Assembly: GCA_035583355.1 (NCBI GenBank) | Contig: DATEZQ010000001.1 | Coordinates: 75,055-139,054 of the forward strand | Source of the DNA: Minisyncoccota bacterium | GTDB lineage: Bacteria; Patescibacteriota; Minisyncoccia; Phycocordibacterales; UBA6899 | Direction: 5' to 3' | Length of the DNA stretch: 64,000 nt | In this document: piece after piece, positions 1-64,000 of the stretch | How positions within the stretch are numbered: position 1 is the first letter of the stretch | Layout: each line of letters starts with the position of its first letter | Program-made: the position numbers and the translations under genes | The notes under the pieces: model-generated | Databases searched by the model: none | What the model was told of the DNA's origin: nothing | The model's input: the letters and a program-made list of their open reading frames with translations, nothing else

Positions 1-321
1 ATTCTCTGCCTCTGCGGCATCCACACTGCTGATTGCATTGCGAATGGTTTCCTCGCTCAGTTCATCATTTGGCCAGACGCCAACCATCTCTTTATACTTT
101 GCGGCAGCTTCAGCGAGCGAGAGCTGGGTGTTCTCTGGTGCAGGATGAGTGACAATCTCTGCAGGGTTGAATACTGGTGTCAGCGGCGCGATTGTGCTTA
201 TAGGTGGCCGTGGCACAGTTTCCTGGGGTATGAATGTGATGACATTATCATGTTGCTCAGAAGGGGTGACAGGCAAGCCGTTCAACTCCTCGGGAGAGAA
301 TAGTGGTGGATGGTCTTCCAT
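1..321 (-). CDS. hypothetical protein, 3' end beyond window start (partial)
   Basis: Open minus-strand frame starting with ATG at 321-319 (MEDHPPLFSPEELNGLPVTPSEQ...) runs uninterrupted to position 1; absent from the ORF track because it has no stop inside the window; no recognisable domain. Confidence 0.35.
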   Translation of the reverse strand, partial: MEDHPPLFSPEELNGLPVTPSEQHDNVITFIPQETVPRPPISTIAPLTPVFNPAEIVTHPAPENTQLSLAEAAAKYKEMVGVWPNDELSEETIRNAISSVDAAEAEN

Positions 322-380
322 ATGCGTTAAGCATAACAAAGGATGCAGAGGGATGCAACGAAAAACAGCCCAAGGCTGTT

Positions 381-791
381 TTAGTGGCTATGTGTTCCGC
401 AATCTGAACATCCGCCTGCCATAAGAATCATTGCCCACTGGTGCGCATATTCAGTCATGCCTTGTTTTGCAAACCATGAGTAAAAAGTGATGAATGTGGG
501 AAGTTCATCAGTATCTCCAGACTCGCGCTTTTCAATAAGAGCATTATAACGCACCACTGCTTGAGTGAAGTGCTTTTCCGCCGACTTACGTAGTGAGGTG
601 GTAGGGATTTCAAGCTCGGCGATCTTTGGATCAGTCTCGAACTCAGTCACGAGTGCATCAAGGCTCTCGCTGATATAGGCAAGCAAGGGATCCGAGTCGC
701 GGTTGAGCGCGCTGCGGACTAAAAGAATTTCGTTGTCGTTGTTTGTCATAAGTGATTGAAGTCGCCTCATAATAACCTGAATATCATTCAA
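381..791 (-). CDS. hypothetical protein
   Basis: 136-aa ORF, divergent from the downstream MazG-like gene; no recognisable motif. Confidence 0.5.
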   Translation of the reverse strand: MNDIQVIMRRLQSLMTNNDNEILLVRSALNRDSDPLLAYISESLDALVTEFETDPKIAELEIPTTSLRKSAEKHFTQAVVRYNALIEKRESGDTDELPTFITFYSWFAKQGMTEYAHQWAMILMAGGCSDCGTHSH

Positions 792-837
792 GTCAAGGTG
801 AGTGACAGTGTGCTATGCCTGCGGTACTATGGGTCAC

Positions 838-1185
838 ATGAACGTAATACAGGAATTATCAAAAGAGATTGTCGATTTTCGTGATGCGCGGGATTGGAAG
901 CAGTTCCATAATCCTAAAGACTGCGCCATCTCACTTTCGCTTGAAGCAGCGGAGGTGCTTGAGCATTTTCAGTGGAAAAACGATGGAGAGATGGCCGAGC
1001 ATGTAGAACGAGAAAAAGAGGCCATCGGTTCAGAACTTGCTGATGTTCTTAATGTAGTCCTGCTTATGAGCTACGATCTTGGAATAGATATCGAAGAGGC
1101 GCTTCGTAAGAAGATGAAGATGAACGGAGAGAAGTATCCTGTCGAGAAATCTAAGGGGAAGCATACGAAATATAATAAACTTTGA
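838..1185 (+). CDS. MazG-like nucleotide pyrophosphohydrolase (NTP-PPase)
   Basis: Motifs FRDARDWKQFHNPKD...LEAAEVLEHFQWK and EEALRKK are typical of the all-alpha MazG/NTP-PPase family; start chosen at internal ATG 838 (ORF opens at 802). Confidence 0.75.
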   Translation: MNVIQELSKEIVDFRDARDWKQFHNPKDCAISLSLEAAEVLEHFQWKNDGEMAEHVEREKEAIGSELADVLNVVLLMSYDLGIDIEEALRKKMKMNGEKYPVEKSKGKHTKYNKL

Positions 1186-1186
1186 T

Positions 1187-1687
1187 ATGCAATTGTTTGT
1201 TTTAAACACCACAACACCACTAGGAAATTTCTGTATGCTTATGGACGAGCACAATGTGGTGCATGCATCGGGTTTTGGTACACCACTAAAGCTCAAGGAT
1301 CGATTGGGGAAGGCATATAAGGACGTGCGTGTTGTACCGTATATCGGAATCCATGAGTACACGCGAAGCTTGGAAAAGTATTTTGCCGGAGAGAAAGATG
1401 CGCTCAAGAATATCAAGAAACAACAATCGGGAAGTGTCTTGCAGAGAAAGGTTTGGCTCCAGATAGAAAAAATAAAGTGGGGTAAAACTGAGTCGTATAA
1501 GTTCATGGCGTCTCGAGTGGGCTATCCTCGTGCGATGCGTGCGGTCGGCTCCGCGTGTGGAGCGAATGCACTTGTACTATTGGTCCCTTGTCACCGCGTG
1601 TTGCGTACTGATGGGGGACCCGGTGGGTATGCCTTCGGTGTGCAGCTAAAAAGGCGACTTCTTGAGATGGAGCGTGGGGGCGCTTAA
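1187..1687 (+). CDS. ogt: methylated-DNA--protein-cysteine S-methyltransferase (MGMT/Ogt)
   Basis: Active-site PCHRV motif (LVPCHRVLRTDGGPGGY) and the conserved helix-turn-helix of the MGMT C-terminal domain. Confidence 0.9.
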   Translation: MQLFVLNTTTPLGNFCMLMDEHNVVHASGFGTPLKLKDRLGKAYKDVRVVPYIGIHEYTRSLEKYFAGEKDALKNIKKQQSGSVLQRKVWLQIEKIKWGKTESYKFMASRVGYPRAMRAVGSACGANALVLLVPCHRVLRTDGGPGGYAFGVQLKRRLLEMERGGA

Positions 1688-2011
1688 CGGGGCGCTATTT
1701 CATGAATGTTATGTGTATAGAATGTGTATAATCTGTGCATTGTAGTAGATTTCTATAGTGCTAGTATTAAAGTAACGGATGACCATGAAATAAAGAAAAT
1801 GGACGAGGAGGGAGACCATTCACCGTATCTTTGCTTGCAAAGCGGTTTCCAAAGTGGCGCCGTTGCAGTACGTGATTATCGCATGCAAAAGTAGACACAT
1901 TCATAGGAATGTATAGTGTTCGCCCAGCGTTATCAGTTAATCTGAGAATTAGTGGTTTCCAGCGATAATGCACGAAGAAAATGACTCACTAGAAAGTGGG
2001 CCATTTTCTTT

Positions 2012-2040
2012 ACATTAAAAAACGAGCCGAAGCCCGTTTA
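2012..2040 (-). terminator. rho-independent terminator downstream of CDF transporter gene
   Basis: Minus-strand hairpin AACGGGC-TTCG-GCTCGTT followed by TTTTTT. Confidence 0.55.
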
Positions 2041-3045
2041 GTTGATTTCAATGTCGACGTATGCGACTTCAGGAAAACGCTCCTTCATTTGCTTCTCAAT
2101 CTTGTCGATATGGTTGCCTACAAGACGGGGGATACGATCGAGCATCTTGAGCATAAGTTTCGCAAACTCGCTATAGTCCTCACGCACTTCATCGAACTCT
2201 TCACGCAGGTCCCCTATGTCATAGATCTCTTCGTAGAGTGGAGATCCGTTCCATTCGACGGTTGCAAATATACGATATTTCCCAACATCGATAGCGGTTG
2301 ATTTGAACTCAAGGATGTGTTCAATACACGGATCTTTGAGGAGGAAATCCATGATATCCTCGCGAATATTCTCATTCAATGGTTTTCCGATAAGATACTG
2401 GTGATTCTTGATGATAAGCAGTATCGCGAGTATGCCGAGAATGAATCCAACGATGATACCGCCTAGTGCATCGTAGAGGTTATTTCCCGTAATGTATACA
2501 AGGGCTTGTGCAAGCATCGCTACCATAACACCGAGCACTGCAGCACCGTCTTCATAGACAACCGCAAGTGTTACGGGATCAGCGTCGGCAAATATCTTAC
2601 GTGATAATTTTTTATTACCCTTCACTTCACGGATAGCAATGAGGAGGGTTGCCCCTTCGACGACGAGCGCGATTACCAAGACAACAAATGTGATGTAGTT
2701 GAATTCCGAGGGTATCGAGGCCTCATTGCGCAAGAGCGAGTCAATAGAGTGGTAGACCGTCACACCTGCACCGATGAATAAGATGCCGCAGGCAGAAATG
2801 AGTGACCAGAAGAAGCGTTCAATACCATATCCATAACCACGATCATCATCGGCGGGACGTTTTGAACGCTTGATGCCGATCAGGAGAAGTGACTGATTGA
2901 GTGTATCAGCGAAGCTATGGACGCTCTCAGCGAACATACTTGTAGAGCCACTGATCATGGCCATCACGGTTTTGAGGATCGTGACGATGGTATTGCCTAT
3001 AAGCGCGGCTATAACTGAGGTCTTGCCGTGAGCATGTGAAGACAT
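2038..3045 (-). CDS. cation diffusion facilitator (CDF) family metal efflux transporter
   Basis: Six-TM N-terminal domain with the HSFADTLN signature of CzcD/FieF-type CDF proteins, plus a cytoplasmic C-terminal domain. Confidence 0.9.
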   Translation of the reverse strand: MSSHAHGKTSVIAALIGNTIVTILKTVMAMISGSTSMFAESVHSFADTLNQSLLLIGIKRSKRPADDDRGYGYGIERFFWSLISACGILFIGAGVTVYHSIDSLLRNEASIPSEFNYITFVVLVIALVVEGATLLIAIREVKGNKKLSRKIFADADPVTLAVVYEDGAAVLGVMVAMLAQALVYITGNNLYDALGGIIVGFILGILAILLIIKNHQYLIGKPLNENIREDIMDFLLKDPCIEHILEFKSTAIDVGKYRIFATVEWNGSPLYEEIYDIGDLREEFDEVREDYSEFAKLMLKMLDRIPRLVGNHIDKIEKQMKERFPEVAYVDIEIN

Positions 3046-3065
3046 TTGATAATGATAGCATGGAA

Positions 3066-3100
3066 TACAAGGGAATAAGGGGATAAGGGAATAAGGGGAT
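3066..3100. repeat. tandem ~16-nt repeat (GGGAATAAGGGGATAA x ~2.5) in divergent promoter region
   Basis: gggaataaggggataagggaataaggggataaag lies between the divergent CDF (-) and dCMP deaminase (+) starts. Confidence 0.5.
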
Positions 3101-3185
3101 AAAGATACTCGATTTGGTCGGATCTCCCTCAGAACCTCATTACCTTGAATTTAGTAATTTCTCCAAATTCTGCTACTATTTACCT

Positions 3186-3659
3186 ATGACTTATGAACGC
3201 CCAGATTGGGATACCTATTTTATGAATATTTGTGAAGCGGTCGGCGCGCGTTCGACGTGTGATCGTGGGCGCGTGGGTACTGTAGTGACACGCGACAATC
3301 ATATCCTTTCTACTGGTTATGCTGGGGCTCCGCGCAAGCTTCCATCTTGCGATGAGGTGGGTCATGAATTTCATACGGTGAAGCATGCTGATGGACATGA
3401 GACTCAGCACTGTATACGTACGGCCCATGCCGAGCAGAATGCCATTGTTGAAGCTGCACGCGTGGGAATCGCGCTTGATGGCTCTACTATTTATGTGCGC
3501 ATGACTCCATGCTATATCTGCGCGAAGATGATTGTGAATGCGGGCGTAAAGCGAGTTGTTGCAAAACAGGATTATCACGCAGCAGATCGTTCGAAGGAAA
3601 TATTGAAAGAGGCGGGAGTGAAGCTCGATATTTTGGAAGAGGCAGTCGTGAAATACTAA
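3186..3659 (+). CDS. deoxycytidylate (dCMP) deaminase
   Basis: Zinc-binding cytidine/dCMP deaminase motifs HAEQNAI and PCYICAKMIVNAG; start at ATG 3186 (MTYERPDW). Confidence 0.85.
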   Translation: MTYERPDWDTYFMNICEAVGARSTCDRGRVGTVVTRDNHILSTGYAGAPRKLPSCDEVGHEFHTVKHADGHETQHCIRTAHAEQNAIVEAARVGIALDGSTIYVRMTPCYICAKMIVNAGVKRVVAKQDYHAADRSKEILKEAGVKLDILEEAVVKY

Positions 3660-3662
3660 GTA

Positions 3663-3692
3663 AAAATGCCCCGCGTTTGCGGGGCATTTGTA
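3663..3692. terminator. bidirectional hairpin terminator
   Basis: AAAATGCCCCGC-GTTT-GCGGGGCATTT between convergent genes. Confidence 0.6.
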
Positions 3693-3703
3693 TTGATTTT
3701 GGA

Positions 3704-4702
3704 TTAAGCTTCGGACGATTCGAGTTCACGCACTTTGGGCGCTGCTAAATCCATCAGGGTGGCGAGTGCATCAGCAAGCCTGAACTTGTTCACTCGAGAG
3801 TAATCAAACTTCCTGTTCTCGCTGGTGCCGCGCTGAAAGAGGCCGCCTGCGGGAGTGATGTGCCACTCCGAGCGTTCGCGAGCTTCGTCGATGAGGGCCA
3901 TGATGGTGACGTCGTCGAGCTTGATCTTCACGCTAGGGTGACGAAGGATGCCGAGGTTGTAGCCATCATTGAAGATGATGACCTTCACTCCATGATCATG
4001 GAAGAGCGCACCGTGCACAGGGCTATTTGCCGCACGCGCAGTGATGGCAATCCGTCCTTCGTGGATGAGCTCTGTCCTCTCGGCTGCTTCCTTGATCTGA
4101 ATGCGCGACTTGCCCGACTTCAGCATGCCATCGAAGAGCTCGCTCATGCGCGAGAAGTGCACGTCTCCACCGTGGGGGTAGAGAGACTTCAGGGCACAGA
4201 GGACTGCATCGATGCCCGTATGAGAGATCACTGATTGCAACTCCTTCTTTCCGTTTGGGGAAAGGAGCTGGCCCATTGTCTTCAGGGGGTGCATGAGGCT
4301 GACGTAACGCGAGAGGTCTGCAAGCGCCTGCTTGTCGGCCTCCGTACCATACTTTTTGAGAATGGCAGGGAAGGTCTCGAGTAAACGCCCATTCATCGTG
4401 GCCTTTTCGGCCTTGGTGAGGGTGTCCTCGGTACCGACGAAAAGGTCGTTGGGCTTCACGTCCTTCAGGGGCGGAAAGCGCTTCATGAACTTGACTTCGG
4501 CCGCCTTGCGCTCAGGAATGAACGTCTTGGTCGCCCAGAGCGCGGCGAGGACGGGGAGGTTTGCTGAGCCGAGAACCCAGATATTCGTTACGAGCACGAT
4601 TACTCCTTCGATTGCGCAGGTGCGCATTGTAAGGTGGAAAAGAACGAAAATTGCGCCAAATGCGCAATGGCACGCGACGTGCTGCCGTTGTAGTGATAAC
4701 AT
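3704..4702 (-). CDS. hypothetical protein (start uncertain)
   Basis: 332-aa ORF with a hydrophobic N-terminus; no confident family assignment. Confidence 0.5.
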   Translation of the reverse strand: MLSLQRQHVACHCAFGAIFVLFHLTMRTCAIEGVIVLVTNIWVLGSANLPVLAALWATKTFIPERKAAEVKFMKRFPPLKDVKPNDLFVGTEDTLTKAEKATMNGRLLETFPAILKKYGTEADKQALADLSRYVSLMHPLKTMGQLLSPNGKKELQSVISHTGIDAVLCALKSLYPHGGDVHFSRMSELFDGMLKSGKSRIQIKEAAERTELIHEGRIAITARAANSPVHGALFHDHGVKVIIFNDGYNLGILRHPSVKIKLDDVTIMALIDEARERSEWHITPAGGLFQRGTSENRKFDYSRVNKFRLADALATLMDLAAPKVRELESSEA

Positions 4703-4758
4703 GATATTTCACCTCAGTCAAGATGACTCCATAGGGTCTTGACGCTCTCTTCTCCTTC

Positions 4759-5052
4759 GTGTATTATTCAAACATGCATTTGAATGAACTGGCAAAAAAG
4801 ATTCGCACTGTTGGGGACGAGAGCCGTTTGCGCATACTTTGCGTCATATTTGAAGGGCGCAAAATCTGCGTTTCAGAGATTGCTGCGAAGCTCGATATGA
4901 GTGTAGCTATTGTCTCACACCATCTTCGTGCCTTGCAGGATGAGGGATTGCTTATTCCAATGCGCGATGGAAAGCATGTTTGCTATGAAATTTCGGATGA
5001 AAAGTTCATGGAGGACTTAAAAAAGTTTATTTGTAAATATAACGCTGAATAA
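4759..5052 (+). CDS. ArsR/SmtB family transcriptional regulator
   Basis: Winged-HTH ESRLRILCVIFEGRKICVSEIAAKLDMSVAIVSHHLRALQDEGLL. Confidence 0.8.
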   Translation: MYYSNMHLNELAKKIRTVGDESRLRILCVIFEGRKICVSEIAAKLDMSVAIVSHHLRALQDEGLLIPMRDGKHVCYEISDEKFMEDLKKFICKYNAE

Positions 5053-5053
5053 T

Positions 5054-5293
5054 ATGAATACTAAAGAAGTAATCGTTTACTCAACACCGAGCTGCCCATA
5101 CTGCGTCTACGCAAAGCAGTATTTTACTGAGCATGGTGTGACATTTAAGGATATCGACGTGAGCCGAGATCGTGCTGCGGCGATGGAAATGGTCCAGAAG
5201 TCTGGTCAAATGGGTGTTCCTGTCATTGATATTGGTGGCGAAATCACTGTTGGTTTCCGTCCTGATGTTTTTGCAAAGCAGCTCGGCCTATAG
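5054..5293 (+). CDS. glutaredoxin-like protein (NrdH/YruB type)
   Basis: 79 aa with a CPYC active site and thioredoxin-fold pattern; start 2 nt after the ArsR stop. Confidence 0.8.
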   Translation: MNTKEVIVYSTPSCPYCVYAKQYFTEHGVTFKDIDVSRDRAAAMEMVQKSGQMGVPVIDIGGEITVGFRPDVFAKQLGL

Positions 5294-5342
5294 AACGAAA
5301 GCACCACATCGTGGTGTTTTTTGTTGGTGATATAATAGTTGC

Positions 5343-5741
5343 ATGGAAAAGATTGCGCAGTTTGTTCGTGAGAAAAATGAATTACTCCGCGCAACGCCAG
5401 ATCTTTCGCTGCGTACGTTGTATGTTGTTGTATCTCTGTGTCTCGTTGTCTCTGCGTATTTGCTTGGAGAAATGCATGGTCGCTCCAGTGTCGCAGAAAG
5501 CCAATTAAGTGTTTCTGGCGCGTTAGCCTATGTGCCATATGATAAGACGCCGCTTCTTGCTACTGGAAATGGTTCCGAGAAAGCCGCAAAGAATTTTGTG
5601 GCGTCTGTAAGTGGGAAACTCTATTATCCTGCAGATTGTAAGGCGGCACAGCGCATCAAGGAAGAGAATAGAATATGGTTTGCAACACTCGCAGAAGCGA
5701 AATTAAGTGGCTTGTCGCCATCACCGCAATGTAACCGTTAG
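5343..5741 (+). CDS. membrane-anchored protein with C-terminal Ada-like Cys-rich metal-binding domain
   Basis: N-terminal TM helix; C-terminus YYPADCKAAQRIKEENRIWFATLAEAKLSGLSPSPQC resembles the Ada-type metal-binding / sunset-like domain. Confidence 0.5.
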   Translation: MEKIAQFVREKNELLRATPDLSLRTLYVVVSLCLVVSAYLLGEMHGRSSVAESQLSVSGALAYVPYDKTPLLATGNGSEKAAKNFVASVSGKLYYPADCKAAQRIKEENRIWFATLAEAKLSGLSPSPQCNR

Positions 5742-5778
5742 CTTGTGAGACAGTTAGAATGTTCTACGATATAATCAC

Positions 5779-6885
5779 ATGATGGATAGGATCTCGAAAG
5801 CATTATTGTTCTATTTGCGCTACAGACATACATTCAGTCCGATTATTTTTGCTATCACGTTTATTATAGACGTGGCAACATTTCCGCAAGTTGATTCCCC
5901 GAGGGCGATACTTCTTGCATCGATCTACGCAGGGTTAACACTATTCCTTCTTTTTGTCTTTGCGCGAAGTGCAGAAGGCGATATGTCTGATGGGAAAAGT
6001 AGGCGATGGGACCCCACGGTGAAACTCATACTCGATATCCTTTTGCAGTTTGCGTTTGGTGCATTCGCCAGTGTGCTCTTCGTATCATATCTTAAGGGTT
6101 CAGATGTGATTACGAGTATTCCATTCCTGCTCATCTTATTTGTATTTGTTACGGGAAATGAGTTCGCAAGTAATCACCGTTCGCGCGTGTGGGTTCGGTT
6201 TAGTGCCACACTTTTCCTTTGTTACGCCTATTTACTCTATCTTGTTCCACTCGTTCGGAATGAATTAGGTTTCACTTCGCTCTCGATAAGTACTGCACTC
6301 ACGGGTGGACTTGCAGTTTTCATGCTTATGCTTCTTGGTGCTACAGCACCACGCCTCTTCATGAAGACTAAGGTAGTCCTCATTTCTGCAACTATAGCGA
6401 TTTTGCTTGGTATTCCACTGCTTATTTATTCAGGAAGCATTCCTCCGCTCCCGCTCATGTTGCGTGAGGGTACAGTCCTTCATGACATAAGTCGAGTTAA
6501 TGCTACGGATTATCTTGCACTGCAAGAGCCGCAAGCGATATACGCACGCTTTGGTCTTCCAAGATTGTTGCCGCGGTATCATGTAAGGACGGGTGAAGGC
6601 CTTACATTCTTTACTGCAGTTTATGCACCCGCTGATATTAAGACCAATCTTATACATCGCTGGGAACGCTTTGATCCAGCTTTGGGAGAGTACGTTCAGC
6701 GTTCGGTGATCCCTCTTGTGATTTCAGGTGGCCGTCAAAATGGTTATCGTACCTATTCAACTGTTGATTCGATTGAACCAGGCACGTGGAGGGTGGTTGC
6801 AGAACTTGGAGCCAAGCAGATCCTTGGATATCGCACATTCGAAGTACTCGTAGGGAATCCGTCATTGAAAGAGGTAATCAAATAA
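5779..6885 (+). CDS. polytopic membrane protein, unknown function
   Basis: 368 aa with at least 8 predicted TM helices. Confidence 0.6.
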   Translation: MMDRISKALLFYLRYRHTFSPIIFAITFIIDVATFPQVDSPRAILLASIYAGLTLFLLFVFARSAEGDMSDGKSRRWDPTVKLILDILLQFAFGAFASVLFVSYLKGSDVITSIPFLLILFVFVTGNEFASNHRSRVWVRFSATLFLCYAYLLYLVPLVRNELGFTSLSISTALTGGLAVFMLMLLGATAPRLFMKTKVVLISATIAILLGIPLLIYSGSIPPLPLMLREGTVLHDISRVNATDYLALQEPQAIYARFGLPRLLPRYHVRTGEGLTFFTAVYAPADIKTNLIHRWERFDPALGEYVQRSVIPLVISGGRQNGYRTYSTVDSIEPGTWRVVAELGAKQILGYRTFEVLVGNPSLKEVIK

Positions 6886-6912
6886 AAAACACAATGCGAT
6901 GCATTGTGTTTT

Positions 6913-8190
6913 TTATTTGTATAATACTGAGGATTTTCCTGCGACAAATCCTGTGGTCCAGCAGAGTTGTAGGCTGTAGCCCCCAGACGGTCGATCAATA
7001 TCAAGTACATCACCTGTTACGAAAAGATTCGCAAGGCGCTTTGAGCACATCGTGCGCATTTCAACTTCGGAAAGGGGAAGTCCACCAGAGGTCACAATCG
7101 CCTTATCGGTACCAAGTAGACCGGTTGGTGTAAGCGTAATGTGTTTAACAAGTCCCACTATCGCAAGCCGCTCTGCACGAGTAAGTTGATGAACCTTCTT
7201 CTCGCCATCAAGCTTGAGCTTCTCAAGCACCCCCTCAGCAAGCGACTTCTCGAAGATTTCTGGTAACGCGTTACGTAGCAGTTTGTTCTGCAGAGGCTGT
7301 AATTTCTCTTGGATCATGCGATCAAGTGCACCCTCATCGGTTTTTGGAAAAACATCAATCTCGATAGTAATTAAGTCTTCCATCATCAACGTCCAAATTT
7401 CCTTACTCATATTAAGTATGAGCGGTCCTGAAAGTCCAAAGTGGGTGAAGAGTATGCGGCCTGTTTTCTTCGCAACAACTTTTTTGTCACGTATGAGTGA
7501 GACTTTTGCTGCTTCAAAGGCAAGTCCGAGCATTCCATGAGTCCAACGCTCAAGGGTTTTTACGGGTACGAGTGAGGGGTTAGAATCATGAATCGTATGT
7601 CCTAATGATGAAAGCCATTTGAACCCGTCTCCTGTCGATCCTGTCTCGGGTCGCGAAGTGCCGCCTGTTGCAATGATGAATGCGTCTCCCTTTATGACTC
7701 TTCCGTCATCAAGGCGAACGCTCGCGATATGGTCACCATCTTTAAGTAGTTCCGCGACTCTTGCATTATATTGAATTGAGACACCTTGCCGTGCAAGTTC
7801 TGCGCCAAGTACTTCCCACACGGTTCGAGCACTATTTGTTATCGGAAACATGCGGCCCCCAGGCTCTTCTTTCATGCGCAGACCAAGCTCCGCAAAGAAT
7901 TTAATAGTATCTGCAACTGCGAATTGAGCAAAAGGGGAGTGAAGAAAATCACTCGCATCTTTGTATTTTGTCAGTAGCTTACGATTATCGATTTCGTTAT
8001 TTGTGATATTGCAGCGCCCTCCGCCTGTAATAAGCAATTTCTCACCAAGGCGGCTATTTCGTTCAAGTAAAACCACTTTTCCACCGATTCTTGCTGCAGT
8101 AATTGCAGCCATCATGCCCGCCGGTCCTCCGCCGATAACGACGACTGTTCGTTGCGCTGTTTCTCTCGGCGAAATATTCATACTAGACAT
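6913..8190 (-). CDS. NAD(P)/FAD-dependent oxidoreductase, HI0933/BaiN-like flavoprotein
   Basis: N-terminal VVVIGGGPAGMMAA dinucleotide-binding motif and GGGRCNITN signature of the HI0933 family. Confidence 0.85.
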   Translation of the reverse strand: MSSMNISPRETAQRTVVVIGGGPAGMMAAITAARIGGKVVLLERNSRLGEKLLITGGGRCNITNNEIDNRKLLTKYKDASDFLHSPFAQFAVADTIKFFAELGLRMKEEPGGRMFPITNSARTVWEVLGAELARQGVSIQYNARVAELLKDGDHIASVRLDDGRVIKGDAFIIATGGTSRPETGSTGDGFKWLSSLGHTIHDSNPSLVPVKTLERWTHGMLGLAFEAAKVSLIRDKKVVAKKTGRILFTHFGLSGPLILNMSKEIWTLMMEDLITIEIDVFPKTDEGALDRMIQEKLQPLQNKLLRNALPEIFEKSLAEGVLEKLKLDGEKKVHQLTRAERLAIVGLVKHITLTPTGLLGTDKAIVTSGGLPLSEVEMRTMCSKRLANLFVTGDVLDIDRPSGGYSLQLCWTTGFVAGKSSVLYK

Positions 8191-8319
8191 ACTACTGTAT
8201 CTATTGCGCTAATACAAGGTGAATTGCGGTTACTACTATATATGTAATAATTAGTATATAATAATATAGTAATGGAGCAAACTTAACGCGCAGTTTGCAC
8301 CGTATGAACTTACGTACAT

Positions 8320-8811
8320 ATGAAACATCACATCCCCATAGAAAGGACAAGGGCAGACAGCAAAGAGCGCGCAGTGCCCATTCGTCACAAAGGTGCAACT
8401 GTGCTGGGGGCAATATTCTGGACACTACTCGTGCTCTCAAGCGGCGCCTATGCAGTCTGGTACTTTGCCGAGTATAAGAAGTCAGGCCTTGCTAGTGTAG
8501 GCATTATGACATCCAACAGCTCGACGGATGATTATCTTGCTGCAATTGCACGCAAGATTCTGCTTCCGAAGGATAATACAGCACCGAGAGTTGCGGTGAT
8601 TACTGATCCACATACGCTCGTCAATGAGCAGGAATTTTACAGAGGAGCAGAAGCGGGAGATATTCTTGTCGTCTTTGAGGAGTCGAAGCGGGCCATACTC
8701 TATAGCCCTCGACGCGATATTATCGTTAATGTTGGTCCCGTTATTCCACGCAGCCTATCAGTGAATGCTGAAAAACCGGAAATCCTTGAAGATGATATTG
8801 GGCTGCAGTAA
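8320..8811 (+). CDS. hypothetical membrane-anchored protein
   Basis: Single TM near the N-terminus; no known domain. Confidence 0.5.
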   Translation: MKHHIPIERTRADSKERAVPIRHKGATVLGAIFWTLLVLSSGAYAVWYFAEYKKSGLASVGIMTSNSSTDDYLAAIARKILLPKDNTAPRVAVITDPHTLVNEQEFYRGAEAGDILVVFEESKRAILYSPRRDIIVNVGPVIPRSLSVNAEKPEILEDDIGLQ

Positions 8812-8822
8812 TTCTTAAGAAT

Positions 8823-9290
8823 ATGCGAATATTCACAGACTACATTGCAGGTATATCACTGTTTCTTACTCAAACAAATTTCTTTGGGTTCAGTCTCGGT
8901 ACTGTGATCATCGCATCTTGTCTCATTATCCTTGTGATTGCTGGAATCGTATTTGCGCTGAGGCTTGCTAACGAATTGCTATGTGTATCGAAGCAGCGAA
9001 CTCCTGATTATCTTTTTATTAAAAAAGCAGATCGAGAGTGGTACATACTTGCAGCAATGTTGCTTGGAAGAGCGGAATGTGTTGTGGGGCGAGGCGTACG
9101 AACTATCGTTCGAGCTATTCCTGGAATCAAACTAAATGATGCTGGTGCATTTGATTCACTCGGTGCCGTTCCATTTGAGGGGCTGCTTGCAGTTGCTCGT
9201 GTGCTTCATAAGGAGGCAGGAATACTCACACTGGTGCCACTATTCATGAATAAGGACACGCGTCGTGTACTCCATCTCATTTCGCATTAA
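8823..9290 (+). CDS. hypothetical membrane protein
   Basis: 155-aa ORF with a hydrophobic N-terminal segment. Confidence 0.45.
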   Translation: MRIFTDYIAGISLFLTQTNFFGFSLGTVIIASCLIILVIAGIVFALRLANELLCVSKQRTPDYLFIKKADREWYILAAMLLGRAECVVGRGVRTIVRAIPGIKLNDAGAFDSLGAVPFEGLLAVARVLHKEAGILTLVPLFMNKDTRRVLHLISH

Positions 9291-9294
9291 TTAT

Positions 9295-9726
9295 ATGTCT
9301 ACCTCTCAAAACATTACGTTAGCGCTTATTGATGAAAACCCACGAACGAGGTGGGAGATTGTTGCTGCACTCCTTGGTGTCGGTCTCACTGCAAAGGTGA
9401 TTTCGATAGAAAATCAACAGTCCGCGCGCGAGGTGCTTTCGGGAGAAGAACGTATCGATCTTATTATTGCGGATCCATTCGCATTCCTTGGTCATGGGGT
9501 AGAGATTATTGCCACAATCCGTACACATTCGGCAGGAAAACATCTCCCACTTCTTATTTATTCCTCCTGCGGAAAAAAGAATTGGGGAGGTGCTGTTTGT
9601 GTTCCTAAGCCAGCCCATAGTGTGCAGCTTGCGGGTGCAATTTTACGTTGCCTTCCTCGAGGGCGACTGAGTATGCTTTCGCCGCTTGCGGCACGTGCAA
9701 TTGCGCTTTCATCACCTACGTCATGA
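9295..9726 (+). CDS. receiver (REC)-like domain protein, probably degenerate
   Basis: CheY-like alternation (IALIDENP...IDLIIADP...) without an output domain; ATGA overlap with the downstream kinase start. Confidence 0.55.
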   Translation: MSTSQNITLALIDENPRTRWEIVAALLGVGLTAKVISIENQQSAREVLSGEERIDLIIADPFAFLGHGVEIIATIRTHSAGKHLPLLIYSSCGKKNWGGAVCVPKPAHSVQLAGAILRCLPRGRLSMLSPLAARAIALSSPTS

Positions 9727-11921
9727 AAACTCTTCGAGGGAAACTTACGCTAAACACGTTGCTTGCGACTATTACACTCTTTGTCTTTGGGGGAGTTGGT
9801 TTTTATATGGTATTTTCGAGTGTAAGTGAAGACGCAATAGGCGGAAGTTTGCAGAGGGTGCTCATTGGTACATTTAGGCGTGTCGATGAGTACTTTGCTG
9901 AGAGAGGAAGAGAGTTTGATGCGCTTGCCAAGAATCAGACAGTACTTACGCATATTAGTAAGGGCGCATGCGCGAAGTCTGATGGCGTTACAGAGCTTGT
10001 GCTTCCGTTTTCCCGAAATGGCTGGGAGCGCATTGTTGTCGTCGATAGTGCGGGAACCGTCTGTGCATCTACGGGTGGTGGTATTGTCCTCTATCAGGAA
10101 GAGAAGAATGCAATTGTTGAGGCAATGCGCGGAGTACGGGTGCAAACCGATATGATTTCCTCTGGGAATTTTTTGCAACCCAATCAGATACTTGCGTCAC
10201 CGATTATTTCAGATAGTGGGACAGTAGATGCAGTGCTTCTTGGTCGACTTACTGCGGGTGAACTTACGAGTACGCTTGCTGATATTGGTTCTCCTGCACA
10301 GCTGATGAATGCAAATGGATTAGTGCTTTCAAGTACTCGCTCAAATGATCGCGCAAGTGAAGGGCTACTTTACCCAGATCCAGTTTCTGTTTGGAATTTT
10401 GCAAGTAGCCTTAGTCCTGCTGACCACGGAGTTATGAGATTCGGGGTAAGTTCGGTAATTGTTGCGATTGCGACAGAGCCCGGAGTCCCTGGATACGCGG
10501 GGAAAGGTTGGAAACTCATCGCTATAGAAAAGAATAACGTCCTTTATGGAAGCAGCTTCGCACTTCTTGGTGCCGCACTTTTCGGTCTGCTTTGTGTATT
10601 ATGTGGACTTATATTCTTTGGTAGGATTCCGCTTCGACTCGTAAACGAACTCAAACAGATGGCGTATTATACCGAGCAACAGCTGCGAGGCATAACTGAA
10701 TTTATTCCTGGAAACAAGGAGATCGAAATAAAGTCCGTGTATAACGCAATTGAACGGCTTGCCGTACGGTATAACGTGCTCGCGCGCACGAGGGATGACA
10801 GTACGATCAAGCTTGCTCAAGATCTAGAAGCATACAGAGAAGACCGAGATCGGTATGCAGTGATGATCGGAGCAATGCGGGAGGGGGCATGTGCAATAAA
10901 CAATGATGGCATAATCACACTTTGTAATCTGTCCGCAGCGAATATGCTCGGGCGAAACCGAGATGAGATTATTGGACAACACTACTTAAAGGTCTTTCGT
11001 TTGTATCTTGATGAGGACATGACTAAGGAGTTTGATGCACTGGAGAAGGCATTACTTTCGGGGGGGATGTTTGCGGAGGAGGGGCCGTATTATGTACAAC
11101 AGGCAAGTGGTGGAGCACTGCCGATTCGCATGCAATCTACGGTTATAAGGAGAGGTGTAGACCGTGCGGCCATTGGGATATTCGTGCTCATGCGTGATGT
11201 AGGGAAGGAGCTTGCAGTTGAACAGGCAAAGAATGAATTCATCTCCGTTACTTCGCATCAGATGCGTACACCACTCGCGACGATGCGCTGGCACATCGAA
11301 CGATTGCTGCGGCCCGGGTCGCCACCATCTCCAGAGGTGTTGCGGGACTACTTAGAGCGCATTGAAAGAAACAATAAGCGCATGATCAGGCTTGCTGAAG
11401 CATTACTTGATGTGTCACGTATAGACCTCGAGGACACGCAGCGTAATCATGTTGAAGTGGATATTCCTGATATGGTGAAAGAAGTACTCGATGAGATCGA
11501 CGAAGAGACGCTATCGAAACGTACAATCGTGCAAAATTATAAGGGAATTGAGGGGCAGAAGGTTCTCTGTGATCCATACCTTATTCGTGTGGTATTGGAA
11601 AACTTCATAGAGAATGCGATAAACTACACGAAGCCGAAAGGAAAGATTGAGATTTCCGTCGTTATTGATGGTGATTCATTACGTATCGATGTCTCTGACA
11701 ATGGCATCGGTATAGCCGCTGATATGAAGGACAAAATATTCACCAAGTTTGTGCGCGGGAAGGACGCAACGTCGATGCAGCCTGCTGGGACTGGGCTTGG
11801 TCTCTACATTACTAAGTCGTTGGTCGAGCGTGCAGGGGGGAAGATTTGGTTTGAGAGTAAGCGAAATGATGGTTCAATATTCTCAGTGCGTTTTCCATTA
11901 AGTGATCCAAATAATAACTAA
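9723..11921 (+). CDS. sensor histidine kinase (periplasmic sensor, PAS, HisKA, HATPase_c)
   Basis: Two TM helices flank a ~280-aa extracytoplasmic domain; HisKA H-box ISVTSHQMRTPLATMRWHIERL; HATPase N/G boxes NAINYT...GTGLGLYITKS. Confidence 0.85.
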   Translation: MKTLRGKLTLNTLLATITLFVFGGVGFYMVFSSVSEDAIGGSLQRVLIGTFRRVDEYFAERGREFDALAKNQTVLTHISKGACAKSDGVTELVLPFSRNGWERIVVVDSAGTVCASTGGGIVLYQEEKNAIVEAMRGVRVQTDMISSGNFLQPNQILASPIISDSGTVDAVLLGRLTAGELTSTLADIGSPAQLMNANGLVLSSTRSNDRASEGLLYPDPVSVWNFASSLSPADHGVMRFGVSSVIVAIATEPGVPGYAGKGWKLIAIEKNNVLYGSSFALLGAALFGLLCVLCGLIFFGRIPLRLVNELKQMAYYTEQQLRGITEFIPGNKEIEIKSVYNAIERLAVRYNVLARTRDDSTIKLAQDLEAYREDRDRYAVMIGAMREGACAINNDGIITLCNLSAANMLGRNRDEIIGQHYLKVFRLYLDEDMTKEFDALEKALLSGGMFAEEGPYYVQQASGGALPIRMQSTVIRRGVDRAAIGIFVLMRDVGKELAVEQAKNEFISVTSHQMRTPLATMRWHIERLLRPGSPPSPEVLRDYLERIERNNKRMIRLAEALLDVSRIDLEDTQRNHVEVDIPDMVKEVLDEIDEETLSKRTIVQNYKGIEGQKVLCDPYLIRVVLENFIENAINYTKPKGKIEISVVIDGDSLRIDVSDNGIGIAADMKDKIFTKFVRGKDATSMQPAGTGLGLYITKSLVERAGGKIWFESKRNDGSIFSVRFPLSDPNNN

Positions 11922-11926
11922 TTACC

Positions 11927-12343
11927 ATGGAACAATTCAAGTCAAAAAAAATCCTCGTTGTCGAGGATGAGAAAGATATGAGAGATGTTATCGTTGAGAC
12001 ATTGACGGAAGTCGGTTATCCCGTTGTCTCAGCAGCAGACGCAGTTGAAGGGATGAAGCTCTACCATGATGAGCACCCGGACTTGATCGTCTTAGACATC
12101 CTGATGCCAGGAAAGACAGGACTTGCGCTCCTTAGTGATATACGCAAGGAGCCGGGAGGTGATAAGGTACATGTGATTATGCTCACCAACTATAATCCAA
12201 CAAATAGTAACCTCATTGAGCCAATACTTAAAAGTAATCCGGAATACTATCTGATAAAGAGTAATATATCGATGGATACGCTTGTTGATAAAGTTCGCTC
12301 AAGCTTCGAAATGGAACTAGAAAATAAAAACACCCCTAAGTAG
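11927..12343 (+). CDS. response regulator, receiver domain only
   Basis: KKILVVEDEKDMR...LIVLDILMPGKTGL...IMLTNY; no DNA-binding output domain. Confidence 0.85.
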   Translation: MEQFKSKKILVVEDEKDMRDVIVETLTEVGYPVVSAADAVEGMKLYHDEHPDLIVLDILMPGKTGLALLSDIRKEPGGDKVHVIMLTNYNPTNSNLIEPILKSNPEYYLIKSNISMDTLVDKVRSSFEMELENKNTPK

Positions 12344-12351
12344 GGGAGTTT

Positions 12352-13110
12352 TTATTTTGCAGTCTTTGTTGTCGTTGGAGTGGTTGATGATGCAGTAACC
12401 ACCTTTGTCTTTAGTTTATCGATATTCGGGATAAGATCCTCGATTTCTTTTTGGGTCTTGAATCCGTAATATGCCTTGCGGTTGATGATTAAGACTGGAG
12501 GCTCAGCATGCGTACGATAGATTGCCTTGAGGGTGTCTATCGATGAGAGGCCAAGGTTGTAGTCAAACGCATAGATATGCAGGCGGTCGTACTGCTCACG
12601 CATCTGCGTAAGCACATGACCTGCCTTGATACAATCTTCGCAGTCGCCGGTATTTGAGTAGAAGAAGATAATCGTACTGAACACCTCTCCGCACTGGCGT
12701 TGGCGTTCACGGAGGAGGAGATAGTCCTTAATCATGAGCAGCGAGTAGTCTTTCTTGAGGGCAATAACCTCTCGATCATTAGTTCCGCGCTGCTTTTCCA
12801 TGTCGTCGAGTCGTCGTGCAAGCTCATTCATCTGGGAGATCTGTGAGCTCGCTGCGGTTGGGTCATCACATGCGGCATCAGCAAGAAGCTGATATTGAAT
12901 CTCAGTTTCAACGATTTGTCGGTTGATTCCTGATTCTACTTCTTTAATAGCCGCAGAACGCAAGCTGTAGAAATAGTTGGAGGCAAGAAACGCGACTGCG
13001 AAGATTCCCAATGTGATGATGAACACCGCAATGAACTTACGCTTCGTAACGCTCTGCTGTGGGGTAATTTGTGTCATGGTGATTGTATGTTGATGCAAAC
13101 TTAACGCCAA
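12352..13110 (-). CDS. membrane-anchored coiled-coil protein with thioredoxin-like CxxC domain
   Basis: N-terminal TM, central coiled coil, C-terminal thioredoxin-like segment with a CEDC motif (FFYSNTGDCEDCIKAGHVL). Confidence 0.5.
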   Translation of the reverse strand: MALSLHQHTITMTQITPQQSVTKRKFIAVFIITLGIFAVAFLASNYFYSLRSAAIKEVESGINRQIVETEIQYQLLADAACDDPTAASSQISQMNELARRLDDMEKQRGTNDREVIALKKDYSLLMIKDYLLLRERQRQCGEVFSTIIFFYSNTGDCEDCIKAGHVLTQMREQYDRLHIYAFDYNLGLSSIDTLKAIYRTHAEPPVLIINRKAYYGFKTQKEIEDLIPNIDKLKTKVVTASSTTPTTTKTAK

Positions 13111-14354
13111 GTGGTCTCTTTTGAAGTAATCAGGTTATAGAGCGACTTTGCGAGCCAGAATGGAGCAATGAGTCCATAGAGGAAAAGGAATGAAAGTGTT
13201 CCGCGTGCAATGGTATATTGCTTGCGCACAAGGCGAACTCCAAACGTAATATAGAGGAGTGTGCCCAGGAAGAGGACATAAACGATTAGTCGATTGAATG
13301 TGAGATCATAAGAGAAAAGATCGAAATCCGTACTTGGCCAACCAAAGTGGAATCCCACCGCTTGTCTATATATGATCTCTTCGCCAATTGATTTTACCAC
13401 TGCTTTGATATACGCGACAGTGAAGTAGAGTGCGGTAAAGATGGAAATGAATGCAAAGGGGAGGGAGAGGACGCCAAGATAGCCATACTCACTTTTCATG
13501 AACATATGCCTATACGAGTAGTAAGCGTTTTTGAGAAAACCGGTTACCCAGCGCACACGCTGTTTATAGAGAGCAGGTAGGGTCTTTGGGGGAACGGTCC
13601 ACACGATAGCCATATGTGCATTCTCAATCTTGAGTTTGTAGGACTGGATGCGCAGTGCCATTTCCATGTCTTCGGTATGATATGCTGCACGGAAGTTGCC
13701 TATCTTGTCAAAGAGTTCACGGCGGAAGATGGAGAACGGGCCGGGGGTAACATAGAGGGCATTGATGCGCGAGAGAACCTTGCGGGTAAAGGCACCAACC
13801 ATGTACTCGATGGCTTGGATGTGCCTGAGCCAGTTGTCTGGCTTCCAAATCTGTACAGAGGGTGTGACGGAGACGACATCAGGGTCAGCGAAGAATGGAA
13901 CCATCTCGCGAAGGGCGTTGGGTTCTACATAGGAGTCTGCGTCGAGGCAGCCAATAAGGTCCGCCGTGCTCATCTCTATACCCAGATTCATAGCAGTATG
14001 CTTGCCGCCGTTTTCCTTAGTGATGATCTTCACCCTTTTATTGTCGCCAAAGTGTTTGCGAGCGACTTCAAGTGTATTATCTGTCGATCCGTCATTGACG
14101 AAGAAGACATCAAGTTTATCGGCAGGGTAGTCGAGCGCCAGAATTGAGTTAATAGTGCCAAGTATTGTGGTTCCCTCGTTCCAGGCGGGGACAATGATCG
14201 TCACTGTCGGTAGGCTTTCATCTGTTGCACGAGGTCGCTCCTTGAAGTGCATCTGGTCACGCTCTTCAATATAGGTGAGTAGCATAAAAACCTCAAAGTA
14301 GGTGACTGAGAAGAGGATTCCTATGGTTAGGATCTGTCCAATAAGTGGCAACAT
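13101..14354 (-). CDS. family 2 glycosyltransferase (processive, PgaC/IcaA/cellulose-synthase-like)
   Basis: GT2 D,D,D / QxxRW motifs (VNDGSTDNT, LDADSYV, KQRVRWVTG) with flanking TM helices. Confidence 0.85.
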   Translation of the reverse strand: MLPLIGQILTIGILFSVTYFEVFMLLTYIEERDQMHFKERPRATDESLPTVTIIVPAWNEGTTILGTINSILALDYPADKLDVFFVNDGSTDNTLEVARKHFGDNKRVKIITKENGGKHTAMNLGIEMSTADLIGCLDADSYVEPNALREMVPFFADPDVVSVTPSVQIWKPDNWLRHIQAIEYMVGAFTRKVLSRINALYVTPGPFSIFRRELFDKIGNFRAAYHTEDMEMALRIQSYKLKIENAHMAIVWTVPPKTLPALYKQRVRWVTGFLKNAYYSYRHMFMKSEYGYLGVLSLPFAFISIFTALYFTVAYIKAVVKSIGEEIIYRQAVGFHFGWPSTDFDLFSYDLTFNRLIVYVLFLGTLLYITFGVRLVRKQYTIARGTLSFLFLYGLIAPFWLAKSLYNLITSKETTWR

Positions 14355-14801
14355 GGTGATTCTTTTAGGCTCCAGAAAGGAGACGTGTAGTCTCTATCCT
14401 ATGCAAAATTTAGCCTTATGTAAAGCCCTATTTTAAATTTGACCGCATTTTGGGAAAATAGGCGAGAGTCGGCAAATTTCCGAAAAATGCCCAAAAATAA
14501 GGATTTCCAGCATATTTAATCATGAATTCGTGTTTTGTCAACATTAAAATACAACCATTTTCGAGGTACTTTCGAAAAAACTTTAATGTTAGTTGAGCAA
14601 TGTGTCTATGTTTTAAGCCATATTTTGTACCTAGTTGTAAAACGGTTGCATAATCGAGCTCCATCAGTACAATAACCCAGTACTCTAAAAAGCAGTAGAA
14701 AGCCCTCCGGGGAAGTCTATCGCCATAGTTTCCGATCCGCTTCTTCGCTCGACCGTCAGGCAGACCATCTGTCTCCACCAGAAGCAGAGTACAAAACTAT
14801 T

Positions 14802-15524
14802 ATGCCCAAAGAAGTTCTTGAGGGTTCAGAAGTTGGTGAACGTAAGGGGTTGCTTAACCTGCAGCCCCGTGCCCAAGCCATTGTTGCGCTTATCGCTGTA
14901 GCCTTTATGGTTGCACCAGCAAGTGTATTCGCTGCAACACCCTCTGCCTTACGTGAGCAAGATACCGATACGTACATCGAGCGCATTAATTCGCGCTACG
15001 GTGATCATGTCGATACCGCTGCAATGCTCACTGATTATGACCGCGATATGATTGTTTCAGTCATTACGGTTGAATCAGAAGGAAATCCTCGTGCTGCGTC
15101 TCCAGTAGGCGCTCGCGGGTTGATGCAGCTTATGCCGGGGACTGCAAAGATCTTCGGTGTGAAGGATCTCTCGGATCCTTTCCAAAACATTCTTGCAGGA
15201 ACAAAGTATCTGAAGGATCTTGAGACCAATTATGGTTTCAAGAATGTGGATGAAGCTTTGATTGCCTATAACATGGGTCCTGCACGTGCACGTCGTTTCC
15301 TGTCTCAATACGATACAGCGGACCACTCGTACGTAAAGAAGGTGAAATTCGTGTATAACCGTATTCAGGATCAGAAGCGTGATCTTAATCATGCGCTGAC
15401 ACTTCGCCAGTCTATCGATGATAGCGTGGCAAAGGCTGAGGCGGTGCGTCCTGTAGCTGTATCTTCGTTTGCTGCGAAGATATTCAGCCCGATGAGGGTA
15501 GCTGAGGCGTCAACGAGCAACTAA
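14802..15524 (+). CDS. lytic transglycosylase (SLT domain), secreted
   Basis: Signal peptide plus SLT catalytic motifs ITVESEGNP...GLMQLMPGTA...AYNMGP. Confidence 0.8.
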   Translation: MPKEVLEGSEVGERKGLLNLQPRAQAIVALIAVAFMVAPASVFAATPSALREQDTDTYIERINSRYGDHVDTAAMLTDYDRDMIVSVITVESEGNPRAASPVGARGLMQLMPGTAKIFGVKDLSDPFQNILAGTKYLKDLETNYGFKNVDEALIAYNMGPARARRFLSQYDTADHSYVKKVKFVYNRIQDQKRDLNHALTLRQSIDDSVAKAEAVRPVAVSSFAAKIFSPMRVAEASTSN

Positions 15525-15603
15525 CATTTACACCCGAAAGGGTGTTTTTGTTTTCTGTGGACGAGTTGGGGTGGCGCACAATGTAGCATGTTATACTCAC
15601 CCT

Positions 15604-16320
15604 ATGCTTGATGTTTCACTATTTTCCGCATTTTTCGCTGGTCTACTGACTTTCCTTGCGCCTTGTACTCTTCCTCTTGTGCCTGCCTACTTAGCGTTTC
15701 TTGCGAGCGAGACAGGTAAACTCGATGAAAAGAAGATTTTTCAACGCGCGCTTGCGTTCATGGTCGGTTTTTCATCGGTCATCGTATTACTCGGTGTGTT
15801 TGTCAATCAGCTTGGTCGGTATATCGCAGCGTATAGAGGAGAGCTCATTATGTTCGGAGGTCTTCTTTTTGTCCTCTTCGGCCTTACATTGCTCGGCGTC
15901 ATTAAAATCCCTGTACGAAGTGCAGGTATGCCGGCTTTCCTGAAGCCAACAAGCAACTTCGCTGTTGGACTCCTCGGAGTGGTGTTTGCATTCGGCTGGA
16001 GTCCATGTGTTGGTCCTATTCTTGGGAGTATCTATGTATTGGCCGCTCAGGCAGATACTGTGGTTCGCGGCACATTACTCCTTGTGCTTTATGCTGTCGG
16101 TCATAGTTTGCCTTTTATCCTCCTTGCTTACTTCTATGAACGATCCTTTAAGGTGGTGTCTGTACTCTCTCGCTATTCTGAAAAGATTAGTCGCGGAGCA
16201 GGAATCATACTCGTCATCATCGGACTCTTCATGCTTGTCGGACAATATGGCTTTCTGCTTTCTATTTTCGGAAAGTTCGTTGACGGTGATTGGCAGGAGA
16301 AATTGCTAAACTATCTTTAA
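15604..16320 (+). CDS. ccdA: cytochrome c-type biogenesis / thiol-disulfide transporter CcdA (DsbD beta-domain family)
   Basis: LAPCTLPLVPAYLAF plus a second conserved Cys in WSPCVGPILGSIY; 6 TM helices. Confidence 0.8.
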   Translation: MLDVSLFSAFFAGLLTFLAPCTLPLVPAYLAFLASETGKLDEKKIFQRALAFMVGFSSVIVLLGVFVNQLGRYIAAYRGELIMFGGLLFVLFGLTLLGVIKIPVRSAGMPAFLKPTSNFAVGLLGVVFAFGWSPCVGPILGSIYVLAAQADTVVRGTLLLVLYAVGHSLPFILLAYFYERSFKVVSVLSRYSEKISRGAGIILVIIGLFMLVGQYGFLLSIFGKFVDGDWQEKLLNYL

Positions 16321-16364
16321 AATAGCCCATCTTGGGCTGTTTTAATTGTGTTATAATTGTAGAC

Positions 16365-17315
16365 ATGTTACGAAGCATTCGTTTCCTTTTGGTCTCTATG
16401 CTGCTGCTACCGAGTCTTGCGGCTGCAGCTACAAGTTCTGTGGGTATTCCTACGGGGGGTATTTGGTTCTCGAAGGAGCCGTTCTTTGTTGGCGATCAGA
16501 TATTAGTGAACACACTTGTCTTCAATGCTACCGATGGAGTCGTGCGTGGAACGCTTGAACTTCTCGATGGATTAACTATCCTGCAGCAAAAAGATGTCGC
16601 CGTTGACGCAGGTGACTCTAAAATCGTATCATTTCCCGTACAAGTAACGAGGGGTAGGCATGCCTTTCATATACGTATTGCAGGTGGTGACGTGACCGGA
16701 AAGGGAGGAATAACGATTCCTGTGAAAACTTCGGGCGACTATGTGGGCCAGACAAGTGAGCTGAAGCGTGAGGCAGCTATAAGTCCTGAACTTCCTGTTG
16801 TTGATGTTCCAAAGTCTACGTCGTCTGTAGCTGTTGCAACGACTTCTGCTTTTACAAGCAAGGATGCGCAGGGCGTAGCAGATGTAGTGGAAAAAGTACT
16901 TCCTGCGAAAGTGGTGGAGCCCGTGGTGAATTTTGCCGTACCAATTATTGGCGCAACTGAATCCTTCCGAGTAGGACAGGCGAATTCGAATACCGAGAGA
17001 ATCAATAGTACTGTTGGTGACCTTGCAAAGGACATTGGGGTTGCAAAAGTATTAGGTATCACTACTGAGGCTACAAGTACTGGAAGGGTTGCCACCTCAA
17101 CGCTACTTTCGAAGTTTACAGGGTGGTCAGTATTTAGAGAGGGAATAACAAGCAATAACTTCATAAAGTCACCATTTGGGTATGTGAAATTGTTCCTCTA
17201 TTTGCTCTATCATGCAGTGGTAAGTGCGGCATGGTTTTTCTATGGCCTCTCTGCGTTCATTCTCTTTAAACTGTTTTTGTATGTAAAGAGACTTATCTTT
17301 CCCGTAGCAAGCTAG
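16365..17315 (+). CDS. secreted hypothetical protein
   Basis: Signal peptide MLRSIRFLLVSMLLLPSLAAAA and a C-terminal TM; Thr/Ser/Val-rich. Confidence 0.55.
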   Translation: MLRSIRFLLVSMLLLPSLAAAATSSVGIPTGGIWFSKEPFFVGDQILVNTLVFNATDGVVRGTLELLDGLTILQQKDVAVDAGDSKIVSFPVQVTRGRHAFHIRIAGGDVTGKGGITIPVKTSGDYVGQTSELKREAAISPELPVVDVPKSTSSVAVATTSAFTSKDAQGVADVVEKVLPAKVVEPVVNFAVPIIGATESFRVGQANSNTERINSTVGDLAKDIGVAKVLGITTEATSTGRVATSTLLSKFTGWSVFREGITSNNFIKSPFGYVKLFLYLLYHAVVSAAWFFYGLSAFILFKLFLYVKRLIFPVAS

Positions 17316-17463
17316 GAAAACAAGCACGGTACGTGCTTGTTTTTTTATTTCCTAGCGTAAAAGTCACCAATGTTGACGTTGAGCTACTATTTATGTTGCA
17401 AACTGTTTGCATGGCCATGTTGTGCTAGTATAAATTACATTACTGAAAGTACGAACCATAATC

Positions 17464-17979
17464 ATGGATAAAAAGACACAAATCATGGTGGTAACGGGAA
17501 CAGTCGTTCTCGTGGCTATCTTGCTCAGCATTGCTGTTTGGAGCAGCAAGCGTGGCACAACAACAGAGGAAGTAGCAACATCTACTGCCACTACAACAAC
17601 GCTTACTCAGGCAGAAGTCGCAGGTACGACCGGACTTCCTCTTGCATCGGCTATCGCGAAGAATGAGACTGCAGGTCTCGCTGCTGCAGATCAGGTGACT
17701 GGTGAATTTGTTGCAGTCACAAACCTCAATATTACTTCGGATACTTGGGTTACTGTTTACGACAGCGTAAACGGACAGCCAGGGCGTGTCATGGGAGCAT
17801 GGCTTGAGCGTGTAGAATCTGCTACACCAAAAACAATTGTTCCACTGCTCTCACGCAAGACTGAGGCAGGAAAGACCTACTTTGTTGCGCTTATCCGTGA
17901 CGATGGGGATAGGGAGTTTGATCTTTCTAAAGACCGTCCATCAGCAGATGCTCCGGTTGTATCATTTGTCGCAAAGTAG
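17464..17979 (+). CDS. membrane-anchored hypothetical protein
   Basis: N-terminal TM and Thr-rich linker; terminator hairpin at 17985-18010. Confidence 0.55.
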   Translation: MDKKTQIMVVTGTVVLVAILLSIAVWSSKRGTTTEEVATSTATTTTLTQAEVAGTTGLPLASAIAKNETAGLAAADQVTGEFVAVTNLNITSDTWVTVYDSVNGQPGRVMGAWLERVESATPKTIVPLLSRKTEAGKTYFVALIRDDGDREFDLSKDRPSADAPVVSFVAK

Positions 17980-18079
17980 CATTTTAAAAGAAAAGCACCC
18001 AAAGGTGCTTTTCTTTTTACATCAATATGTGTTTCTGTCGAAGAATAAAAACGCACCCGTGTGGGGTGCGTGCGTGGAG

Positions 18080-18466
18080 TCAGTCTTCCGAGTCCATGGC
18101 GTCATGAGTGAGGCACCAGAGCGTAATGAAGCCGAGTGTTGAGATGATGAGATGTATCGCGACAAGAACGGTCATCCATGCTTCGCCGTTTACCCACTTG
18201 GTCAGTTCAGGCTTGAATGTGAAAGCGAGAAAGCCAAACGCAACGAAAATGCAATGGAAGTTGAACGTATGGATGGAGAAGTCAACACCATCACCCCAAG
18301 TCCAAATGTTCATGATGAGGCCAATGATGGCGCAGATGAATGAGACCCAGTACAGTGCGATTGAATTGAGATGAATTTCAACAGCCATGTAGCGTAGCAT
18401 GTAGATGACGCCGATCGTCGGAAGGAGGGTGCAAAAGAAACTCGAAAGGATCATTTTGGTTTTCAC
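18080..18466 (-). CDS. small integral membrane protein
   Basis: 128 aa with 4 predicted TM helices. Confidence 0.5.
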   Translation of the reverse strand: MKTKMILSSFFCTLLPTIGVIYMLRYMAVEIHLNSIALYWVSFICAIIGLIMNIWTWGDGVDFSIHTFNFHCIFVAFGFLAFTFKPELTKWVNGEAWMTVLVAIHLIISTLGFITLWCLTHDAMDSED

Positions 18467-18568
18467 AAAACCCCCGAAAGTTTTCTACACTAGGTTTACC
18501 ACGAACACAAAGTTTAGCAAGTAGGGTGCTTGCATAGGCCTGTAAAACCCGTATGCTATACTTTTCTT

Positions 18569-20674
18569 ATGTCATTTTCACTTCGACCAGAATGGAAACC
18601 CGCAGGGGATCAGCCGAAAGCCATAGAGGCGCTTGTGGCTAATTTTGAGCAAGGCGCAAAAAATCAGACGCTTTTGGGTGTTACTGGATCGGGAAAGACA
18701 TTCACTGCTGCAAATGTGATCGCGAAGATAGGAAAGCCGACACTCGTCATTGCACACAATAAGACTTTGGCTGCGCAGTTAGCACAGGAGTATCGCACGT
18801 TCTTTCCGGATAATGCCGTACATTACTTCGTGTCATATTACGATTACTATCAGCCGGAAGCATATATTCCAACAACGGATACTTACATCGAGAAGGATGC
18901 TGCAATTAACGCAGAGATTGAGCGTTTGCGTCATGCTTCGACACAAGCTCTTCTTTCTCGGGATGATGTGATTATTGTTGCTTCTGTTTCCTGCATCTAT
19001 GGTCTTGGCTCACCTGAGGAGTATAAAAAAGTGCATATCGAACTCAAGAAAGGTATGACTCTCTCGCGTAATGAGCTTATACGAAGGCTCGTAGCCGTGT
19101 ATTTCAAGCGCACTACCGCCGATCTCGCTCCTGGAACATTCCGTTCGATTGGAAATCAGATCGAGATCATGCCCACCTCAGAACTTATGATCTATGAGGT
19201 TACGTTTGCAGGCGCGCAGATAGATCGTATCATGCAGATTGATCCGATGAGTAGGGCAGAAGTCAAGGAGCACCAAGCATTTTATCTGTTCCCAGCAAAA
19301 CACTTCGTTACTCCAGAGGATGAACGCTTGCGAGCGGTTGCGGATATTCGTGCGGAGCTCGACGAGCAACTTGCGCTTTTTGCGAAAGAGGGGAAGATCC
19401 TTGAAGCAGAACGACTACGCAGGCGCACGAACTATGATCTAGCGATGATAGCAGAGGTGGGCTACTGCTCGGGCATAGAGAACTATTCGCGACACTTTGA
19501 TGGCCGCAGCGCAGGTGAGGCACCTTCGACGCTCCTCTCGTATTTTCCACATACCGCTGACGGGAAGCCTGATTTCCTTACGGTTATCGATGAGTCGCAT
19601 GTCACGATTCCGCAGCTCAGGGCAATGTTTGCGGGAGATCAGTCCCGCAAAGAGACGCTGGTGCAGCATGGATTTCGATTGCCGTCTGCGAAGGATAACC
19701 GTCCACTACGATTTAATGAGTGGAGAGATCGCATCGGCGATATACTTTTCACTTCAGCTACTCCAGCAGATTATGAGCGTGAAGTGTCCGATAATATAGT
19801 TGAGCAGGTCATCCGTCCGACAGGCCTTCTTGATCCAATTATTGAAGTACGTCCAGTTGTCGGTCGTGATGGAGCGCCTGGACAGGTACAAGATTTTCTC
19901 GAGGAAGCAAGCAAGGTCATACAGCAAGGTTCACGAGTTCTCGTAACAACTTTGACAAAACGTATGGCTGAGGATCTCTCTACATATCTCACGGAGCGTG
20001 GCGTGAAGGCCGCATATCTCCATAGTGATGTGAAAACTTTGGAGCGTATTCAAATACTTACGGATTTCCGTAAGGGTGCATATGACTGTCTTGTCGGAGT
20101 GAACCTTCTTCGTGAGGGGCTCGACTTGCCAGAAGTTGCGCTCGTTGCGATACTCGACGCCGACAAAGAAGGATTTCTTCGCTCAGAGACTGCGCTGATA
20201 CAGACGATTGGACGCGCAGCGCGAAACGTCGAAGGACGCGTCGTTGTCTATGCGGATAGACTTTCAAGTGCACTTGAATTTGCCATAAAGGAGACTTCCC
20301 GTAGGCGTACTATTCAAGAGGCATACAATACAGAGCACGGTATCACTCCGAAGACAATCATGAAGCAGATTCATGATATCACTGAGGGGATGGATAAAAC
20401 GAATAAGGCAGCACTTGCAAATCTTATTTCTATTGATCGCATTCGTTTTACAGAAAACCCGCAAGCATTGATTAAGGAGAAGGAAAAAGAAATGGAAGAT
20501 GCAGTTGAACTTCTTGATTTCGAGACCGCAGCATTCTTACGCGATGAAATTGCAGCGCTTGCAACAGAGCTTGGTCTGTCTCATAAGGCGGAGGCAGCAT
20601 CGAAAAAGGCGAAGCAAGATGATAGTGCTAAGACAAAACCGGTGAAGAAGAAATCTTTGTTGAGCCGTCGGTAA
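18569..20674 (+). CDS. uvrB: excinuclease ABC subunit B (UvrB)
   Basis: Walker A GVTGSGKTF, helicase motifs, beta-hairpin region and a C-terminal UvrC-interaction region; start at ATG 18569 (MSFSLRPEW). Confidence 0.95.
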   Translation: MSFSLRPEWKPAGDQPKAIEALVANFEQGAKNQTLLGVTGSGKTFTAANVIAKIGKPTLVIAHNKTLAAQLAQEYRTFFPDNAVHYFVSYYDYYQPEAYIPTTDTYIEKDAAINAEIERLRHASTQALLSRDDVIIVASVSCIYGLGSPEEYKKVHIELKKGMTLSRNELIRRLVAVYFKRTTADLAPGTFRSIGNQIEIMPTSELMIYEVTFAGAQIDRIMQIDPMSRAEVKEHQAFYLFPAKHFVTPEDERLRAVADIRAELDEQLALFAKEGKILEAERLRRRTNYDLAMIAEVGYCSGIENYSRHFDGRSAGEAPSTLLSYFPHTADGKPDFLTVIDESHVTIPQLRAMFAGDQSRKETLVQHGFRLPSAKDNRPLRFNEWRDRIGDILFTSATPADYEREVSDNIVEQVIRPTGLLDPIIEVRPVVGRDGAPGQVQDFLEEASKVIQQGSRVLVTTLTKRMAEDLSTYLTERGVKAAYLHSDVKTLERIQILTDFRKGAYDCLVGVNLLREGLDLPEVALVAILDADKEGFLRSETALIQTIGRAARNVEGRVVVYADRLSSALEFAIKETSRRRTIQEAYNTEHGITPKTIMKQIHDITEGMDKTNKAALANLISIDRIRFTENPQALIKEKEKEMEDAVELLDFETAAFLRDEIAALATELGLSHKAEAASKKAKQDDSAKTKPVKKKSLLSRR

Positions 20675-20755
20675 AACAAGCAACATAGTTTGCTTGTTTT
20701 TATTATCTCCGATGCCATGTCCAACGCGTAAGCCGCTTATGCTATAATATATGAA

Positions 20756-21940
20756 ATGATCTCTGTGAGCATCGGTATGGGGAAGAACGATGACGCACGT
20801 CGAGCGGGAGCGGATGCAATCACTCAAGCGCTTGCGACATTGCCAGATAAACATGCACAGTGCGTGGTTGTTTTTGGCTCATCCCTTATTGATCAAGATG
20901 CACTTGTCGCCGGTATCAAGGATGCAGCACCGGGAATACAGATAGCGGGGTGTAGTACTGCGGGGGAGATTTCTAGTGAGGGTTTGGCCTCAGAGGGTGG
21001 CGTGGTTGTTGTGGCCTTCAATTCAGATCAACTGCACATTGGTACTGGTTTTGGGACACATATGCAATGGAACCCGCGTCGTAGTGGAATGGATCTTGCA
21101 GACACTATGCATGATGCCATGGAGGGAAATTTGTCCGCAGCAATCTTCTTTGCAAACGTTTTAAGTGGAGGAATGGAGGATGCGCTCATGGGTTTACGTC
21201 AGCAGGTTGGAGTGCCTATTACGTGTATTGCAGGTGGGGCTGCTGATAATTTCGCATTTTACGAAACAAGTCAATATTATAATGATCGCGCATTTGGTGA
21301 TGCAATCACTGGTGTTGGCTTTTCTGGAACATTCACTGCGGCAAGTGTAATTAAGCATGGATTCCTTCCAGTGGGAGTGCAGAGGCGCGTGACGAAAGCG
21401 ACAGGAAATATTATCGAGGAGATTGATGGAAGATCCGCCATTGCACTTTATGAGGAGTATTTCGGTGAACAGTACTCTACAATGCTCCAGCAAGGGAAAC
21501 TGACGGCATTTGCCTCCTCATATCCATTGGGTATTTATCATGATGGCGCTATTCATTCAGTGCTCCGTAGTCCATTGCGTGTCGATGTGGAGAAGGGTGC
21601 GATTGTGTGTGGAGGGAACGTCTCTGTGGGTAGTGGACTGAGGCTGATGATCTCTGATAAACAGCAGGCGGTAACTACCGCAAGAGACGCTGCAAGAGAG
21701 TTGATGCAAAAGCTCGGCGGCAAGAAGCCTAAGGTGGTATTTATGTTCTCATCTTCCGCACGACGCAAGATGCTCGGTCATTCTGCAGATAGGGAGGTGC
21801 GTGCAGTACAGGAGGAGGTTGGACGCGATGTTCCTCTCGCGGGTTTTTATAGTTATGCAGAATGTGCATTTTCTGCACGACCCGACGAGGCAGTAAGTAT
21901 GCATAATGGTTCAATTGCGCTATTTGCAATAGCAGAATAG
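20756..21940 (+). CDS. FIST domain sensory protein (FIST-N + FIST-C)
   Basis: Typical FIST N-terminus (SIGMGKNDDARRAGADA...VVFGSSLID...IAGCSTAGEI) and C-terminal FIST_C; sits immediately upstream of a histidine kinase. Confidence 0.8.
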   Translation: MISVSIGMGKNDDARRAGADAITQALATLPDKHAQCVVVFGSSLIDQDALVAGIKDAAPGIQIAGCSTAGEISSEGLASEGGVVVVAFNSDQLHIGTGFGTHMQWNPRRSGMDLADTMHDAMEGNLSAAIFFANVLSGGMEDALMGLRQQVGVPITCIAGGAADNFAFYETSQYYNDRAFGDAITGVGFSGTFTAASVIKHGFLPVGVQRRVTKATGNIIEEIDGRSAIALYEEYFGEQYSTMLQQGKLTAFASSYPLGIYHDGAIHSVLRSPLRVDVEKGAIVCGGNVSVGSGLRLMISDKQQAVTTARDAARELMQKLGGKKPKVVFMFSSSARRKMLGHSADREVRAVQEEVGRDVPLAGFYSYAECAFSARPDEAVSMHNGSIALFAIAE

Positions 21941-21944
21941 TTTT

Positions 21945-23414
21945 ATGACTGAAACAATTTCTACAAAAGTTGCTCGGGCATCATATACCTCATCTTTGTG
22001 GGTTGTTCGTGCACGTTGGTATTATGCGTTTCTCGCATTCATATTAGGAGTCATTTCAGTCACCCCAGGCCAGCAAACGGGTACTTTTGCATTACTTGGC
22101 ATTATGTTTGGAGTTGCCTTGCTCGGTAATCTTATATTAAGCGTATATCTGGTGCGTAGCGACCCCGTCGTACTTGGTGAGATCAATCTATGGAGGATAA
22201 ATATTGGTCAAGTAATTTTCGACTTGCTCTATATCTTCTTCATGCTTGTTGCTACCGGAGCAGGACTTGCATCATTTGTACATGTATTCTTCTTTGTACC
22301 CATCATTGTTTCGATGATTCTATTCGGCTTTCGGGGTGCGATGAGTGTTGCTGGGCTCTCAGGTCTCTTTCTTATCGTTTCAGGGCTTGCCGAGAACGGA
22401 ATGCTCAGGGCGTTGCTTACGCACCCCACCGCACTTCCGCAGATGCTTCGATCTGGCGATGTATTGCTTGGTCTCGTGCAGTCCGGAGTTGTGGTTTTGA
22501 TTTACCTACTTATTGGCTATTTCTCTGGGACTGTTGCACGTACGCTTGCTTCTCGCGAAGCTGACTTGCGTAGAGAGTTTTTGGAGGAAGAGGCTATGGT
22601 TAATAGACTCAAGGACCTAACCCGAGATTTTGAGTTAAGTTCAAAAATGCTTGTGCGACGTGATATAGAACTGACTATGGCAAATGAGCGGATGCAGGCG
22701 CTTGATGCGATGAAGACAGAGATCATTTCTGTGGCTGCACATCAATTACGAACACCACTCTCTGGAATGAAGTGGATGATGAAGATGCTTCTTGTTGGTG
22801 ATATTGGAGAAATCTCAATGGAGCAGCGCGAAATCATACAGAGAGGGTATGAATCAAATGAGCGCTTAATACGACTAGTGAATGACATGCTTGCTGTCGA
22901 CCGACTTGAGTCTGGAAGAGTGAAGTACGTGTTTGTTCCCGTTCAAATACAATCTCTTATAGAAAAAGTTGTTGCAGACCTATTGCAGAGAGCTGCGGAG
23001 AAGCAGGTTCATATCGTTACAAAGCTCGCACCCGATGTTCCGAGACTGTATCTTGATCCAGAGCGAATTACTGATCTCCTTAATAATCTTATTGATAATG
23101 CTATCAAGTACAGCAAGAACGATGGTGTAATTAATGTTGTGCTTGCAAAGGTTGAAGAGAGTGCGCGCATCATTGTGTCAGACGAGGGTATTGGTATTCC
23201 AGATCGAGATCAGGCACATGTCTTTTCTCGTTTCTTTAGGGCATCAAACGCGATGCAGCATTTTACGGAAGGATCAGGGTTGGGACTTTCCATTGCGCAG
23301 AGTGTTGCACTTCGCCATGGTGGAAAGATTTGGTTTGAGTCAAAGGAGGGTGTGGGGACGATATTTACCGTTCAACTACCTATTACGCAGCGCAATGCAG
23401 AACTTGGGCAATAA
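21945..23414 (+). CDS. membrane-bound sensor histidine kinase (multi-TM sensor, HisKA, HATPase_c)
   Basis: About 6 N-terminal TM helices; H-box ISVAAHQLRTPLSGMKW; HATPase boxes NLIDNAIKYS...GSGLGLSIAQ. Confidence 0.85.
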   Translation: MTETISTKVARASYTSSLWVVRARWYYAFLAFILGVISVTPGQQTGTFALLGIMFGVALLGNLILSVYLVRSDPVVLGEINLWRINIGQVIFDLLYIFFMLVATGAGLASFVHVFFFVPIIVSMILFGFRGAMSVAGLSGLFLIVSGLAENGMLRALLTHPTALPQMLRSGDVLLGLVQSGVVVLIYLLIGYFSGTVARTLASREADLRREFLEEEAMVNRLKDLTRDFELSSKMLVRRDIELTMANERMQALDAMKTEIISVAAHQLRTPLSGMKWMMKMLLVGDIGEISMEQREIIQRGYESNERLIRLVNDMLAVDRLESGRVKYVFVPVQIQSLIEKVVADLLQRAAEKQVHIVTKLAPDVPRLYLDPERITDLLNNLIDNAIKYSKNDGVINVVLAKVEESARIIVSDEGIGIPDRDQAHVFSRFFRASNAMQHFTEGSGLGLSIAQSVALRHGGKIWFESKEGVGTIFTVQLPITQRNAELGQ

Positions 23415-23498
23415 TTATTGTACGTTACCATTTTGTTATTATATAGCTTGGGTTTTTTGACGGTGTGCATGAAATTTTCATGTTATAATAGCTAAAAC

Positions 23499-24293
23499 AT
23501 GTCAGCCATCATTCTTTTTTCTGAGCAGCAAAAGCTCATTGACGGACTTAAGACCGTGCTTTCTCCACAGGGTGTTTCTGTGGTGCCCGTTGCTGATCCG
23601 ACACAATTTTTGCCAACAGTACTATCAACGAAGCCCGCATTGATCATCATTGATGTTGCTGTTGCGGGGAAAACTGGTCTTGCACATCTCGAGGAACTTC
23701 GCAAGGCAGATCAAGGGATTGCAAATACTCCCGTGATTATCGGTGAAGAGACTGGTGATCTTATGGTTATTTCTCGTGCACTGCAATTCCAAGTGGCCGA
23801 TTATTTCGTTACGGGAAAGTTCGACGCTCAATCTACACTCTCCAAGATTTTCAAGCACTTACCTCAAAGTGAGGGAGTTATTCTGCCACCATCAGTACAA
23901 ATTCGTGAGGACAACAAGCATTTCACGCTGCTCTTGATAGAAGATGATCGTTTCTTACGCGATCTCGCAATTCAAAAGTTTTCTGCAGATAAGAGTCTTA
24001 CGGTTATCACTGCGATGGATGGAGAGCAGGGTGTTATGCTTGCTGAGAAGCATATTCCACACGTTATTCTTCTTGATATTTTACTTCCAGGAATCGATGG
24101 GTTCGAAGTCTTGAAGCGTATACGCGCAAAACCTCAATTTGGCCGTACGGTGATTGCTATGCTTTCGAACTTTGGACAGCGAGAAGATATAGACAAGGCC
24201 ATGCAGCTTGGAGCAAATCAGTTCTTCATCAAAGCAAATTTCACACTTGATGAGATCGTTGAAGAGGTCAAGAAGATGCTTTCGAAGTACTAA
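23499..24293 (+). CDS. response regulator with two tandem receiver domains, no output domain
   Basis: Second REC is canonical (LLIEDDRFLRDL...VILLDILLPGIDGFEVL...); the first REC-like half lacks the conserved acidic pocket. Confidence 0.8.
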   Translation: MSAIILFSEQQKLIDGLKTVLSPQGVSVVPVADPTQFLPTVLSTKPALIIIDVAVAGKTGLAHLEELRKADQGIANTPVIIGEETGDLMVISRALQFQVADYFVTGKFDAQSTLSKIFKHLPQSEGVILPPSVQIREDNKHFTLLLIEDDRFLRDLAIQKFSADKSLTVITAMDGEQGVMLAEKHIPHVILLDILLPGIDGFEVLKRIRAKPQFGRTVIAMLSNFGQREDIDKAMQLGANQFFIKANFTLDEIVEEVKKMLSKY

Positions 24294-24411
24294 GCATAAT
24301 AATTTTTTCAAAAACGCAACTTGTTAGTTGCGTTTTTGATTGCACTTTTACTGTATGACGAACACCAAGGATGCTATACACTTTCTTGTGCTCTTGTGGT
24401 AATCTGAGGGG

Positions 24412-27018
24412 ATGACGAAAGGGAAAGTTAAGGCGCAAGAGGATATTGTCATCCGTGGAGCTCGTACACATAATTTGAAGAATATTTCACTCACCATACC
24501 CCGAAACAACATGATTGTGTTTACGGGTCTTTCTGGTTCAGGAAAATCATCTTTGGCTTTTGATACGATCTTCGCCGAAGGACAGCGCCGTTATGTTGAG
24601 TCACTCTCCGCATATGCAAGACAGTTTTTACACACAATGCAGAAACCAGATGTGGATGAGATTACCGGACTTTCACCGGCTATTTCTATCGATCAAAAGT
24701 CTCACTCCTCGAATCCTCGTTCTACTGTGGCAACAATCACCGAGATTAACGATTATCTCCGTGTGCTTTTTGCGCGCATTGGAGTGCCGCATTGTTTGCT
24801 CTGTGGGAAGCCAATCAAGCGTTTGACGAATGAGGAAATCCTCGCTTTTGCATTTCAGCGTGCCGATGAGCTCATTGCAAACTCGGGAAAGCGTGAGGTT
24901 ATGGGTGTTGAGCTCACGGATGCAAAGATCGGTATTTATGCTCCAGTAGTGCGAGGTCGCAAAGGGGAGTACTATCAGATGCTTTATGACTACCTTGGGA
25001 AGGGTTACGCAAAAGTGCGCGTTGACGGTGAGACGAAGAGTCTCCGTGAGCGCATCACACTCACGAAGACGAAAGTCCACGATATCGACCTCCTTGTCGA
25101 TGAGTTTTATGCTTCAGAATTCAAGGATGATGAGCGTGGAGTGCGTGAGCGTCTTTCTGAGGCGGTAGAGAGGGCTCTTGAAGAAGCAGACGGGTTAGTA
25201 AAATTGATAGTTGGTGATGAGGAGGTGTTGCTCTCTGCTAAGTTTGCATGTCCAGATGATGGATTTTCATATCCAGAGATTGAGCCTCGTCTGTTCTCAT
25301 TCAATTCACCTGCAGGTGCTTGTGCTACATGTAATGGTCTTGGGACAAAGTATTTGTTTGGCGAAGAGGTCTGTGAAACTTGTAATGGTGCTCGCTTGCG
25401 AGAGGAAGCACTCCATGTGCGTATCGGAGATAAGAATATTGTGGACATTACAGACTTCTCTGTTGATGACGCTTTCGAGTATTTCGCACTCCTCGAGCTT
25501 TCTCCATTTGAACAACAGGTTTCTGGCGTTGTTACAAAGGAAATCACTACGAGACTCACCTTTATGCGTGATGTTGGTATTGGCTACCTGACGCTCGGCC
25601 GCCGTGCAAACACGCTCTCTGGGGGTGAGGCACAGCGCATACGACTTGCATCACAGCTTGGTTCGCGTTTGGTGGGTGCACTGTACGTGCTTGATGAGCC
25701 AACGATTGGCCTCCATCAGCGCGATAATGACAAGCTCGTGAAGACACTTCGTGACCTTTGTGATATCGGAAATACCATCATCGTCGTTGAGCATGATGAA
25801 GATACGATCTTTGCCTCTGACTATATCGTCGATATTGGACCTGGTGCAGGTGTTCATGGTGGAAATGTGATGACATGTGGATATTTGGATGATGTCCTTA
25901 CGGACCCAAAGCAGCAGTCATTGACACTCGACTACTTACGTAGGGATAAGGTCATCGAAGTACCTGAGAAGCGTCGCGATGTGGAGATGGGGAAGCTTGT
26001 GGTCCAAGGCGCATCAATCTTCACGATCAAGAACCTTACCGCAGAGGTGCCGCTCGGCCGTCTCGTGTGTATTACCGGTGTCTCGGGATCGGGAAAGTCG
26101 ACGTTCTTGTATGAAGTCATTCACAAGAATCTCGAACACTCATTCGATAGGCATAAGAAGTCAAACAAACCAGTGAATGCATCGGTATTCTCGGGTACTG
26201 AATACATCAACCGCGTCGTTTTGATCGACCAAACTGCAATCGGACGTACACCACGCAGTAACCCTGCAACCTATACCGGCTCCTGGACGTTCATCCGTGA
26301 TCTCTTCGCGGAGACCGAAGAAGCGAAAGTACGCGGATGGAAGTCTTCGCGATTCTCATTCAATGTGCGTGGAGGACGCTGTGAAGCTTGTGAGGGCAAT
26401 GGACAGATCGCAGTGGAAATGCACTTCTTGCCTACGGTATACGTGCTCTGTGAGGTCTGTCAGGGTAAGCGCTTCATGAAGGAGACACTTGAGGTGAAAT
26501 TCCGAAAGAAGACCATCTATGACATACTCGAAATGACTATAGAGGAGGCAACGATATTCTTCAATGATATTCCTGCTATTCATGACCGCTTACGCACACT
26601 CGAGGAGGTGGGCCTTGGGTATCTCAAACTGGGTCAGTCTGCGACGACGCTTTCGGGTGGAGAGGCACAGCGCGTGAAAATTGCCGCAGAGCTCTACCGT
26701 CCACATCAAGATCGCACACTCTACATGCTTGATGAGCCAACGGTTGGATTGCATTTTGATGACGTGCGCAAGCTCATCGAGATTCTTCAGGCACTGGTCA
26801 AGAAGGGGAATAGCGTCCTCTTGATTGAGCACAATCTTGATGTCATCAAGTCAGCAGATTGGCTTATCGATTTCGGTCCCGAAGGTGGGGTTGGTGGTGG
26901 GCGCATCGTTGCAAAAGGTACCCCTGAGGATGTTGCTGCGAATACTAATTCTGCAACGGGTCAGTATCTCGCAAAGGTACTTAATCGCGGACACAAAACA
27001 AAATCAAAGAAAAAGTAG
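24412..27018 (+). CDS. uvrA: excinuclease ABC subunit A (UvrA)
   Basis: Two ABC modules ([15 protein letters not shown]..., [10 protein letters not shown]), LSGGEAQR signatures x2, zinc-finger Cys clusters; 868 aa, slightly shorter than canonical. Confidence 0.95.
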
Positions 27019-27180
27019 TTGAATTTTTTTCGCGCAGCGAGCTTGCTGCTGAACAGTGGGTCATATTGAGCTAACTATTGTCTCGCAACAGCCATCGTCA
27101 AGGCGCTCCTGCGCCCAACTTACAGCGTAAGCTGGACTCTGTGAGCTGGGCTCAGCGAGCCGGAATCAGGAGAATAATAT

Positions 27181-27208
27181 AAATGCCCCACATCCTGTGG
27201 GGCATTTT
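27181..27208. terminator. bidirectional hairpin terminator
   Basis: AAATGCCCCACA-TCC-TGTGGGGCATTTT. Confidence 0.6.
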
Positions 27209-27209
27209 A

Positions 27210-27578
27210 TTATTCGAGCGTGTAGCGAGAGCGAATCAGTGACTGGTGGAAATTGGTGAAGAAGTGTTCCTTCTTGCATAGTTCTGACAGTCGCGAGACC
27301 GGATCTCGGTATGCGGTAATAAGCACACGGAAGATTTGGTTGTGGCTGACAATTTCACCTTTCGGGTCTCTGTAGTTCCGCTTGTAGCGAGCCAGAGTGA
27401 ATACGAAGTGATCAGTACAGCGGATCAGCAGGTCAAGCGGGGAAATGCTTGGGTCATCAAGGCCAAGGCCTTGATTGCTGAGGAGCTGAGTGAAGAGCGA
27501 AATCCACCGCTGTTCTTGTCCCCCCATAGGGAGCGTGCTTCGAGGGTCTGCTTCGTTAAGTTCAGGTTGGATAGGCAT
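27210..27578 (-). CDS. hypothetical protein
   Basis: ORF 27210..27620; start chosen at internal ATG 27578; no domain recognised. Confidence 0.4.
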   Translation of the reverse strand: MPIQPELNEADPRSTLPMGGQEQRWISLFTQLLSNQGLGLDDPSISPLDLLIRCTDHFVFTLARYKRNYRDPKGEIVSHNQIFRVLITAYRDPVSRLSELCKKEHFFTNFHQSLIRSRYTLE

Positions 27579-27679
27579 GGTGGCCTCCTTGTGTAAAGGT
27601 TGGGTATTGGTGGTCACCAATGAGTGTGCTTGGTATAGGTTGGCTTTTTGCTTTTGACACTATACCGAAGTACAGTATC

Positions 27680-28981
27680 ATGGCGCCAATCTATTGCATC
27701 TGCTTGCAAACTACCACTCGGTCATGTTATCGTCAAGAGGTGAAATTGGCTGATTTTAAAGCCACAGAACTGTCCACGAACCCCGGTGTGTATCGATTTC
27801 TCGATGCCGAGGATAATGTACTTTATGTGGGTAAAGCGACAAACCTGCGCCAAAGAGTGCGTAGTTATTTTGATGATGATCTTATCAAGACACGCGGACG
27901 CTTTATTGTTGATATGGTTACCCGTGCGGCCCGAATAGTCTCAGAAGATGCCCCAACGGTACTTGATGCGCTCATTAAGGAGGCGGCATTGATAAAGGAA
28001 ATTCAGCCACCATATAATACTCGAGAGAAGGATAATAGGAGTTTTACCTATATCGTCATTACAAATGAGGATTATCCACGAGTGCTCGCATTACGCGAAC
28101 GTACGATGGCAATGGGTGATGAAGAAGAAGGTCAATACAAACAAGTTTATGGGCCATTCCCAAGTGGTGCAACAGTACGCACACTACTATCGCTCGTCAG
28201 GCGGATAATCCCATTTCGTGATAAGTGCACGCCACATCAAGGTAAGCCATGTTTCCATAAGCAGCTTGGCTTGTGTCCCGGTGTGTGCGATGGTTCTATC
28301 TCGAGCAAGGACTATGGAAAGCTCGTCGCAGAGCTCATGCTTTTCTTTGGAGGTAAGAGAGAAAAGCTTATCACTCAGCTTGAGCAGCAAATGAAAAAGG
28401 CTGCAAAAGCAATGGCTTTTGAAGAAGCGGCAGAATGTAAGCGGGTACTTTTCGCCCTCACTCACATTAACGACGTTGCGCTTATTACTGATGAGACAAG
28501 ACTCGCTTCACAGCGCTCTGCTAAAATACGTGAGCGCGCCTTTCGTATCGAGGGGTACGATATTGCACATCTTTTCGGAACATATACTGTCGGTGTGATG
28601 ACTGTAGTGCATGATGGTAGGCCAGAAAAATCACAGTATCGTAAGTTTAAGATCAGAGAAGAGGAAGGAGTCATAGATGATTTTAAGCGTCTAGAAGAAG
28701 TATTAAGGAGACGCTTCGCGCATAAGGAATGGCAGATACCCGATGTCATTGTTGTTGATGGTGGCCGTGCGCATCTCTTGCGTGCGCGTAGGGTGCTCGA
28801 GCGCTTACATGTCGATGTACCCGTCGTTGCATTGGTGAAGGATGATAGACATAAAGCGAAAGCAATCATTGGTAATCGCACGCTTGCAGAGTCATATCGA
28901 CCGTCAATTGTGCTTGTAAATATGGAGGCACATCGCTTCGCAGTGAACTACCACAGAGAACTCCGAGAAAAGCTCCCTTAG
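27680..28981 (+). CDS. uvrC: excinuclease ABC subunit C homolog (UvrC), short form lacking C-terminal HhH domain
   Basis: GIY-YIG motif GVYRFLDAEDNVLYVGKATNLRQRVRSYF, UvrBC-interaction region, RNaseH-like endonuclease domain (RIEGYDIAHLFGTYTVGVMTV); ends after this domain. Start uncertain: ATG 27620/27680, or TTG 27746 preceded by AAGAGG. Confidence 0.85.
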   Translation: MAPIYCICLQTTTRSCYRQEVKLADFKATELSTNPGVYRFLDAEDNVLYVGKATNLRQRVRSYFDDDLIKTRGRFIVDMVTRAARIVSEDAPTVLDALIKEAALIKEIQPPYNTREKDNRSFTYIVITNEDYPRVLALRERTMAMGDEEEGQYKQVYGPFPSGATVRTLLSLVRRIIPFRDKCTPHQGKPCFHKQLGLCPGVCDGSISSKDYGKLVAELMLFFGGKREKLITQLEQQMKKAAKAMAFEEAAECKRVLFALTHINDVALITDETRLASQRSAKIRERAFRIEGYDIAHLFGTYTVGVMTVVHDGRPEKSQYRKFKIREEEGVIDDFKRLEEVLRRRFAHKEWQIPDVIVVDGGRAHLLRARRVLERLHVDVPVVALVKDDRHKAKAIIGNRTLAESYRPSIVLVNMEAHRFAVNYHRELREKLP

Positions 28982-29061
28982 GGAGCTTTTCTTATGAAAA
29001 CTTCAGTAACCTCTGTGCATATGTTCATAGCGCCCCTCTATGGATGTGATAGTATGTAGGT

Positions 29062-30030
29062 ATGTCTATGCACCGCAAACGTGTCGCCGTTGTGCGCGGA
29101 GGTCCTTCCGCAGAATATAGTGTTTCGCTGAAAACTGGTGAGTCTGTTTTGCGACACCTTGATAGGGAAAAATATCAGCCTCATGATGTCGTTTTGACAC
29201 GTGATGGCGTGTGGTATATCAATGGAGTGCGTTCTACTTTTGCTGATATCGCGCAACACTCTGACGTTATTTTCAATGCAATGCATGGAGAGTTTGGTGA
29301 AGATGGAAAGGCACAGCAGCTTTTTCAGTCGTTCGGTATTCCGTATACAGGATCTGATGCGCTTGCATCTGCGATTGGAATGCACAAAGGGCTTGCAAAA
29401 GAGCGTTTCACTGCAGCGGGGCTCAAGGTCGCACGAGGTGAAGTGGTGCCCCGTGATGCAGAAATGCCTGGTGTTGCGTATCATCTTGGGACAGACATGG
29501 GCTTTCCGCTCATCGTTAAGCCTGTGACCGGTGGTTCTTCGGTAGCGACGCGTATTGTACGTAATGAAACCGATCTTGTGATCGCTATGGATGCAGCTGC
29601 AAAATACGGCGATGTGCTTGTTGAAGAATATATTGAAGGAAAAGAAGGAACATGTGCAGTTGTCGATACGGGAGATGGAGAACATTTTGTACTTTATCCA
29701 ATCGAGATTAAGCCACATGCATCAAAGGAGCTCTTCGACTTTGACGCTAAGTATGATGGCAGCTCAGAAGAAATATGCCCAGGAAATTTCACTATTGGAA
29801 TGATGACACAACTACGTGATGCTGCTTCGCTCGCTCATAGAGCAATAGGAGCACGGCATTATTCTCGCTCCGATTTCATCGTGACTCCGACGGAAGTATA
29901 CATACTTGAGATTAACACCTTACCGGGACTTACTGAGGGGTCATTGCTTCCAAAGGCACTTGAAGCAAGTAATGTATCGATGTCTGAGTTCTTAGAGCAT
30001 GTGATAGAGTTAGCCCTTCGAGGGAAATAA
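29062..30030 (+). CDS. ddl: D-alanine--D-alanine ligase
   Basis: RVAVVRGGPSAEYSVSLKTG N-terminus and the ATP-grasp Ddl core (EYIEGKE..., LEINTLPG). Confidence 0.9.
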   Translation: MSMHRKRVAVVRGGPSAEYSVSLKTGESVLRHLDREKYQPHDVVLTRDGVWYINGVRSTFADIAQHSDVIFNAMHGEFGEDGKAQQLFQSFGIPYTGSDALASAIGMHKGLAKERFTAAGLKVARGEVVPRDAEMPGVAYHLGTDMGFPLIVKPVTGGSSVATRIVRNETDLVIAMDAAAKYGDVLVEEYIEGKEGTCAVVDTGDGEHFVLYPIEIKPHASKELFDFDAKYDGSSEEICPGNFTIGMMTQLRDAASLAHRAIGARHYSRSDFIVTPTEVYILEINTLPGLTEGSLLPKALEASNVSMSEFLEHVIELALRGK

Positions 30031-30124
30031 AAACACACTTCCAGTGTGTTTTTTGTATAAAATATGTATGGAGCAAAAGGGAGGGGGAGGGTGGAGGAAC
30101 TAAAAAGTATGGTGCTATCCCCAC

Positions 30125-30153
30125 TTGCAAAAATTTTTCAATCATGTATATTT
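30125..30153 (+). promoter_or_regulatory. putative sigma70-type promoter of tRNA-Ala (TTGCAA -35 / TATATT -10)
   Basis: TTGCAA at 30125-30130, 16-17 nt spacer, ATATTT/TATATT, about 10 nt before the tRNA 5' end; same TTGCAA -35 seen upstream of tRNA-Lys and tRNA-Leu. Confidence 0.45.
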
Positions 30154-30163
30154 ATCTCCACAC

Positions 30164-30236
30164 GGGCCCATAGCTCAGTTGGTAGAGCAGCGCATTTGCA
30201 ATGCGAAGGTCGCAGGTTCAAATCCTGTTGGGTCCA
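30164..30236 (+). tRNA. tRNA-Ala (anticodon TGC), no encoded CCA
   Basis: Manual cloverleaf: acceptor GGGCCCA/TGGGTCC with the Ala identity pair G3:U70, D-arm GCTC-AGTTGGTA-GAGC, anticodon loop TTTGCAA, T-arm GCAGG-TTCAAAT-CCTGT, discriminator A. Confidence 0.9.
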
Positions 30237-30300
30237 CAGAGGTAGAAAAAAGAGCGCAAGCTCTTTTTTCTTTTACCTCTGTGAGACCCAACAGGATTTG
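30218..30300. repeat. extended imperfect palindrome: tRNA-Ala 3' end / terminator-like hairpin / inverted copy of tRNA 3' end
   Basis: TCAAATCCTGTTGGGTCCACAGAGGTAGAAAAAAGAGC-GCAA-GCTCTTTTTTCTTTTACCTCTGTGAGACCCAACAGGATTTGA; arms about 38 nt. Confidence 0.7.
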
Positions 30301-30446
30301 AAAGACGGAGCCGGGCACCGTCGCCCGGCGCTGATTTTATCCGGCCAAAGGCCGTGATAAATCCAGCCGCGCGCACGGTCGGCGAGTCGGGGTCGCGAGT
30401 ACTTAGCAAATAAGGAGCGAAGCTCCGCATTTGCTTAGTAACTTGT
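30237..30446 (+). repeat. tRNA-3'-trailer structured repeat element, copy E1 (truncated), candidate ncRNA
   Basis: Reverse complement aligns with E2-E4: shares the CGCGACCCCGACTCGCCGAC...GCGCGCGGCTGGATTT core, the GCCGGGC/GCCCGGC hairpin, the GGATTTATC...GATAAATCC hairpin and a CTTAG-flanked variable hairpin; lacks the distal ~90 nt. Confidence 0.6.
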
Positions 30447-30625
30447 GACCAAATCCTGTTGGGTCCTCCATTCTTTCTTTTGTATTTGAATTTGCATTTC
30501 CGGTGACAGAGGGGCAAATCCTGTTGGGTCTCTCTGGTTACGAGCGAAGCACCTTATTGTATTTGTGACTCGTGACCAAATCCTGTTGGGTCCTCTGCAT
30601 TCTTGTATTTTGCATTTCTCCTAAT
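30447..30625 (+). repeat. array of direct repeats of the tRNA-Ala 3' end (att-like fragments)
   Basis: CCAAATCCTGTTGGGTCC at 30449-30466, CAAATCCTGTTGGGTC at 30515-30530, CCAAATCCTGTTGGGTCC at 30576-30593; copies 1 and 3 sit in a ~60-nt duplicated unit (GTGACCAAATCCTGTTGGGTCCTC...ATTC..TTGTATTT..GCATTTC). Confidence 0.7.
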
Positions 30626-30654
30626 ATAAAAACAGACGCAAGCGTCTGTCTTTA
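30626..30654 (+). terminator. rho-independent terminator closing the tRNA-Ala/element region
   Basis: AAAAACAGACGC-AA-GCGTCTGTCTTTATTT. Confidence 0.55.
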
Positions 30655-30775
30655 TTTCGTACAACACATTTTCGCAAATGTACCTCTATCCGACTTCTTA
30701 CTAAGAAGATCAATATAAATTAAAGAGGGCGACCTCTTGGAATTATATTGACCCAGTTTTCTGAAAACCGAAAAC

Positions 30776-30955
30776 TTAATAAGCGAGCTCCTCCTCGAGG
30801 ACGCCGCAATAGCAGTGTTCTGGGTTAGTCCATTCTCGCCCGCAACGCATGCATGGGTGCTTACCTTCCTGCGCCTTTTCAAGCGCAAGCTCATGTGCGA
30901 GGGTTTCGATGGATGTGCAGAACGCACACTCACAATATGGTCGCTCGTTGGCCAT
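30776..30955 (-). CDS. small Cys-rich (zinc-ribbon-like) protein, 59 aa
   Basis: MANERPYCECAFCTSIETLAHELALEKAQEGKHPCMRCGREWTNPEHCYCGVLEEELAY has CxC..C...CxxC...CxC; below the ORF-track length cutoff; terminator hairpin downstream (30732-30750). Confidence 0.4.
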   Translation of the reverse strand: MANERPYCECAFCTSIETLAHELALEKAQEGKHPCMRCGREWTNPEHCYCGVLEEELAY

Positions 30956-31096
30956 AAATCAAGTATAACAACGTATATTCACTATTGTAAACGCTTGCAT
31001 GTGCAAAACTTGTGTATAGTGTGTGCATAACTCTAAATTCTTTCAAATATATGTGTTAGAATATGGACATATGAAGGATAAAGCAACCGTGTAATT

Positions 31097-31294
31097 ATGA
31101 CAGATAATTTTTCATTCGAAGAGACTCCAACAAAGCTAACTGCGTACTCTGGACCAACTGGGCTAGTTGGTTTTCTTATAAAGAAAGTTGGCGTGCCTAA
31201 TGAGAAGATAGCAAATCTCATACTTATCATCATTGCGCTCGTTATATTCACTATCTCTGGCTTTATTTTCGCAAGCGCACTCAGCGGAATATAG
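31097..31294 (+). CDS. small membrane protein (65 aa)
   Basis: Single TM (LILIIIALVIFTISGFIFA) and a strong terminator immediately downstream. Confidence 0.5.
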   Translation: MTDNFSFEETPTKLTAYSGPTGLVGFLIKKVGVPNEKIANLILIIIALVIFTISGFIFASALSGI

Positions 31295-31296
31295 AA

Positions 31297-31325
31297 ATAC
31301 CCACTACAGATGTAGTGGGTATTTT
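31297..31325. terminator. bidirectional hairpin terminator
   Basis: AAATACCCACTACA-GA-TGTAGTGGGTATTTT. Confidence 0.6.
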
Positions 31326-31326
31326 G

Positions 31327-31614
31327 TTATCCGCTGAGATCATTCTCGACTCCAGTTTCTCGAACACGTTGTCTGTAGTTGCAATAAGTGCAGTGCGTGC
31401 TTTGAAGGGGAGGACCCGCATTGAGTACGCGCTCCATACCATCGTAGAGGGCTTGTTTTTTTATGCGCGCAGCCTCAGGCGGTAGGTCAACTGTAAGGCA
31501 GTGTATTGGGCGCAGAACATTATGCTTATGTGCAAGATAGAAGCAACGAGGACAATCGAGGAAAAGCGCGATTTCATCACGGGTGAAGCTGGCGTTGTCC
31601 GTTGCTTTTGGCAT
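31327..31614 (-). CDS. hypothetical small protein with Cys pairs
   Basis: 95 aa with CPRC...HC...C..C; no family recognised. Confidence 0.45.
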   Translation of the reverse strand: MPKATDNASFTRDEIALFLDCPRCFYLAHKHNVLRPIHCLTVDLPPEAARIKKQALYDGMERVLNAGPPLQSTHCTYCNYRQRVRETGVENDLSG

Positions 31615-31770
31615 GGAGGAATTATAGCATACTTCTTTTCAGTAAGTTACAAATACTTGTGTATTGAATGTGGAAAATCTGCAGGTGTGGTCTATGGCAC
31701 ATGCTGTTGAGTGAAAAACAGTGTTTTGGGCTTGCTTTTCGCTTTCTTTCTTTTCGTGTATATTACATAT

Positions 31771-34260
31771 ATGAATAAAGGAAGATTTGAGCGTTATGAG
31801 CACAAGAATGTGGAGCAGAAGTGGCAGAAGAAATGGGGCGAGATGGCACTCAACCGCACCCAAGAGGATCCCGCAAAGCCAAAGTGCTATGTGCTGGACA
31901 TGTTTCCCTATCCATCAGGAGATGGATTGCATGTAGGTCATCCGAAAGGGTATATCGCCACAGACGTATATACGCGCTTTAAACGAATGCGTGGTTTTAA
32001 TATCCTTCATCCAATGGGATGGGATGCGTTTGGTCTTCCTGCTGAACAATTTGCGCTCAAGAACAAGGTTCACCCAAGTGTAGCTGTGGCAAAGAATTGT
32101 GCGCGATTTAAGGAGCAACTTGAAAAAATTGGTTTTAATTATGATTGGGAACGAGAGATCAACACTACCGATCCATCTTACTACAAGTGGACTCAGTGGA
32201 TTTTCCTGAAACTCTTTGAGCGTGGACTTGCATATCAATCGAATGAACCAATCAATTGGTGTCCTTCATGTCTCACTGGCCTAGCGAATGAAGATCTTGA
32301 TGGAGATAAGTGTGAACGCTGTGGAACGAAAGTTGAACAGAAGCCTATTCGTCAGTGGGTACTTCGAATTACTGACTATGCTGATCGCATGCTTAGTGAC
32401 CTTGATACGCTTGAGTGGCCGACTTCAATCAAAGAGAGTCAGCGTAATTGGATAGGGAAGAGTGTGGGCGCAATGCTCCATTTTGAGCATGCCGCTGCTC
32501 CTGCTCATACCCCTCCTATCTCTGTATTTACAACAAGACCTGATACTCTTTTCGGAGTCACCTATATTGCTATCAGTGCAAAGCTTGCGCTGAAGTACTT
32601 TGCGGAAGAGGTGTTTGAGGCTAATGCTGAACTGAAGCAATTCGCGAATCAAATCATTGCCGATGAATCGAGAGCCGTTTATGGGGAAGTTGCTGAGAAG
32701 AAGGGTGTGTTCACTGGGTACTATGTGATTCATCCGATAACTGGAGCAAAGATTCCACTTTGGATTGCGAATTACGTGCTTGGTAATTATGGAACAGGTG
32801 CAGTTATGGGCGTTCCTGCCCACGACGAACGTGATTTCGATTTTGCAAAGCAATATGATATTCCCATGAAGATGGTGGTGTGCCCTGTCTACCCATCACC
32901 AACTTGTCCTGTACTCGATCATGCATTTGAGGATGATGGTCACTTGGTGAACTCTGGTGATTTTGATGGTATGCCAAATCGTGATGCAATTCCTGGTATT
33001 ATTGCAGCAGCAAAGGGTGAGCCGAAAACACAGTATCGCCTCAAGGATTGGGTGTTTGCGCGTCAGCGTTACTGGGGAGAGCCTATACCGCTTGTTTTCC
33101 AGAAAGGAACGGATGTTGCATATCCTGTCGACATGACAGATCTCCCCGTAGTACTTCCCGAGGTTGAGTTTTATGAGCCGACGGGTACTGGTGAATCTCC
33201 ACTTGCAAATATTTCAGAATGGGTAAACGTGGAGGGTTATGTCACTGAAAAGGGTACATTCAAGCTTGTAACAAAAGAGCATCCTGCACCAGAAGGTGTC
33301 ACCGTGCAGGAGTTTAGACGTGAGACCAATACGATGCCACAGTGGGCTGGCTCTTCGTGGTATTACCTTCGATATATTGACCCAAAAAATAATGATGCGC
33401 TCATTGATCCTAAGCGTGAGCACTATTGGTCGCCAGTGGATGTCTATGTGGGAGGTGCGGAGCACGCGACACGACACCTTATTTATGCTCGATTTTGGCA
33501 TAAGGTCTTGTTTGACGCTGGTGTAGTATCGAAGCCTGAGCCTTTTGCTCGCTTGCAGAATGTCGGGCTCATCATGGCATCAGATGGACGGAAGATGTCG
33601 AAGCGTTACGGAAATGTCATAAACCCAGATGATGTCATTGAGACGTTTGGTGCCGATTCTTTGAGATTATACGAGATGTTCATGGGTCCGTTCGATCAGC
33701 CAATCGCTTGGTCAACTGATAATATGGTGGGTGCTCGAAGATTTATTGAACGTGTCTGGAAGCTCGCGGATCGTGTCGGCGATATTGAGGAGGATGGAGC
33801 AACGGAAGTGCTCATGAATCAAACCATTGCAAAAGTTGGTGCGGACATTGAGGCTTTCAAATTCAATACAGCAATTTCTCAATTAATGATTTGCATCAAT
33901 GGGCTTGAGAAGCTGCCCGCTATTCCTCTGCGATCTTATCGTGCTCTATTGTTGCTTCTGTCTCCATTTGCTCCGCATATAACAGAAGAGATCTGGTCTC
34001 TTTTTGGGGAGTCGGAGTCTATTCACCTTCAGCAGTGGCCAATATTCGATGCTGCAAAGACTGAAACGAATACAGTTCCAATTGCGGTGCAGATTGCAGG
34101 TAAACTCCGTGATACGTTCCATGTGGAAAGAGATTCTTCTAAGGAGACAATTGAGAAGCTTGCACTTGAACGCGATGCGGTTAAGAAGTGGGTAGGCAGT
34201 CAGCAGGTAAAGAAGATCATCGTCGTTCCGAATAAGATCATCAATATTGTTGTTGGCTAA
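31771..34260 (+). CDS. leuS: leucine--tRNA ligase
   Basis: Class I HIGH motif (PYPSGDGLHVGHPKGY), editing CP1 domain, KMSKRYGN (KMSKS); start at ATG 31771 (MNKGRFERYEHKNVEQKWQKKW). Confidence 0.95.
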   Translation: MNKGRFERYEHKNVEQKWQKKWGEMALNRTQEDPAKPKCYVLDMFPYPSGDGLHVGHPKGYIATDVYTRFKRMRGFNILHPMGWDAFGLPAEQFALKNKVHPSVAVAKNCARFKEQLEKIGFNYDWEREINTTDPSYYKWTQWIFLKLFERGLAYQSNEPINWCPSCLTGLANEDLDGDKCERCGTKVEQKPIRQWVLRITDYADRMLSDLDTLEWPTSIKESQRNWIGKSVGAMLHFEHAAAPAHTPPISVFTTRPDTLFGVTYIAISAKLALKYFAEEVFEANAELKQFANQIIADESRAVYGEVAEKKGVFTGYYVIHPITGAKIPLWIANYVLGNYGTGAVMGVPAHDERDFDFAKQYDIPMKMVVCPVYPSPTCPVLDHAFEDDGHLVNSGDFDGMPNRDAIPGIIAAAKGEPKTQYRLKDWVFARQRYWGEPIPLVFQKGTDVAYPVDMTDLPVVLPEVEFYEPTGTGESPLANISEWVNVEGYVTEKGTFKLVTKEHPAPEGVTVQEFRRETNTMPQWAGSSWYYLRYIDPKNNDALIDPKREHYWSPVDVYVGGAEHATRHLIYARFWHKVLFDAGVVSKPEPFARLQNVGLIMASDGRKMSKRYGNVINPDDVIETFGADSLRLYEMFMGPFDQPIAWSTDNMVGARRFIERVWKLADRVGDIEEDGATEVLMNQTIAKVGADIEAFKFNTAISQLMICINGLEKLPAIPLRSYRALLLLLSPFAPHITEEIWSLFGESESIHLQQWPIFDAAKTETNTVPIAVQIAGKLRDTFHVERDSSKETIEKLALERDAVKKWVGSQQVKKIIVVPNKIINIVVG

Positions 34261-34298
34261 ACACATATGAATCCTCGGAGCCCTTTTCATGGGTAATC

Positions 34299-34327
34299 AA
34301 AAAACGCTTCCATGGGGAGGCGTTTTT
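34299..34327 (+). terminator. rho-independent terminator after leuS
   Basis: AAAAAACGCTTCC-ATGG-GGAGGCGTTTTTG. Confidence 0.55.
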
Positions 34328-34532
34328 GTCTAACACACAATATTTCAATGAAGTGTTTGGTACATTTTGAGCCATATTTTATAGGATAATTTGGCAAAAT
34401 CAGCCTCTTCTGGGTAGAGAAGACGTATTAAAGCCATTCTACTTGACAACTTGGCCATATATGATAGAAATAGGCATAACACGTATTGGAGGGAATATGT
34501 CAATACTGTTTTATTTGTGTTAGTTTTTCTTT

Positions 34533-35573
34533 ATGTCTACCACAGTTAACATTACATTTAAGCCGAAAGCAGTCGTACGACAGCTTCTTTCTGTGCCTAA
34601 TGATCGCAATCAGGATGTCCTGATTCGTCGTTATGGACTCGGAGCAGATCCTACACGTATGACACTCGAGGCCATAGGTGACCTTTATGGCATCACACGC
34701 GAGCGTGTGCGTCAGATTGAGAACACCGCACTTGCTGCAATCCGTAAGTCTCCTACCTACAGGGAGCTCCTTCCTGCATTTAATGAGCTTCGTGATGCGA
34801 TGGTCGCCCTTGGCGGCATCGTCCATGAGCGCGATTTTCTCAACGCAATCTCTACAGACCACGTTACGCAGCAGCACATTCATTTTCTTCTTGTCGTCGG
34901 CGATCTCTTCATCAAGCACAAGGAGTCAGATGACTTTGAGCACAGCTGGACGGTAGACAAAGATCTTGCTGAGCGTGTTCATGATTCCCTCCAAAAACTC
35001 TATGCTTCCCTCGGAAACGATGACCTCGTTGAGGAGTCGAAGTTGATCGATCGCTTTTTGTCACATCTTCGTGACGTTAATGCAGAATATGCACGCGAAG
35101 AGATCTATCGCCGCTGGCTAAATCTTTCACGCCGACTCTCAAAGAACCCTCTTGGTGAGTGGGGTCGCTCACAGTCTCCAAACGTATCTGCACGTGGTAT
35201 TCGTGATTACGCATTCCTCGTATTACGTAAGCATGGTTCACCAATGCACTTCCGTGAGGTTGCAAATGCCATCGAACAGAGTTTCCGCCGTGAAGCACAT
35301 ATTGCAACGACACACAATGAGCTCATCAAGGATAAGCGTTTCGTGCTCGTTGGTCGCGGTCTCTATGCACTCTCTGAATGGGGTTACTCAACAGGTATTG
35401 TTCGTGACGTCATTCGCGACTTGCTCCAGAAACATGGTGCACTCCAGCGAGATGAAATCGTCGAGCGCGTCATGCGTGAGCGTTACGTTAAGGAAAACAC
35501 CGTTGTAGTCAATCTTCAAAATGTACGCTTCTTCCGCAAGAATAAGGAAGGTAAGTACGAATGCGTTGCGTAA
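34533..35573 (+). CDS. sigma-70 region-4-like HTH fused to HARE-HTH-like domain(s); putative transcription-associated protein
   Basis: N-terminus RRYGLGADPTRMTLEAIGDLYGITRERVRQIENTALAAIR matches sigma-70 region 4; C-terminal IRDYAFLVLRKHGSPMHFREVANAIEQ resembles the HARE-HTH of the RNAP delta subunit. Confidence 0.65.
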   Translation: MSTTVNITFKPKAVVRQLLSVPNDRNQDVLIRRYGLGADPTRMTLEAIGDLYGITRERVRQIENTALAAIRKSPTYRELLPAFNELRDAMVALGGIVHERDFLNAISTDHVTQQHIHFLLVVGDLFIKHKESDDFEHSWTVDKDLAERVHDSLQKLYASLGNDDLVEESKLIDRFLSHLRDVNAEYAREEIYRRWLNLSRRLSKNPLGEWGRSQSPNVSARGIRDYAFLVLRKHGSPMHFREVANAIEQSFRREAHIATTHNELIKDKRFVLVGRGLYALSEWGYSTGIVRDVIRDLLQKHGALQRDEIVERVMRERYVKENTVVVNLQNVRFFRKNKEGKYECVA

Positions 35574-35612
35574 GCAATCAAACGAAAAAGACCCATCTCG
35601 TGGGTCTTTTTC

Positions 35613-36065
35613 TTAGCGCTTATTATCGATGATGCTTTTTTGATAATCCTCTCGCTCTTTGCATGCACTACAGAGGCCAAAGTATTCCACGGTATGATAG
35701 GTGATGCTGTCGTAGTGGGGGACTTGTGCCCTAAGCTCTGGCTCAAATCCTTCGTAGAAACAACCTTCTATGTCATCGTGACGCTTGCATCCGGTGCAGG
35801 TAATGTAATGATGATGTCTTTTGTCATCATGTAGTTCATAATACGCTGCATCCTCACCGAAGTCATCGCGATGTACAATGCCTTTCTTTACGAAAGTTTC
35901 AATAGTGCGGTAGATGGTGACCATATTCATGTCTTCGTCAGTCATTTGTACGCGCTCGAATATGTCCTTCACACGAAGTGGTTTCTTTGCATCCGTAAGT
36001 ACGCGAAGTACTTTTCCTCGGGCGCCAGTTGCCTTGAGGCCCGTCTCACGAATGACTTGAGACAT
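35613..36065 (-). CDS. fur: Fur family transcriptional regulator
   Basis: Fur winged helix (GARGKVLRVL...KPLRVKDIFERV) and metal sites HHHYITCTGCKRHDD...CSAC; start chosen at MSQVIRETG. Confidence 0.85.
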   Translation of the reverse strand: MSQVIRETGLKATGARGKVLRVLTDAKKPLRVKDIFERVQMTDEDMNMVTIYRTIETFVKKGIVHRDDFGEDAAYYELHDDKRHHHYITCTGCKRHDDIEGCFYEGFEPELRAQVPHYDSITYHTVEYFGLCSACKEREDYQKSIIDNKR

Positions 36066-36246
36066 TGATTTGGTTTCGCCTGGCTGATGTTTTGTTGTTT
36101 GCATACATAAATTGTATAGTAAGTTGCAATAACAACAATATCACAATTGTGGACAATCTGTGGATAGTGACTATATGAACATATAGTGTCATCCTGTATA
36201 GAGAAAAACCGCAATCTATGGCTAGTACATGCGGTTTTGTGAAATA

Positions 36247-37068
36247 TTACGAGCCCGTCTCCGGTTCTGCCATACGGATATTGTCCTGCTCAGTGAGTAT
36301 TGCATTACGAATATCAGGATTGATGTATTGATTGACTGAAGAGAACGGGAGTACAAATTCAACAGAGGTGCGCGTTCTTGTGGTCGGATCTTCCTCCGTA
36401 TCGACACTAATCAATAAACCATTTTTGTTAAGTGCGTGCTGATCATCACGCAACAATGATTGGTTGATTTGAGTAGGGGAAAGTGCTTTTGCACTTTCAA
36501 GTTTTGATATCTGAGTAGCAATGCGAGTCATTGTATCTGTACCAATGAATAAGTCTTTAGACTCTATAACTTTTGCATGCATCAGGTCAAAAGTAATATA
36601 GCGCACGAATTTTTGTGGATGTGGAATTTGCGCAAGCATCGTGCTCTCGGTGAACGCGATGGTTATGATGCGCGGTGTTGTAAGTAAGACCTTTGCATTC
36701 ATTGTGAATGTATTGATCATGGAAGCGCTTGTAGATGCAGTGACCGTACCACGCTTAAGCTCAGAGGAGAAACGACCCACTGCGTCTTCAACAAAACGTG
36801 CGATATATGCATTCGCTCGATCCGCAGCGGTATGATCGCTGAGAATCTTTACCTTTGGAGTATCATAATCGAGCACCGTTGGACCAGAAGGGTCATCTCG
36901 GTGCATACGTTCAATCGTAATAAGTGGAACTTCTTTTCCGAGCGCTGAAGAGAGTGGGGTAACTACTCTGTTCGCTTCTTCGTCTTGCTTGCGCTGCTGC
37001 CAAAAATCATACCCTGCATAGGTAAGTCCTGAGAGTAGGAGAATGGCAATGAGCGCGCGTGGGTTCAT
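36247..37068 (-). CDS. secreted hypothetical protein
   Basis: Signal peptide MNPRALIAILLLSGLTYAG; no domain recognised. Confidence 0.55.
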   Translation of the reverse strand: MNPRALIAILLLSGLTYAGYDFWQQRKQDEEANRVVTPLSSALGKEVPLITIERMHRDDPSGPTVLDYDTPKVKILSDHTAADRANAYIARFVEDAVGRFSSELKRGTVTASTSASMINTFTMNAKVLLTTPRIITIAFTESTMLAQIPHPQKFVRYITFDLMHAKVIESKDLFIGTDTMTRIATQISKLESAKALSPTQINQSLLRDDQHALNKNGLLISVDTEEDPTTRTRTSVEFVLPFSSVNQYINPDIRNAILTEQDNIRMAEPETGS

Positions 37069-37070
37069 AT

Positions 37071-37529
37071 TTAGTGTGATGAAGCAGTTACTTCGCTTTC
37101 TTGCATTCTTGCCTTAGCCCGCCGAGCAGTGCATTTTGTGCATCGGCAACCAAAAGGCTTGATGTGCACATTGAAGTACTCCTTACCATAATCGTAAGTG
37201 ATTTCCTCGCCAAGAGCAATAGGCTTTGTTGAAGTGATCCATACGTGACCTTTCTTGATATCGCTTTCTGCGTTCGGTGCACAGGAGTGATTCGCATAGC
37301 GTGCAGTATTGTAGCGAGGGCTTCCGTCGATGTCTACCTTGCTGCTCACGTTGAATATATATTTATTGGCGTCTTCATCTGAGGATGAGCGAACGATTCC
37401 AATATATTCAATAATTTTTACTCCCTTGGGGATTGCTTCGGCTGCGAAGAGTCCGAGGCCGGCGGCAGAGCGTTTTACTTTCAACTTATATGCAGCGTGC
37501 GGGTCGGTGCGTGTTTCTATAATCATACA
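37071..37529 (-). CDS. SET domain protein (putative protein-lysine methyltransferase)
   Basis: SET signatures GLGLFAAEAIPKGVKIIEYIG...RYANHSCAPNAES...GEEITYDYG; start chosen at MIIETRT. Confidence 0.75.
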   Translation of the reverse strand, partial: CMIIETRTDPHAAYKLKVKRSAAGLGLFAAEAIPKGVKIIEYIGIVRSSSDEDANKYIFNVSSKVDIDGSPRYNTARYANHSCAPNAESDIKKGHVWITSTKPIALGEEITYDYGKEYFNVHIKPFGCRCTKCTARRAKARMQESEVTASSH

Positions 37530-37640
37530 GTGCTTCTTATCGTACTGAATTCCCAGGAACTTGAAAGGGGATAGTGCTATTGACAATGCTATATAGTGTG
37601 TTATTATTACAAACGAACTGCTCATCGAAAGGAGGTTCAC

Positions 37641-38066
37641 ATGCTAGGGGAAAGCAAGATCGCAATGCTCGTCATGATGCTCTGTTCGCTGCTCTCTGCA
37701 GGCGGACCGCGAAGAAGTAATCAAGTCTACATTCCAGGAAAGCAGACTGATTTCTATCTCTATGAGAAGGGAGAGGCCTCCTGGTATGGACCTGGCTTCC
37801 ATGGCAAGACAACTGCGGGCGGAAAGACGTTTAATACATATCACTTCATGGTGGCACACAAGACGCTTCCTATAGGTGAAGTCATTTGTGTTCGTAACCC
37901 CGCAAACAACAGAGTAATCGTTTGCGAAGTTGCTGATCGTGGCCCATTCGTTCGAGGTCGCATAATTGATCTTTCTTATACCGCCATGAACCGGCTCGGT
38001 CTCGTTAGTAGCGGACATGGTATGATCGAAATCTATCGAACCGCAGACGCGCGAGTTCGTCAGTGA
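37641..38066 (+). CDS. RlpA-like double-psi beta-barrel (DPBB) protein, septal-ring lytic transglycosylase family
   Basis: Signal peptide; ASWYGPGFHGKTTAGGKTF...AHKTLPIGEVICVRNPANNRVIVCEVADRGPF motif; AGGAGG RBS before ATG 37641. Confidence 0.8.
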   Translation: MLGESKIAMLVMMLCSLLSAGGPRRSNQVYIPGKQTDFYLYEKGEASWYGPGFHGKTTAGGKTFNTYHFMVAHKTLPIGEVICVRNPANNRVIVCEVADRGPFVRGRIIDLSYTAMNRLGLVSSGHGMIEIYRTADARVRQ

Positions 38067-38135
38067 GGGTGCAACATGTGCCCTCACTTTTTTAGTCTCA
38101 AAAAACGCCGAACCACTTGATTCTTTGACATATAC

Positions 38136-38165
38136 TTCTTATCATGTTACTATAGACTTATCTCA
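38136..38165 (+). promoter_or_regulatory. putative promoter (TTGACA-17-TACTAT) with long 5' leader for DEAD-box helicase
   Basis: ttgacatatacttcttatcatgttactat; about 240 nt leader before ATG 38408. Confidence 0.45.
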
Positions 38166-38407
38166 TCAGTACTCCACGCAACGCGTTCTGCATTCAGCAG
38201 TTTGGGGGTTTATGGGACGCGTAATGTACTCCGCAATCTTCATTCGTGAAGTTGCACACTCTTGTAGGCATGGCCTACTGTTTCAATCATTTCTCCTAGT
38301 GCTTCATGCCTAGTTATCTTGAGAGATACTCGAAATAAACCTCAGCACTTACTTGTTGTGCTTTGTTGTGTTTTATTTTTGCATTGCGCCTTAAATCAAA
38401 TTTGAAA

Positions 38408-39880
38408 ATGGAAAATAATCAGAATCAGGGAGCGCCTCGTCGCGACCATTCTACGGCGCGTAATGCGCGCTATGGTGCAGTACGATTCAATCCTCGCAAT
38501 GAGCGCGGACCTCGCCCAGCACCCACTGCTCCTGCAGCAGCTCCAGTAGCACATGCTGCGCCAGTTGCTCGTCCCGCAGTAAATCCTAATGCTCCACGCC
38601 GTCGTCCGATGGTACTTGGTGGTATTGGTGGTGGTGGTCGCTATGAGCCAAGTGAACGCGAAATGCGCCGCGCTCGTAAGGGACCAGAGGCGCTTGCCGC
38701 AGACGATGTCTATAAGGAGGTCGTTGAGGGCAAGAAGCCTGCACGCCCAAATACAAAGAAGTCCGGTCAGCCCGTCATCGACGCAGACCGTTTCATCAAT
38801 CGCGCAGTCACTGTAGAGCAAGACGCTCCGTATATGTCGAAGCATCAGTTCGTGGATTTCAAGATCCATGATCAAATCAAGGCAAATATCACCGCGAAGG
38901 GCTATGTTATCCCAACTGCAATTCAAGACCAAACAATTCCTCAAGCACTTGAGGGTCGTGACGTCATTGGTATAGCAAATACAGGAGAAGGAAAGACCGC
39001 TGCATTCATTATCCCGATGCTTGATAAGCTCATCCGTCATCCACAGGGTTCACTCCTCGTGGTGACACCAACGCGTGAGCTTGCAGTGCAGATTGAGGAA
39101 GAGTACATGGATTTCAGTAAGGGCATGCACATGCCGTCTGCACTCCTTGTGGGTGGTCAGGCAATGGGTCATCAGACTGAGCGTTTGCGTAAGGGCGCAC
39201 GTGTGATTATCGGTACGCCAGGTCGTATCAAGGATCATATTGAGCGTGGTAATCTCGTTATGTCTCGTGTGCACAACTTCGTCCTCGATGAGGCTGATCG
39301 TATGCTCGACATGGGTTTCATCAATGACATCCGATTCCTCATCGCCAAGATGCCTGAGGTGCGTCAGACGCTTTTCTTCTCTGCAACATTCGCAAAGGAG
39401 ATTGAGGCGCTTTCGTCTTCATTCTTGCGTGATCCTATCCGCGTTTCCGTAAAGAAGCGTGAGACCGGCAAGAACATCAACCAAGATGTTATCTATGTCG
39501 CCGATCGCCAGGAGAAGTTCCAGAAGCTTACCGAGATCCTTGCACGCCCCGAGGCGGAGAAGGTACTCGTCTTCGGACGCACCAAGCACGGTGTCGATAA
39601 GCTCGGACGCATTCTCTTCCGTTCAGGTTTCGCGGCGGTCGCCATTCATGGTGACAAGTCGCAGCGTGAGCGATTGCGCGCGCTCCGTGACTTCAAGGAG
39701 AACAAGGCGAAGATCCTTGTCGCTACTGATGTCGCAGCACGTGGGCTTGATATCCCTGATGTCTCACATGTGGTGAATTACGATGCCCCAGAAAACTTCG
39801 ATGACTATGTACACCGTATCGGTCGTACGGGTCGCGCAGGCAAGAAGGGTACCGCATTCACTTTTGTGGAAAAGGCATAA
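38408..39880 (+). CDS. DEAD-box ATP-dependent RNA helicase with N-terminal low-complexity extension
   Basis: Q-motif (GYVIPTAIQ), Walker A ANTGEGKT, DEAD (VLDEADRM), SAT, HRIGRTGRAG; N-terminal ~100 aa rich in P/A/R/G. Confidence 0.9.
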   Translation: MENNQNQGAPRRDHSTARNARYGAVRFNPRNERGPRPAPTAPAAAPVAHAAPVARPAVNPNAPRRRPMVLGGIGGGGRYEPSEREMRRARKGPEALAADDVYKEVVEGKKPARPNTKKSGQPVIDADRFINRAVTVEQDAPYMSKHQFVDFKIHDQIKANITAKGYVIPTAIQDQTIPQALEGRDVIGIANTGEGKTAAFIIPMLDKLIRHPQGSLLVVTPTRELAVQIEEEYMDFSKGMHMPSALLVGGQAMGHQTERLRKGARVIIGTPGRIKDHIERGNLVMSRVHNFVLDEADRMLDMGFINDIRFLIAKMPEVRQTLFFSATFAKEIEALSSSFLRDPIRVSVKKRETGKNINQDVIYVADRQEKFQKLTEILARPEAEKVLVFGRTKHGVDKLGRILFRSGFAAVAIHGDKSQRERLRALRDFKENKAKILVATDVAARGLDIPDVSHVVNYDAPENFDDYVHRIGRTGRAGKKGTAFTFVEKA

Positions 39881-39924
39881 ACTAAAGTATTTCTCGTTCG
39901 TTCCAGCAATTCAACTATACATAT

Positions 39925-40650
39925 ATGTCAATTCGTTTAGATAAACTCGTTGTCGATAGAGGTTTTGCTCCCTCGCGAACGCGTGCACAGGCCATGATTG
40001 AAGCAGGGAAGATCTCCGTAAATGGGCAGGTCATTCTCAATACTTCGCGTGGTTTCGCGTACGATGCCGAAATTGTTGCACTCGAACCCGATATCCCTTG
40101 GGTTTCCCGTGCAGCATTAAAGCTCGTGCGTGCACTTGATGCATTCGCAGTCGATCCCAAGGATCGTATTGCGCTCGATATCGGCGCGTCGACAGGCGGC
40201 TTCACGGAAGTGTTGCTCAGTCGCGGCGCAAAGCATGTATATGCTGTCGATGTCGGTACGTCACAGATGCACGACAAACTCCTCTATGATGATCGCATTA
40301 CGGTCAGAGAAGGTGTACATATTCGAGATGTTAAGTCAGAAGACTTCGCCGAAGCACCATCACTCATTGTCATTGATGTCTCATTCATCTCACTCAGTAT
40401 TGTGCTTCCAATAGCTGCTCAATTGCTTGCCCCGAAGGGCGACATTGTTGCGCTCATTAAGCCTCAGTTCGAAGTAGGAAAGGAAAATATCGGAAAGGGT
40501 GTCGTCCGCGACCCAGAGTTACACAAAGCCGTACGTGAGCGCATCGCGCTCCTCGGCAAAGAACTCGGATTCAAAGTACATGGCCCTGTCGATTCACCTA
40601 TCGAAGGCGGAGACGGAAACATTGAGTTTCTTATCCATCTCGCAAGGTAA
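39925..40650 (+). CDS. tlyA: TlyA family rRNA (cytidine-2'-O)-methyltransferase
   Basis: S4-like N-terminus (RLDKLVVDRGFAPSRTRAQAMIEAGKISVNG) and FtsJ-like MTase (ALDIGASTGGFTEVLL). Confidence 0.85.
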   Translation: MSIRLDKLVVDRGFAPSRTRAQAMIEAGKISVNGQVILNTSRGFAYDAEIVALEPDIPWVSRAALKLVRALDAFAVDPKDRIALDIGASTGGFTEVLLSRGAKHVYAVDVGTSQMHDKLLYDDRITVREGVHIRDVKSEDFAEAPSLIVIDVSFISLSIVLPIAAQLLAPKGDIVALIKPQFEVGKENIGKGVVRDPELHKAVRERIALLGKELGFKVHGPVDSPIEGGDGNIEFLIHLAR

Positions 40651-40678
40651 TAAAAACACCGAACATCGTTCGGTGTTT

Positions 40679-41650
40679 TTATTCTGTTGGATGAGCGCTT
40701 GGTGGTCCAACGATTGCCTCTTCCTTTGCAAGGCAAGCATTATAGATAGATACTTCATCGTTGTATGCAGTAATGATGCCTTTGAGATTCACGAGAAGGT
40801 CATTATGCTGTCCTGCGGTCGTATTGTATTGTTCAATTGCGGCATTTGTTTCTGCACGAGAGGCCGTCCCCGCATCAATTGTTGCTTTAAGGGCATTAAG
40901 TTGTGCGGTCAGTTCATCAAGTTTTGCTTCAGAATTTTTGATGAGAGTTTCTTTTTTTGGATCAGGTAGAGCACAGTCTGGAGGTGGCCTACCGAATTCT
41001 TGTACCGCATACCAAACTTGTCTTCCCTCATAGGCTCCCATGATTGCAGCGACACCAATCTCTGTGTACGCTTTTTTGAGAATATTTGCACGATGTCCGG
41101 GAGAGTTCATCCATCCATCCATCACATCACTACTACTCTTGAAGTCACCAAGCGCGAGATTCTCTCCGACTAACGAATATGCATAACCATGAATGGCTGC
41201 AAGGTCGCTGACGTTTACGCCATCTGGGGATTTGTGTGCAAAGTATTGCTTTGCAATCATGTCCTTAGCCTTAGCAAGCGCCTCTTCTGCAAGTTTTGGA
41301 TTCCATGTGAGCGCTTGTGCACCATCTTTTGCACGCTCTTGGTTTGTGATCACGATAATTTCTAGGGCATCTAGCTTTGATGGCGTAAGGGCACTTGGTT
41401 TCGGTGCAATCTTGACGATGGGTTGAGAAATCGCAGCCTTAGGAGCTTGGTTAGTTGTAATAGGGGTCTTTGGGGTTAGGGGGGCCGCGAGGGAACCATT
41501 GGTCGGGTCAGAAGTTTTGTTTGAATCTATTGTGCTGGTTGCAACGAAGGACGTCGTTGGTACTTGGACAACGATTCCAGGAGAAAATACCCCCACAACT
41601 GAGGTGAAAATAAAGAGTATGATTTTCGTAACCCAAGAGGAGAAATTCAT
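40679..41650 (-). CDS. secreted CAP/SCP (YkwD-like) domain protein with N-terminal coiled coil
   Basis: Signal/TM N-terminus; CAP domain motifs (NQERAKDGAQAL...HRANIL...); its in-frame 5' extension overlaps the upstream LOG ORF frame, so the start was trimmed. Confidence 0.75.
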   Translation of the reverse strand: MNFSSWVTKIILFIFTSVVGVFSPGIVVQVPTTSFVATSTIDSNKTSDPTNGSLAAPLTPKTPITTNQAPKAAISQPIVKIAPKPSALTPSKLDALEIIVITNQERAKDGAQALTWNPKLAEEALAKAKDMIAKQYFAHKSPDGVNVSDLAAIHGYAYSLVGENLALGDFKSSSDVMDGWMNSPGHRANILKKAYTEIGVAAIMGAYEGRQVWYAVQEFGRPPPDCALPDPKKETLIKNSEAKLDELTAQLNALKATIDAGTASRAETNAAIEQYNTTAGQHNDLLVNLKGIITAYNDEVSIYNACLAKEEAIVGPPSAHPTE

Positions 41651-41684
41651 AGAATTAAGTATAACATGCTATAATGCTAGCCAT

Positions 41685-42440
41685 ATGGCAAAGAATACAA
41701 AAGCAGCAGTACCGGCAGTTGCAGTAACAAAAGAGGCAGCACCGCTTACCATCATTAATAAGCCTGAAGCGAAAGTAGCACGTGATCCTCATACTCATGA
41801 AGATATTCTTGTCGGCGCAAAGCATCATAATCGCACTTCACGTATCGCATCGGAGTTTGAGAGAGGATTGCAATTCATCCGTCGTTATGAGAAGTCAGTG
41901 ACGATTTATGGCTCAGCACGTTTCAAGCCAAACAATGTGCACTATAAGGATGCGCGCGCACTCGCCGCACGCTTTGCAAAGGAGGGTTATGCAGTCGTGA
42001 CGGGAGGAGGTCCGGGTATTATGGAGGCAGGTAATCGCGGCGCACGTGAGGCGGGTGGTGCTTCGATTGGACTCAACATTGAACTTCCATTCGAACAGAT
42101 CATCAATCCGTACGTCACTGATTCGATGTCGTTCTACTACTTCTTCTCACGAAAGACGACGATGTCATTTGCATCTGAGGCTTATATCTACTATCCGGGA
42201 GGATTTGGTACACTCGATGAGCTCTTCGAGATTCTGACACTCATTCAGACAGGTAAGATTCGTAAGATTCCGATCTTCCTTGTTGGTTCTGACTTTTGGG
42301 CACCACTTGAGGAATTTATCGAGAATGTCATTATGCGCGATCACGGTGCCATCGACAAGAAGGACTTGCAGCTTTATACCGTCACCGATGATCACGATCT
42401 TATCATCAAGTCGGTATTGTCTGCTCCAGTTTATCGATAG
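41685..42440 (+). CDS. LOG family protein (TIGR00730; cytokinin riboside 5'-monophosphate phosphoribohydrolase-like)
   Basis: IYGSARFKPNNVHYKDARALAARFAKEGYAVVTGGGPGIMEAGNRGA...YYPGGFGTLDELFE motifs; start at ATG 41685 with TATAAT immediately upstream. Confidence 0.85.
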   Translation: MAKNTKAAVPAVAVTKEAAPLTIINKPEAKVARDPHTHEDILVGAKHHNRTSRIASEFERGLQFIRRYEKSVTIYGSARFKPNNVHYKDARALAARFAKEGYAVVTGGGPGIMEAGNRGAREAGGASIGLNIELPFEQIINPYVTDSMSFYYFFSRKTTMSFASEAYIYYPGGFGTLDELFEILTLIQTGKIRKIPIFLVGSDFWAPLEEFIENVIMRDHGAIDKKDLQLYTVTDDHDLIIKSVLSAPVYR

Positions 42441-42469
42441 AAATTATAAAAACCGCATGACTGCGGTTT

Positions 42470-43666
42470 TTATAATGTATCGCGTAATCTTGCGGTGAAG
42501 AAGATGGTGAAGAGGATCGCAATACCAGAGAGCATCAAGAGCTGAGAAATATCTACAATACGCAAAGACAGTAGTGTCGCACCGATTGTGGGGACAATGA
42601 GCCAAGCAAGCGGGCGGGCGCGTCTATAGAATGCGATGAGCGAGGGATGCGCGTATTCAATGCGCTTAAAGAAGAAGGCGTCTGACATTGATTCCGTTGC
42701 AGTTGCACCGATGCGTGAAATGATGAGTACAAGTGCCCAGAGCCAGAAGGTCTGCTGGTGTTCCGCGAGCATTGGGATAGCAATCAGCGATACACCCATC
42801 AGCGAAATGCCAGTGATAATCATTTCCTTCTCTCCCATGAATTTGTCAGCGAGCCAGCCAAATGGAGTAGGAAGGATGACGAACATCGCGAGTGCAATTG
42901 TAATGATGTACCCAAATTTATCATAAGTGAAGCCAATATGTTCCACAAAATAGAGTGGAATATAAATGGTCATCATGACATAAAATGTTTGCAGTGCGAA
43001 TTGTGCAGAAAAAACAGGAATCAAGTCTGGTGCTGCAGTATGAAGCTCCTTACTTGGTAGCAGTGGAACATCTTCATAGCCCGGATCACTGAAGTCCCTG
43101 AATGATGCCCAGATAATGAATGGAATCGGGAGTGCTGCGAGTGCAGCTGCTATATAAACATAGCTCATTTGATATCCCTCCGCGATCACTCCACTGAGTG
43201 CGGGGGAGAGCATAAAGCCCAACGAACACATTGCAAAGAAGATTCCATGGAGAAAGCCCATTTTTGCCTCACTCACATATCGTGATACATAGATATCTAG
43301 TGCAGCAAAGAGAATTGTTGTATCAAGGGTTATGAGGAGATAGGTAAGCACTGTCAGCGGGAGTGGAATAGGCAGTGCAATGAGTAGTAGTCCAAGTGGG
43401 AGTGTTATTGAGGCGAAGAGCGATACCTTCGTGTTTCCATATTTGCGAAGTAATCTTGGTGCGACGAGGAAAAACGCGAGCGCAATCGCAGCAGTTGCAG
43501 CAAAGATATATCCAACGAAGCGGTCAGGCTCTGGGGTGATTGGCATGAGCGCGCGTGCAAGATAGGATGAATCAATGAACGTTGTGAAGCCCACTTGAAG
43601 AGAGACGAGGAGGCCAATAACGGAGAGTACAATCAGAGATTTTTTTCCTGTCGGTGTGTTTTCCAT
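42470..43666 (-). CDS. MFS transporter
   Basis: About 12 TM helices in two 6-TM halves; start trimmed to MENTPTGKK. Confidence 0.8.
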   Translation of the reverse strand: MENTPTGKKSLIVLSVIGLLVSLQVGFTTFIDSSYLARALMPITPEPDRFVGYIFAATAAIALAFFLVAPRLLRKYGNTKVSLFASITLPLGLLLIALPIPLPLTVLTYLLITLDTTILFAALDIYVSRYVSEAKMGFLHGIFFAMCSLGFMLSPALSGVIAEGYQMSYVYIAAALAALPIPFIIWASFRDFSDPGYEDVPLLPSKELHTAAPDLIPVFSAQFALQTFYVMMTIYIPLYFVEHIGFTYDKFGYIITIALAMFVILPTPFGWLADKFMGEKEMIITGISLMGVSLIAIPMLAEHQQTFWLWALVLIISRIGATATESMSDAFFFKRIEYAHPSLIAFYRRARPLAWLIVPTIGATLLSLRIVDISQLLMLSGIAILFTIFFTARLRDTL

Positions 43667-43745
43667 TGGTGAATTATAGCATGAACATGCCTTAGAATAT
43701 GGGGATATAGAGGCCATCTCATATGTTATACTAGAAGGGACATTT

Positions 43746-45131
43746 ATGTTTGATTATTATATCCAGTCCTATAATGATTTTGTTGCATCGCCGTATTACG
43801 AGCCGACGTTGGTGTTCTTGGGCTATGCGTATAACGTAGTTACTGCTTTTGCATTCATTTGGGCGCCACTTTGGATGTGGGACGTGCTGGAGCCCATGCT
43901 CCAAAAGCTTAAGCGTGCAGAATTTCTCAAGAAGCTGGAATTTACGACATTGGAAATTCGCGTACCTCGAAACATAGATAAATCTCCGCTTGCTATGGAA
44001 CTCGTTTTGCAGGCTTTGCATCAGCCATTCAAGCCAACTAACAGACTGGAGAAAATCACAAAAGGGAAGGTGAATTCTTGGTTTTCCTTAGAGATGGTCT
44101 CTACAGAAGGTGCGGTACATTTCTATGTCTACACTCCAAAGGAGTATGTGAAACTGATAACGACACATCTCTATTCTCAGTATCCTGATGTTGAGGTGCA
44201 TGAAACTCCCGATTACGTAACGAAAGTTCCATTTGGTCGCGATAAGGAAGAATGGGATCTGCACGGTACCGAATTCATTCTTTCAAAGGCAGATCCATAC
44301 CCTATAAAGACTTACGTTGACTATGGTCTTGATAAGCTTGATCTCAAAGAGGAGTTCAAGATTGATCCAATGACCGTTGTTCTTGAGTATCTTGGTTCTA
44401 TTGGACGTGGTCAGCATGCGTGGATTCAGATTATGATTCAAGCGCACGAGGAGCGTTATGAAGTAAAAGGTCAGTCTCGCGATTGGGATAAGCTCATCAT
44501 TTATCAGGATTATGAGGGCTTCAAAAAAAGTAAGCCTAAAGGAAGAGACTGGGGTAAATTCTTTGAAGGAAAGTGGTGGGAAGTTGGCAGTGAGGATTGG
44601 ATGAAATTCGTTACGAATAATTGGTGGACTCCTGCAACTCAGGATTGGAAAAAAGAAGCAGACAGCCTTATTAAGGCGCTCAAGGAAAAAGCGGGAGATA
44701 AGATGTCTGCCGTGCAGCGAAAGGAGATAGAGGCTATGGAGCGCTCTGTTACAAAGAATGGATTTGATGTTGGTATACGTGCGCTTTATATTGCGCGCAA
44801 GGATAAATATGATCCATCAAATATTGCAGGTCTCATGGGCGTGCTTAAGCAATTTTCATCCGTAGAACTAAACGGTTTCAAGGATAATAATGTTACGAAG
44901 ATCGACAAAAAGCAGAAAATCTATAACGATGCAGATCTTGTAAAAGCAAAAAAGAAAATGTTTGATAAGTATTTGCGCAGAGGATTCTTCTATGAAAAGG
45001 GAAAGCCTTTTGTTCTCAATACAGAAGAGCTTGCGACAATATTTCACTTCCCAGGAAGAGTGTCAGCAACACCAACATTCAGTCGCATCGAATCACGCAA
45101 GGCCGAGCCGCCAAGCAACCTTCCAATCTAG
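43746..45131 (+). CDS. hypothetical protein with Trp-rich segment, N-terminal TM
   Basis: 461 aa; WGKFFEGKWWEVGSEDWMKFVTNNWWTPATQDWKKE; no family recognised. Confidence 0.55.
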   Translation: MFDYYIQSYNDFVASPYYEPTLVFLGYAYNVVTAFAFIWAPLWMWDVLEPMLQKLKRAEFLKKLEFTTLEIRVPRNIDKSPLAMELVLQALHQPFKPTNRLEKITKGKVNSWFSLEMVSTEGAVHFYVYTPKEYVKLITTHLYSQYPDVEVHETPDYVTKVPFGRDKEEWDLHGTEFILSKADPYPIKTYVDYGLDKLDLKEEFKIDPMTVVLEYLGSIGRGQHAWIQIMIQAHEERYEVKGQSRDWDKLIIYQDYEGFKKSKPKGRDWGKFFEGKWWEVGSEDWMKFVTNNWWTPATQDWKKEADSLIKALKEKAGDKMSAVQRKEIEAMERSVTKNGFDVGIRALYIARKDKYDPSNIAGLMGVLKQFSSVELNGFKDNNVTKIDKKQKIYNDADLVKAKKKMFDKYLRRGFFYEKGKPFVLNTEELATIFHFPGRVSATPTFSRIESRKAEPPSNLPI

Positions 45132-45169
45132 CTTCAAAGCTAGATTGTATTGCTCATTCAAGACCAATT

Positions 45170-46198
45170 ATGGATAATATTGTTGACCTTTCCACAAATC
45201 TGCAGAATGGCGTGCCGTCAGTGCCGCCCCCAAAGCATGCTTCGCATACAGTGTTTTATGTTATTACCTCAATACTTCTTTTGTTAACATCGGCAGGACT
45301 CGGTGTGTTTTATGCATTTATGTTCACTCCACCGGTAGATTTCGTTCCTCGTACTATTGTGCGTATTCCCGATGGAGCAAGTGTCCAAGAAATTGCTACG
45401 GTGCTTACAAATGCACATATTATCAAGTCGCCAGAAGCTTTTGCTGTACTCGTGCGTATTAAGGGTGATGATACACGCATGCATCAAGGTGAGTATTATT
45501 TCGAATCGCCGACAGCACTTCCATATGTCATTGATCGTATTGCAGCTGCTGATTTTGGTATTGAAAATGTAAAAGTGCTCATCCCTGAAGGGTATACCAG
45601 GCAAGAGATGGCAAAGGTATTTGCGGCTGAATTCCCAGATTTTTCTGCTGACGCATTTATGAATGAGACCAAGGATATGGAGGGATATCTATTTCCTGAC
45701 ACTTACCGTTTCTTCCGTACCGCGACGAGCGGCCAGGTGGTAAGTGATATGAGAAAGACTTTTCAGCTCAAGACTGCGGACTTACAAAAGGAGGCACAGC
45801 TACAGGAAAAGAGATGGTCTGATATTGTAATTACTGCTTCTTTAGTAGAGCTAGAAGGGAAGACTGCTGAGGATCGTGCGAAGATCGCGGACATCATCTA
45901 TCGAAGAATTGCGGCGAATATGCCCCTGCAGCTCGATGCCCCATTTCTATACATCATGAATAAAGCCTCGCTCCAGCTCACTCAGGAAGATCTTTATACG
46001 CAGTCTCCCTATAATACGTACCGCAATAAAGGTCTTCCGCCGACCCCGATTGCTTCGCCAGGACTTATGAGTATCAGTGCTGCACTGCATCCCATTGCGA
46101 ATGAATATCTCTATTATCTTTCGGATAAGGCAGGCATAATTCACTACGCTAAGGATTTTAATGAGCACCGAAAAAATAAGCAGCTCTATTTGAAGTAG
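45170..46198 (+). CDS. mltG: endolytic murein transglycosylase MltG (YceG family)
   Basis: N-terminal TM and the YceG signature (LQLDAPFLYIMNK...YNTYRNKGLPPTPIASPG). Confidence 0.85.
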   Translation: MDNIVDLSTNLQNGVPSVPPPKHASHTVFYVITSILLLLTSAGLGVFYAFMFTPPVDFVPRTIVRIPDGASVQEIATVLTNAHIIKSPEAFAVLVRIKGDDTRMHQGEYYFESPTALPYVIDRIAAADFGIENVKVLIPEGYTRQEMAKVFAAEFPDFSADAFMNETKDMEGYLFPDTYRFFRTATSGQVVSDMRKTFQLKTADLQKEAQLQEKRWSDIVITASLVELEGKTAEDRAKIADIIYRRIAANMPLQLDAPFLYIMNKASLQLTQEDLYTQSPYNTYRNKGLPPTPIASPGLMSISAALHPIANEYLYYLSDKAGIIHYAKDFNEHRKNKQLYLK

Positions 46199-46280
46199 TG
46201 ATAATACACCCATATGCTTGGGTGTTTTTGTTTTTCTGTGCACATCGGGCTGATATTCTTATGCTATAATTGAAGCATAT

Positions 46281-47486
46281 ATGTCCTTCTTTAGAGGTCT
46301 TTTCTCTGGTAATAGTGTTGCGCGGCACATACTTGTCGTCGATGTAGGCTCTGGTTCTATCGGAGTAGCTTTGGTGCGTTTGGAAAAGAGTGCAACTCCA
46401 ATGATTTTGGGTACCGCACGTCAAGTCATACCATTTCAAGAGAAACTTAATGTACAGCGTTTTGTTACGCTCATGCAGGAGTCGCTCAATGCTGCGACCG
46501 ATGCAGTCATGGAGCATAATAAGGATATTATCCCTCATACGGTTATGTTTGGACTTGCTTCTCCTTGGAATACATCCCAGACAAGGCTCGTTCATCTCGA
46601 CCAGCCCGATGACTTTCTGGTTACCGAAAAAGGATTAAGACAGATCATTGAGAAAGAGGGAGGCATGTTCACTTCTGCGCCTTTTGACCCTAATGGACCA
46701 AAGGAGCTCATGAAGAACGTACTCATTGAGTCACGCGCAATGCAGATCAAACTTAATGGATACGAAGTTGATTCACCAATTGGACGACGGGCTCGAGAGC
46801 TTGATATCGCACTCTATTTGTCGGTGATGCCCGAGCGTATTAAGGATTCGTTCTCAGATACAATTGGTAGGCGTTGGCCGCATGCCGACCTACGTTTCCA
46901 CTCATTCATGTATGCTGCTTTCAACGCAGTTCGCGATACATTTGCAGAGAGCGCCTCGTTTGTGGTGGTTGATGTTGCTGGTGAGGTAACCGATGTTGCC
47001 CTTGTGCGAGATAACGTTCTCCTTGAGTCGCTCTCTTTCCCGCTTGGCTATCATGCAATTACTCGAATGACGATGCGAGAGCTCGGACTTCAAAGCGCTG
47101 CGGCGGACACTGAAGTTGCACTCTATCTTGAGGGTAAGTCGAGTGTAGAACGAGCGAAGCAAATGGAGCAGATCTTTGCAAAAGTTGTGCGCGAATGGAA
47201 GCTTTTATTTATCGGCGCACTTACACAACTTGGAGAGCAATATCCGATTCCTCATGTTATTTACCACTTTGTGGATGAAGAATACGTTACTTATTACGGG
47301 GACGCTATGCGTGAATCAGGGAGTAGGGTATTTGGTGAAGAACAGGGTGACTTTACCGTTCATTCTCTTGATGAAGAGTTCCTTCTTCGCTTTATGAAGC
47401 TTGCTGAGGGTCAGCGTGCAGATATCTTCTTGTGTGTTATTATTATGATATTAGACAAGCTTCTTGAGGCTGATTTGAAGCATTAA
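46281..47486 (+). CDS. actin-like ATPase fold protein (FtsA/PilM-like), putative
   Basis: ILVVDVGSGSIGVALV phosphate-1-like motif at the N-terminus and a second ...VVVDVAGEVTDVALV motif, typical of ASKHA-fold duplication. Confidence 0.55.
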   Translation: MSFFRGLFSGNSVARHILVVDVGSGSIGVALVRLEKSATPMILGTARQVIPFQEKLNVQRFVTLMQESLNAATDAVMEHNKDIIPHTVMFGLASPWNTSQTRLVHLDQPDDFLVTEKGLRQIIEKEGGMFTSAPFDPNGPKELMKNVLIESRAMQIKLNGYEVDSPIGRRARELDIALYLSVMPERIKDSFSDTIGRRWPHADLRFHSFMYAAFNAVRDTFAESASFVVVDVAGEVTDVALVRDNVLLESLSFPLGYHAITRMTMRELGLQSAAADTEVALYLEGKSSVERAKQMEQIFAKVVREWKLLFIGALTQLGEQYPIPHVIYHFVDEEYVTYYGDAMRESGSRVFGEEQGDFTVHSLDEEFLLRFMKLAEGQRADIFLCVIIMILDKLLEADLKH

Positions 47487-47495
47487 TTCTAAGCT

Positions 47496-49196
47496 ATGAT
47501 CAATCGTACTGATTCACTCGAAGGTGGTAATGAGACTCCGGCGCCAAAGCGTCGCATTATTCGACATATTGTAAGGCGAGTTCCAAAGCAGCAACCTGTT
47601 GCTGATGTTTTGCCGATGACTGCAGCTGATGCAGTTGCTGCACAGGTGCTTTCAAAGAATGCGCAGGCTGAGCAGAAAGAGCCAGAGGTAGTCTTGCCCT
47701 TGAGCCCCGTGCGTACACCAATGACGGGCCGCGTACTTGAGCCGAGTGAGGAGGCGCATGCATTACTATCTGCCGATGAAGATGAGAAGCCATTCCCGGT
47801 AATTGAGTATCCTGCAATGCCAACAATTGAGCCGAAGAATATGGTGCTCGAGCAGTTTGCTGCGCGCAAAGAGAAGAGTCGCGATGAGTTGAAAGCAGCG
47901 ACACCTACTGTTCCCGCTGCAACGGGCCGCAGTCCTATTGAAAGCATTTGGCCATATATTGCCGCTGCAAAACAGCATACAAGTGAGTCTCGCGATGAGC
48001 GTGAGGTTGAAATGCCAAGCGCAAATGATCGTCAGCGTTCTGAGAGTGTCTCAGAGTTTGAACCGGAGCATAACTATTTTGCTTGGATACCTTGGGTACT
48101 TGGACCTATTATCGTTATTGCGCTCATTATTGCGGGAGTGTCATACTTTTCGGGTGCAACAGTTGTGATCACGCCGAAGACTGCGCAAGCGGATCTCCTT
48201 GCAGATCTTTCTACGGTAAAGAATGGTGATCCAGTAAAGGAATATCCACTTTCTGTGCTCGCAATCGAAGATAAGGTATTTGTTGATGTTCCTGCTACAG
48301 AGTCAAAGACATCAGTGGCAACAGCATCAGGCAAGGTGACTTTGTTCAACAAGCAGACTGTTGCCCAGAAGCTCATTAAGACTACTCGTTTTGAAGCCAC
48401 AGATGGAAAGATTTACCGCATTCATGAGAATGTAACTATTCCTGCAGCAAAGGCAGGGAAGCCAGGTACTCTTGATGTTGTTGTTTATGCAGAATCATCT
48501 GGCCCAGACTATAATCGAAAGGGTCCAGCTGAATTTACGCTTCCTGGATTCAAGGGTAAGCCACAGTTCACTCAGGTAGGAGCAAATCTTACTGGCGAAA
48601 TTTCTGGTGGTTCAGCAGGTGTAAAGAAGTCTGTTCCAAATGATGTGCTTGATGAGGTTGCTCAGAAGCTTAGAATTGAGCTTGAGAATAAACTCCGCGC
48701 TCGTGCGACACAGGAAATACTTCCAACACAGATTGGATATGAAGCCTTGTATCAGTTTACCTATAAGGAACCTGTACTCGAGGCGTCAGATGCGCCTGAG
48801 AAGGCACGAGCAGTGCTCGCAGGTACACTTTCCGCACCAGTATTTGATCGCGCAATGCTTACTAAGGCACTAGCGAAACTGGCGCTTAAGGATTATGTAG
48901 ATGAGGACATTTCTCTTGCGCATATTGAGTTGCTTCCTATTAAGTATGTCGAGGGACAGAAGGTTGATCTCATGACCGATGAAAAGGTGACGTTCCATGT
49001 AGAGGGAAGTGCAAACTTCATTTGGAAGGTAGATACCGATACATTCACTCGTGCTTTGCTTAATGTTTCAAAGGATGATGTGAAGAAAGTGATGACGAGA
49101 TTCCCAAGCATTGATCATGTTGATGCGACATTGAGGCCTTTCTGGAAGCAGTACTTCCCGGGGAGTGTGAAGGATTTCGTGGTGACGGTGAAATAG
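47496..49196 (+). CDS. hypothetical membrane-anchored protein with disordered N-terminal region
   Basis: 566 aa; low-complexity N-terminus, single TM (WIPWVLGPIIVIALIIAGV), large extracytoplasmic domain; terminator hairpin at 49211-49240. Confidence 0.55.
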   Translation: MINRTDSLEGGNETPAPKRRIIRHIVRRVPKQQPVADVLPMTAADAVAAQVLSKNAQAEQKEPEVVLPLSPVRTPMTGRVLEPSEEAHALLSADEDEKPFPVIEYPAMPTIEPKNMVLEQFAARKEKSRDELKAATPTVPAATGRSPIESIWPYIAAAKQHTSESRDEREVEMPSANDRQRSESVSEFEPEHNYFAWIPWVLGPIIVIALIIAGVSYFSGATVVITPKTAQADLLADLSTVKNGDPVKEYPLSVLAIEDKVFVDVPATESKTSVATASGKVTLFNKQTVAQKLIKTTRFEATDGKIYRIHENVTIPAAKAGKPGTLDVVVYAESSGPDYNRKGPAEFTLPGFKGKPQFTQVGANLTGEISGGSAGVKKSVPNDVLDEVAQKLRIELENKLRARATQEILPTQIGYEALYQFTYKEPVLEASDAPEKARAVLAGTLSAPVFDRAMLTKALAKLALKDYVDEDISLAHIELLPIKYVEGQKVDLMTDEKVTFHVEGSANFIWKVDTDTFTRALLNVSKDDVKKVMTRFPSIDHVDATLRPFWKQYFPGSVKDFVVTVK

Positions 49197-49240
49197 GATA
49201 ATATAAATGCAAAAAGCGCCGAGCGGCGCTTTTTGGTTTT

Positions 49241-49539
49241 GATGCGAGGGGAGCCAAAAACCGTTCCGGTTTTTGACTCATTGAACGCTTCGCGTGCATG
49301 AATCAGAGTCGAGTTCCTCGCCCCTTCGTCTCTAAGTATTCTGCTCCAAGCATTCGCAGAATACTAAGAGCGAGTAGGGCCAGGGCTCACCGACCGTGCA
49401 CGCGGCTGGATTTCTCACGGCCCTAGCAAGGGCCGGACAAATCAGCGCCGGGTGACGGTGCCCGGCTCCGCCCTTCGAGTTCTCGAGGGGGTGGCAGCAC
49501 ATAGCAAAAAAGACGCTTTCGCGTCTTTTTTGTATGCTG
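49241..49539 (-). repeat. tRNA-3'-trailer structured repeat element, copy E2 (downstream of tRNA-Lys), candidate ncRNA
   Basis: Full-length copy, in order along the tRNA strand: terminator-like hairpin (49505-49532), inverted copy of the tRNA-Lys 3' end (49474-49491), GCCGGG..CCCGGC hairpin, GGATTT..AAATC hairpin, conserved core 49375-49413, CTAAG-flanked variable hairpin, distal AAAAACCG-TTC-CGGTTTTT hairpin. Confidence 0.6.
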
Positions 49540-49612
49540 TCCCCCCTCGAGGACTCGAACCTCGGACCGTCTCGTTAAGAGCGAGCTGCTCTACCAACTG
49601 AGCTAAGGAGGG
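49540..49612 (-). tRNA. tRNA-Lys (anticodon CTT), no encoded CCA
   Basis: Manual fold of the reverse complement: acceptor CCCTCCT/AGGGGGG, D-arm GCTC-AGTTGGTA-GAGC, anticodon loop CTCTTAA, T-arm CGAGG-TTCGAGT-CCTCG, discriminator A. Confidence 0.85.
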
Positions 49613-49620
49613 ATGGGGAT

Positions 49621-49648
49621 ATAGTACCAAATCTACAAAATATTGCAA
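49621..49648 (-). promoter_or_regulatory. putative promoter of tRNA-Lys (TTGCAA-16-TACTAT)
   Basis: On the minus strand ttgcaatattttgtagatttggtactat ends about 8 nt before the tRNA 5' end; preceded by the terminator of the upstream gene. Confidence 0.45.
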
Positions 49649-49716
49649 GTGTTTTACATAAAGAAAAAGGTGTACAACGCTGTGTTGTACACCTTTTGAG
49701 GTGGTCATGCGCGGCC

Positions 49717-50079
49717 TTATTCATCGAGGAATTCCTGCATCTTCCAGAGCTCGTCGCGCATGAGCGTGAGGATCTTGGGGTTCTCGATGCGGCCGTGGCC
49801 GTGGCGGTATTCACCGAGCTTGTCGGTGCAGATGTGCTCACCGGTGGTCTGATTCACGCGGTGCTTCTTCTTGACGAGGCACGAGCACTCATCCTTCTTT
49901 GGAATGAGGATTTCGACCGTAAAGGTCTCGGTCGGCTCACTCACATCGTCGGCGCGGGTGCGGGCGACATGGGTGACGAGGCCGACACGAAGCTTCTGGG
50001 TCTTGTGCTTTTTGGCAGCGTCGCGACTGAGCACGACGTTCATGCCGGCATTGATGGGGTCAAGAACGATGGGAAGCAT
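49717..50079 (-). CDS. small Cys/His-rich hypothetical protein (120 aa)
   Basis: Start at MLPIVLDP; contains CSC...HRV...HIC...HGHG cluster; own terminator (49670-49705). Confidence 0.5.
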   Translation of the reverse strand: MLPIVLDPINAGMNVVLSRDAAKKHKTQKLRVGLVTHVARTRADDVSEPTETFTVEILIPKKDECSCLVKKKHRVNQTTGEHICTDKLGEYRHGHGRIENPKILTLMRDELWKMQEFLDE

Positions 50080-50203
50080 GTGCACTCCTTTGATATGCGT
50101 GATTGAGGAACTGCTTGTCGCATAGTAACATACAGTATACAAATGTCAAGGAATGAAAAAGGCTCGCATTGTGCGAGCCTCGTTGGCCGGAGCCAGGGAA
50201 GTA

Positions 50204-50515
50204 CTAGTCCTGATCCTCAGGAAAGGTGATCTCCGAGAACATTCCCGTGGGGATGTTCTGGACATCATGGGTCGGCGTGGCACCGAACCGCTTGCTGCAC
50301 TCCTTGCACGTGGCCAGGCCATGGCGGTGATTGAAGCGGAGTTCTCCCTTGCAGGAGTCGCACTTCTTTTTGATCACAGGCTTGGCCATCGTGACGGTCG
50401 TGACGCCATCCCGATAGTGGGACTTCACGAAGCCGACGGAGCTCGAGAGCTTGAGCTTGGCGACGATCTCTTTCGAGAGGACGACCATGGTGCCGGGGGA
50501 GAGCTGAGAGTTCAT
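50204..50515 (-). CDS. small zinc-ribbon protein (103 aa)
   Basis: Start at MNSQLSPG; C-terminal CDSCKGELRF...CKECSKRF zinc-ribbon pattern. Confidence 0.5.
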   Translation of the reverse strand: MNSQLSPGTMVVLSKEIVAKLKLSSSVGFVKSHYRDGVTTVTMAKPVIKKKCDSCKGELRFNHRHGLATCKECSKRFGATPTHDVQNIPTGMFSEITFPEDQD

Positions 50516-50600
50516 CAGAACCCTTTCAAGGAAAATGGAACGGAACGTCCGATCCGTTGTTACAATAGCATGGATTAGGGTGGAAGTCAATAGGTGGGGA

Positions 50601-50900
50601 TACGATACGAGGGGAGCCGAAAAACCCTGCGGGTTTTTGACTCATGGAACGCTTCGCGCACAGGAATCGGAGTCGAGAGACTCGCCCCTTTGTCACTAAG
50701 TCTTTTGGCGTAGTAACGCCAAAACGACTAAGTGCAAGTAGGGCCAGGACTCGCCGACTGCGCGCACGGCTGGATTTACCACGAGCGAAGCTCGGGTAAA
50801 TCCGCGCCGGTGCGGCAGTAGCACCGGCTCCGTCCTTCGAGTCCCGCTCCGGGTCTCAGTGGTTAACAAAAAAGAGCTTACGCTCTTTTTTGAACCACTG
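50601..50900 (-). repeat. tRNA-3'-trailer structured repeat element, copy E3 (downstream of tRNA-Leu), candidate ncRNA
   Basis: Aligns with E2 over its whole length; hairpins at 50859-50900 (AAAAAAGAGC-TTAC-GCTCTTTTTT core), 50806-50827, 50768-50807, 50695-50731 (CTAAG-flanked), 50616-50640; inverted tRNA-Leu 3' end copy at 50836-50858; 30-nt block GACTCGCCGACTGCGCGCACGGCTGGATTT (50748-50777) identical in E4. Confidence 0.6.
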
Positions 50901-50983
50901 TGCCCGGGGCGGGACTCGAACCCGCACGCCCGTGAGAGCGGGAGATTTTAAGTCTCCTGCGGCTACCATTACGCCACCCGGAC
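50901..50983 (-). tRNA. tRNA-Leu (anticodon TAA), long variable arm, no encoded CCA
   Basis: Reverse complement GTCCGGGTGGCGTAATGGTAGCCGCAGGAGACTTAAAATCTCC-CGCTCTCACGGGCG-TGCGGGTTCGAGTCCCGCCCCGGGCA; anticodon loop CTTAAAA. Confidence 0.85.
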
Positions 50984-50992
50984 AGTGCTTCT

Positions 50993-51021
50993 ATCGTAAC
51001 CGAAAATGAGCAATATTGCAA
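50993..51021 (-). promoter_or_regulatory. putative promoter of tRNA-Leu (TTGCAA-17-TACGAT)
   Basis: Minus strand ttgcaatattgctcattttcggttacgat lies about 10 nt upstream of the tRNA 5' end and follows the P-loop gene terminator. Confidence 0.4.
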
Positions 51022-51053
51022 AGAAAAACCGCCCTGATGGGGCGGTATGATGC

Positions 51054-51632
51054 TTAGCAGACGGGATGTCCGAGGCGCATACGCACCGCTTCAATCACAG
51101 TCTGAATCGATGAATCTTCAAGGGGGTTACTAATGGTGAAATTGGCACGGCTACCAATGTCTGAGGTAAATTGTTCATTCAACGCTGAGTCTTCTTTGAG
51201 GAATTGTTCCCAAGTCATTGTATCCTCACCAGACTTCTCTTTTCTTTCAAGGAGGCGTTTGAAGCGCACTTCTTGGGGTGCGGTGACATAGATAATGAGG
51301 TTCTGCTTGAAGCTGCGCACTGCCTCCTCGTCGGTTAACCAGCGCACGCCATCTAGGAAAAGAATTTCCTCTGTCATATTCTTTGCACGCGCAACGAGTG
51401 CACGGGAAAGTGTTCCTTTCCCAAAGCCACTATCGAGAAGTTGTGCCATGACCTGAAGGTTTTCTCGAGACTCTGTGATGCCAAAAGTCTTAAGCCCTTC
51501 GGCGAGTATACTTGAAAATCGAAGTTCTTTGAATGAATGCGGAAAGATTGCGCTCCGAATGAGTCTCATGGCAGTGCTTTTGCCCGCACCGTTTTCCCCG
51601 ACGAATCCAACACAGATCGGTTCAGACATAGA
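51054..51632 (-). CDS. P-loop NTPase, nucleoside/nucleotide-kinase-like
   Basis: Walker A GFVGENGAGKST at the N-terminus (start MSEPICVG), FLDGVRW motif, about 190 aa as for small kinases. Confidence 0.6.
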   Translation of the reverse strand, partial: SMSEPICVGFVGENGAGKSTAMRLIRSAIFPHSFKELRFSSILAEGLKTFGITESRENLQVMAQLLDSGFGKGTLSRALVARAKNMTEEILFLDGVRWLTDEEAVRSFKQNLIIYVTAPQEVRFKRLLERKEKSGEDTMTWEQFLKEDSALNEQFTSDIGSRANFTISNPLEDSSIQTVIEAVRMRLGHPVC

Positions 51633-51717
51633 TGCTCCTGTAGAGTACTTCTTTATCCAATATAGCGTGAATGATGTATTTTGCAATGGAATGTGTGATA
51701 GTGGTATACTATTGTAT

Positions 51718-52077
51718 ATGGATAACACTGCAAATTTCATTTTCGGGATTGATGTGACGCGTAATGATATTACTCCGACCGAGGTTCGTGATGCGCTTAT
51801 TCCTTGCTTTGCTGCTGCTCATCGCATGGCGCTTTTGGAACAAGAGAAGCCTGGCAATCTTTCACCACGAGAGTTTGATGGAATGAGTCTCGCAAATGCG
51901 GAACTGGTAATCAAGAAATTCTTCTATGAGCTTGGTGCTGATTATGATCATCCGACAAAAAAGAATCTAGAGGATGTGATATTGAAACTAGCAGAGTATT
52001 CAAAGAATTTTAGAAGTGATGCGGTGATTAAGCAAAATAAGCAGGAGATGTGGAGGTTGATTGATAGGTTGAGTTAG
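51718..52077 (+). CDS. hypothetical protein (119 aa)
   Basis: Start at MDNTANFIFG with TATACT -10 upstream; divergent from the P-loop gene; no domain recognised. Confidence 0.45.
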   Translation: MDNTANFIFGIDVTRNDITPTEVRDALIPCFAAAHRMALLEQEKPGNLSPREFDGMSLANAELVIKKFFYELGADYDHPTKKNLEDVILKLAEYSKNFRSDAVIKQNKQEMWRLIDRLS

Positions 52078-52084
52078 AATACAG

Positions 52085-52387
52085 AATTACAATACAAGGG
52101 CACTCAAAAACCTTGGGGTTTTGAGTGAAGGAGCGCAAGAACGCGCGAAATCGGAGTTCGGGAATCGGTCACAAGTTTCTAAGTTTTCTTCTCCGCACTG
52201 CTCGAAGAAAACTAAGAACTCGCGACCCCGACTCGCCGACTGCGCGCACGGCTGGATTTATCACGGCTCAGAGAGCCGGATAAAATCAGCAGCCGGTGCG
52301 GCAGTAGCACCGGCTCCGTCTTTCGATTCCCGCCCGTGCTGAAAAATGAAACAATCCCAAAGCTTTCGCTTTGGGATTGTCATTTTG
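52085..52387 (-). repeat. tRNA-3'-trailer structured repeat element, copy E4 (downstream of tRNA-Cys), candidate ncRNA
   Basis: Same architecture as E2/E3: hairpin 52340-52386 (arms extend into the tRNA 3' end), inverted tRNA-Cys 3' copy 52322-52339, GCCGGTGC..GCACCGGC hairpin, GGATTTATC..GATAAAATC hairpin, core 52230-52259 identical to E3, CTAAG-flanked hairpin 52179-52216, distal hairpin CTCAAAACC-TTGG-GGTTTTGAG. Confidence 0.6.
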
Positions 52388-52459
52388 AGGCACGGGCGGG
52401 AATCGAACCCGCGCATGTCGGTTTTGCAGACCGAAGCGTTACCACTTCGCCACCGTGCC
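52388..52459 (-). tRNA. tRNA-Cys (anticodon GCA), no encoded CCA
   Basis: Reverse complement GGCACGG-TG-GCG-AAGTGGTAA-CGC-T-TCGGT-CTGCAAA-ACCGA-CATG-CGCGGGTTCGATTCCCGC-CCGTGCC-T; discriminator U as expected for Cys. Confidence 0.85.
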
Positions 52460-52514
52460 GTCCCGCTACTATAGCAGTTTTTAAGGAAAAAGCAAAAGAG
52501 GCCGAGGCCTCTTT

Positions 52515-52877
52515 TTACTTCTCTTCTGTAGTTAGTTCTTCTTCATCAAGGAGCTCCGTCACACGCTGTCTATTGTATTCACCTTCATCGATGAGAAAGC
52601 GTACATAAGGGATGACATGCAACTTTGCTCGCTTCTTCATGAAGTCGCGAAATTCTTCGCGACCACGGTTGAGGAAATCGAGTGCACCTTTTTCTGCAGT
52701 GCGAGGCATCACGGAGAGCATGATGTTTGCCTGCTTCAAGTCATTTGAAAGCATGATACGCGTCACTGTAAGGAGCGACTGCCTGTTGGTATGTCGTGCG
52801 ACATACTGTGCGGCAAGGTCCTTGATGACGTGTGCCATACGCTCATCCTTGATTTGGTAGATCTTGTCTTTTTCCAT
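52515..52877 (-). CDS. rbfA: ribosome-binding factor A
   Basis: About 120 aa KH-like RbfA pattern (SLLTVTRIMLSNDLKQANIMLSV), located immediately downstream of infB. Confidence 0.8.
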   Translation of the reverse strand: MEKDKIYQIKDERMAHVIKDLAAQYVARHTNRQSLLTVTRIMLSNDLKQANIMLSVMPRTAEKGALDFLNRGREEFRDFMKKRAKLHVIPYVRFLIDEGEYNRQRVTELLDEEELTTEEK

Positions 52878-54358
52878 TATTGTTTGCGTTCAATGATAAA
52901 TGGAACAAGAATATCGCGTTCTGCAATGGTCATGCGAGCCTCTACCATGAGACCACAGTCATTGCCTTCAAGTACTTCGGGAGATTTCATCTTTGATTGC
53001 TGGAGCTCGAGTACGCGGCCTTCACCAATCTCTACGCCACGGCGCATGATTGTAAAACGTGCATCACGAGTGATCTTTCCAGACTCAACTCGTCCTCCAA
53101 GAACCTGCTTATCCTTCTGCTCAGAGAAGAAGCGCAGTACCTTTAGTTCGCCAAGCTTTGTCTTGACCTCGACATGGGGAGCACGCTCCTTGATGAGGCC
53201 ATCGATGAACTCGGTGAGCTTGTAGATGATATTGAAATCGTGTGCAGGAACGTTATTGCGCAAGATGAGCTCAGCGGCAAGGGGATCGGTCTTAACGCCA
53301 AAAGCGATAATGACTGCACCTTCTGCGCCGACTGCGAGCTTTGCGTCGTTCTCACTGATATTTCCAACGCCCTTCGAGATGATACGGAGCTGGACTCGTT
53401 CATGGCTAAACTTCGCAAGTTCACCCTCGATTGCCTCGAGTGTTCCTGCAACATCCGTTCGGATGATAAGTGGAATGACCACGGTATCTTTGTTGCGATT
53501 TGCGGTGAATGTCTTACCTGCGGGTGCAACTGGAAGCGTTGCTGCTGCCTCGGCCTCTTTCTTCGTCATGACCATGGTGACCGTTGCGCCCACCTTTGGT
53601 ACGCTTGACCATCCTGTAATACGAATAGGTGAAGAGAACGTTGCACTGTCGATTGGCTTACCGAGATAGTTCTCGATTACGCGGAGGGGGACATATGAAC
53701 CTTCGCAGACTGCGAAGCCACCTTTCTTGATTGTTCCATTGAGGATAATGAGTGTTGCGGTTGCACCCTTCTTTGGATCCATACGTGACTCAATCACAAC
53801 AGCTTCGAGGGGAGCATCATACTCACCAGTAAGCCCTTCGAGCTCTGCGGTAAGGAGGAGGAGGTCGAGAAGTGCATCGACGCCAGTACCGCTCTTGGCA
53901 GAGATTGGTGCGAACGAAATATCGCCACCGTAACCTTCAACGAGAATGTCTGCTTCGGCAAGTGTCTGCTTTGTCTTCTCGATATTTGCATTCGGCTTAT
54001 CGATCTTATTTATCGCGACCACAAAAGGAATACCCGCTTCCTTGATGGCTTTGTATGCTTCGATTGTTTGTGCCTTCACTCCGTCCTCGGCAGAGACAAC
54101 GAGTACTGCGATATCAGCAACCTTTGCGCCACGAGCTCGCATTCCGGTAAACGCCTGGTGTCCAGGAGTGTCGAGGAAGGTGATGCGCTTGATCTCGCCA
54201 GTAGGAGTCTTGTGGTCAACCTCATATGCACTAATGTGCTGAGTGATGCCACCAGCTTCTGTAGCGACGATATTGGTATTGCGGATATAGTCAAGAAGAG
54301 TGGACTTTCCGTGGTCCACATGTCCCATGATGACGATGATTGGTGGTCTTTCAGACAT
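52877..54358 (-). CDS. infB: translation initiation factor IF-2 (short form: G domain + C-terminal domains only)
   Basis: G1 [14 protein letters not shown]3 DTPGHQAF, G4 NKID; 493 aa, lacking the long N-terminal region of E. coli-type IF-2. Confidence 0.95.
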
Positions 54359-54478
54359 AATAAAATTGCGAGTAGCGGGTAATTAACGTGCAGTGATATT
54401 ACCATATATATAACTATCTGTCGATGTTCGGAAACAAAAAAGAGCCCTTTGTTGGGGCTCTTTAGGCAAGAGGTGTGT

Positions 54479-54955
54479 TTACCAATACGCCGCGGGATTT
54501 CTCCAGTCGGGGTAAAAGGTATTCACCCAATTCAGAGCGAGCTCAATGGCCTTTGCGGCCATTTTCTTCCGCGAGGAAGGCAGTAGCGGGAAGGGGACAT
54601 GTTCGCTTTCAAAGGCGAGCTTGTTCCCATTGAAGACTTTGCCGACCGCGTAATCGTGATTGTCTATCGTGATGATATCGAAGGTCACGCAGAAGCGCTG
54701 GAAGAGCTGGACTGCTCCTTCTTCGGTCGGGTCAGCACCAACGCTGATGTTTCCGCGCAGGTTGCCGTCGCTATCAAAGATGACTTGCAAGCGAGGGCTA
54801 TCGCGGGAGATGGTCATAGTGTCGGGGACGATAATCTCGAAAAACCGATCGAGCTTCGAGCCGACGAATCTGACGCCCGCAGCTTCAAGGAGGGCTTTGC
54901 CTTCCTGGATGGTCATACCGACAAATCTGTTGGGAATGTAGTATTTTCCGCTCAA
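54479..54955 (-). CDS. hypothetical protein, possible PASTA-like N-terminal segment
   Basis: GMTIQEGKALLEAAGVRFVG resembles the PASTA-domain consensus; own terminator downstream (54427-54453), so probably not co-transcribed with infB. Confidence 0.45.
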   Translation of the reverse strand: MSGKYYIPNRFVGMTIQEGKALLEAAGVRFVGSKLDRFFEIIVPDTMTISRDSPRLQVIFDSDGNLRGNISVGADPTEEGAVQLFQRFCVTFDIITIDNHDYAVGKVFNGNKLAFESEHVPFPLLPSSRKKMAAKAIELALNWVNTFYPDWRNPAAYW

Positions 54956-55072
54956 GTGAGCTCCCTGTGATGAACTTGACGATTGTACATTTTTATATCT
55001 CTATTCAATATTCTGCATACTCTATATAATATGTCAAGGAAATAAAAAGCACTCCAGGGGAGTGCTGTATAT

Positions 55073-55522
55073 TTATTTCTTTGCAATGACCGCAGCTTCT
55101 TCCTCAGTGAGATCAATATCAGAAGTGTTATTTGTAACCGGTTTTGCGTAGGTGCTAACTTTTTCTCGGGTGTAAAGTGTCGAAATTACCGCACCATTCC
55201 CTTGTTCATCTAGAAAGGCAGCTGCGAAACTGTGATTACCGCCGGTACCAGCACCCTGAAATGGATTAAATCGTTTGAGGACTATGCCGTCAATCTTACG
55301 TAGGAGTCGAGCATCGATCTTGGCAAGCTCATCGCGCATCTCATCTTCAAAAGCATGATAATCCTGAATCTCTTCTTGATTTCGTGTGATGACATCCTCA
55401 AGTGAGCTCGCCGAACGTCCAGAAAGGAATGCGCTGAGGCGACGCTCGAGGATGATGACCCATGTGGTGAGTACAATGACTGCAAGTGAGAGCAGTCCAA
55501 TAGAGATGACGGTGTAATGCAT
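55073..55522 (-). CDS. DUF4446-like membrane-anchored protein
   Basis: N-terminal TM, coiled coil, conserved FNPFQGAGTGGNHSFAAAFLDEQGNGAVIS...YAK segment. Confidence 0.6.
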   Translation of the reverse strand: MHYTVISIGLLSLAVIVLTTWVIILERRLSAFLSGRSASSLEDVITRNQEEIQDYHAFEDEMRDELAKIDARLLRKIDGIVLKRFNPFQGAGTGGNHSFAAAFLDEQGNGAVISTLYTREKVSTYAKPVTNNTSDIDLTEEEAAVIAKK

Positions 55523-55585
55523 TGCTTTATGATACAGGATAAGTAGGCACTTTTGCAAATGCTAGTTGTGTGGCACAATATACGT

Positions 55586-56824
55586 ATGAAACGATGCTAC
55601 TTTGATCATGCGGCTGCAACTCCTGTATTACCAACCGTACTTGCAGCAATGGAACCTTATTGGTCTACGCAGTTTGCAAACGCGTCTGCAATTCATTCTG
55701 AAGGAGTTGAGGCTAGGAATGCTCTGGAGGCTTCGAGAAAGCGCATTAGTGAAACGCTCGGCGTGACTCCTGAGACGTGCATATTTACAAGCAGTACAAC
55801 CGAGTCTGTGCAGCTTGCATTTATGGGCGCCGTCCACGCTTGGCAAAAGCAACACGAGGGTAAGCGACCTGAGATTATCATTAGCAGCATTGAACATGAC
55901 GCAGTGCTCGAAACTGCTCGTCTACTTGAGGCCGAGGGTGCACTCGTGCACAGGCTTCCTGTGAACAGTGACGGTATCGTTGCTTTTGAAGAGCTTATGC
56001 CGCTCATCACAATGGAAACAGTGCTTGTTTCAGTGATGCTCGTAAATAATGAAGTTGGCACAGTACAGCCTATCGCCGACGTTGCGCATGTTGTCCGAAA
56101 GTGGAAGCGTGAGGTTCGTGGTGTACAGCGTGATCGTTCTCCTGCTCCAGAAGATATGTATCCACTTCTACATACCGATGCTACGCAGGCAGTGAATTAT
56201 TATGAGCTGAATATCCCACAGCTTGGCGTGGATATGCTTTCATGCAATAGCTCAAAGATATATGGTCCAAAGGGTATCGGCTTGCTCTATCGTTCGATGA
56301 ATACAGTGCTTCTTCCGACACTTGTGGGGGGTGGTCAAGAATTTGCCTTGCGCGCAGGTACTGAGCCGGTCATGCTTGCGGTCGGTTTTGCTGAGGCATT
56401 CGTACATGCGCAGCACACCGCAACCACGGAATCTGTACGTTTGATGCCACTGCGCATGCAGCTGTTTACCGCTTGTGTGGAAGCGGGGAAAAAGCATAAT
56501 ATTGAAATGTTCGTTAACGGTGAGCCTGAGTATGAGCGCGTGCCAAATAATGTGCATGTCTCATTTGCGAATACCGATCACGAATATCTCGCTATTCTCC
56601 TCGATAAAGAAGGTTTTGCTGTTGCAACCAAGAGCGCTTGTAATGAACGTGAGGCCGAGGAGTCACATGTGCTTCATGCTATAGCGCAAGCAAAGGATAG
56701 TAGTCCAGGTCAACCGCTTTCAGGATTACGCCTCACGCTCGGGCGAGGAACCACAGAAGAGGATATCAAGCTACTTGGAGAGGCGATAGCTCGCGTGCTT
56801 CCTCTTGCTCACGTGAATGCATAA
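55586..56824 (+). CDS. cysteine desulfurase (class V aminotransferase, IscS/NifS-like)
   Basis: YFDHAATPVLP N-terminus, PLP-lysine region SCNSSKIYGPKGIGLLY, HV..ANTD motif. Confidence 0.9.
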   Translation: MKRCYFDHAAATPVLPTVLAAMEPYWSTQFANASAIHSEGVEARNALEASRKRISETLGVTPETCIFTSSTTESVQLAFMGAVHAWQKQHEGKRPEIIISSIEHDAVLETARLLEAEGALVHRLPVNSDGIVAFEELMPLITMETVLVSVMLVNNEVGTVQPIADVAHVVRKWKREVRGVQRDRSPAPEDMYPLLHTDATQAVNYYELNIPQLGVDMLSCNSSKIYGPKGIGLLYRSMNTVLLPTLVGGGQEFALRAGTEPVMLAVGFAEAFVHAQHTATTESVRLMPLRMQLFTACVEAGKKHNIEMFVNGEPEYERVPNNVHVSFANTDHEYLAILLDKEGFAVATKSACNEREAEESHVLHAIAQAKDSSPGQPLSGLRLTLGRGTTEEDIKLLGEAIARVLPLAHVNA

Positions 56825-56935
56825 CAAACACCCCGGTGTTTGTTTTTCTTTTTACGCAAGAAAGTATATTTGACGCATTTGCAGTATGGAGGATAATTGG
56901 GTGAGAGATCTTGTCTATCTATTGGGGGAGAAGGA

Positions 56936-57409
56936 ATGGACACCTCGGTTAAACTTGTGCTGCATAACGCAATACCCATGCTTGTCGTTCCTGCCACGAT
57001 GGCAGAGAAGCAGCTGAGTGATTTTTCCACAGACTCACTCGACGTGTCAGTTTCGTTTCGAGAGTCCGGATTTGATGGGCCTGGTGTTCCGTGCACTGAA
57101 TCGCATGCATGGTTCTACATGCTCAAAGTAGATGCCACGGTTGCCACGGCATACCGCTCTTTGGGAGATGACTTATTTTCGCTCGCATTCACTCCAGAAC
57201 AGCTTGGGGCATTTGTAACCAAGCACAGAGCACTGCTCCACCTCACTGGGAAGTCATCGTTCTTTCTTCTTAAGGAGGGCGAGCATATTTCTGGAGGTAT
57301 ATTCGTCCCGTACCAAAGTCGCTATTTTGCGATTCGGTTGTATGTTTTCAATTCACCCTACGTCGTACGAGCAAAAGATGAATACCTTTTTCTTGTTCAC
57401 GAGCAGTGA
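56936..57409 (+). CDS. hypothetical protein
   Basis: ORF 56897..57409, start chosen at MDTSVK; terminator hairpin at 57413-57433. Confidence 0.45.
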   Translation: MDTSVKLVLHNAIPMLVVPATMAEKQLSDFSTDSLDVSVSFRESGFDGPGVPCTESHAWFYMLKVDATVATAYRSLGDDLFSLAFTPEQLGAFVTKHRALLHLTGKSSFFLLKEGEHISGGIFVPYQSRYFAIRLYVFNSPYVVRAKDEYLFLVHEQ

Positions 57410-57466
57410 CATGAGGCCCCATTTAAGGGGCCTTTTACTCTGTTTGTTTCTTGCTATAATAAGTAT

Positions 57467-58048
57467 ATGTATACAACACAAAATTTTGAAACCTTACTCG
57501 GAACTGCGGGCTTCTCGGATGCGCTGCTTAAGAATCACTTTACGCTCTATGAGGGCTATGTGAAAAATGCGAATTTGCTTGATGAGAAACTCACTACACT
57601 TGCAGCAAATGGAGGTTTTGGTACTCCTGAATACAATGAGCTGAAGCGTCGCTTTGGTTGGGAGTACAATGGTATGCGACTACACGAGCTTTATTTTGGT
57701 AACATGAAAAGCGGAGGTACAGTCGTCGAAGTCGAGAGTGCGCTTGCACGTACGATGTCGGCGCAGTTTGGAAGCGTTGATGCATGGATGGCAGACTTCA
57801 AAGCGACGGGCAGTATGCGTGGTATCGGTTGGACGATCCTTGTGCGTGAACATTCTGGTAAGCTCGCGAATATTTGGGTGAACGAGCACGACGTAGGACT
57901 TCTCGTCGATGCACATCCACTGCTGGTCATGGACGTCTTCGAGCATAGTTTCATGCTTGATTATGGCTTGAAGCGTGCAGATTATATCGCAGCCTTCTTT
58001 GCTGCTATTGATTGGCGAGTTGTCGAGAGTCGCTTCGGTGAGAATTAA
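57467..58048 (+). CDS. Fe/Mn-family superoxide dismutase (divergent)
   Basis: C-terminal D-x-[WF]-E-H-[AS] metal-ligand block (MDVFEHSFMLDYGLKRADYIAAF) and central GW motif; the N-terminal His-rich helix is divergent. Confidence 0.75.
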   Translation: MYTTQNFETLLGTAGFSDALLKNHFTLYEGYVKNANLLDEKLTTLAANGGFGTPEYNELKRRFGWEYNGMRLHELYFGNMKSGGTVVEVESALARTMSAQFGSVDAWMADFKATGSMRGIGWTILVREHSGKLANIWVNEHDVGLLVDAHPLLVMDVFEHSFMLDYGLKRADYIAAFFAAIDWRVVESRFGEN

Positions 58049-58209
58049 GATTTTTACGGAAAATACACCACTTATTGCGGTGTATTTTCTTTACTTGGAA
58101 CAATTTTTATCTTTAGCTTATCTGCTATATTTTTTGTGTATTCCTTATATTGACTGCGCACTTTTTGTAGTGTATTCTCATTATAAATCCGCTTACTTTT
58201 ACTGAATAT

Positions 58210-60897
58210 ATGCCACCTTTTCAAAATTTTACCGCAAAAGCCCGTGACGCGATTCGCCGTGCTCATGAACTCGCAATTGAGCGTGAACAGACCCATGTAA
58301 CTCCTATGCATTTGCTTGCAGGATTGCTCCTGCAGGAAGAAAGCATGGTACTCACTATTCTTGAGAAACTGGATATCGACAGTGCTTTTTTCACCGAGCA
58401 GGTGACCGAGCGTATTGACGATGGTTCAGAACGCGCAGGTGGCATGGCCGCTTCGTATCAACTCTATCTCACTGCTGAGCTTGCACAAATTCTCGAAAAC
58501 TCTCAGCTCATCGGACAGGAGCTCAAGGATCAGTTTATTTCTACAGAGCATATGCTTATGGCCATGCTTAATGTGCCTTCGCCGGCAGAAAAGCTTCTCG
58601 CACAAAACAAGGTGACACGAGAGCGTATTCTTGGTGCACTCAAACAGATCCGTGAAAACACCGATGGCGCAGGGCAAGGCGCAGCACAGTCAAAGCAGCG
58701 TGCAATCACGAAGTATACACGCTCACTTACAAAACTCGCCCAAGAGGATAAGCTTGATCCTGTTGTGGGACGTGATGAGGAGACTGGTCGCTTGATTCAG
58801 ATTCTTTCTCGTCGCACAAAAAACAATCCTATTCTTATCGGTGATGCGGGTACTGGTAAAACCGCAGTTGTCGAGGGACTTGCGCAGCGCATTGCGAAAG
58901 GCGATGTGCCTGAGTTCCTCCGCGACAAGGACTTGGTCTCTCTTGATCTTGGTCTTTTGATTGCAGGAACAAAATATCGTGGTGAATTCGAGGAACGACT
59001 AAAGGCGATCATGAAGGAGATTGAGCGCTCTGAAGGGAAGATTATCCTTTTTATCGATGAAATTCATACTATCGTTGGAGCTGGAGCTGCTGAAGGTTCG
59101 ATGGATGCGTCGAATATGCTCAAGCCTGCACTTGCACGCGGGGAGCTCCGTGCCATTGGTGCAACAACGATAAAAGAGTATCAGAAACATATTGAAAAGG
59201 ACCCCGCGCTCACGCGTCGTTTCCAGCCGGTATACGTGCAGGAGCCATCGATTGAGGATGCGGTCGCAATACTTCGCGGCCTTAAGGAGAAATATGAAAT
59301 ATTCCATGGCGTGAAAATCACTGACGACGCTATTCTTGCAGCAGTGAATCTTTCTTCTCGATATATTACTGATCGTGCACTTCCTGATAAGGCCGTTGAT
59401 CTTATCGACGAAGCGGCTTCGAGCCTACGCATTGAGCTCGAAAATAAACCCGCAGTCCTTGAACAAGCACATCGAAAGATCATGCGTCTTGAAATAGAGA
59501 ACGAGGCGCTCAAGAAAGATACTGAGGGTGAAGGTGATGCAGCAAAGCGAGCCAAAGAGCGAGTGAAGGTGATTAACAGAGAGATTGCTGATTTGCGTGA
59601 GGAGACAAGAGAGTTTGAGCTCAAATGGAACAATGAGAAGACGCTTGTCGTTGATCTCAAGAACATTAAGAAGGAGCTTGAGACACTACGTGTCGAGGCA
59701 GAAAACGCCGAACTTCGTAGTGATCTTTCGAAAGCAGCTGAGATACGTTATGGTCGTATTCCTGTGCTTGATAAGCAGTTGAACGACAAGACGAATAAGC
59801 TTAAGAAGCTCCAGTCGGGAAGGCGAATACTTCGAGAAGAAGTTGCGGAACAAGATATTGCAAAGGTGGTCGCACGTTGGACTGGTGTCCCCGTATCACG
59901 CATGCTTGAAGAGGAGGTTGCGAAATTAAGCCGTATGGAAGATGAACTTCGCGAGCGTGTTGTCGGACAGGATGATGCGATTGCAAAGATCGCAAATGCG
60001 GTGCGTCGCTCACGTGTCGGTATCGGTGACCCTCATCGTCCGATCGGTTCATTCCTTTTCCTCGGACCTACGGGTGTGGGAAAGACAGAGTTGACGAAAG
60101 CACTTGCTAATTTCCTTTTTGATGATGAAAAGGCGCTCATTCGTGTTGATATGTCTGAGTTCATGGAGAAGCACGCAGTATCAAAGCTCGTCGGTGCGCC
60201 TCCGGGATATGTGGGCCACGAAGAAGCAGGCTCACTTACTGAATCTGTTCGACATCGTCCATATTCGGTCGTCCTCTTTGACGAAGTGGAGAAGGCTCAT
60301 CCTGAGGTCTTCAATATACTCTTGCAAGTTCTTGATGATGGTCGCCTCACCGACTCAAAGGGACGTGTGGTGAATTTCAAGAATACGGTGATTGTCATGA
60401 CATCAAATATTGGTTCAGAGTTCATCGACAAGATGCAGAGCATGGGCTTTGGCACGGGCGATGTTAGCCAGGATGCAGAGTATGCAAATACAAAGGCAAA
60501 AGTCATAGAACACCTGAAAGATTACTTCCGTCCAGAGTTCATCAATCGTCTTGATGAAATCATCAGTTTCGATATTCTCTCACCTGAAGTGGTGCGCAAC
60601 ATCGTTGATGTGCAAATTAAGCGCATTGGGGAGCGTCTTGAGCAGAAGGAGATTTCATTAATTGTATCGAGCGATGCTCTTGATAAGCTTGCGAAGGAGG
60701 GCTATAATCCTCAGTTTGGTGCTCGACCACTGCGCCGCTTGATTCAAGAGAAGATCTTGAATCCCGTAGCAAATGCGATGATTAAAGAACGACTTCTTAC
60801 TGGCGCAACGGTCACTGTTGTTCTCAAGAATGATGAGTTGGCAGTAAAAGTAGAGAAGAAAAAGGGACAGTCAAAAGCAAAGCGCGCAAAGGCGTAA
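58210..60897 (+). CDS. clpB: ATP-dependent chaperone ClpB
   Basis: Clp N domain, two AAA+ modules (GDAGTGKT and GPTGVGKT Walker A), long coiled-coil M-domain between them, ClpB_D2-small. Confidence 0.95.
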
Positions 60898-60939
60898 ACA
60901 AAAAGCACACGGTTGTGTGCTTTTTGTATTAACACATCC

Positions 60940-61392
60940 TCATTGTTGAGGTTGATTATTGCGCATCATCGGTGGGATCGCATCGTTTCGAAGTTGAATG
61001 GTCTTCGCATTGATGCTTCCATCAGGATTTGCATCACCACTAATAGAGACGTTCTTGTTTACTTCAAGGTCTACTGCAGCGCCTTCAACAAATTTCGTTA
61101 TCGTAGTTAAAGGGGAGACGAATACTATTTTCGAGCCCCCGTCACTCATGGCAACGACGATATTCGAGTCATTCTTTGAAAGAATTTTACCAGTGAGGAA
61201 GCCGGAAAAAGACGCCTGATTACGCGGACGCGTACCTCCTTGTCGCAAATTAGTAGGGACGCCATCAGTTGTGCTCGTATTTTGTGGTTTTGCTTCTCGT
61301 GTTGCATATCGTGCACCACCATAGAAGGAAAGTGCAGAAGAGAGGAGTACGATAGCTAGTGTGAGATAGATATGTTTGTGTAATGTATTCAT
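60940..61392 (-). CDS. secreted/membrane-anchored hypothetical protein
   Basis: N-terminal signal anchor LTLAIVLLSSALSFYGG. Confidence 0.5.
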   Translation of the reverse strand: MNTLHKHIYLTLAIVLLSSALSFYGGARYATREAKPQNTSTTDGVPTNLRQGGTRPRNQASFSGFLTGKILSKNDSNIVVAMSDGGSKIVFVSPLTTITKFVEGAAVDLEVNKNVSISGDANPDGSINAKTIQLRNDAIPPMMRNNQPQQ

Positions 61393-61417
61393 GAGAAATA
61401 TATTTGTCCGCTAATAA

Positions 61418-62644
61418 CTACTCGTAGCGCAATGCCTCAATAGGATTGAGTGCTGCTGCACGTCGCGCAGGATAATATCCAAAGACAATTCCAATGGTTG
61501 CTGAGACTCCAAATGCAAGAAGTATCGAAGTCGTTGATACCTCTGTGGCAATTCCAGACAAGCTTGTTACGAGCAGGGAGATAAGCCAACCAAGTAGTAT
61601 TCCAATAAAGCCCCCAAGGAAAGTAAGCATTACTGCTTCGACAAGAAACTGAAAGCTAATATCTCTGCGCTTGGCACCAATCGCTTTGCGGAGTCCAATT
61701 TCGCGTGTGCGCTCAGTGACCGTGGTGAGCATCATATTCATAATACCGATTCCACCGACGATTAACGAAATTCCCGCTATCGCCGAGAGAAGCATCGTCA
61801 TGGTGTTGGTGATAGCTGATGCCGTTGCAAGAATGTCTTGCTGATTGAGTACTTGGAAGTCTGCAAGTTTTGGGTCACTAATGTTGTGCTTGCGCAGCAA
61901 GAGAGTCGTGATTTCTTCCTGCACGGTTGCCATTTCATTTGGATCCTCAGCAGCGACACTTATGGTGGTGACATAAGTATCACCAGCAAGATAGCGCTGC
62001 GCTGTAGATATCGGGACAAAAATCATATCATCAGGGTTAGAAAATCCTGATCCGCCTTTGGCCTTAGTGATGCCAATGATCTTGAACTGAACATTTTTAA
62101 TACGAACTGTTTCTCCGATAGCCTCTGCACCAATACCAAAGAGATCATCACGTGTTGTTGGTCCGATGACGGCAACTCGAGCGAGATCCTTAACATTCAT
62201 ATCGCTAATGAATGATCCAGACTCAATTTCGAGATTACGTACCACGGGGTAACTACTTACTGTCCCAACTATCTGGGTATTTGTATTCGTTCCTTTTGCG
62301 GTAACTTGATAGCGCTTGGATATTTCAGGCGCAATTGCTTTTGCGAGTGTCACTTCCTTTGCGATTGCATCCGCATCTTCCTGCTTCAGTGTGGTTGCAG
62401 ATCCTCGTCCCGCACTTACTGGCCCAGCAGCAGCTCCACGCGCCTGACCAGGCATGACCAGCACAAGGTTTGATCCAATAGATTGAATACTTGATTGGAT
62501 TGAGCCAGAGGCACCTTGTCCAATTGCAATCATTGCAACGACTGATCCAATACCAATAACAATTCCAAGAATTGTCAGCCCAGAGCGTGCTTTATTCGCA
62601 GAAAGCGCAGTATAGGTCTCATGGAGTGTATCTTCAATTTTCAT
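61418..62644 (-). CDS. ABC transporter permease, MacB/FtsX-like
   Basis: TM1, large periplasmic MacB_PCD-like domain, C-terminal FtsX 3-TM bundle (GLRKAIGAKRRDI motif). Confidence 0.85.
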   Translation of the reverse strand: MKIEDTLHETYTALSANKARSGLTILGIVIGIGSVVAMIAIGQGASGSIQSSIQSIGSNLVLVMPGQARGAAAGPVSAGRGSATTLKQEDADAIAKEVTLAKAIAPEISKRYQVTAKGTNTNTQIVGTVSSYPVVRNLEIESGSFISDMNVKDLARVAVIGPTTRDDLFGIGAEAIGETVRIKNVQFKIIGITKAKGGSGFSNPDDMIFVPISTAQRYLAGDTYVTTISVAAEDPNEMATVQEEITTLLLRKHNISDPKLADFQVLNQQDILATASAITNTMTMLLSAIAGISLIVGGIGIMNMMLTTVTERTREIGLRKAIGAKRRDISFQFLVEAVMLTFLGGFIGILLGWLISLLVTSLSGIATEVSTTSILLAFGVSATIGIVFGYYPARRAAALNPIEALRYE

Positions 62645-62645
62645 A

Positions 62646-63356
62646 TTAGAGGAGGTTTACCGCAAGACGTTGCGTATGTTGCTTACTGTCACTAACTATG
62701 TCGCCATCACGAATATGGATAATACGCTCCGCATGTTCAGCGATATCGGGTTCGTGGGTGATAAGTACGATAGTTCTCCCTTGCTCTTTGTGCAGTCGCT
62801 GGAAAGTCTCAAGTACCATATTGCCAGTTTTTGTATCAAGATTTCCAGTAGGCTCGTCAGCGAGAATGAGCGTGGGGTTATTTACGAGTGCGCGAGCAAT
62901 TGCCACACGTTGCATCATGCCTCCCGAAAGTTGATTCGAGAAATGTCCCCAGAATTGTTCAGGAAATGCTGATGCGGCAAGGGCCTCTTTCGCTTTTGCA
63001 ATACGTTCTTCTTCTCCTACTTCTGCATATATGAGAGGGAGCATGACATTACGCAAGACACTGGTGCGAGGGAGAAGGTTGAATGATTGAAATACAAAAC
63101 CAATCTTTTCCATGCGAATATCCGCAAGTGCGTCATCGGAGAGCTGTGCAACATCTTTGCCATCGAGGATATATTCTCCACGGGATGGAGTGTCGAGACA
63201 CCCAATGATGTGCATCAGTGTTGATTTGCCAGAGCCGGATGGCCCCATGATTGCCACGAATTCGCCATCATTGATAGTAAAAGACACGTCGCGGAGCGCA
63301 TGGGTCTCCATGTCACCGTTCACGTAAGTCTTTCCGATGTGATTACATTCAATCAT
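62646..63356 (-). CDS. ABC transporter ATP-binding protein (MacB/LolD type)
   Basis: Walker A GPSGSGKST, Q-loop, signature LSGGMMQRVAIARAL, Walker B ILADEPTGNLD. Confidence 0.9.
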   Translation of the reverse strand: MIECNHIGKTYVNGDMETHALRDVSFTINDGEFVAIMGPSGSGKSTLMHIIGCLDTPSRGEYILDGKDVAQLSDDALADIRMEKIGFVFQSFNLLPRTSVLRNVMLPLIYAEVGEEERIAKAKEALAASAFPEQFWGHFSNQLSGGMMQRVAIARALVNNPTLILADEPTGNLDTKTGNMVLETFQRLHKEQGRTIVLITHEPDIAEHAERIIHIRDGDIVSDSKQHTQRLAVNLL

Positions 63357-63360
63357 ATGC

Positions 63361-64000
63361 TTAGCCTCTTCCTCCTAAACCTGGAAATCTTAATCCGCCT
63401 TGCTGGGTTCCAGTTGTTGCAGCTGCGGCACTCGAATTTATGGTTTGCACTACGATGGTGTCGCCTTCGCTGAGGCCAGAAATGATTTGTGTACGAGTGT
63501 CATTGGAAATACCGGTCTCAACGGTCACTGTTGTGGGGGAGCCGTTATTGTAAAGCTCTACTGATTTTGTCATTCCCTTGTTTTTTATCGCAGAACTTGG
63601 AATGAGTAATGCTTCCTGTTTTACGTCGGTAATGATAGCTGCAGAAACACTCATTCCTGGCTTAACTCGTTCATCTTGCGCGTCAAAAGAAATCTTTACT
63701 GCATAGGTGACAACACCTTGAGATATGGTACCAACGGAGTCAATTTCCGATACTGCACCTGCGATATTTAGGCCATCTATTGCATCAAATGAAAGAGTAA
63801 CCTGTTGTCCTACTTTTGCTTTGGCGACATCAACCTCGTTGAGGGTAATTTCGGCAATGCGTTGTTTCGTGATAAGGGTTGCGATAGTCGTGCCTGAAGA
63901 CACTGCATCTGCAACTTTAACGGGAATGCTTGCTATGACACAGTCAAATGGCGCACGTATGGTATAGTCTGCTAGTTTTTCTTGTGCGTCAGCAAGTGCA
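63361..64000 (-). CDS. periplasmic adaptor (HlyD/MacA membrane-fusion protein family), 5' end beyond window
   Basis: C-terminal beta-barrel / MP domains of MFPs; the frame stays open upstream of the ORF-track GTG start to the window edge (..ALADAQEKLADYTIRAPFDCVIASIPVKVADAV..). Confidence 0.75.
   Translation of the reverse strand, partial: ALADAQEKLADYTIRAPFDCVIASIPVKVADAVSSGTTIATLITKQRIAEITLNEVDVAKAKVGQQVTLSFDAIDGLNIAGAVSEIDSVGTISQGVVTYAVKISFDAQDERVKPGMSVSAAIITDVKQEALLIPSSAIKNKGMTKSVELYNNGSPTTVTVETGISNDTRTQIISGLSEGDTIVVQTINSSAAAATTGTQQGGLRFPGLGGRG

Follow-up and report, generated by a model that had tools for sequence, protein, structure and literature searches.

The tRNA-Ala locus studied here probably holds miniature non-coding insertion units in a polarised stack that has partly decayed; the units belong to a family found at many tRNA 3' ends and at tmRNA in this Paceibacteria lineage. 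We put the probability of this reading at about 0.6. The locus lies in a window (the whole stretch of DNA analysed) of 64,000 nucleotides from a Minisyncoccota bacterium. A unit measures roughly 200-300 bp and contains no ORF. Its parts are, in order, S (the tRNA's 3' end, from C56 of the T-loop), a terminator hairpin with a GNRA loop, AS (an antisense copy of S, 18-20 nt long), a core of 110-160 nt, and S2 (a further copy of S).

Repeats behind tRNA-Ala

The 16-mer CAAATCCTGTTGGGTC has five exact matches in the window, whereas 0.05 are expected, and five copies were reached in 0 of 100 shuffles. Four matches are on the + strand, one within tRNA-Ala (30219-30234) and three downstream of it (30450-30465, 30515-30530 and 30577-30592), and one is inverted (30285-30300). 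This confirms the first-pass annotation, which had reported three direct copies and one inverted copy of the tRNA 3' end; its positions for two copies are off by one base. Copies a and c (S2a and S2c in Table 1) are identical to tRNA-Ala over 17 nt, through C72, and copy b is the perfect 18-nt complement of the inverted copy. The inverted copy (30285-30302) pairs with tRNA-Ala (30217-30234) over 18 nt as well. The duplicated unit of about 60 nt described earlier is real, but its length is 54 nt (30415-30468 and 30542-30595, 83% identity). A tRNA-like 3' half was considered at 30415-30468, where ATTTGC reads as in the anticodon loop, and was rejected: ATTTGC is an arm of a variable hairpin and is absent from other units.

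The unit behind tRNA-Ala (E1) had been called truncated. Its core is in fact the best full-length match to the family covariance model (158.3 bits, E 3.8e-35, positions 1-149 of 149), and only the tail module is missing. The hairpin next to the tRNA is part of the unit and would act as a bidirectional terminator; similar hairpins of other sequence stand behind every unit-carrying tRNA. Strings resembling a K-turn or box C/D motif in this long hairpin (CUGA, GUGAU) are not conserved in E3, and we dropped this candidate. The terminator that had been placed at the end of the region was also found, and is probably the native tRNA-Ala terminator.

The first-pass annotation had named an assembly artefact as a possible source of the repeats. 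An independent short-read assembly (L118, Logan SRR5133178) contains the same tRNA-Ala, hairpin, antisense copy and core start, so the proximal part of the array is not the artefact of one assembler. The contig of L118 breaks within the repeated core of the locus.

Table 1. Features of the tRNA-Ala array and of the units behind the other tRNA genes of the window
Feature	Position	Strand	Remarks
Promoter-like site of tRNA-Ala	30125..30152	+	TTGCAA, 16 nt, TATATT; only + strand promoter-like site upstream of the array
tRNA-Ala(UGC), CCA not encoded	30164..30236	+	ARAGORN; Rfam 71.4 bits
S, T-loop-to-acceptor 3' segment of tRNA-Ala	30217..30234	+	Reference repeat copy
Unit-1 hairpin	30235..30283	+	From tRNA positions 72/73; outer and inner stems, GCAA (GNRA) loop, T run
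AS, perfect 18-nt antisense of S (18/18)	30285..30302	+	A30284 forms a one-base bulge facing tRNA positions 71/72
Unit-1 structured RNA core	30300..30449	+	Domain 1 to about 30388, domain 2 30389-30449; model match, covariation, fold
S2a, 17-nt tRNA 3'-end copy (C56-C72), junction after unit 1	30450..30466	+	Pairs with AS in the predicted fold
AT-rich spacer	30467..30501	+	Resembles the segment behind S2c (30594-30625)
GGTGACAGAGGGG, 13-nt stump of an older unit	30502..30514	+	Identical to the core 3' end behind tRNA-Lys(UUU) of SKS1.bin43 (L001)
S2b, 16-nt tRNA 3'-end copy, or 18-nt perfect AS complement	30515..30532	+	
Remnant, 3' end of another core	30542..30576	+	With S2c, the distal copy of the 54-nt repeat
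S2c, 17-nt tRNA 3'-end copy	30577..30593	+	Most distal junction repeat
Intrinsic terminator closing the array	30626..30655	+	Terminator-like site 30632-30649, then T run
tRNA-Lys(CUU) (49612-49540) and unit E2	49230..49612	-	Hairpin 49539-49495, AS 49494-49474 (17/18), core 49476-49321 (133.7 bits)
E2 distal parts	49241..49320	-	Partial S2 49320-49310 (CGAG..CTCG), tail module 49309-49241
tRNA-Leu(UAA) (50983-50901) and unit E3	50595..50983	-	Hairpin 50900-50857, AS 50855-50836 (17/18), core 50838-50685 (135.2 bits)
E3 distal parts	from 50684	-	Partial S2 from 50684 (CGAGTC 50684-50679), then tail module
tRNA-Cys(GCA) (52459-52388) and unit E4	52085..52459	-	Hairpin 52387-52341, AS 52339-52322 (18/18), core 52324-52168 (144.8 bits)
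E4 S2, CGATTCCCG	52167-52159	-	Interrupted by tail module

The same unit behind other tRNA genes

The repeats had been taken as peculiar to the Ala locus. Our results showed that the same unit stands behind all four tRNAs of the window (Ala, Lys(CUU), Leu(UAA) and Cys). E2-E4, which were thought to have no distal repeats, each carry a partial sense copy of the T-loop and T-stem of their own tRNA at the same position. The same architecture was found in SKS1.bin43 behind tRNA-Lys(UUU), Leu(CAA), Val, Gly, Phe and tmRNA, and behind tRNA-Ala in two further genomes. The genomic context of the units consists of housekeeping genes. Two GC-rich small ORFs between E3 and tRNA-Lys, considered as candidates for partner proteins, gave no Pfam match and are syntenic in L021, a locus of SKS1.bin43.

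AS matches its own tRNA at 14-18 of 18 positions at 14 loci, always 44-49 nt past the tRNA, whereas the three unit-free tRNAs score 9-11 of 18. No unit stands behind tRNA-Ser(cga), tRNA-Arg(cct) or tRNA-Ala(ggc) in L016. AS covaries with the tRNA: in L018, a G-to-A change in tRNA-Ala is matched by its AS. The end of AS is constant at T54, the sense copy is placed exactly after the core, and the invariant T-loop GTT is situated immediately 5' of this copy. At every locus, the tRNA 3' end, hairpin and AS make up a single long palindrome that is nearly perfect. Its small mismatch or bulge is always located at tRNA positions 72/73, the 3' processing site. At the Gly locus S2 is perfect (20/20), yet AS has three indels; AS therefore does not arise as a mere copy of the target with each insertion.

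Each unit runs in the direction of its tRNA and lacks a separate promoter. Their ends read CAAAATGAC... and ...TTGTGAC or ...AGGGG, and are not inverted repeats. Hairpins and cores are common to different tRNAs, while S and AS match each tRNA, which we counted against the insertion model. Near-identical hairpins were found behind tRNA-Ala in L012 and behind tRNA-Lys in L021.

A structured RNA in the core

The covariance model of the core (R1) detected 18 cores in 204 kb, with E values from 4e-35 to 3e-7. All 18 follow the 3' end of a tRNA or tmRNA or a copy of one, and none lies elsewhere in the 204 kb. All are full-length model matches, spanning 112-160 nt. In the core alignment, which was fitted to the model and thus leans towards this result, 95% of cells are paired and 34 of 40 pairs change on both sides; 0 of 500 shuffles equalled this. 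G-U and A-C pairs number 39 and 9, respectively, when counted on the structure predicted for the + strand, which leans the same way, and this places the RNA on the tRNA strand. The loops read GNRA or UUCG on the tRNA strand. Loop types and G-U counts were used to set the strand, because the folding alignments of both strands alone were not decisive. The RNA of unit 1 has a predicted fold of -104.9 kcal/mol (z = -10.4), and AS and S2a form its closing helix.

The core is a structured RNA unmatched by any Rfam family. Rfam 15 was searched with the whole window at the gathering score, with 30100-30700 at E up to 10 and with five related loci at E up to 0.05. In these searches tRNA and tmRNA alone reached the gathering score, and no other RNA family was matched, HEARO included; the sub-threshold matches were of microRNA type on the long hairpin, consistent with chance. 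A hammerhead-like string in L017, CUGAUGAG, was rejected, as it gave no ribozyme match in Rfam. A published description of the tRNA-linked unit family was not found in the literature searched.

Stacked and polymorphic units in relatives

Behind tRNA-Cys, tRNA-Leu and tRNA-Lys of SKS1.bin43, complete units follow one another head to tail, each set apart by a tRNA 3'-end copy. Stacked complete units measure about 220 bp, and nothing else lies between them. In L021, every stacked unit opens with a copy of the tRNA from the T-loop to the 3' end that is perfect or nearly so, and perfect copies of 16-18 nt of the tRNA 3' end separate the units behind tRNA-Cys. An N gap in one L021 array leaves its copy number uncertain.

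The Cys array of L021 has an extra, tRNA-proximal unit which is missing from the window; this is the one clear case. The proximal unit may be a newer insertion in L021, or alternatively may have been lost in the window lineage. The distal unit (unit 2) is orthologous to E4, with 78.7% identity versus 70-77% for the flanks. This result indicates that the elements are retained and not only transient. Units 1 and 2 of this array have different core subtypes. Some units, as old as the split of the two genomes, keep their structure, which would suit an RNA useful to the host no less than a mobile element.

A comparison with relatives had been suggested for finding differently occupied sites, and such sites exist: the tRNA-linked sites are polymorphic among close strains, so the array is not invariant in relatives. 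Between L012 and the window, Ddl is 94% identical and tRNA-Ala is identical, and the hairpin behind the tRNA is different. L016 and L017 have the same Ddl protein and flanks of 99.9% identity, with 3,036 bp versus 111 bp directly past the antisense segment; a 3-kb gene block stands behind the unit in L016. At tRNA-Ala(ggc), L016 has a terminator only, and L017 has an antisense-like segment. L005 has an older 3' part of tRNA-Arg, beginning at the D-arm, in a displaced position. Excised, circular or empty-site forms were not directly seen.

Pattern scans were carried out with the strict core pattern, which under-samples the family because diverged cores (L016, L018, L021) were found only via synteny; a genome collection returned SKS1.bin43 alone, and all 6 metagenome matches were unrelated coding sequence. 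Three pattern scans of IMG/VR viral contigs gave 0, 64 and 28 loci, none with the unit architecture.

Enzyme genes in the window and related loci

No recombinase domain was detected among the 40 ORFs scanned in the window (mostly of at least 120 aa), in agreement with the first-pass annotation, which had seen no integrase gene there. No recombinase, transposase, reverse transcriptase or nuclease linked to a unit was found in the window or in six annotated related loci. The annotated loci L016, L018, L021, L023 and L025 showed no recombinase domain, and no integrase gene or fragment adjoins a unit in the annotated loci. The sole recombinase seen was a large serine recombinase in L003, which lies beside a unit-free tRNA-Ser and adjoins no unit. 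A Cas1-family domain was absent from all scanned ORFs. The array had been explained as the scar of a tyrosine integrase. The direct repeats at the tRNA 3' end agree with this, but no tyrosine integrase was found in the window or the six related loci. The units also differ from what ordinary integrase-bearing elements would leave behind, being complete at roughly 200-300 bp, non-coding, and made of a structured RNA with an antisense copy of the target.

A model for the array

We propose that insertion at the T-loop or 3' end would leave a copy of S on either side of the unit, and that the S within the unit would keep the tRNA intact. The flanking copies may be att-type repeats or a target-site duplication, two origins that the data do not separate. 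A new unit would enter beside the tRNA and push the older units outward. The Ala stack would then consist of a full unit (30237-30449) with S2a, a 13-nt stump with S2b and a 35-nt stump with S2c, the two older units having presumably been gutted by deletion. We interpret the array as one full and two gutted older units because complete units stack in SKS1.bin43 with tRNA-end copies between them, and this view is supported by the 13-nt stump, which is identical to a full core's 3' end elsewhere. Serial integration at this tRNA, as proposed earlier, holds in outline, with the copies marking the junctions of repeated insertion, except that the inserts are miniature and non-coding.

Since the units lie on the tRNA strand without a promoter of their own, read-through from the tRNA promoter may transcribe them. 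The fold of the unit RNA would be closed by AS pairing with the next S copy. AS and the core would most likely serve as an "anti-repeat" or guide recognising the tRNA 3' end, either so that an enzyme encoded elsewhere could insert a unit or so that the transcript could be processed. A further-reaching version, which we regard as speculative and rather unlikely, makes the units RNA-centred mobile cassettes: they would home to the universal T-loop/3' end of tRNA and tmRNA genes and stack from the tRNA promoter in a leader-proximal, CRISPR-like way, with a transcript (an anti-repeat to the tRNA 3' end attached to the conserved scaffold) that guides an RNA-guided integrase or nuclease, or that acts as a ribozyme in its own insertion or processing.

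Alternative explanations

The strongest alternative, possible though on the whole unlikely, is that the units are tRNA-linked non-coding RNA genes kept by the host. They would derive from the 3' trailer, and the antisense arm would pair either with the tRNA of its own locus or with the sense copy further downstream. Their roles could be tRNA 3'-end processing, quality control or regulation, and the arrays could arise by unequal crossing-over between short repeats. Orthologous units are kept across about 25% nucleotide divergence, with helices maintained by compensatory changes, and AS is still 17-18/18 complementary in old units, as expected for such genes; the defect at the 3' processing site, the co-orientation with the tRNA without a separate promoter and the housekeeping surroundings fit too. 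However, the three tRNAs named above do without a unit, close strains differ in unit presence, and stumps and gutted units are tolerated at tRNA-Ala. The mixed core subtypes of the L021 Cys array do not come from simple duplication, and the near-identical hairpins on different tRNAs also argue against it. Host-kept RNA genes are compatible with mobility, as a useful RNA could still be mobile.

A second alternative is that the repeats are attL/attR scars of integrase-bearing phages or islands that were later deleted, with the conserved piece as an attL-proximal leftover. We consider this improbable. The full length of all 18 cores does not look like a random leftover, the RNA structure is conserved and covarying, and complete units are stacked with nothing between, even though the direct repeats start in the T-loop and the tmRNA gene is also a target, as such scars would have it. 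The displaced tRNA-Arg part in L005 and the 3-kb gene block in L016 likewise favour scars, whereas the annotated loci show no integrase gene or fragment next to any unit and the viral contig scans gave no real match.

Template switching at the terminator hairpin (quasi-palindrome extension) with replication slippage, without mobility or RNA function, would produce the long palindrome seen at every locus and an AS automatically matching whichever tRNA is present, but is very improbable as a full account and at most the mechanism keeping AS matched, since it leaves unexplained the conserved covarying core beside AS, the constant T54 end and 72/73 defect, the sense copy right after the core, and the stacks of different core subtypes.

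Comparison with known systems

Insertion units at tRNA genes, our preferred reading, have parallels in several known systems. The T-loop is reportedly, after Williams in 2002, a classic crossover place for integrases of tRNA and tmRNA genes. As in integrative elements, direct repeats of a tRNA 3' segment lie on both sides of the unit with the intact tRNA at one junction, and presence/absence polymorphism is seen (L012 versus the window, L016 versus L017, and the extra proximal unit of L021); a recombinase gene inside the element is missing, as the units have no ORF. Tycheposons of Prochlorococcus integrate successively, separated by partial tRNAs, and new elements push old ones further into the island (10.1101/2020.12.28.424599). 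Our units resemble them in the insertion at the 3' part of a tRNA that is kept intact, in the partial tRNA copies that flank and separate the elements, and in the newer elements that would push older ones outward and leave degraded remnants. In contrast, tycheposons extend over kilobases and encode a tyrosine recombinase along with cargo, while the units are roughly 200-300 bp long without ORF or detected integrase, and contain an antisense target copy and a conserved structured RNA.

Casposon insertion at the TΨC-loop/3' end of tRNA-Pro gives a target-site duplication, and each new casposon enters upstream of the last, which makes tandem arrays (PMC5137440). Casposon and CRISPR arrays are polarised, with the new insert upstream of the last and the duplicated segment between, and the Ala array would be likewise polarised behind its promoter. 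The TΨC-loop/3' end would be the "leader", and there is one short duplicated target segment per insert, present on both sides of it. Casposons are large elements with terminal inverted repeats and with genes for Cas1 and a polymerase; neither a Cas1 gene (scanned ORFs) nor terminal inverted repeats (unit ends) were seen here, and the duplicated segment is about 16-20 nt and wholly inside the tRNA. CRISPR spacers are about 30 nt of foreign DNA, whereas the "spacers" here are homologous structured RNAs of about 200 nt. A CRISPR array with tracrRNA was rejected on this ground and for want of cas genes. TIGR-Tas arrays were also rejected, their units being 36 nt with 9-nt spacers. The units are not MITEs: no terminal inverted repeats bound them, and the repeat on either side consists of 16-20 nt of tRNA, where a MITE would have a target-site duplication of 2-10 bp. 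A group I intron in or after the tRNA (considered because of PMC13011429) does not agree with the intact tRNA, the too small core and the lack of an intron match, and a retroviral-type primer-binding site does not agree with an AS that has no complement of CCA or of the discriminator base.

The long imperfect palindrome directly at one junction, which has its unpaired defect in a constant position, resembles hairpin attachment sites. Such sites are used by CTX-phi/IMEX via Xer and by integrons (attC), whose cassettes can be short and stack in arrays. The layout of hybrid site, loop, inverted copy, cargo and direct repeat is the expected leftover of a folded single-strand att site. Unlike in attC and CTX-phi, the palindrome arms are the tRNA's own sequence and vary by locus, the cargo is a conserved RNA, and no dif-like or R/L-box consensus is visible by eye.

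Some mobile elements use guide RNAs, namely the bridge RNA of IS110 and the omega RNAs of IscB and TnpB. Like these, the unit is a structured non-coding RNA with target-complementary segments, AS 5' and the sense copy 3' of the scaffold, and the invariant T-loop GTT is found where a target-adjacent motif would be. Different from them, no recombinase or nuclease gene lies in or adjoining the units and no known scaffold was matched in Rfam. The guide-like segments, whose function here is putative, are 16-20 nt long and mutually complementary.

Implications

If the units are mobile, they would be among the smallest site-specific insertion elements known, with a payload of conserved structured RNA and an antisense target copy and no protein. 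This would suggest that an enzyme acting in trans reads an RNA or hairpin signal, or that tRNA targets are chosen under RNA guidance, and either mechanism would be of interest for genome-insertion tools. The family is directly searchable, since the covariance model R1 exists. The units explain why Patescibacteria contigs break right behind tRNA genes. They also indicate that, in these very small genomes, non-coding DNA which is repeated behind a large share of the tRNA genes is both tolerated and conserved. If the units are useful to the host, they would be a new class of tRNA-linked RNA, each member paired to its own tRNA, and could matter for how tRNA 3' ends mature in organisms without an encoded CCA.

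A tRNA-linked unit family

Each of the four window tRNAs (Ala, Lys-CUU, Leu-UAA and Cys; units E1 to E4) is followed by one and the same layout. None of these tRNA genes encodes CCA, and in each case a hairpin begins directly at or after the discriminator base. The hairpin is followed by AS, about 19 nt antisense to the T-loop, T-stem and acceptor 3' strand of its own tRNA, then by a GC-rich conserved core, and then by S2, which repeats in sense orientation the beginning of S (the tRNA 3' segment from T-loop C56).

Scanning the species genome collection with the core pattern gave five more copies, all in the sister MAG SKS1.bin43, behind tRNA-Lys(UUU), Leu(CAA), Val, Gly and the tmRNA gene. 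In this genome, tRNA-Phe also shows the layout, around an unrelated core. Ddl synteny led to two further genomes (Ddl only 71-72% identical) in which tRNA-Ala is followed by the layout, with diverged or shortened cores. At 14 loci AS matched its own tRNA at 14-18 of 18 positions, every time 44-49 nt after the tRNA, versus 9-11 of 18 for three tRNAs without a unit; at one related locus (L018) a G-to-A change in the tRNA is mirrored in AS. The host is a Paceibacteria-type member of Patescibacteria, and the genes around the units are housekeeping ones (UvrA, UvrC, Ddl, LeuRS, IF-2, RbfA). In locus L023 (IF-2 75% identical), the contig end is the reverse complement of a core 3' end plus a tRNA-Leu-like sense copy, so the family reaches that further lineage. 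No tRNA-Cys follows RbfA in that genome.

Coordinates of features in the window and in related loci
Feature	Locus	Position	Remark
tRNA-Ala(UGC)	window	30164-30236	ARAGORN + Rfam
Other unit-bearing tRNA genes	window	49540-49612; 50901-50983; 52388-52459
CAAATCCTGTTGGGTC within tRNA-Ala	window	30219-30234	exact
CAAATCCTGTTGGGTC, further direct copies	window	30450-30465; 30515-30530; 30577-30592	exact
CAAATCCTGTTGGGTC, inverted copy	window	30285-30300	exact
54-nt duplication	window	30415-30468; 30542-30595	83% identity
Tail module	window	49241-49309; 50597-50678; 52085-52158
Tail module	L021	14140-14290; 15754-15810
Tail module	L002
Tail module	L004		two copies
Two Cys-rich ORFs	window	49717-50590	minus strand
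N run	L021	13778-13787	10 N
Contig end with core 3' end	L023	12880-12926
Long haplotype block	L016	11180-14215	3,036 bp
Short haplotype	L017	2763-2873	111 bp
Large serine recombinase region	L003	4154-6617	SKS1.bin43 contig 1
tRNA-Arg(cct) and 116-nt repeats	L005	4664-5420
tRNA 5' part fused to core-like segment	L005	6051-6250

Stacked units and the tRNA-Ala array

The first-pass annotation had taken the repeated tRNA-Ala 3' ends for an att-like scar of repeated integration, specific to the Ala locus. The repeats are real, with coordinate slips of one base only: the 16-mer CAAATCCTGTTGGGTC has five exact matches against 0.05 expected, and five were reached in 0 of 100 shuffles. Its inverted copy is complementary to tRNA-Ala across 18 nt, and the two are separated by a GCAA-loop hairpin with a T run. 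The repeat region ends in a terminator. The stretch from tRNA-Ala through hairpin and antisense copy to the core start is exactly reproduced in an independent short-read assembly (L118). The restriction to Ala fails, as tandem S2 modules are also present behind tmRNA and tRNA-Phe.

The orthologous Cys-Leu-Lys tRNA cluster of SKS1.bin43 (L021) was retrieved by IF-2 synteny (IF-2 89% identical). Behind its tRNA-Cys, a proximal unit (hairpin A, AS split by an extra hairpin, short core) is separated by a perfect 18-nt copy of the tRNA 3' end from a distal unit (hairpin B, perfect AS, full core), after which come a 17-nt copy and native downstream sequence. Units behind tRNA-Leu and tRNA-Lys are stacked likewise, and one array can mix core subtypes. 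The stacking at the three tRNAs indicates that a unit runs from T-loop C56 through hairpin, AS and core, with S copies between units. E4 is 78.7% identical to the distal Cys unit, with 70-77% for the flanking DNA, so E4 and that unit are orthologues; nothing in the window corresponds to the proximal unit. The tRNA-Leu array, with its three nearly identical units, is interrupted by an N run; how many copies it has depends on the scaffolding and is not to be trusted.

These stacks with their S-copy separators explain the Ala repeats. Read in this light, the Ala array would comprise one complete unit, S2a, two stumps each with an S2 copy, and the terminator. The 13-nt stump GGTGACAGAGGGG before S2b is identical to the core 3' end of the SKS1.bin43 tRNA-Lys(UUU) unit (L001), and the 35-nt stump before S2c is 83% identical to the end of the core of Ala unit 1.

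Turnover between relatives

In a relative with 94%-identical Ddl (L012), the tRNA-Ala is identical and the hairpin behind it is not; this hairpin is nearly identical to that behind tRNA-Lys in L021. L016 and L017 share the same Ddl protein and 99.9%-identical flanks, and split immediately after AS. The 3-kb block that differs, with zinc-ribbon and trypsin-like membrane proteins, is placed between two convergent tRNA-Ala genes; at tRNA-Ala(ggc) an antisense-like segment is seen in the short haplotype and none in the long one. Short-read contigs repeatedly stop inside tRNA, hairpin or core, as expected of a repeated family.

The core is a structured RNA

Rfam searches of the window and related loci returned tRNA and tmRNA matches only. 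With a covariance model based on ten cores, 18 cores were detected across 204 kb (E 4e-35 to 3e-7), all just after a tRNA/tmRNA 3' end or a copy thereof and none elsewhere. In the core alignment, 95% of cells are paired and both partners change in 34 of 40 pairs, values favoured by an alignment fitted to the model; none of 500 shuffles and no slid control approached them. G-U pairs outnumber A-C pairs (39 versus 9), and the hairpin loops are GNRA or UUCG when read on the tRNA strand. The core is therefore a structured RNA on the tRNA strand, and not a described family.

No promoter-like site was found between tRNA and unit, so read-through of the tRNA promoter would be the likely source of the unit RNA. 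In the predicted fold of the isolated unit RNA (-104.9 kcal/mol, z = -10.4), AS:S2a forms the closing helix; in that of the full read-through transcript, AS can pair with the tRNA 3' end instead.

Neighbouring inserts and remnants

The last S2 copy is either followed or interrupted by a separate tail module of about 55-80 nt, in which ACTCCGATT occurs together with two hairpins, GCGAAGC and AAAAACC-GNRA-GGTTTTT. At tRNA-Cys, comparison of the window and L021 suggests that the module lies inside S2 after tRNA position 64, as a second small insert with a site of its own would.

Behind tRNA-Arg(cct) in L005, an unrelated 116-nt repeat occurs about four times in tandem, including an N gap. Next comes the displaced 3' two-thirds of an older tRNA-Arg with its own hairpin, antisense segment, tRNA-Phe-type core and sense copy. 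Here both the crossover point (D-arm) and the insert class are different. Further on, a tRNA 5' part (Gly-like body, anticodon CGG) breaks off at the T-stem and continues straight into a core-like segment (model match E 0.007) ending in GTTCGATTC; it is probably a tRNA pseudogene from a deletion within an array.

The interval between E3 and tRNA-Lys contains a pair of small Cys-rich (zinc-ribbon-like) paralogues. Both ORFs have a promoter-like site of their own and a somewhat higher GC (53-60%), and neither has a Pfam match. L021 has similar small ORFs at the equivalent position.

Mechanism and comparison with known systems

The intact tRNA, insert and tRNA 3' repeat, the repeat-separated stacks and the extra unit adjoining the tRNA point to a topology of serial site-specific insertion. 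The S repeat around the insert would arise by either an att-type crossover or a target-site duplication. No recombinase was found in the window, and none was linked to a unit in six annotated related loci. SKS1.bin43 contig 1 carries a 549-aa large serine recombinase (Resolvase, Recombinase and Zn_ribbon_recom domains) whose ORF overlaps tRNA-Ser(cga), a tRNA without a unit, and a CI/LexA-like repressor also adjoins; the region has the look of an ordinary integrated element and lies about 130 nt from the unit-bearing tRNA-Val.

The unusual component of the unit is AS. With S and the hairpin it makes up a palindrome of some 40 bp whose small defect always falls at tRNA positions 72/73, and AS is still matched to the tRNA even in old units. 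The AS of the Gly unit is less perfect than its S2, which argues that AS is carried by the unit and not freshly copied at each insertion. What keeps AS matched may be template switching inside the palindrome. We prefer the reading that AS and core would act as an anti-repeat or guide recognising the tRNA 3' end. A serious rival is that the units are a host-useful tRNA-linked RNA, which is compatible with mobility.

The serial-insertion topology has two precedents. Tycheposons integrate successively, leaving partial tRNAs between them (10.1101/2020.12.28.424599). Casposons target the TΨC-loop/3' end of tRNA-Pro with duplication of a short segment, and in their stacks each new copy lies upstream of the last (PMC5137440). 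Unlike integrase elements, the units have no recombinase gene; unlike casposons and MITEs, they have neither terminal inverted repeats nor Cas1. Guide-RNA insertion sequences have an adjacent protein gene, whereas the units have none, and no Rfam family matches the core. That the units are a new type of RNA-guided or RNA-mediated system seems to us unlikely. Literature searches found no description of the unit family. Insertion at tRNA 3' ends is a known kind of process, of which the family is a variant not found described; the units would work most like tRNA-targeting integrative elements and casposon/CRISPR-type polarised arrays.

Follow-up and report, generated by a model that had tools for sequence, protein, structure and literature searches.

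Probable miniature integrative cassettes at tRNA and tmRNA T-loops in a clade of Candidatus Paceibacterota

Introduction

CTXphi and IMEX are integrated as a folded single strand by the Xer recombinases of the host, and at T-loop sites a tyrosine-type recombinase is the default enzyme. These systems come close to the units reported here, for which literature searches gave no described match. The units appear to form a new family of miniature mobile elements with site-specific insertion, here in a CPR bacterium. They are probably protein-less integrative cassettes that use the T-loop of tRNA and tmRNA genes within one clade of Candidatus Paceibacterota (CPR), are non-autonomous and are moved in trans. 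A first-pass annotation of the same DNA had named a non-autonomous integrative element as a weaker alternative; that ranking is reversed here, and the element is the best supported reading because of the bounding direct repeats, the tandem arrays, the differing units at the same tRNA and the constant size.

Units of the window and their anatomy

The window, i.e. the whole 64-kb stretch of DNA that was analysed, contains exactly four tRNA genes according to ARAGORN and Rfam:

30164..30236, + strand: tRNA-Ala(TGC), 71.4 bits; T54-A73 (30217-30236) forms the 5' arm of the E1 hairpin
49540..49612, - strand: tRNA-Lys(CTT), 62.9 bits
50901..50983, - strand: tRNA-Leu(TAA), 51.9 bits
52388..52459, - strand: tRNA-Cys(GCA), 69.1 bits

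All four are still canonical despite the units (52-71 bits). The elements E1-E4 are protein-less, tightly folded and 210-300 bases long. A unit profile searched with nhmmer gives only four matches in the window (E 1.8e-43 to 1.5e-37), all directly 3' of a tRNA and co-oriented, which agrees with the earlier observation of a related element in one orientation behind every tRNA of the window. The overall identity, first put at about 70%, was measured as a mean column identity of 68% over 10 aligned units, and a repeat finder recovers the block common to E3 and E4 (50748-50783 versus 52230-52265, 97% identical over 36 nt).

Each unit consists of an att hairpin of 85-88 nt, two rod-like structured domains of ~90 nt (domain I) and ~60 nt (domain II), a direct repeat and, at three window loci, a separate terminator module of 50-55 nt (the distal block). 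The att hairpin joins the T-loop-to-3'-end part of the tRNA to a trailer, which includes a GNRA-loop terminator, and to an inverted copy of that tRNA end; its mirrored halves form ~40 bp, a duplex copy of the target gene's T-loop-to-3'-end part. The cassette-borne 3' side reads from C56 to the 3' end of the cognate tRNA and continues with 'CA', the trailer and the terminator. The att hairpins fold at -52 to -70 kcal/mol, with a bulge of 2-3 nt and a conserved internal loop that coincides exactly with tRNA positions 72/73.

An inverted copy of the last 20 nt of the tRNA recurs in every unit with a fixed offset (44-49 nt). The copy agrees with the cognate tRNA in 15-18 of 20 positions (mean 16.9) as against a mean of 10.7 for other tRNAs, and it follows the changes of orthologous tRNAs (CCTCG to CCTTG in L025; G to A in the T-loop in L083). 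The direct repeats of the tRNA C56-to-3' end begin at C56 and comprise 17 nt in W_Ala (exact), 19-20 nt in S_Gly, and 23 and 17 nt in S_Cys; at the other window loci the repeat is decayed. Behind the direct repeat of S_Gly and S_LysTTT stands a second terminator that differs from the first and would represent the original trailer. The length of the unit is constant, with 196-234 nt between the end of the tRNA and the direct repeat that follows (repeats at 196-215 nt; 234 nt between successive repeats). Both the inverted and the direct copies of the tRNA 3' end had been overlooked in the first-pass annotation.

The features of the four loci are as follows:

E1, 30217..30302, + strand: att hairpin (dG -64.4) made of the tRNA T-loop to 3' end, CA, trailer, GCAA-loop terminator and mirrored trailer
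E1, 30285-30302, + strand: inverted copy of the tRNA end, 18/20 match
E1, 30303..30388, + strand: domain I, with P1 GAC/GUC, internal loop GGA/GA, P2 GCCGG/UCGGC and, beyond P2, a long irregular rod with an apical hairpin
E1, 30389..30449, + strand: domain II, with closing helix GUCGCGAGU/ACUUGUGAC (two G.U pairs), CUUAG/CUUAG and a variable hairpin; its 3' limit lies exactly at the junction of GTGAC with C56
E1, 30450..30465, + strand: direct repeat of tRNA-Ala C56..C71 (CAAATCCTGTTGGGTC), the match running one base longer (17 nt in total); it is the displaced former 3' end of tRNA-Ala
Behind E1, 30466..30592, + strand: remnants of two older units, each reduced to its 3' junction end (ending in GGTGACAGAGGGG and GTGACTCGTGAC) and followed by a further direct repeat (30515-30530, 30577-30592)
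E2, 49474..49559, - strand: att hairpin, dG -59.3, with the inverted copy at 49474-49491 (17/20)
E2, 49383..49473, - strand: domain I
E2, 49321..49382, - strand: domain II, junction type ending in GAGACGAAGGGG
E2, 49300..49320, - strand: decayed direct repeat and T-loop-like remnants (CGAGGAACTCGACTCTGATTC)
E2, 49245..49299, - strand: distal block, a small GCGAAGC hairpin and a bidirectional terminator hairpin
E3, 50836..50920, - strand: att hairpin, dG -63.1, with the inverted copy at 50836-50853 (17/20)
E3, 50747..50835, - strand: domain I
E3, 50685..50746, - strand: domain II, junction ending in GTGACAAAGGGG
E3, 50663..50684, - strand: decayed direct repeat (CGAGTC..)
E3, 50608..50662, - strand: distal block, with 83% identity to that of E2 over 88 nt
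E4, 52322..52407, - strand: att hairpin, dG -63.4, with the inverted copy at 52322-52339 (18/20)
E4, 52230..52321, - strand: domain I
E4, 52168..52229, - strand: domain II, junction of the E1 type ending in CTTGTGAC; repeat I1, 93% identical over 56 nt
E4, 52147..52167, - strand: partial direct repeat (CGATTCCCG, diverged after)
E4, 52095..52146, - strand: distal block variant, a small hairpin and a terminator hairpin

Three earlier descriptions are corrected by this anatomy. E1 is not truncated but a complete unit (30237-30449) without the optional distal block; TAGGGCCAGG, once taken as the conserved core, is not universal but one among several junction variants; and the distal block of E2, E3 and E4 is a separate module beyond the decayed direct repeat.

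Arrays, turnover and targets in relatives

The same units occur in relatives of the same Paceibacteria clade, after ten tRNA species and tmRNA and often in tandem. Observed targets include Ala(TGC), Ala(GGC), Lys(CTT), Lys(TTT), Leu(TAA), Leu(CAA), Cys, Val, Gly and tmRNA; at Phe and Arg, a second scaffold family follows the same principle, and one scaffold family serves at least 11 targets. The orthologous locus of the congener SKS1.bin43 (IF-2 89% identical) contains tandem arrays of differing scaffold variants, with two units at Cys, three at Leu and two at Lys. A relative with Ddl 94% identical has another trailer behind tRNA-Ala, L084 has the Leu and Lys scaffolds exchanged relative to the window, and the distal block of E4 is missing at the orthologous site in L025. 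The '4 of 4' count does not extend to a general rule, as tRNA-Ser(CGA) of L006 and tRNA-Ala(GGC) of L033 have no unit; the latter site is occupied in L088. This comparison covers one clade with mostly short related contigs, and assemblies from short reads break at the unit repeats.

Proposed mechanism

A trans-acting recombinase would first link the chromosomal tRNA gene, between its T55 and C56, to the unit; in place of the tyrosine type, the enzyme may be HUH- or Cas1-like. The 5' part of the tRNA would then run into the cassette-borne 3' end and terminator, and the tRNA would therefore stay intact. The old 3' end would be displaced downstream as the direct repeat and subsequently decay. Repeated insertion at the regenerated site would build tandem arrays with the newest unit beside the tRNA, and recombination would exchange scaffold modules between loci. 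By analogy with integron attC sites and the attP of CTXphi, the intermediate is possibly a folded single strand. The two rods could bind the recombinase or accessory factors, prime the single strand or give an RNA product.

Anatomy, junction position, arrays, turnover among relatives, intact tRNAs and covarying helices are direct observations, whereas we infer movement in trans from comparison, since neither an excised circle nor an empty and filled pair within one species was seen. The searches of the 64-kb window and of ~100 kb of related loci recovered no recombinase of any kind; tblastn was run with approximate XerD and lambda Int sequences as queries. Recombinase, transposase and reverse transcriptase domains were absent from the scanned window ORFs of at least 120 aa, in keeping with the earlier remark that no such gene is adjacent, and from the precomputed annotations of L024 and L025. 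Further points weigh against cassettes. The reading gives no account of matched A/A' arms on a common scaffold for at least 11 targets, and the long covarying rods are unlike classical double-stranded attP arms, which points to a single-stranded intermediate or to another role of the rods, e.g. as RNA. Moreover, the orientation of the units with respect to the GC-skew strand is mixed (Ala on +, Lys, Leu and Cys on -), which does not fit a strict lagging-strand single-strand mechanism.

Folding and the alternative of an RNA gene

The covarying hairpins described earlier withstand shuffled and slid controls. Paired cells reach 93.1% versus 82.2% in shuffles (0/500), and 16 of 35 pairs are changed on both sides, versus 8.7 in shuffles and 1-5 with the partners slid. 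P1 covaries across variants as GAC/GUC, GGC/GCC and AGC/GCU, and P2 as GCCGG/UCGGC, GGCUGC/GUAGCC and GCUC/GAGC; the folding z-scores of the scaffold are mostly -4 to -8 (range -1.2 to -8.6). The covarying helices indicate that selection acts on the small unit. The earlier proposal that a folded nucleic acid is under selection is supported, whereas the (+) orientation of E2-E4, in which the motifs were first described, is not the favoured strand: the tRNA-sense strand is more likely to fold, because it has G > C and the lower MFE in 16/16 units and an invariant G.U pair in P2 in 10/10.

The same asymmetry speaks for a scaffold that is above all a structured ncRNA gene, read through from the tRNA promoter in tRNA sense and freed by 3' processing, with the repeats merely reflecting how the RNA gene arrived. 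Its inverted copy and downstream direct repeat could pair in the read-through RNA to give a closed, stable particle. The z-score is also more negative on the tRNA-sense strand in 11/16 units, and that strand has GNRA hairpin loops, two G.U pairs in the type-alpha closing helix, an internal loop of the RNA-like tandem-GA type (GGA/GA) and rods of several helices that show compensatory changes. However, G.T wobble in folded single-stranded DNA gives an identical asymmetry, and the skew of G.U over A.C is moderate (26 versus 10, or 16 versus 10 without the invariant pair). A GNRA-loop hairpin with a T-run precedes the scaffold in every unit by our reading of the folds (the terminator scan flagged the tRNA-Cys hairpin only), deeper array units lie behind several such hairpins, and no promoter-like site lies ahead of the scaffold on the tRNA-sense strand. 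The RNA gene is therefore considered unlikely, even if the scaffold may have an RNA role.

Related suggestions of the first-pass annotation fare accordingly. The terminator-like hairpins were found, and a TTGCAA-type promoter match was obtained upstream of tRNA-Ala only, none being listed directly upstream of Lys, Leu or Cys (scan 49100-52600). A universal 3' trailer ncRNA freed by tRNA processing is weakened, because the terminator precedes the scaffold and some tRNAs are without the element. [quoted passage not shown] The element matched no known Rfam family (E up to 10), a collection that presumably includes IS605-orfB-type models.

Other alternatives

A guide-type RNA with the logic of TnpB omega-RNA or IS110 bridge RNA is improbable. 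Two target-specific segments would flank the conserved scaffold, on its 5' side the inverted copy (antisense to the end of the tRNA) and on its 3' side the direct repeat (sense). They would guide a nuclease or recombinase encoded in trans to the two strands of the cognate tRNA gene, and G53-T54-T55 would serve as the adjacent motif. Both target-matching segments do abut the scaffold exactly at T-loop positions, the many targets of one scaffold family suit a guide, and S_Gly and S_LysTTT have the order scaffold, 13-20-nt target match, terminator. On the other hand, no TnpB, IscB, IS110 or other candidate gene is present in the window or related loci, the Rfam scan is empty and a promoter is not evident. 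The downstream repeat of E2, E3 and E4 is decayed while the scaffolds are intact, and a repeat-guided nuclease would also cut the regenerated tRNA of the occupied allele.

The units might instead be scars, i.e. attL/attR arms left after internal deletion of larger, integrase-bearing prophages or islands formerly resident in these tRNA genes (CIME-like remnants). Direct repeats of tRNA 3' ends and tandem accretion are classical for integrase-mediated islands, and heavily deleted remnants exist downstream of E1 and in L033. Yet ~25 units in at least 7 genomes share the same complete architecture and size with an integrase beside none, the covarying helices indicate selection on the small unit, and nothing related was found among 2.9 million viral contigs, so that this origin is decidedly improbable.

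Hairpin-ended single-strand transposons of the IS200/IS605-PATE or REP/RAYT kind, with a Y1 HUH enzyme nicking the single-stranded T-loop, are the least probable: hairpins at both ends, a strand-specific fold, a right end immediately 3' of a hairpin, GTAG/CTTAG motifs around hairpin D and GCGAAGC mini-hairpin motifs recall them, but the long direct repeats and the carried target copy are foreign to that family, the left hairpin begins at the junction with no space for a guide tetranucleotide, no Y1_Tnp domain is present in the window, and both orientations relative to GC skew occur.

Comparison with known systems

Like integron cassettes and their attC sites, the units are small and promoter-less, have no recombinase of their own and contain a long imperfect palindrome with conserved bulges, strand-specific folding and a crossover at the hairpin base; successive insertion at a single regenerated site also gives arrays with the newest unit proximal. 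In contrast, they have no R/L boxes (RYYYAAC/GTTRRRY), IntI, attI or ORF, they insert in the T-loop of many tRNA genes and tmRNA, and their hairpin copies the target gene sequence and is joined by two extra structured rods.

With CTXphi and IMEX, the units share the lack of an own integrase and the regenerated target site. The integrated layout, with the left half of the target, the first hairpin arm, the loop, the second arm, the remaining element and the right half of the target in this order, is common to both and is exactly what single-strand hairpin integration predicts. Unlike CTXphi and IMEX, the units target the tRNA T-loop and not dif, measure 0.2 kb instead of being a phage, and contain no recognised Xer sites.

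The genomic islands that target tRNA and tmRNA genes and their non-autonomous derivatives (CIMEs) resemble the units in the T-loop crossover (the T-loop class of integrase sites), the replacement tRNA 3' end supplied by the element, the bounding 3'-end direct repeats and the tandem accretion. The units differ in being 100 times smaller with an integrase nowhere nearby, in the inverted site copy that forms a 40-bp hairpin, in the at least 11 targets per scaffold family and in the covarying rods.

PATEs (IS200/IS605-derived), REP/BIME and the omega-RNA and bridge-RNA guides are likewise protein-less, hairpin-rich, strand-specific and small, with target-matching segments directly beside a conserved scaffold, whereas the units have no Rfam match and no TnpA, TnpB, IscB or IS110 gene, and possess long direct repeats together with their own copy of the target.

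Units downstream of the tRNA genes

The four tRNA genes of the window, namely tRNA-Ala(TGC) on the forward strand and tRNA-Lys(CTT), tRNA-Leu(TAA), and tRNA-Cys(GCA) on the reverse strand, are intact, and each is followed by one unit (E1, E2, E3, and E4, respectively). A profile derived from the units gives exactly four matches in the window (E 1.8e-43 to 1.5e-37), all directly 3' of a tRNA and in the same orientation as that tRNA. The feature is real and statistically solid. The first-pass annotation had placed the elements correctly and had rightly described their orientation as fixed. The mean column identity of 68% agrees with its value of about 70%, and the shared blocks that it described were recovered by a repeat finder, which gives 97% identity over 36 nt for the block common to E3 and E4. 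It had also called E1 truncated, which is incorrect: E1 is complete, because the distal block of E2-E4 lies beyond the direct repeat and is a separate module.

Anatomy of the units

Terminal hairpin: Read from each locus in the direction of its tRNA, every element opens with a near-perfect hairpin of 85-88 nt, with a predicted stability of -52 to -70 kcal/mol. The 5' arm consists of the tRNA's own T54-to-A73 segment, 'CA', and the trailer, the tip is formed by a terminator that has a GNRA loop, an A-run, and a T-run, and the 3' arm mirrors the 5' arm and ends in an inverted copy of the tRNA 3' end (...TCGAA). The inverted copy lies 44-49 nt past the tRNA end in 17 of 17 units examined, and its agreement with the tRNA of its own unit is 15-18 of 20 positions, compared to 10.7 on average for other tRNAs. 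Pairing is consistently lacking at positions 72/73, which leaves a conserved internal loop exactly at the tRNA 3' end.

Body and direct repeat: The hairpin is followed by two folded domains and then by a direct repeat of the tRNA from C56 on. The insertion point is after G53-T54-T55 in every unit, and the direct repeats of the window and its relatives start at C56 and extend over 13-23 nt. At tRNA-Ala of the window the repeat is exact over 17 nt, and two further direct repeats, each behind the remnant of an older unit, are present downstream of E1. At tRNA-Cys, tRNA-Leu, and tRNA-Lys of the window the repeat is reduced to 6-9 nt. No inverted repeat is formed by the two ends of a unit (C56.. 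and ..GTGAC), and the last base varies (C, G, T, or A). ORFs within the units are 40-73 aa long and differ among copies, and the indels in the unit alignment are not multiples of three.

Distal block: Past the direct repeat, E2, E3, and E4 have a mini-hairpin and a terminator. The copies located are as follows.

Window, 49245-49299, 50608-50662, and 52095-52146: distal block
L012 (locus of a relative), about 7790-8000: distal block
L025 (orthologous locus of the MAG SKS1.bin43), 14150-14300 and 15750-15815: distal block

The block occurs only at the far end of arrays and in several sequence variants, its copies of 50-75 nt comprising a small GCGAAGC-type hairpin and a bidirectional terminator. 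The opposite strand reads TTGACT and, 18-19 nt on, a weak -10-like hexamer, facing into the array.

Fold and covariation

Covariation was assessed on an alignment of 10 main-type units with 35 predicted pairs, 16 of which are altered on both sides, against 1-5 such pairs in slid controls. Paired cells amount to 93.1% versus 82.2% in shuffles (0/500). Both the covarying structure and the compensatory hairpins proposed in the first-pass annotation are thereby borne out. One plan is common to all 20 units folded. In domain I, P1 is formed by GAC/GUC, GGC/GCC, AGC/GCU, and others, and P2 by GCCGG/UCGGC, GGCUGC/GUAGCC, GCUC/GAGC, and others; an asymmetric GGA/GA internal loop is invariant in these 20 units, and a long irregular rod extends past P2. 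In domain II, a closing helix, with a 3' strand that runs precisely to the junction, is accompanied by a motif of either CUUAG/CUUAG or GUAG/ACAG and by a hairpin that varies among units. All variants were recovered by nhmmer together with manual structure comparison, automatic domain boundaries being unreliable.

On both strands the folding z-scores fall mostly between -4 and -8, within a full range of -1.2 to -8.6. In 16 of 16 units G outnumbers C on the tRNA-sense strand and the MFE is lower there, and an invariant G.U pair lies on this strand. This strand is therefore taken, with moderate confidence, as the one that folds, either as RNA or as single-stranded DNA.

Targets and turnover in relatives

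An identical IF-2 listed by NCBI under Candidatus Paceibacterota places the window organism in that group. A core-pattern scan of the GTDB representative genomes gave five true matches, all in SKS1.bin43, a congener of the window organism with 89% identical IF-2; the other 12 matches are chance occurrences in high-GC genomes without tRNAs alongside. The SKS1.bin43 units lie 3' of tRNA-Lys(TTT), Leu(CAA), Val(GAC), Gly(CCC), and tmRNA. Its orthologous locus, L025, has the order infB-rbfA-tRNA-Cys...tRNA-Leu...tRNA-Lys, with tandem arrays of differing scaffold variants: two units at tRNA-Cys, with an exact CGATTCCCGCCCGTGCC repeat at the end of each, three at tRNA-Leu, and two at tRNA-Lys. In another related locus, L084, the Leu and Lys scaffolds are swapped relative to the window, and the tRNA-matching arms stay local. 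The trailer after tRNA-Ala differs in a relative with 94% identical Ddl. More distant relatives (Ddl 71-72% identical) have further variants at tRNA-Ala(TGC) and Ala(GGC), and in one further genome tRNA-Ala(GGC) has no unit and is followed by a plain terminator.

A second scaffold family follows the same hairpin-plus-repeat logic at tRNA-Phe and tRNA-Arg. Its copies in L017, a locus of SKS1.bin43, are the following.

L017, 3540-3840, reverse strand: second scaffold family (GGGAAGGGGTCGGGAAACGGGAGTTTCC...)
L017, 5130-5410, forward strand: second scaffold family (GGGAAGGGGTCGGGAAACGGGAGTTTCC...)

It occurs in SKS1.bin43 behind tRNA-Phe and behind an incomplete second copy of tRNA-Arg(CCT), and in it the tRNA end recurs in inverted form, together with a structured body and direct repeats.

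Other tRNA-linked sequences were also seen. At L017 4664-5060, a 120-nt repeat stands in about four tandem copies directly after tRNA-Arg(CCT); the copies span an assembly gap of N and are followed by a duplicated 3' two-thirds of the tRNA-Arg(CCT) gene; this is another kind of insertion at a tRNA gene. At L017 6050-6260, the 5' part of a tRNA-like sequence (Gly/Pro-like, anticodon CGG), which ARAGORN does not call, has its T-stem joined directly to a scaffold remnant, past which GGTTCGAT|TC|ATCGAAC forms a T-loop abutting its own inverted copy. It resembles a unit that has lost its palindrome by deletion, with a dead tRNA left behind. Downstream of tRNA-Ser(CGA) in a further related locus (L006, 6400-6497, reverse strand) a unit is absent, and GGGGGATCGAA, the inverted T-arm end of a different tRNA, flanks a hairpin, which may therefore be a relic.

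The short-read contigs of the clade typically end within or just beyond tRNA-linked units (L024, L030-L032, L083, L084, and L089). In these MAGs of the candidate phyla radiation (CPR), assemblies thus break systematically at the units, and tRNAs go missing as a result.

Searches for known families and for an enzyme

Rfam 15, at the gathering score and with cmscan to E 10, returned only tRNAs plus noise, so that the possible Rfam match considered in the first-pass annotation did not emerge. Pfam scans of the window's non-overlapping ORFs of at least 120 aa, with those at 38-49 kb and 58-63 kb covered via precomputed annotations of the related loci L024 and L025, found housekeeping genes only. 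There was no Phage_integrase domain and no gene for TnpB, IscB, or IS110 recombinase in the scanned ORFs, and no Y1_Tnp domain in the window. In addition, tblastn with XerD and lambda Int found nothing in the window and 29 fetched loci. The earlier statement that no reverse transcriptase, transposase, or integrase is adjacent extends to the whole 64 kb and the fetched related loci, where no HUH enzyme was found either.

Four pattern scans of viral contigs gave 0, 0, 33, and 15 matches, all by chance, in phage contigs averaging 66% GC, and no profile match. The core-pattern scan of JGI metagenome contigs gave six matches, none with a tRNA alongside; the profile gave them only low scores, 13-14 bits at E about 0.004-0.006, confined to the pattern itself, and they are read as chance. 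A literature search found no description of such elements.

Two small ORFs are located between the tRNA-Leu array and tRNA-Lys.

Window, 49717-50079 and 50204-50515, reverse strand: small ORF pair
L025, 14378-14728 and 14848-15213: counterparts of the small ORF pair

They encode about 103 and 120 aa, are weakly paralogous (BLASTP E 0.009), have their own promoter-like site and terminator each, and lie in the GC-richest part of the window (0.53-0.56 versus about 0.46). In the 120-aa product, residues C, C, H, C, H, and H are invariant; its homologues number only seven, all in close relatives on contigs of 1-2.3 kb. Examined as candidate partner proteins, the two gave no evidence of being recombinases: they belong to no Pfam or PHROG family, and a poor AlphaFold model (pLDDT 66) gave no significant PDB match. 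Elsewhere in the window, 3069-3100 holds a short tandem 8-nt repeat, AAGGGAAT/AAGGGGAT (repeat family D18).

Proposed site-specific integration and its alternatives

The units are most simply explained as small non-autonomous cassettes that integrate site-specifically at T55|C56 of tRNA and tmRNA genes. The observations behind this reading are that the direct repeats start at one fixed T-loop position, the unit size is constant, tandem arrays decay more with distance from the tRNA, occupants differ at the same tRNA in close relatives, and the tRNAs are intact. The cassette would supply a replacement tRNA 3' end and a terminator. What the first-pass annotation regarded as its weaker alternative, a non-autonomous integrative element, is now the best explanation; its observation stands with corrections, and the RNA hypothesis that it favoured is only partly supported.

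An RNA product from the scaffold is possible on either strand, as is a guide-type role for the tRNA-matching segments. A simple trailer RNA, on the other hand, has against it the terminator-shaped hairpin in front of the scaffold (only that of tRNA-Cys was flagged by the terminator scan), and no promoter was found for the scaffold.

One scaffold family is found with matched hairpin replicas of at least 11 different targets, and therefore either a recombinase reads only the universal T-loop or targeting proceeds via nucleic-acid pairing. That the target is chosen by nucleic acid rather than by protein is considered improbable. In such a mechanism, a base-paired replica of the cognate tRNA gene from T-loop to 3' end would be displayed by the hairpin, or by an RNA with both the inverted and the direct copy, one trans-acting enzyme would choose the matching gene by reading this replica, and a cassette that moved to another host tRNA would have its arms templated anew from the target. 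If true, site-specific integration at tRNA and tmRNA genes would be governed by a self-contained 'address label' that can be programmed, a system categorically new and unlike any recombination system described so far.

If integration as such is correct, no site-specific integrative element described for tRNA genes would be smaller than these units, which are gene-less and about 0.2 kb long. They provide terminators for the occupied tRNA genes, create partial tRNA copies that confuse annotation, and break short-read CPR assemblies at almost every tRNA. If the enzyme were identified, the system could be turned into a compact insertion tool for tRNA-like sites of choice, and could also give a view on single-stranded DNA biology in organisms living by DNA uptake.

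Comparison with known systems

Each known family that could be tested has at least one defining trait that the units lack; they are classed as non-autonomous site-specific integrative elements at tRNA genes that were not found described before.

Elements of other mechanisms: An RNA-guided nuclease that cuts empty sites is rejected because it would cut the occupied allele as well. A tmRNA- or tRNA-like RNA is rejected: ARAGORN is blank in the units, and, judged by eye from the sequences, the copied T-stem half has no pairing partner. So is a group I intron, which would match Rfam Intron_gpI, interrupt the tRNA, and end in G: there is no Rfam hit, the tRNAs are intact, and the last base is C, G, T, or A; published Patescibacteria tRNA group I introns are at anticodon-loop position 35/36 (10.1101/2025.07.03.662931). 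Omega-RNA and bridge RNA are defined by a model match and adjacency to TnpB, IscB, or IS110, and neither was found for the units in Rfam or in the scanned ORFs. MITEs have terminal inverted repeats and a 2-10 bp duplication, whereas the units have no such termini and their repeats are 13-23 nt of tRNA sequence. IS200/IS605-PATE and REP/RAYT elements are marked by a Y1 HUH transposase in the genome, insertion 3' of a fixed tetra- or pentanucleotide, and no target duplication; the units show a fixed insertion after G53-T54-T55, long direct repeats, and, in the window, no Y1_Tnp.

Islands and CIMEs: Like tRNA-targeting islands and CIMEs, the units are bounded by direct repeats of the tRNA 3' part. 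However, those have an integrase inside the element or in a tandem partner, and none was found for the units in the window or the fetched loci.

Integrons: The R''/L''-L'/R' boxes of attC (RYYYAAC...GTTRRRY) are not visible in the unit hairpins, whose bases read TTCGA.../...TCGAA, the T-loop. Moreover, integrons have intI and attI beside the array, and neither is seen with the units, the window scans and tblastn being negative for an integrase. The likeness lies in tandem independent units at one regenerated insertion point, as in the L025 arrays of 2, 3, and 2 and the remnants after E1.

IMEX: CTXphi-like IMEX integrate at dif via XerC/XerD, and the unit junctions are in tRNA T-loops instead. 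The unit layout and strand asymmetry are compatible with a folded single-stranded attP as in IMEX. Integration of CTXphi as a folded single strand gives the layout left half, arm, loop, arm, element, and right half, and integron cassettes form arrays that grow at a regenerated site. The units have the CTXphi order of target left half, hairpin arm, loop, other arm, element remainder, and target right half, and their array growth at a regenerated site parallels that of integron cassettes. Owing to these two likenesses and the strand-biased folding, a single-stranded intermediate is favoured by analogy.

Follow-up and report, generated by a model that had tools for sequence, protein, structure and literature searches.

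Mirrored tRNA 3' ends as the variable tips of a repeated non-coding, possibly guide-like cassette in a small group of Paceibacterota bacteria

The inverted copy of its own 3' end that follows each tRNA gene of the analysed window (the whole 64-kb stretch of DNA) was found to be the variable end of a conserved, structured, non-coding cassette. The cassette is a lineage-specific, multi-copy family that occurs only on the 3' flank of tRNA and tmRNA genes; its members are gained, tandemly duplicated and decaying, and modules have been swapped between loci and genomes; its hosts form a small group within the Paceibacterota of the candidate phyla radiation. The cassette seems to be a mobile element that carries within itself the address of the tRNA to which it belongs, and no description of such elements was found in the literature. 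Its likeliest mode of action, on our analysis, would be that of a scaffold-plus-guide RNA (like an omega RNA or crRNA), with a folded-DNA mimic of an attachment site as the main rival; the reading of the mirrored copy as a target-matching tip, and of scaffold and tip together as guide RNA for an effector encoded elsewhere, is given slightly less than an even chance.

Mirrored 3' ends in the window: four tRNA genes (Ala-UGC, Lys-CUU, Leu-UAA and Cys-GCA; Table 1) were found, and at 4/4 the inverted copy begins 44–45 nt beyond the gene, a long terminator hairpin lying between the two. With a 19-nt probe the copies scored 16–17/19, the maximum of the null being 13–14/19 (ca. 1750 random 450-nt stretches of the same window); in the comparison between tRNAs the cognate one scored 17–18/19 against each copy and the three non-cognate ones far less, at 9–14. 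The inverted copies reported by the first-pass annotation at Ala, Lys, Leu and Cys are thus real and far above chance (17–18/18 over tRNA positions 54–71), they covary with tRNA identity as it had stated, copy and terminator together do form a long palindrome, and the hairpin core AAAAAAGAGC-NNNN-GCTCTTTTTT was again found to be common to the Ala and Leu loci. Generic T-arm similarity, which the annotation had named as the finding that would overturn it, or plain chance, could account for the first 5–7 bases (TTCRANY), these being common to all tRNAs; it is refuted by the scores and by the acceptor strand, which is matched too in 14 units, and its probability is practically negligible. The claim that the match extends into acceptor-specific bases holds with a restriction: the acceptor bases are covered, the match stops sharply at position 71, and the base that follows the copy (position 72) is T in 12/15 units, independent of the tRNA base there.

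Cassette architecture: at 4/4 window tRNAs the copy abuts a conserved scaffold of ca. 150 nt with terminal CTCCGYYY. The annotation had described the copy as not one fixed element end; this was misleading, because the copy is the variable tip of a fixed, recurring, structured element present at every locus. The conserved element fused to the copy had escaped it. Read with the copy at the 3' end, the cassette is composed of an optional 5' module, segment C', the scaffold, segment B (the copy), a conserved T and a bidirectional terminator, followed by the convergent tRNA gene. In 15 units of three genomes B stands directly after an invariant CTCCG and three pyrimidines (CTCCGYYY(TT)), and in 14 of these it matches tRNA positions 54–71 at 15–18 of the 18 bases; mismatches are scattered, without seed pattern, and in the inner Cys unit of L027, which adjoins its tRNA, a 27-nt hairpin is inserted within B. 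A variable segment of fixed length right after the scaffold is the layout of IS200/IS605 PATE and omega RNAs, and it was found in the 15 units. At the other end of the scaffold stands C', an opposite-sense copy (reverse complement) of tRNA positions 56–72; on the tRNA strand it is a direct repeat of these positions, perfect (17/17) at window Ala, both Cys units of L027 and the Tyr unit of L056. B is better conserved than C'. The 5' module occurs only upstream of outermost units, and the relic C' copies of the Ala locus each precede just the first 12–15 nt of a scaffold (subtype 1; subtype 2/3-like start). The central hairpins are G+C-rich with a T-run on both strands and were called, or fold, as intrinsic terminators, an identity that accounts for the centre of the palindrome only.

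Table 1. Position of tRNA genes and cassette parts in the window
Feature	Position	Strand	Remarks
tRNA-Ala(UGC)	30164..30237	+	ARAGORN, Rfam; CCA not encoded; target and partner of Ala cassette
Bidirectional terminator hairpin, Ala	30237..30281	.	common to tRNA-Ala and cassette
B, Ala	30285..30302	-	copy of tRNA-Ala positions 54–71, 18/18; guide-like; conserved T next
Scaffold, Ala	30303..30449	-	long P1 hairpin and family I core, end ...CCGGCTCCGTCT
C', Ala	30450..30466	-	reverse complement of tRNA-Ala positions 56–72, 17/17; direct repeat of tRNA 3' end on + strand
Two relic units, Ala locus	30467..30593	-	extra C' copies 30515–30530 and 30577–30593
5' module, Lys	49256..49303	+	hairpin AAAAACCGTTCCGGTTTTT, then TTGACTCAT, then small covarying hairpin
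C' position, Lys	49304..49320	+	degenerate
Scaffold, Lys	49321..49473	+	conserved
B, Lys	49474..49491	+	copy of tRNA-Lys positions 54–71, 17/18
Bidirectional terminator hairpin, Lys	49494..49541	.	
tRNA-Lys(CUU)	49539..49612	-	ARAGORN, Rfam
5' module, Leu	50620..50667	+	
C' position, Leu	50668..50684	+	match left only in 6–8 nt closest to T-loop
Scaffold, Leu	50685..50835	+	conserved
B, Leu	50836..50853	+	copy of tRNA-Leu positions 54–71, 17/18; locus of the first-pass annotation
Bidirectional terminator hairpin, Leu	50857..50900	.	
tRNA-Leu(UAA)	50900..50983	-	ARAGORN, Rfam
5' module, Cys	52106..52150	+	
C' position, Cys	52151..52167	+	GGGAATCG matching, remainder degenerate
Scaffold, Cys	52168..52321	+	conserved
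B, Cys	52322..52339	+	copy of tRNA-Cys positions 54–71, 18/18
Bidirectional terminator hairpin, Cys	52342..52388	.	
tRNA-Cys(GCA)	52387..52459	-	ARAGORN, Rfam

Scaffold fold, strand and coding potential: the predicted fold is Y-shaped, with the long P1 hairpin and a core that GRCTCGSC...SGCTCCGYYY closes. It is strongly supported by covariation: pairing is kept in 96.6% of cells, and 22/53 pairs have changed on both sides; 0/500 shuffles were as good, and slid controls paired at 27–45% only. The helices contain 453 Watson–Crick cells, 6 G.U and 7 A.C, i.e., G.U is as rare as A.C, and this near-pure Watson–Crick pattern fits pairing at the DNA level as much as at the RNA level. Analysis of the coding potential of the units gave no conserved reading frame; promoter prediction and inspection gave no convincing promoter for the cassette. 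Rfam 15 was scanned on both strands (the whole window at the gathering threshold, two loci at E ≤ 10) and yielded tRNAs and noise only, with no scaffold match, the IscB omega RNA family (HEARO) included.

Distribution and turnover: the annotation had asked whether other tRNA genes carry the same mirrored ends; the pattern does recur, and a unit was found behind 14 of the 16 sampled tRNA/tmRNA genes of three related genomes, the tmRNA gene included. The two unit-free genes are a tRNA-Ser with encoded CCA, beside a serine-recombinase prophage-like region, and a tRNA-Pro with tRNA-Ala 16 nt further on. All complete nhmmer matches are downstream of a tRNA or tmRNA gene; for the partial copies at the contig ends of L029 and L050 the neighbour is not visible; no solo copy was found in the window, the relatives' loci or the unrelated loci examined. 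The cassettes are short, non-coding, hairpin-forming, multi-copy and located in terminator regions, and they break short-read assemblies, all as known for REP/BIME, REPIN and MITE repeats; unlike these, they are not dispersed among many kinds of intergenic region, part of each cassette is specific for its neighbour, and the structure is much larger and more elaborate.

The more distant relative L032 has kept the order infB-rbfA-tRNA-Cys-Leu-Lys with the tRNAs 47–143 bp apart, an identical tRNA-Cys 3' end and zero units. Tandem arrays were observed at Cys, Leu and Lys (L027), Val (L007) and Ala(CGC) (L056). At the orthologous Leu and Lys loci B and terminator are homologous and the scaffold families are different; the Ala(UGC) unit of the window shares with the one at Ala(CGC) in L056 a P1 module of 68 nt at 98.5% identity, and the cores of these two units differ (the efflux adaptor protein of L056 has 78% identity to its window counterpart). 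B tracks a lineage-specific C/T difference in the T-stem of tRNA-Lys between two genomes, and the terminator stems carry compensatory changes between loci. Gain and loss, tandem arrays, relics and scaffold swapping characterise a mobile cassette and not a signal for tRNA processing. An exact-pattern scan of 185,579 species genomes gave true matches in the relative SKS1.bin43 only (6 matches were spurious); in the metagenome collection 15/15 matches were spurious, with zero true copies, scans of viral contigs with the scaffold motifs gave zero true matches, and nothing matched in phage BLAST.

Search for an effector: Pfam and NCBIfam searches covered 43 window ORFs and 20 from the relative. Neither the 64-kb window nor ca. 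30 kb of the relative's loci L002, L003, L006 and L007 yielded a TnpB, IscB, Cas protein, Y1/HUH transposase, tyrosine recombinase or reverse transcriptase; likewise absent from the window and these loci were TnpA, IntI and Xer recombinases and the Cas12k, TnsB, TnsC and TniQ domains, the units measuring 0.2–0.3 kb only. The lone recombinase-type match was a large serine recombinase of L003, located in a separate prophage-like region. Several small ORFs occur between the tRNAs: one for a P-loop kinase, two for AbrB-like/zinc-ribbon paralogues and, upstream of the Cys unit, one for a protein of 119 aa. They were rejected as effectors because they are without relevant domains and inconsistently linked to the units, two of them being wrongly oriented.

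Proposed mechanism: the cassette would be a mobile element homing to tRNA 3' ends, with scaffold and B as a single guide RNA, the guide being 3'-terminal as in a TnpB omega RNA or a Cas12 crRNA. The effector, encoded at another place in the genome, would be steered by this RNA to the DNA of the cognate tRNA gene between T-loop and acceptor; (R)GTT, universal in the T-arm, may serve as the adjacent motif, and the cassette's own copy of B, preceded by YYTT, would be exempt from targeting. The 17-bp direct repeats formed by the tRNA 3' end and C' are a candidate route for entry, exit and duplication of the cassette. Template switching across the terminator hairpin, which homogenises inverted repeats, may keep B cognate or reprogramme it once a cassette has moved. 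We know of no precedent for the setting of a guide by copying a neighbour across a hairpin. Template switching itself creates, homogenises and expands inverted-repeat arms (PMC8794818, PMC13100816, PMC8604942), and where the annotation could name no mechanism for a target-specific inverted duplication, a documented one thus exists (PMC8794818, PMC13100816); here it is a candidate only, and the sharp boundaries on both sides of B are not expected from simple palindrome growth. Against the guide reading count the negative searches for an effector, a promoter and scaffold relatives given above, the pairing pattern, which fits DNA as well as RNA, and the scattered mismatches and interrupted B. Moreover, C' is complementary to B, so that its transcription would sequester the guide, and an intact target lies beside every cassette, so that tRNA genes of the host itself would be exposed to an effector that cleaves.

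A precedent for such a design is offered by the type V-K CAST elements, whose Cas12k guides are of 17 nt, with a GTN motif, and use tRNA genes as attachment sites (10.1101/2021.02.06.429022). In both cases a dedicated guide borne by the element matches the adjoining tRNA gene, many different tRNAs and other structural RNA genes are used, and the lengths agree (positions 56–72 of C', or 56–71 and the T of B, are 17 nt and follow GTT). Unlike these elements, the cassettes have, in the sequence examined, no Cas12k, TnsB/C or TniQ, no CRISPR repeat or array and no tracrRNA; the whole cassette is non-coding and of ca. 0.2–0.3 kb, its guide is fused to its own 150-nt scaffold, the hosts are Patescibacteria instead of cyanobacteria, and nearly all tRNAs are occupied. 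A more specific proposal, which we consider possible and rather doubtful, is that of a new RNA-guided system of Patescibacteria: each tRNA/tmRNA gene would have a compact guide RNA (scaffold and a guide of 16–18 nt) 45 bp away, the effector would be unlinked, GTT would be the motif, and guides would be reprogrammed by copying across the terminator hairpin, not by acquisition of Cas1/Cas2 type. The purpose of such a system could be the homing of the cassette, or the occupation or protection of a classical tRNA integration hot spot. If the scaffold and the 18-nt tip are guide RNA, a host genome that is probably very small would hold dozens of guides, one per tRNA gene, as a natural multiplex; the effector could be new.

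The main rival, which we regard as unlikely, is that the cassette moves as DNA, the scaffold being a structural spacer and no guide RNA being made. Within a single-stranded intermediate, pairing of C' with B, or of B with the tRNA arm across the terminator, would rebuild the T-loop-to-acceptor duplex as a hairpin stem, and a recombinase would swap this stem with the chromosomal tRNA gene (cf. integron attC × attI; CTX-phage attP hairpin × dif). The almost exclusively Watson–Crick pairing given above is consistent with this, as are the covariation-supported fold, the inverted repeats around a structured centre (17-bp repeats of alternating orientation, like the R''/R' boxes of attC) that could fold into a duplex recombination site, and the arrays of small cassettes beside one fixed site (here at five tRNAs). 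Units flanked by direct repeats of positions 56–72, perfect at the four units named above, point the same way, as do the blocks of identity from T-loop to 3' end and the use of tmRNA. Such blocks and the use of tmRNA genes were reportedly described by Williams in 2002 as typical of integrase sites in tRNA genes. Islands and prophages inserted there by tyrosine integrases are likewise flanked by the T-loop-to-3'-end repeat, leave the tRNA intact and accrete in tandem at one tRNA; unlike them, the cassette is an insert of ca. 230–300 bp with neither integrase nor other gene, includes a further copy, inverted and joined to the conserved scaffold, and occupies virtually all tRNAs. From attC and the CTX attP hairpin it differs in the base of the stem (TTCRA...TYGAA, with tRNA-specific arms, vs RYYYAAC/GTTRRRY or dif-like boxes), in that the sequence examined yielded no integrase, and in a cassette body that is the terminator only. 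Also against the rival, no recombinase lies near any unit, the serine recombinase of L003 belonging to a separate region; the arms differ for each tRNA, so that a sequence-reading protein would need another recognition route; B is far better conserved than C', contrary to what a symmetric stem predicts; and the palindrome is interrupted by the conserved T at position 72. Were the rival correct, this would be the first cassette system to dock at the T-loop of tRNA genes with a folded copy of each target.

The remaining explanations are less probable still. An ordinary non-autonomous IS200/IS605 derivative (PATE) with a TnpB omega RNA (reRNA), whose right end would be the scaffold and whose flanking DNA, read as guide, would be B, seems improbable. 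The two share a structured scaffold of suitable size (ca. 130–150 nt) fused to a 3' guide of the 16-nt class (positions 56–71), a guide tied to neighbouring DNA, which would give cognate specificity without acquisition machinery, hairpin-richness and many protein-less copies per genome. However, YTCG or TTTG stands directly before the left end of the scaffold and RGTT (or RG) before the tRNA target, so that the left-end motif is not the target-adjacent motif; the flanks, when joined, do not restore a tRNA gene and form a palindrome from two tRNA 3' ends; what the guide matches is a gene on the opposite strand 45 nt off, not just the flank of a simple insertion; each unit has its own terminator and the second inverted copy C'; only tRNA/tmRNA genes are used; and neither tnpA nor tnpB (window and the relative's scanned loci), nor sequence or Rfam kinship, was seen. 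About as slim is the chance of an RNA or terminator that serves the host, tuning termination, 3' maturation or quality control of tRNAs without encoded CCA, or shielding the integration hot spot from other mobile elements. This broadens the annotation's proposal that an alternative fold of tRNA and trailer affects 3' processing, of which the refolding stands: the read-through transcript is predicted to form a hairpin of ca. 60 bp with a minimum free energy ca. 21–23 kcal/mol lower and loss of the cloverleaf, which could mark it for decay. Nearly all terminal tRNAs and the tmRNA gene carry units, the unit-bearing tRNA genes are without encoded CCA, and the sole unit-free stand-alone tRNA has it encoded. 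The effect on processing fares worse, since the copy lies beyond a strong intrinsic terminator and the cassette behaves as a mobile one; tandem copies, truncated relics, an interrupted B and swaps of scaffold type are unexpected for a housekeeping device, the relative with the identical tRNA-Cys 3' end does without units, and the conserved 150-nt scaffold is left without a role. Marginally less probable again is a passive by-product, in which template switching extended terminator hairpins near a resident repeat outward and left a functionless copy of the tRNA end; the documented building of inverted-repeat arms by this process (PMC8794818, PMC13100816, PMC8604942), the almost perfectly Watson–Crick stems and the compensatory changes in the terminator stems speak for it, and the same two boundaries in 15 units (start at T54 after CTCCGYYY, end at 71, then a non-matching T) speak against it; C' and the restriction of the repeat to tRNA/tmRNA genes are left unexplained.

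Other identities were rejected. A tRNA-like structure or minihelix has no local T-stem to rest on, and C' complements the 3' strand and does not reproduce the 5' strand (A3-U70 in the Ala unit). A primer-binding site or tRNA-primed reverse transcription, a retron, a DGR, a group I intron (reported at position 35/36 only; PMC13011429), an IS110 bridge RNA and a TIGR-Tas array were set aside for unfit architecture, or because no reverse-transcriptase gene is present in the sequence examined.

Public contigs were found to terminate within cassettes; the cassettes break short-read assemblies of the host genomes and produce spurious gene calls across the tRNA flanks.

Past all four tRNA genes of the window (ARAGORN and Rfam; CCA encoded in none), the loci, read directly, contained a long hairpin flanked on either side by A-runs and T-runs; beyond it, the tRNA 3' end recurred in inverted orientation. 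With a 19-nt probe, own-tRNA copies scored 16–17/19, against a chance maximum of 13–14/19 in ~1750 random 450-nt stretches of the window itself; for each copy the cognate fit was 17–18 vs 9–14 for the other three tRNAs. Both claims of the first-pass annotation, that each tRNA 3' end is mirrored downstream and that the copy follows tRNA identity, were borne out, and chance was excluded.

tRNA genes of the window, and 5' modules of the cassettes in the window and in loci of the relative SKS1.bin43
Feature	Sequence	Coordinates	Strand	Source
tRNA-Ala-UGC	window	30164-30237	+	ARAGORN + Rfam
tRNA-Lys-CUU	window	49539-49612	-	ARAGORN + Rfam
tRNA-Leu-UAA	window	50900-50983	-	ARAGORN + Rfam
tRNA-Cys-GCA	window	52387-52459	-	ARAGORN + Rfam
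5' module	window	49256-49303		
5' module	window	50620-50667		
5' module	window	52106-52150		
5' module	L002	5002-5017		
5' module	L006	7815-7830		
5' module	L007	5290-5305		

The DNA beyond the copies was aligned, and at each of the four tRNAs the copy (B) formed one end of a conserved ~150-nt element (mean column identity 72% over the four window loci) with long invariant blocks, e.g., CGGCTGGATTT..CACG and CCGGCTCCG. This element had been overlooked in the first-pass annotation. Each unit, read with B towards its 3' end, was composed of C', P1 hairpin, core, B, a conserved T and a terminator, and was followed by the convergent tRNA gene. C' was the reverse complement of tRNA positions 56–72 (17/17 at the window Ala locus, degenerate at the other window loci); P1, a long hairpin, was conserved at its base (CACTAAGT...ACTAAGTG) and hypervariable at its top; the scaffold core was closed by GRCTCGSC...SGCTCCGYYY. 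A Y-shaped fold with C' paired to the start of B was predicted from 9 units (RNAalifold): 96.6% of cells were standard pairs, 22 of 53 pairs had changed on both sides, the covariation was matched by 0/500 shuffles, and slid controls paired at 27–45% only. No conserved reading frame was found in the units, and no scaffold relative in Rfam 15 (both strands, even at E ≤ 10). The helices comprised 453 Watson–Crick cells, 6 G·U and 7 A·C; G·U was as rare as A·C. This pattern is not usual in a selected RNA and is consistent with base pairing in DNA.

In 15/15 units (three genomes) B started directly after CTCCG and three pyrimidines, and in 14 of these it matched tRNA positions 54–71 at 15–18 of 18; position 72 was T in 12/15, whether the tRNA base there was C or G. 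A lineage-specific compensated change in the T-stem of tRNA-Lys was tracked by B (CCTCG in the window, CCTTG in SKS1.bin43). B looks like a defined variable slot of a cassette, not like a palindrome simply grown outward. In the SKS1.bin43 locus L027, the inner Cys unit (nearest tRNA-Cys) carried within B, at 12030–12060, a 27-nt hairpin, GAAAGCACC-TGATGA-AGGTGCTTTC, which separated TTCGATTCCCG from CCCGTG.

By IF-2 homology the window belongs to a Candidatus Paceibacterota bacterium, its IF-2 being 100% identical to a protein annotated as from a MAG of that group. An exact-pattern scan (one genome per species) gave true matches only in the MAG SKS1.bin43, IF-2 of which is 89% identical to that of the window; the matches from a metagenome scan and from four scans of viral sequences were all spurious. 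Units of SKS1.bin43 followed tRNA-Leu(CAA), tRNA-Val(GAC), tRNA-Val(UAC; two in tandem) and the tmRNA gene, B being cognate at each; at tRNA-Arg(UCU) the mirrored copy was perfect and the contig stopped short of the scaffold. L027 was syntenic with the window (infB-rbfA-tRNA-Cys...Leu...Lys), with tandem units at Cys (2), Leu (3) and Lys (2). A groundwater relative (L056; efflux adaptor protein 78% identical) had units at tRNA-Tyr and tRNA-Ala(CGC), and in a relative of 75% IF-2 identity the contig terminated within a unit. In the three best-sampled genomes, 14 of 16 tRNA/tmRNA genes bore units; the exceptions were tRNA-Pro, with tRNA-Ala following after 16 nt, and a CCA-encoding tRNA-Ser adjoining a serine-recombinase prophage-like region. 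The 67%-identical relative L032 had the gene order of the window, with tRNA-Cys, tRNA-Leu and tRNA-Lys 47–143 bp apart (12011–12284) and no units or mirrored copies at these genes (best 10–12/19). The prophage-like or integrative region (L003 of SKS1.bin43, 2718–6617; HTH protein, LexA/CI-like S24 repressor, 549-aa large serine recombinase) adjoined tRNA-Ser(CGA), which, encoding CCA unlike the other tRNAs and free of a cassette, is probably foreign. Downstream of this tRNA (6420–6495, minus strand) lay another inverted repeat, ATGTCCAAGTT...AACTTGGACAAT, around a hairpin-rich stretch of ~70 nt and unrelated to the cassette family.

At the window Ala locus, one complete unit was accompanied by two relics; in either relic a C', perfect or nearly so, ran into just the first 12–15 nt of a scaffold of a different subtype. 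Tandem partners had identical B and terminator (69 nt in L007, 76 nt in L056), and their scaffolds could differ; the 17-nt copy between them, perfect at Cys in L027, was a tRNA end caught between units. At the orthologous Leu and Lys loci of the window and SKS1.bin43, B and terminator were homologous and the core families different; a 68-nt P1 module was 98.5% identical between the window Ala(UGC) and L056 Ala(CGC) units, the cores of which differ. Public assemblies repeatedly broke or had gaps within cassettes (L050 1–125, L029 12880–12926, L007 6020–6073, end of L028; run of N, L027 13777–13789), and gene callers placed spurious ORFs over units (e.g., L027 11908–12369 and 15301–15774, L056 966–1385). 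Because of relics, tandem arrays, scaffold swaps, P1 sharing and assembly breaks taken together, the cassettes are a multi-copy, modular, fast-turning-over family that is acquired and duplicated at the 3' ends of tRNAs; its modules are swapped among loci and probably also from genome to genome. Recombination at the 17-bp direct repeats, whether unequal or site-specific, may produce the arrays.

Bracketed by terminators, the units are built like a single guide RNA that has its guide at the 3' end (TnpB omega RNA, Cas12 crRNA), i.e., a constant scaffold and a fixed-length variable segment equal to a nearby DNA target. Since B has the tRNA sense, its RNA could hybridise to the template strand of the tRNA gene, not to the tRNA. 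In the gene, the universal (R)GTT of the T-arm stands before the target; before the B of the cassette stands YYTT, which could exempt that copy from targeting. Positions 56–72, directly after GTT, are 17 nt; attachment-site guides of Cas12k transposons are reported to be 17 nt with a GTN motif and target tRNA genes (10.1101/2021.02.06.429022), so that guide length and motif agree. Because of this anatomy, the (R)GTT/YYTT contrast and the Cas12k numbers, a homing cassette that bears its own address and is used by an effector encoded at another place in the genome is favoured, the whole chain with slightly less than even confidence; we regard the repeated, mobile nature of the cassette as shown, and infer its guide RNA. 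B might be made cognate by template switching, the tRNA arm being copied across the terminator into the slot; such switching across inverted repeats homogenises and extends hairpin arms (PMC8794818, PMC13100816). Passive palindrome growth alone leaves fixed boundaries, C' and tRNA restriction unexplained and is scarcely probable.

Several points weaken the guide reading: no effector, promoter or transcribed strand was established in the window and the scanned relative loci; C' is complementary to B, and its transcription would sequester B; G·U pairs are as rare as A·C; a hairpin interrupts B in one unit next to its tRNA; and every cassette has an undamaged tRNA target at its side. Its main rival, unlikely in our judgment, is a DNA-only cassette. 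When single-stranded, the inverted arms of such a cassette would fold to imitate the duplex of the tRNA site, in the manner of integron attC sites or the attP hairpin of CTX phage; the near-pure Watson–Crick helices speak for it. Membership in the IS200/IS605 PATE family is very unlikely: the flanks do not follow its logic, Rfam gave no match, and the available sequence has no tnp genes. A role in host termination or processing, broadened from the 3'-processing idea of the first-pass annotation, survived only as thermodynamically possible refolding on read-through (gain ~21–23 kcal/mol); scaffold, arrays, relics and the empty relative are left unexplained by it, and it is equally improbable. 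The cassettes work like tRNA-gene-homing systems and guide-bearing elements, yet fit the criteria of none of these; neither Rfam 15 nor the literature searched describes the family, and it could conceivably be an RNA-guided system of a new kind, though this is rather doubtful.

A 5' module was found upstream of the outermost unit only, and was missing from inner array units and the window Ala locus. It consisted of GGGGAGCC, hairpin AAAACCGTTCCGGTTT(TT), (T)TGACTCAT/GAGTTT and a second, small hairpin with covariation; the first hairpin resembles a bidirectional terminator and TTGACT a –35 box, no good –10 box being found after it. Between the window tRNAs, 49620–50600 and 51050–52080 are stretches of ~1 kb with extra small genes, vs the short spacers of L032. 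A 119-aa ORFan (72% identical in SKS1.bin43) ended just upstream of the window Cys unit; the others encoded a 228-aa P-loop kinase-like protein and two paralogues of ~105–120 aa with AbrB-like N-terminus and CxxC motifs. These genes may be cargo that came with the cassettes. Just past the Ala relics, a small cysteine-rich ORF (30652–30933, minus strand; MANERPYCECAFCTSIETLAHELALEKAQEGKHPCMRCGREWTNPEHCYCGVLEEELAY) had its own terminator and no family match. Directly upstream of the Lys cassette, an operon-like cluster (43746–49196), conserved in SKS1.bin43 and without linkage to cassettes, encoded a 461-aa membrane protein (DUF8128 per the relative's annotation), YceG/MltG, a 401-aa actin-fold (FtsA/PilM-like) protein and a 566-aa membrane protein. 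Housekeeping proteins were unusually short (52877–54358, 27620–28981, 24412–27018; IF-2 493 aa, UvrC 453 aa, UvrA 868 aa), which fits a candidate-phyla-radiation genome.
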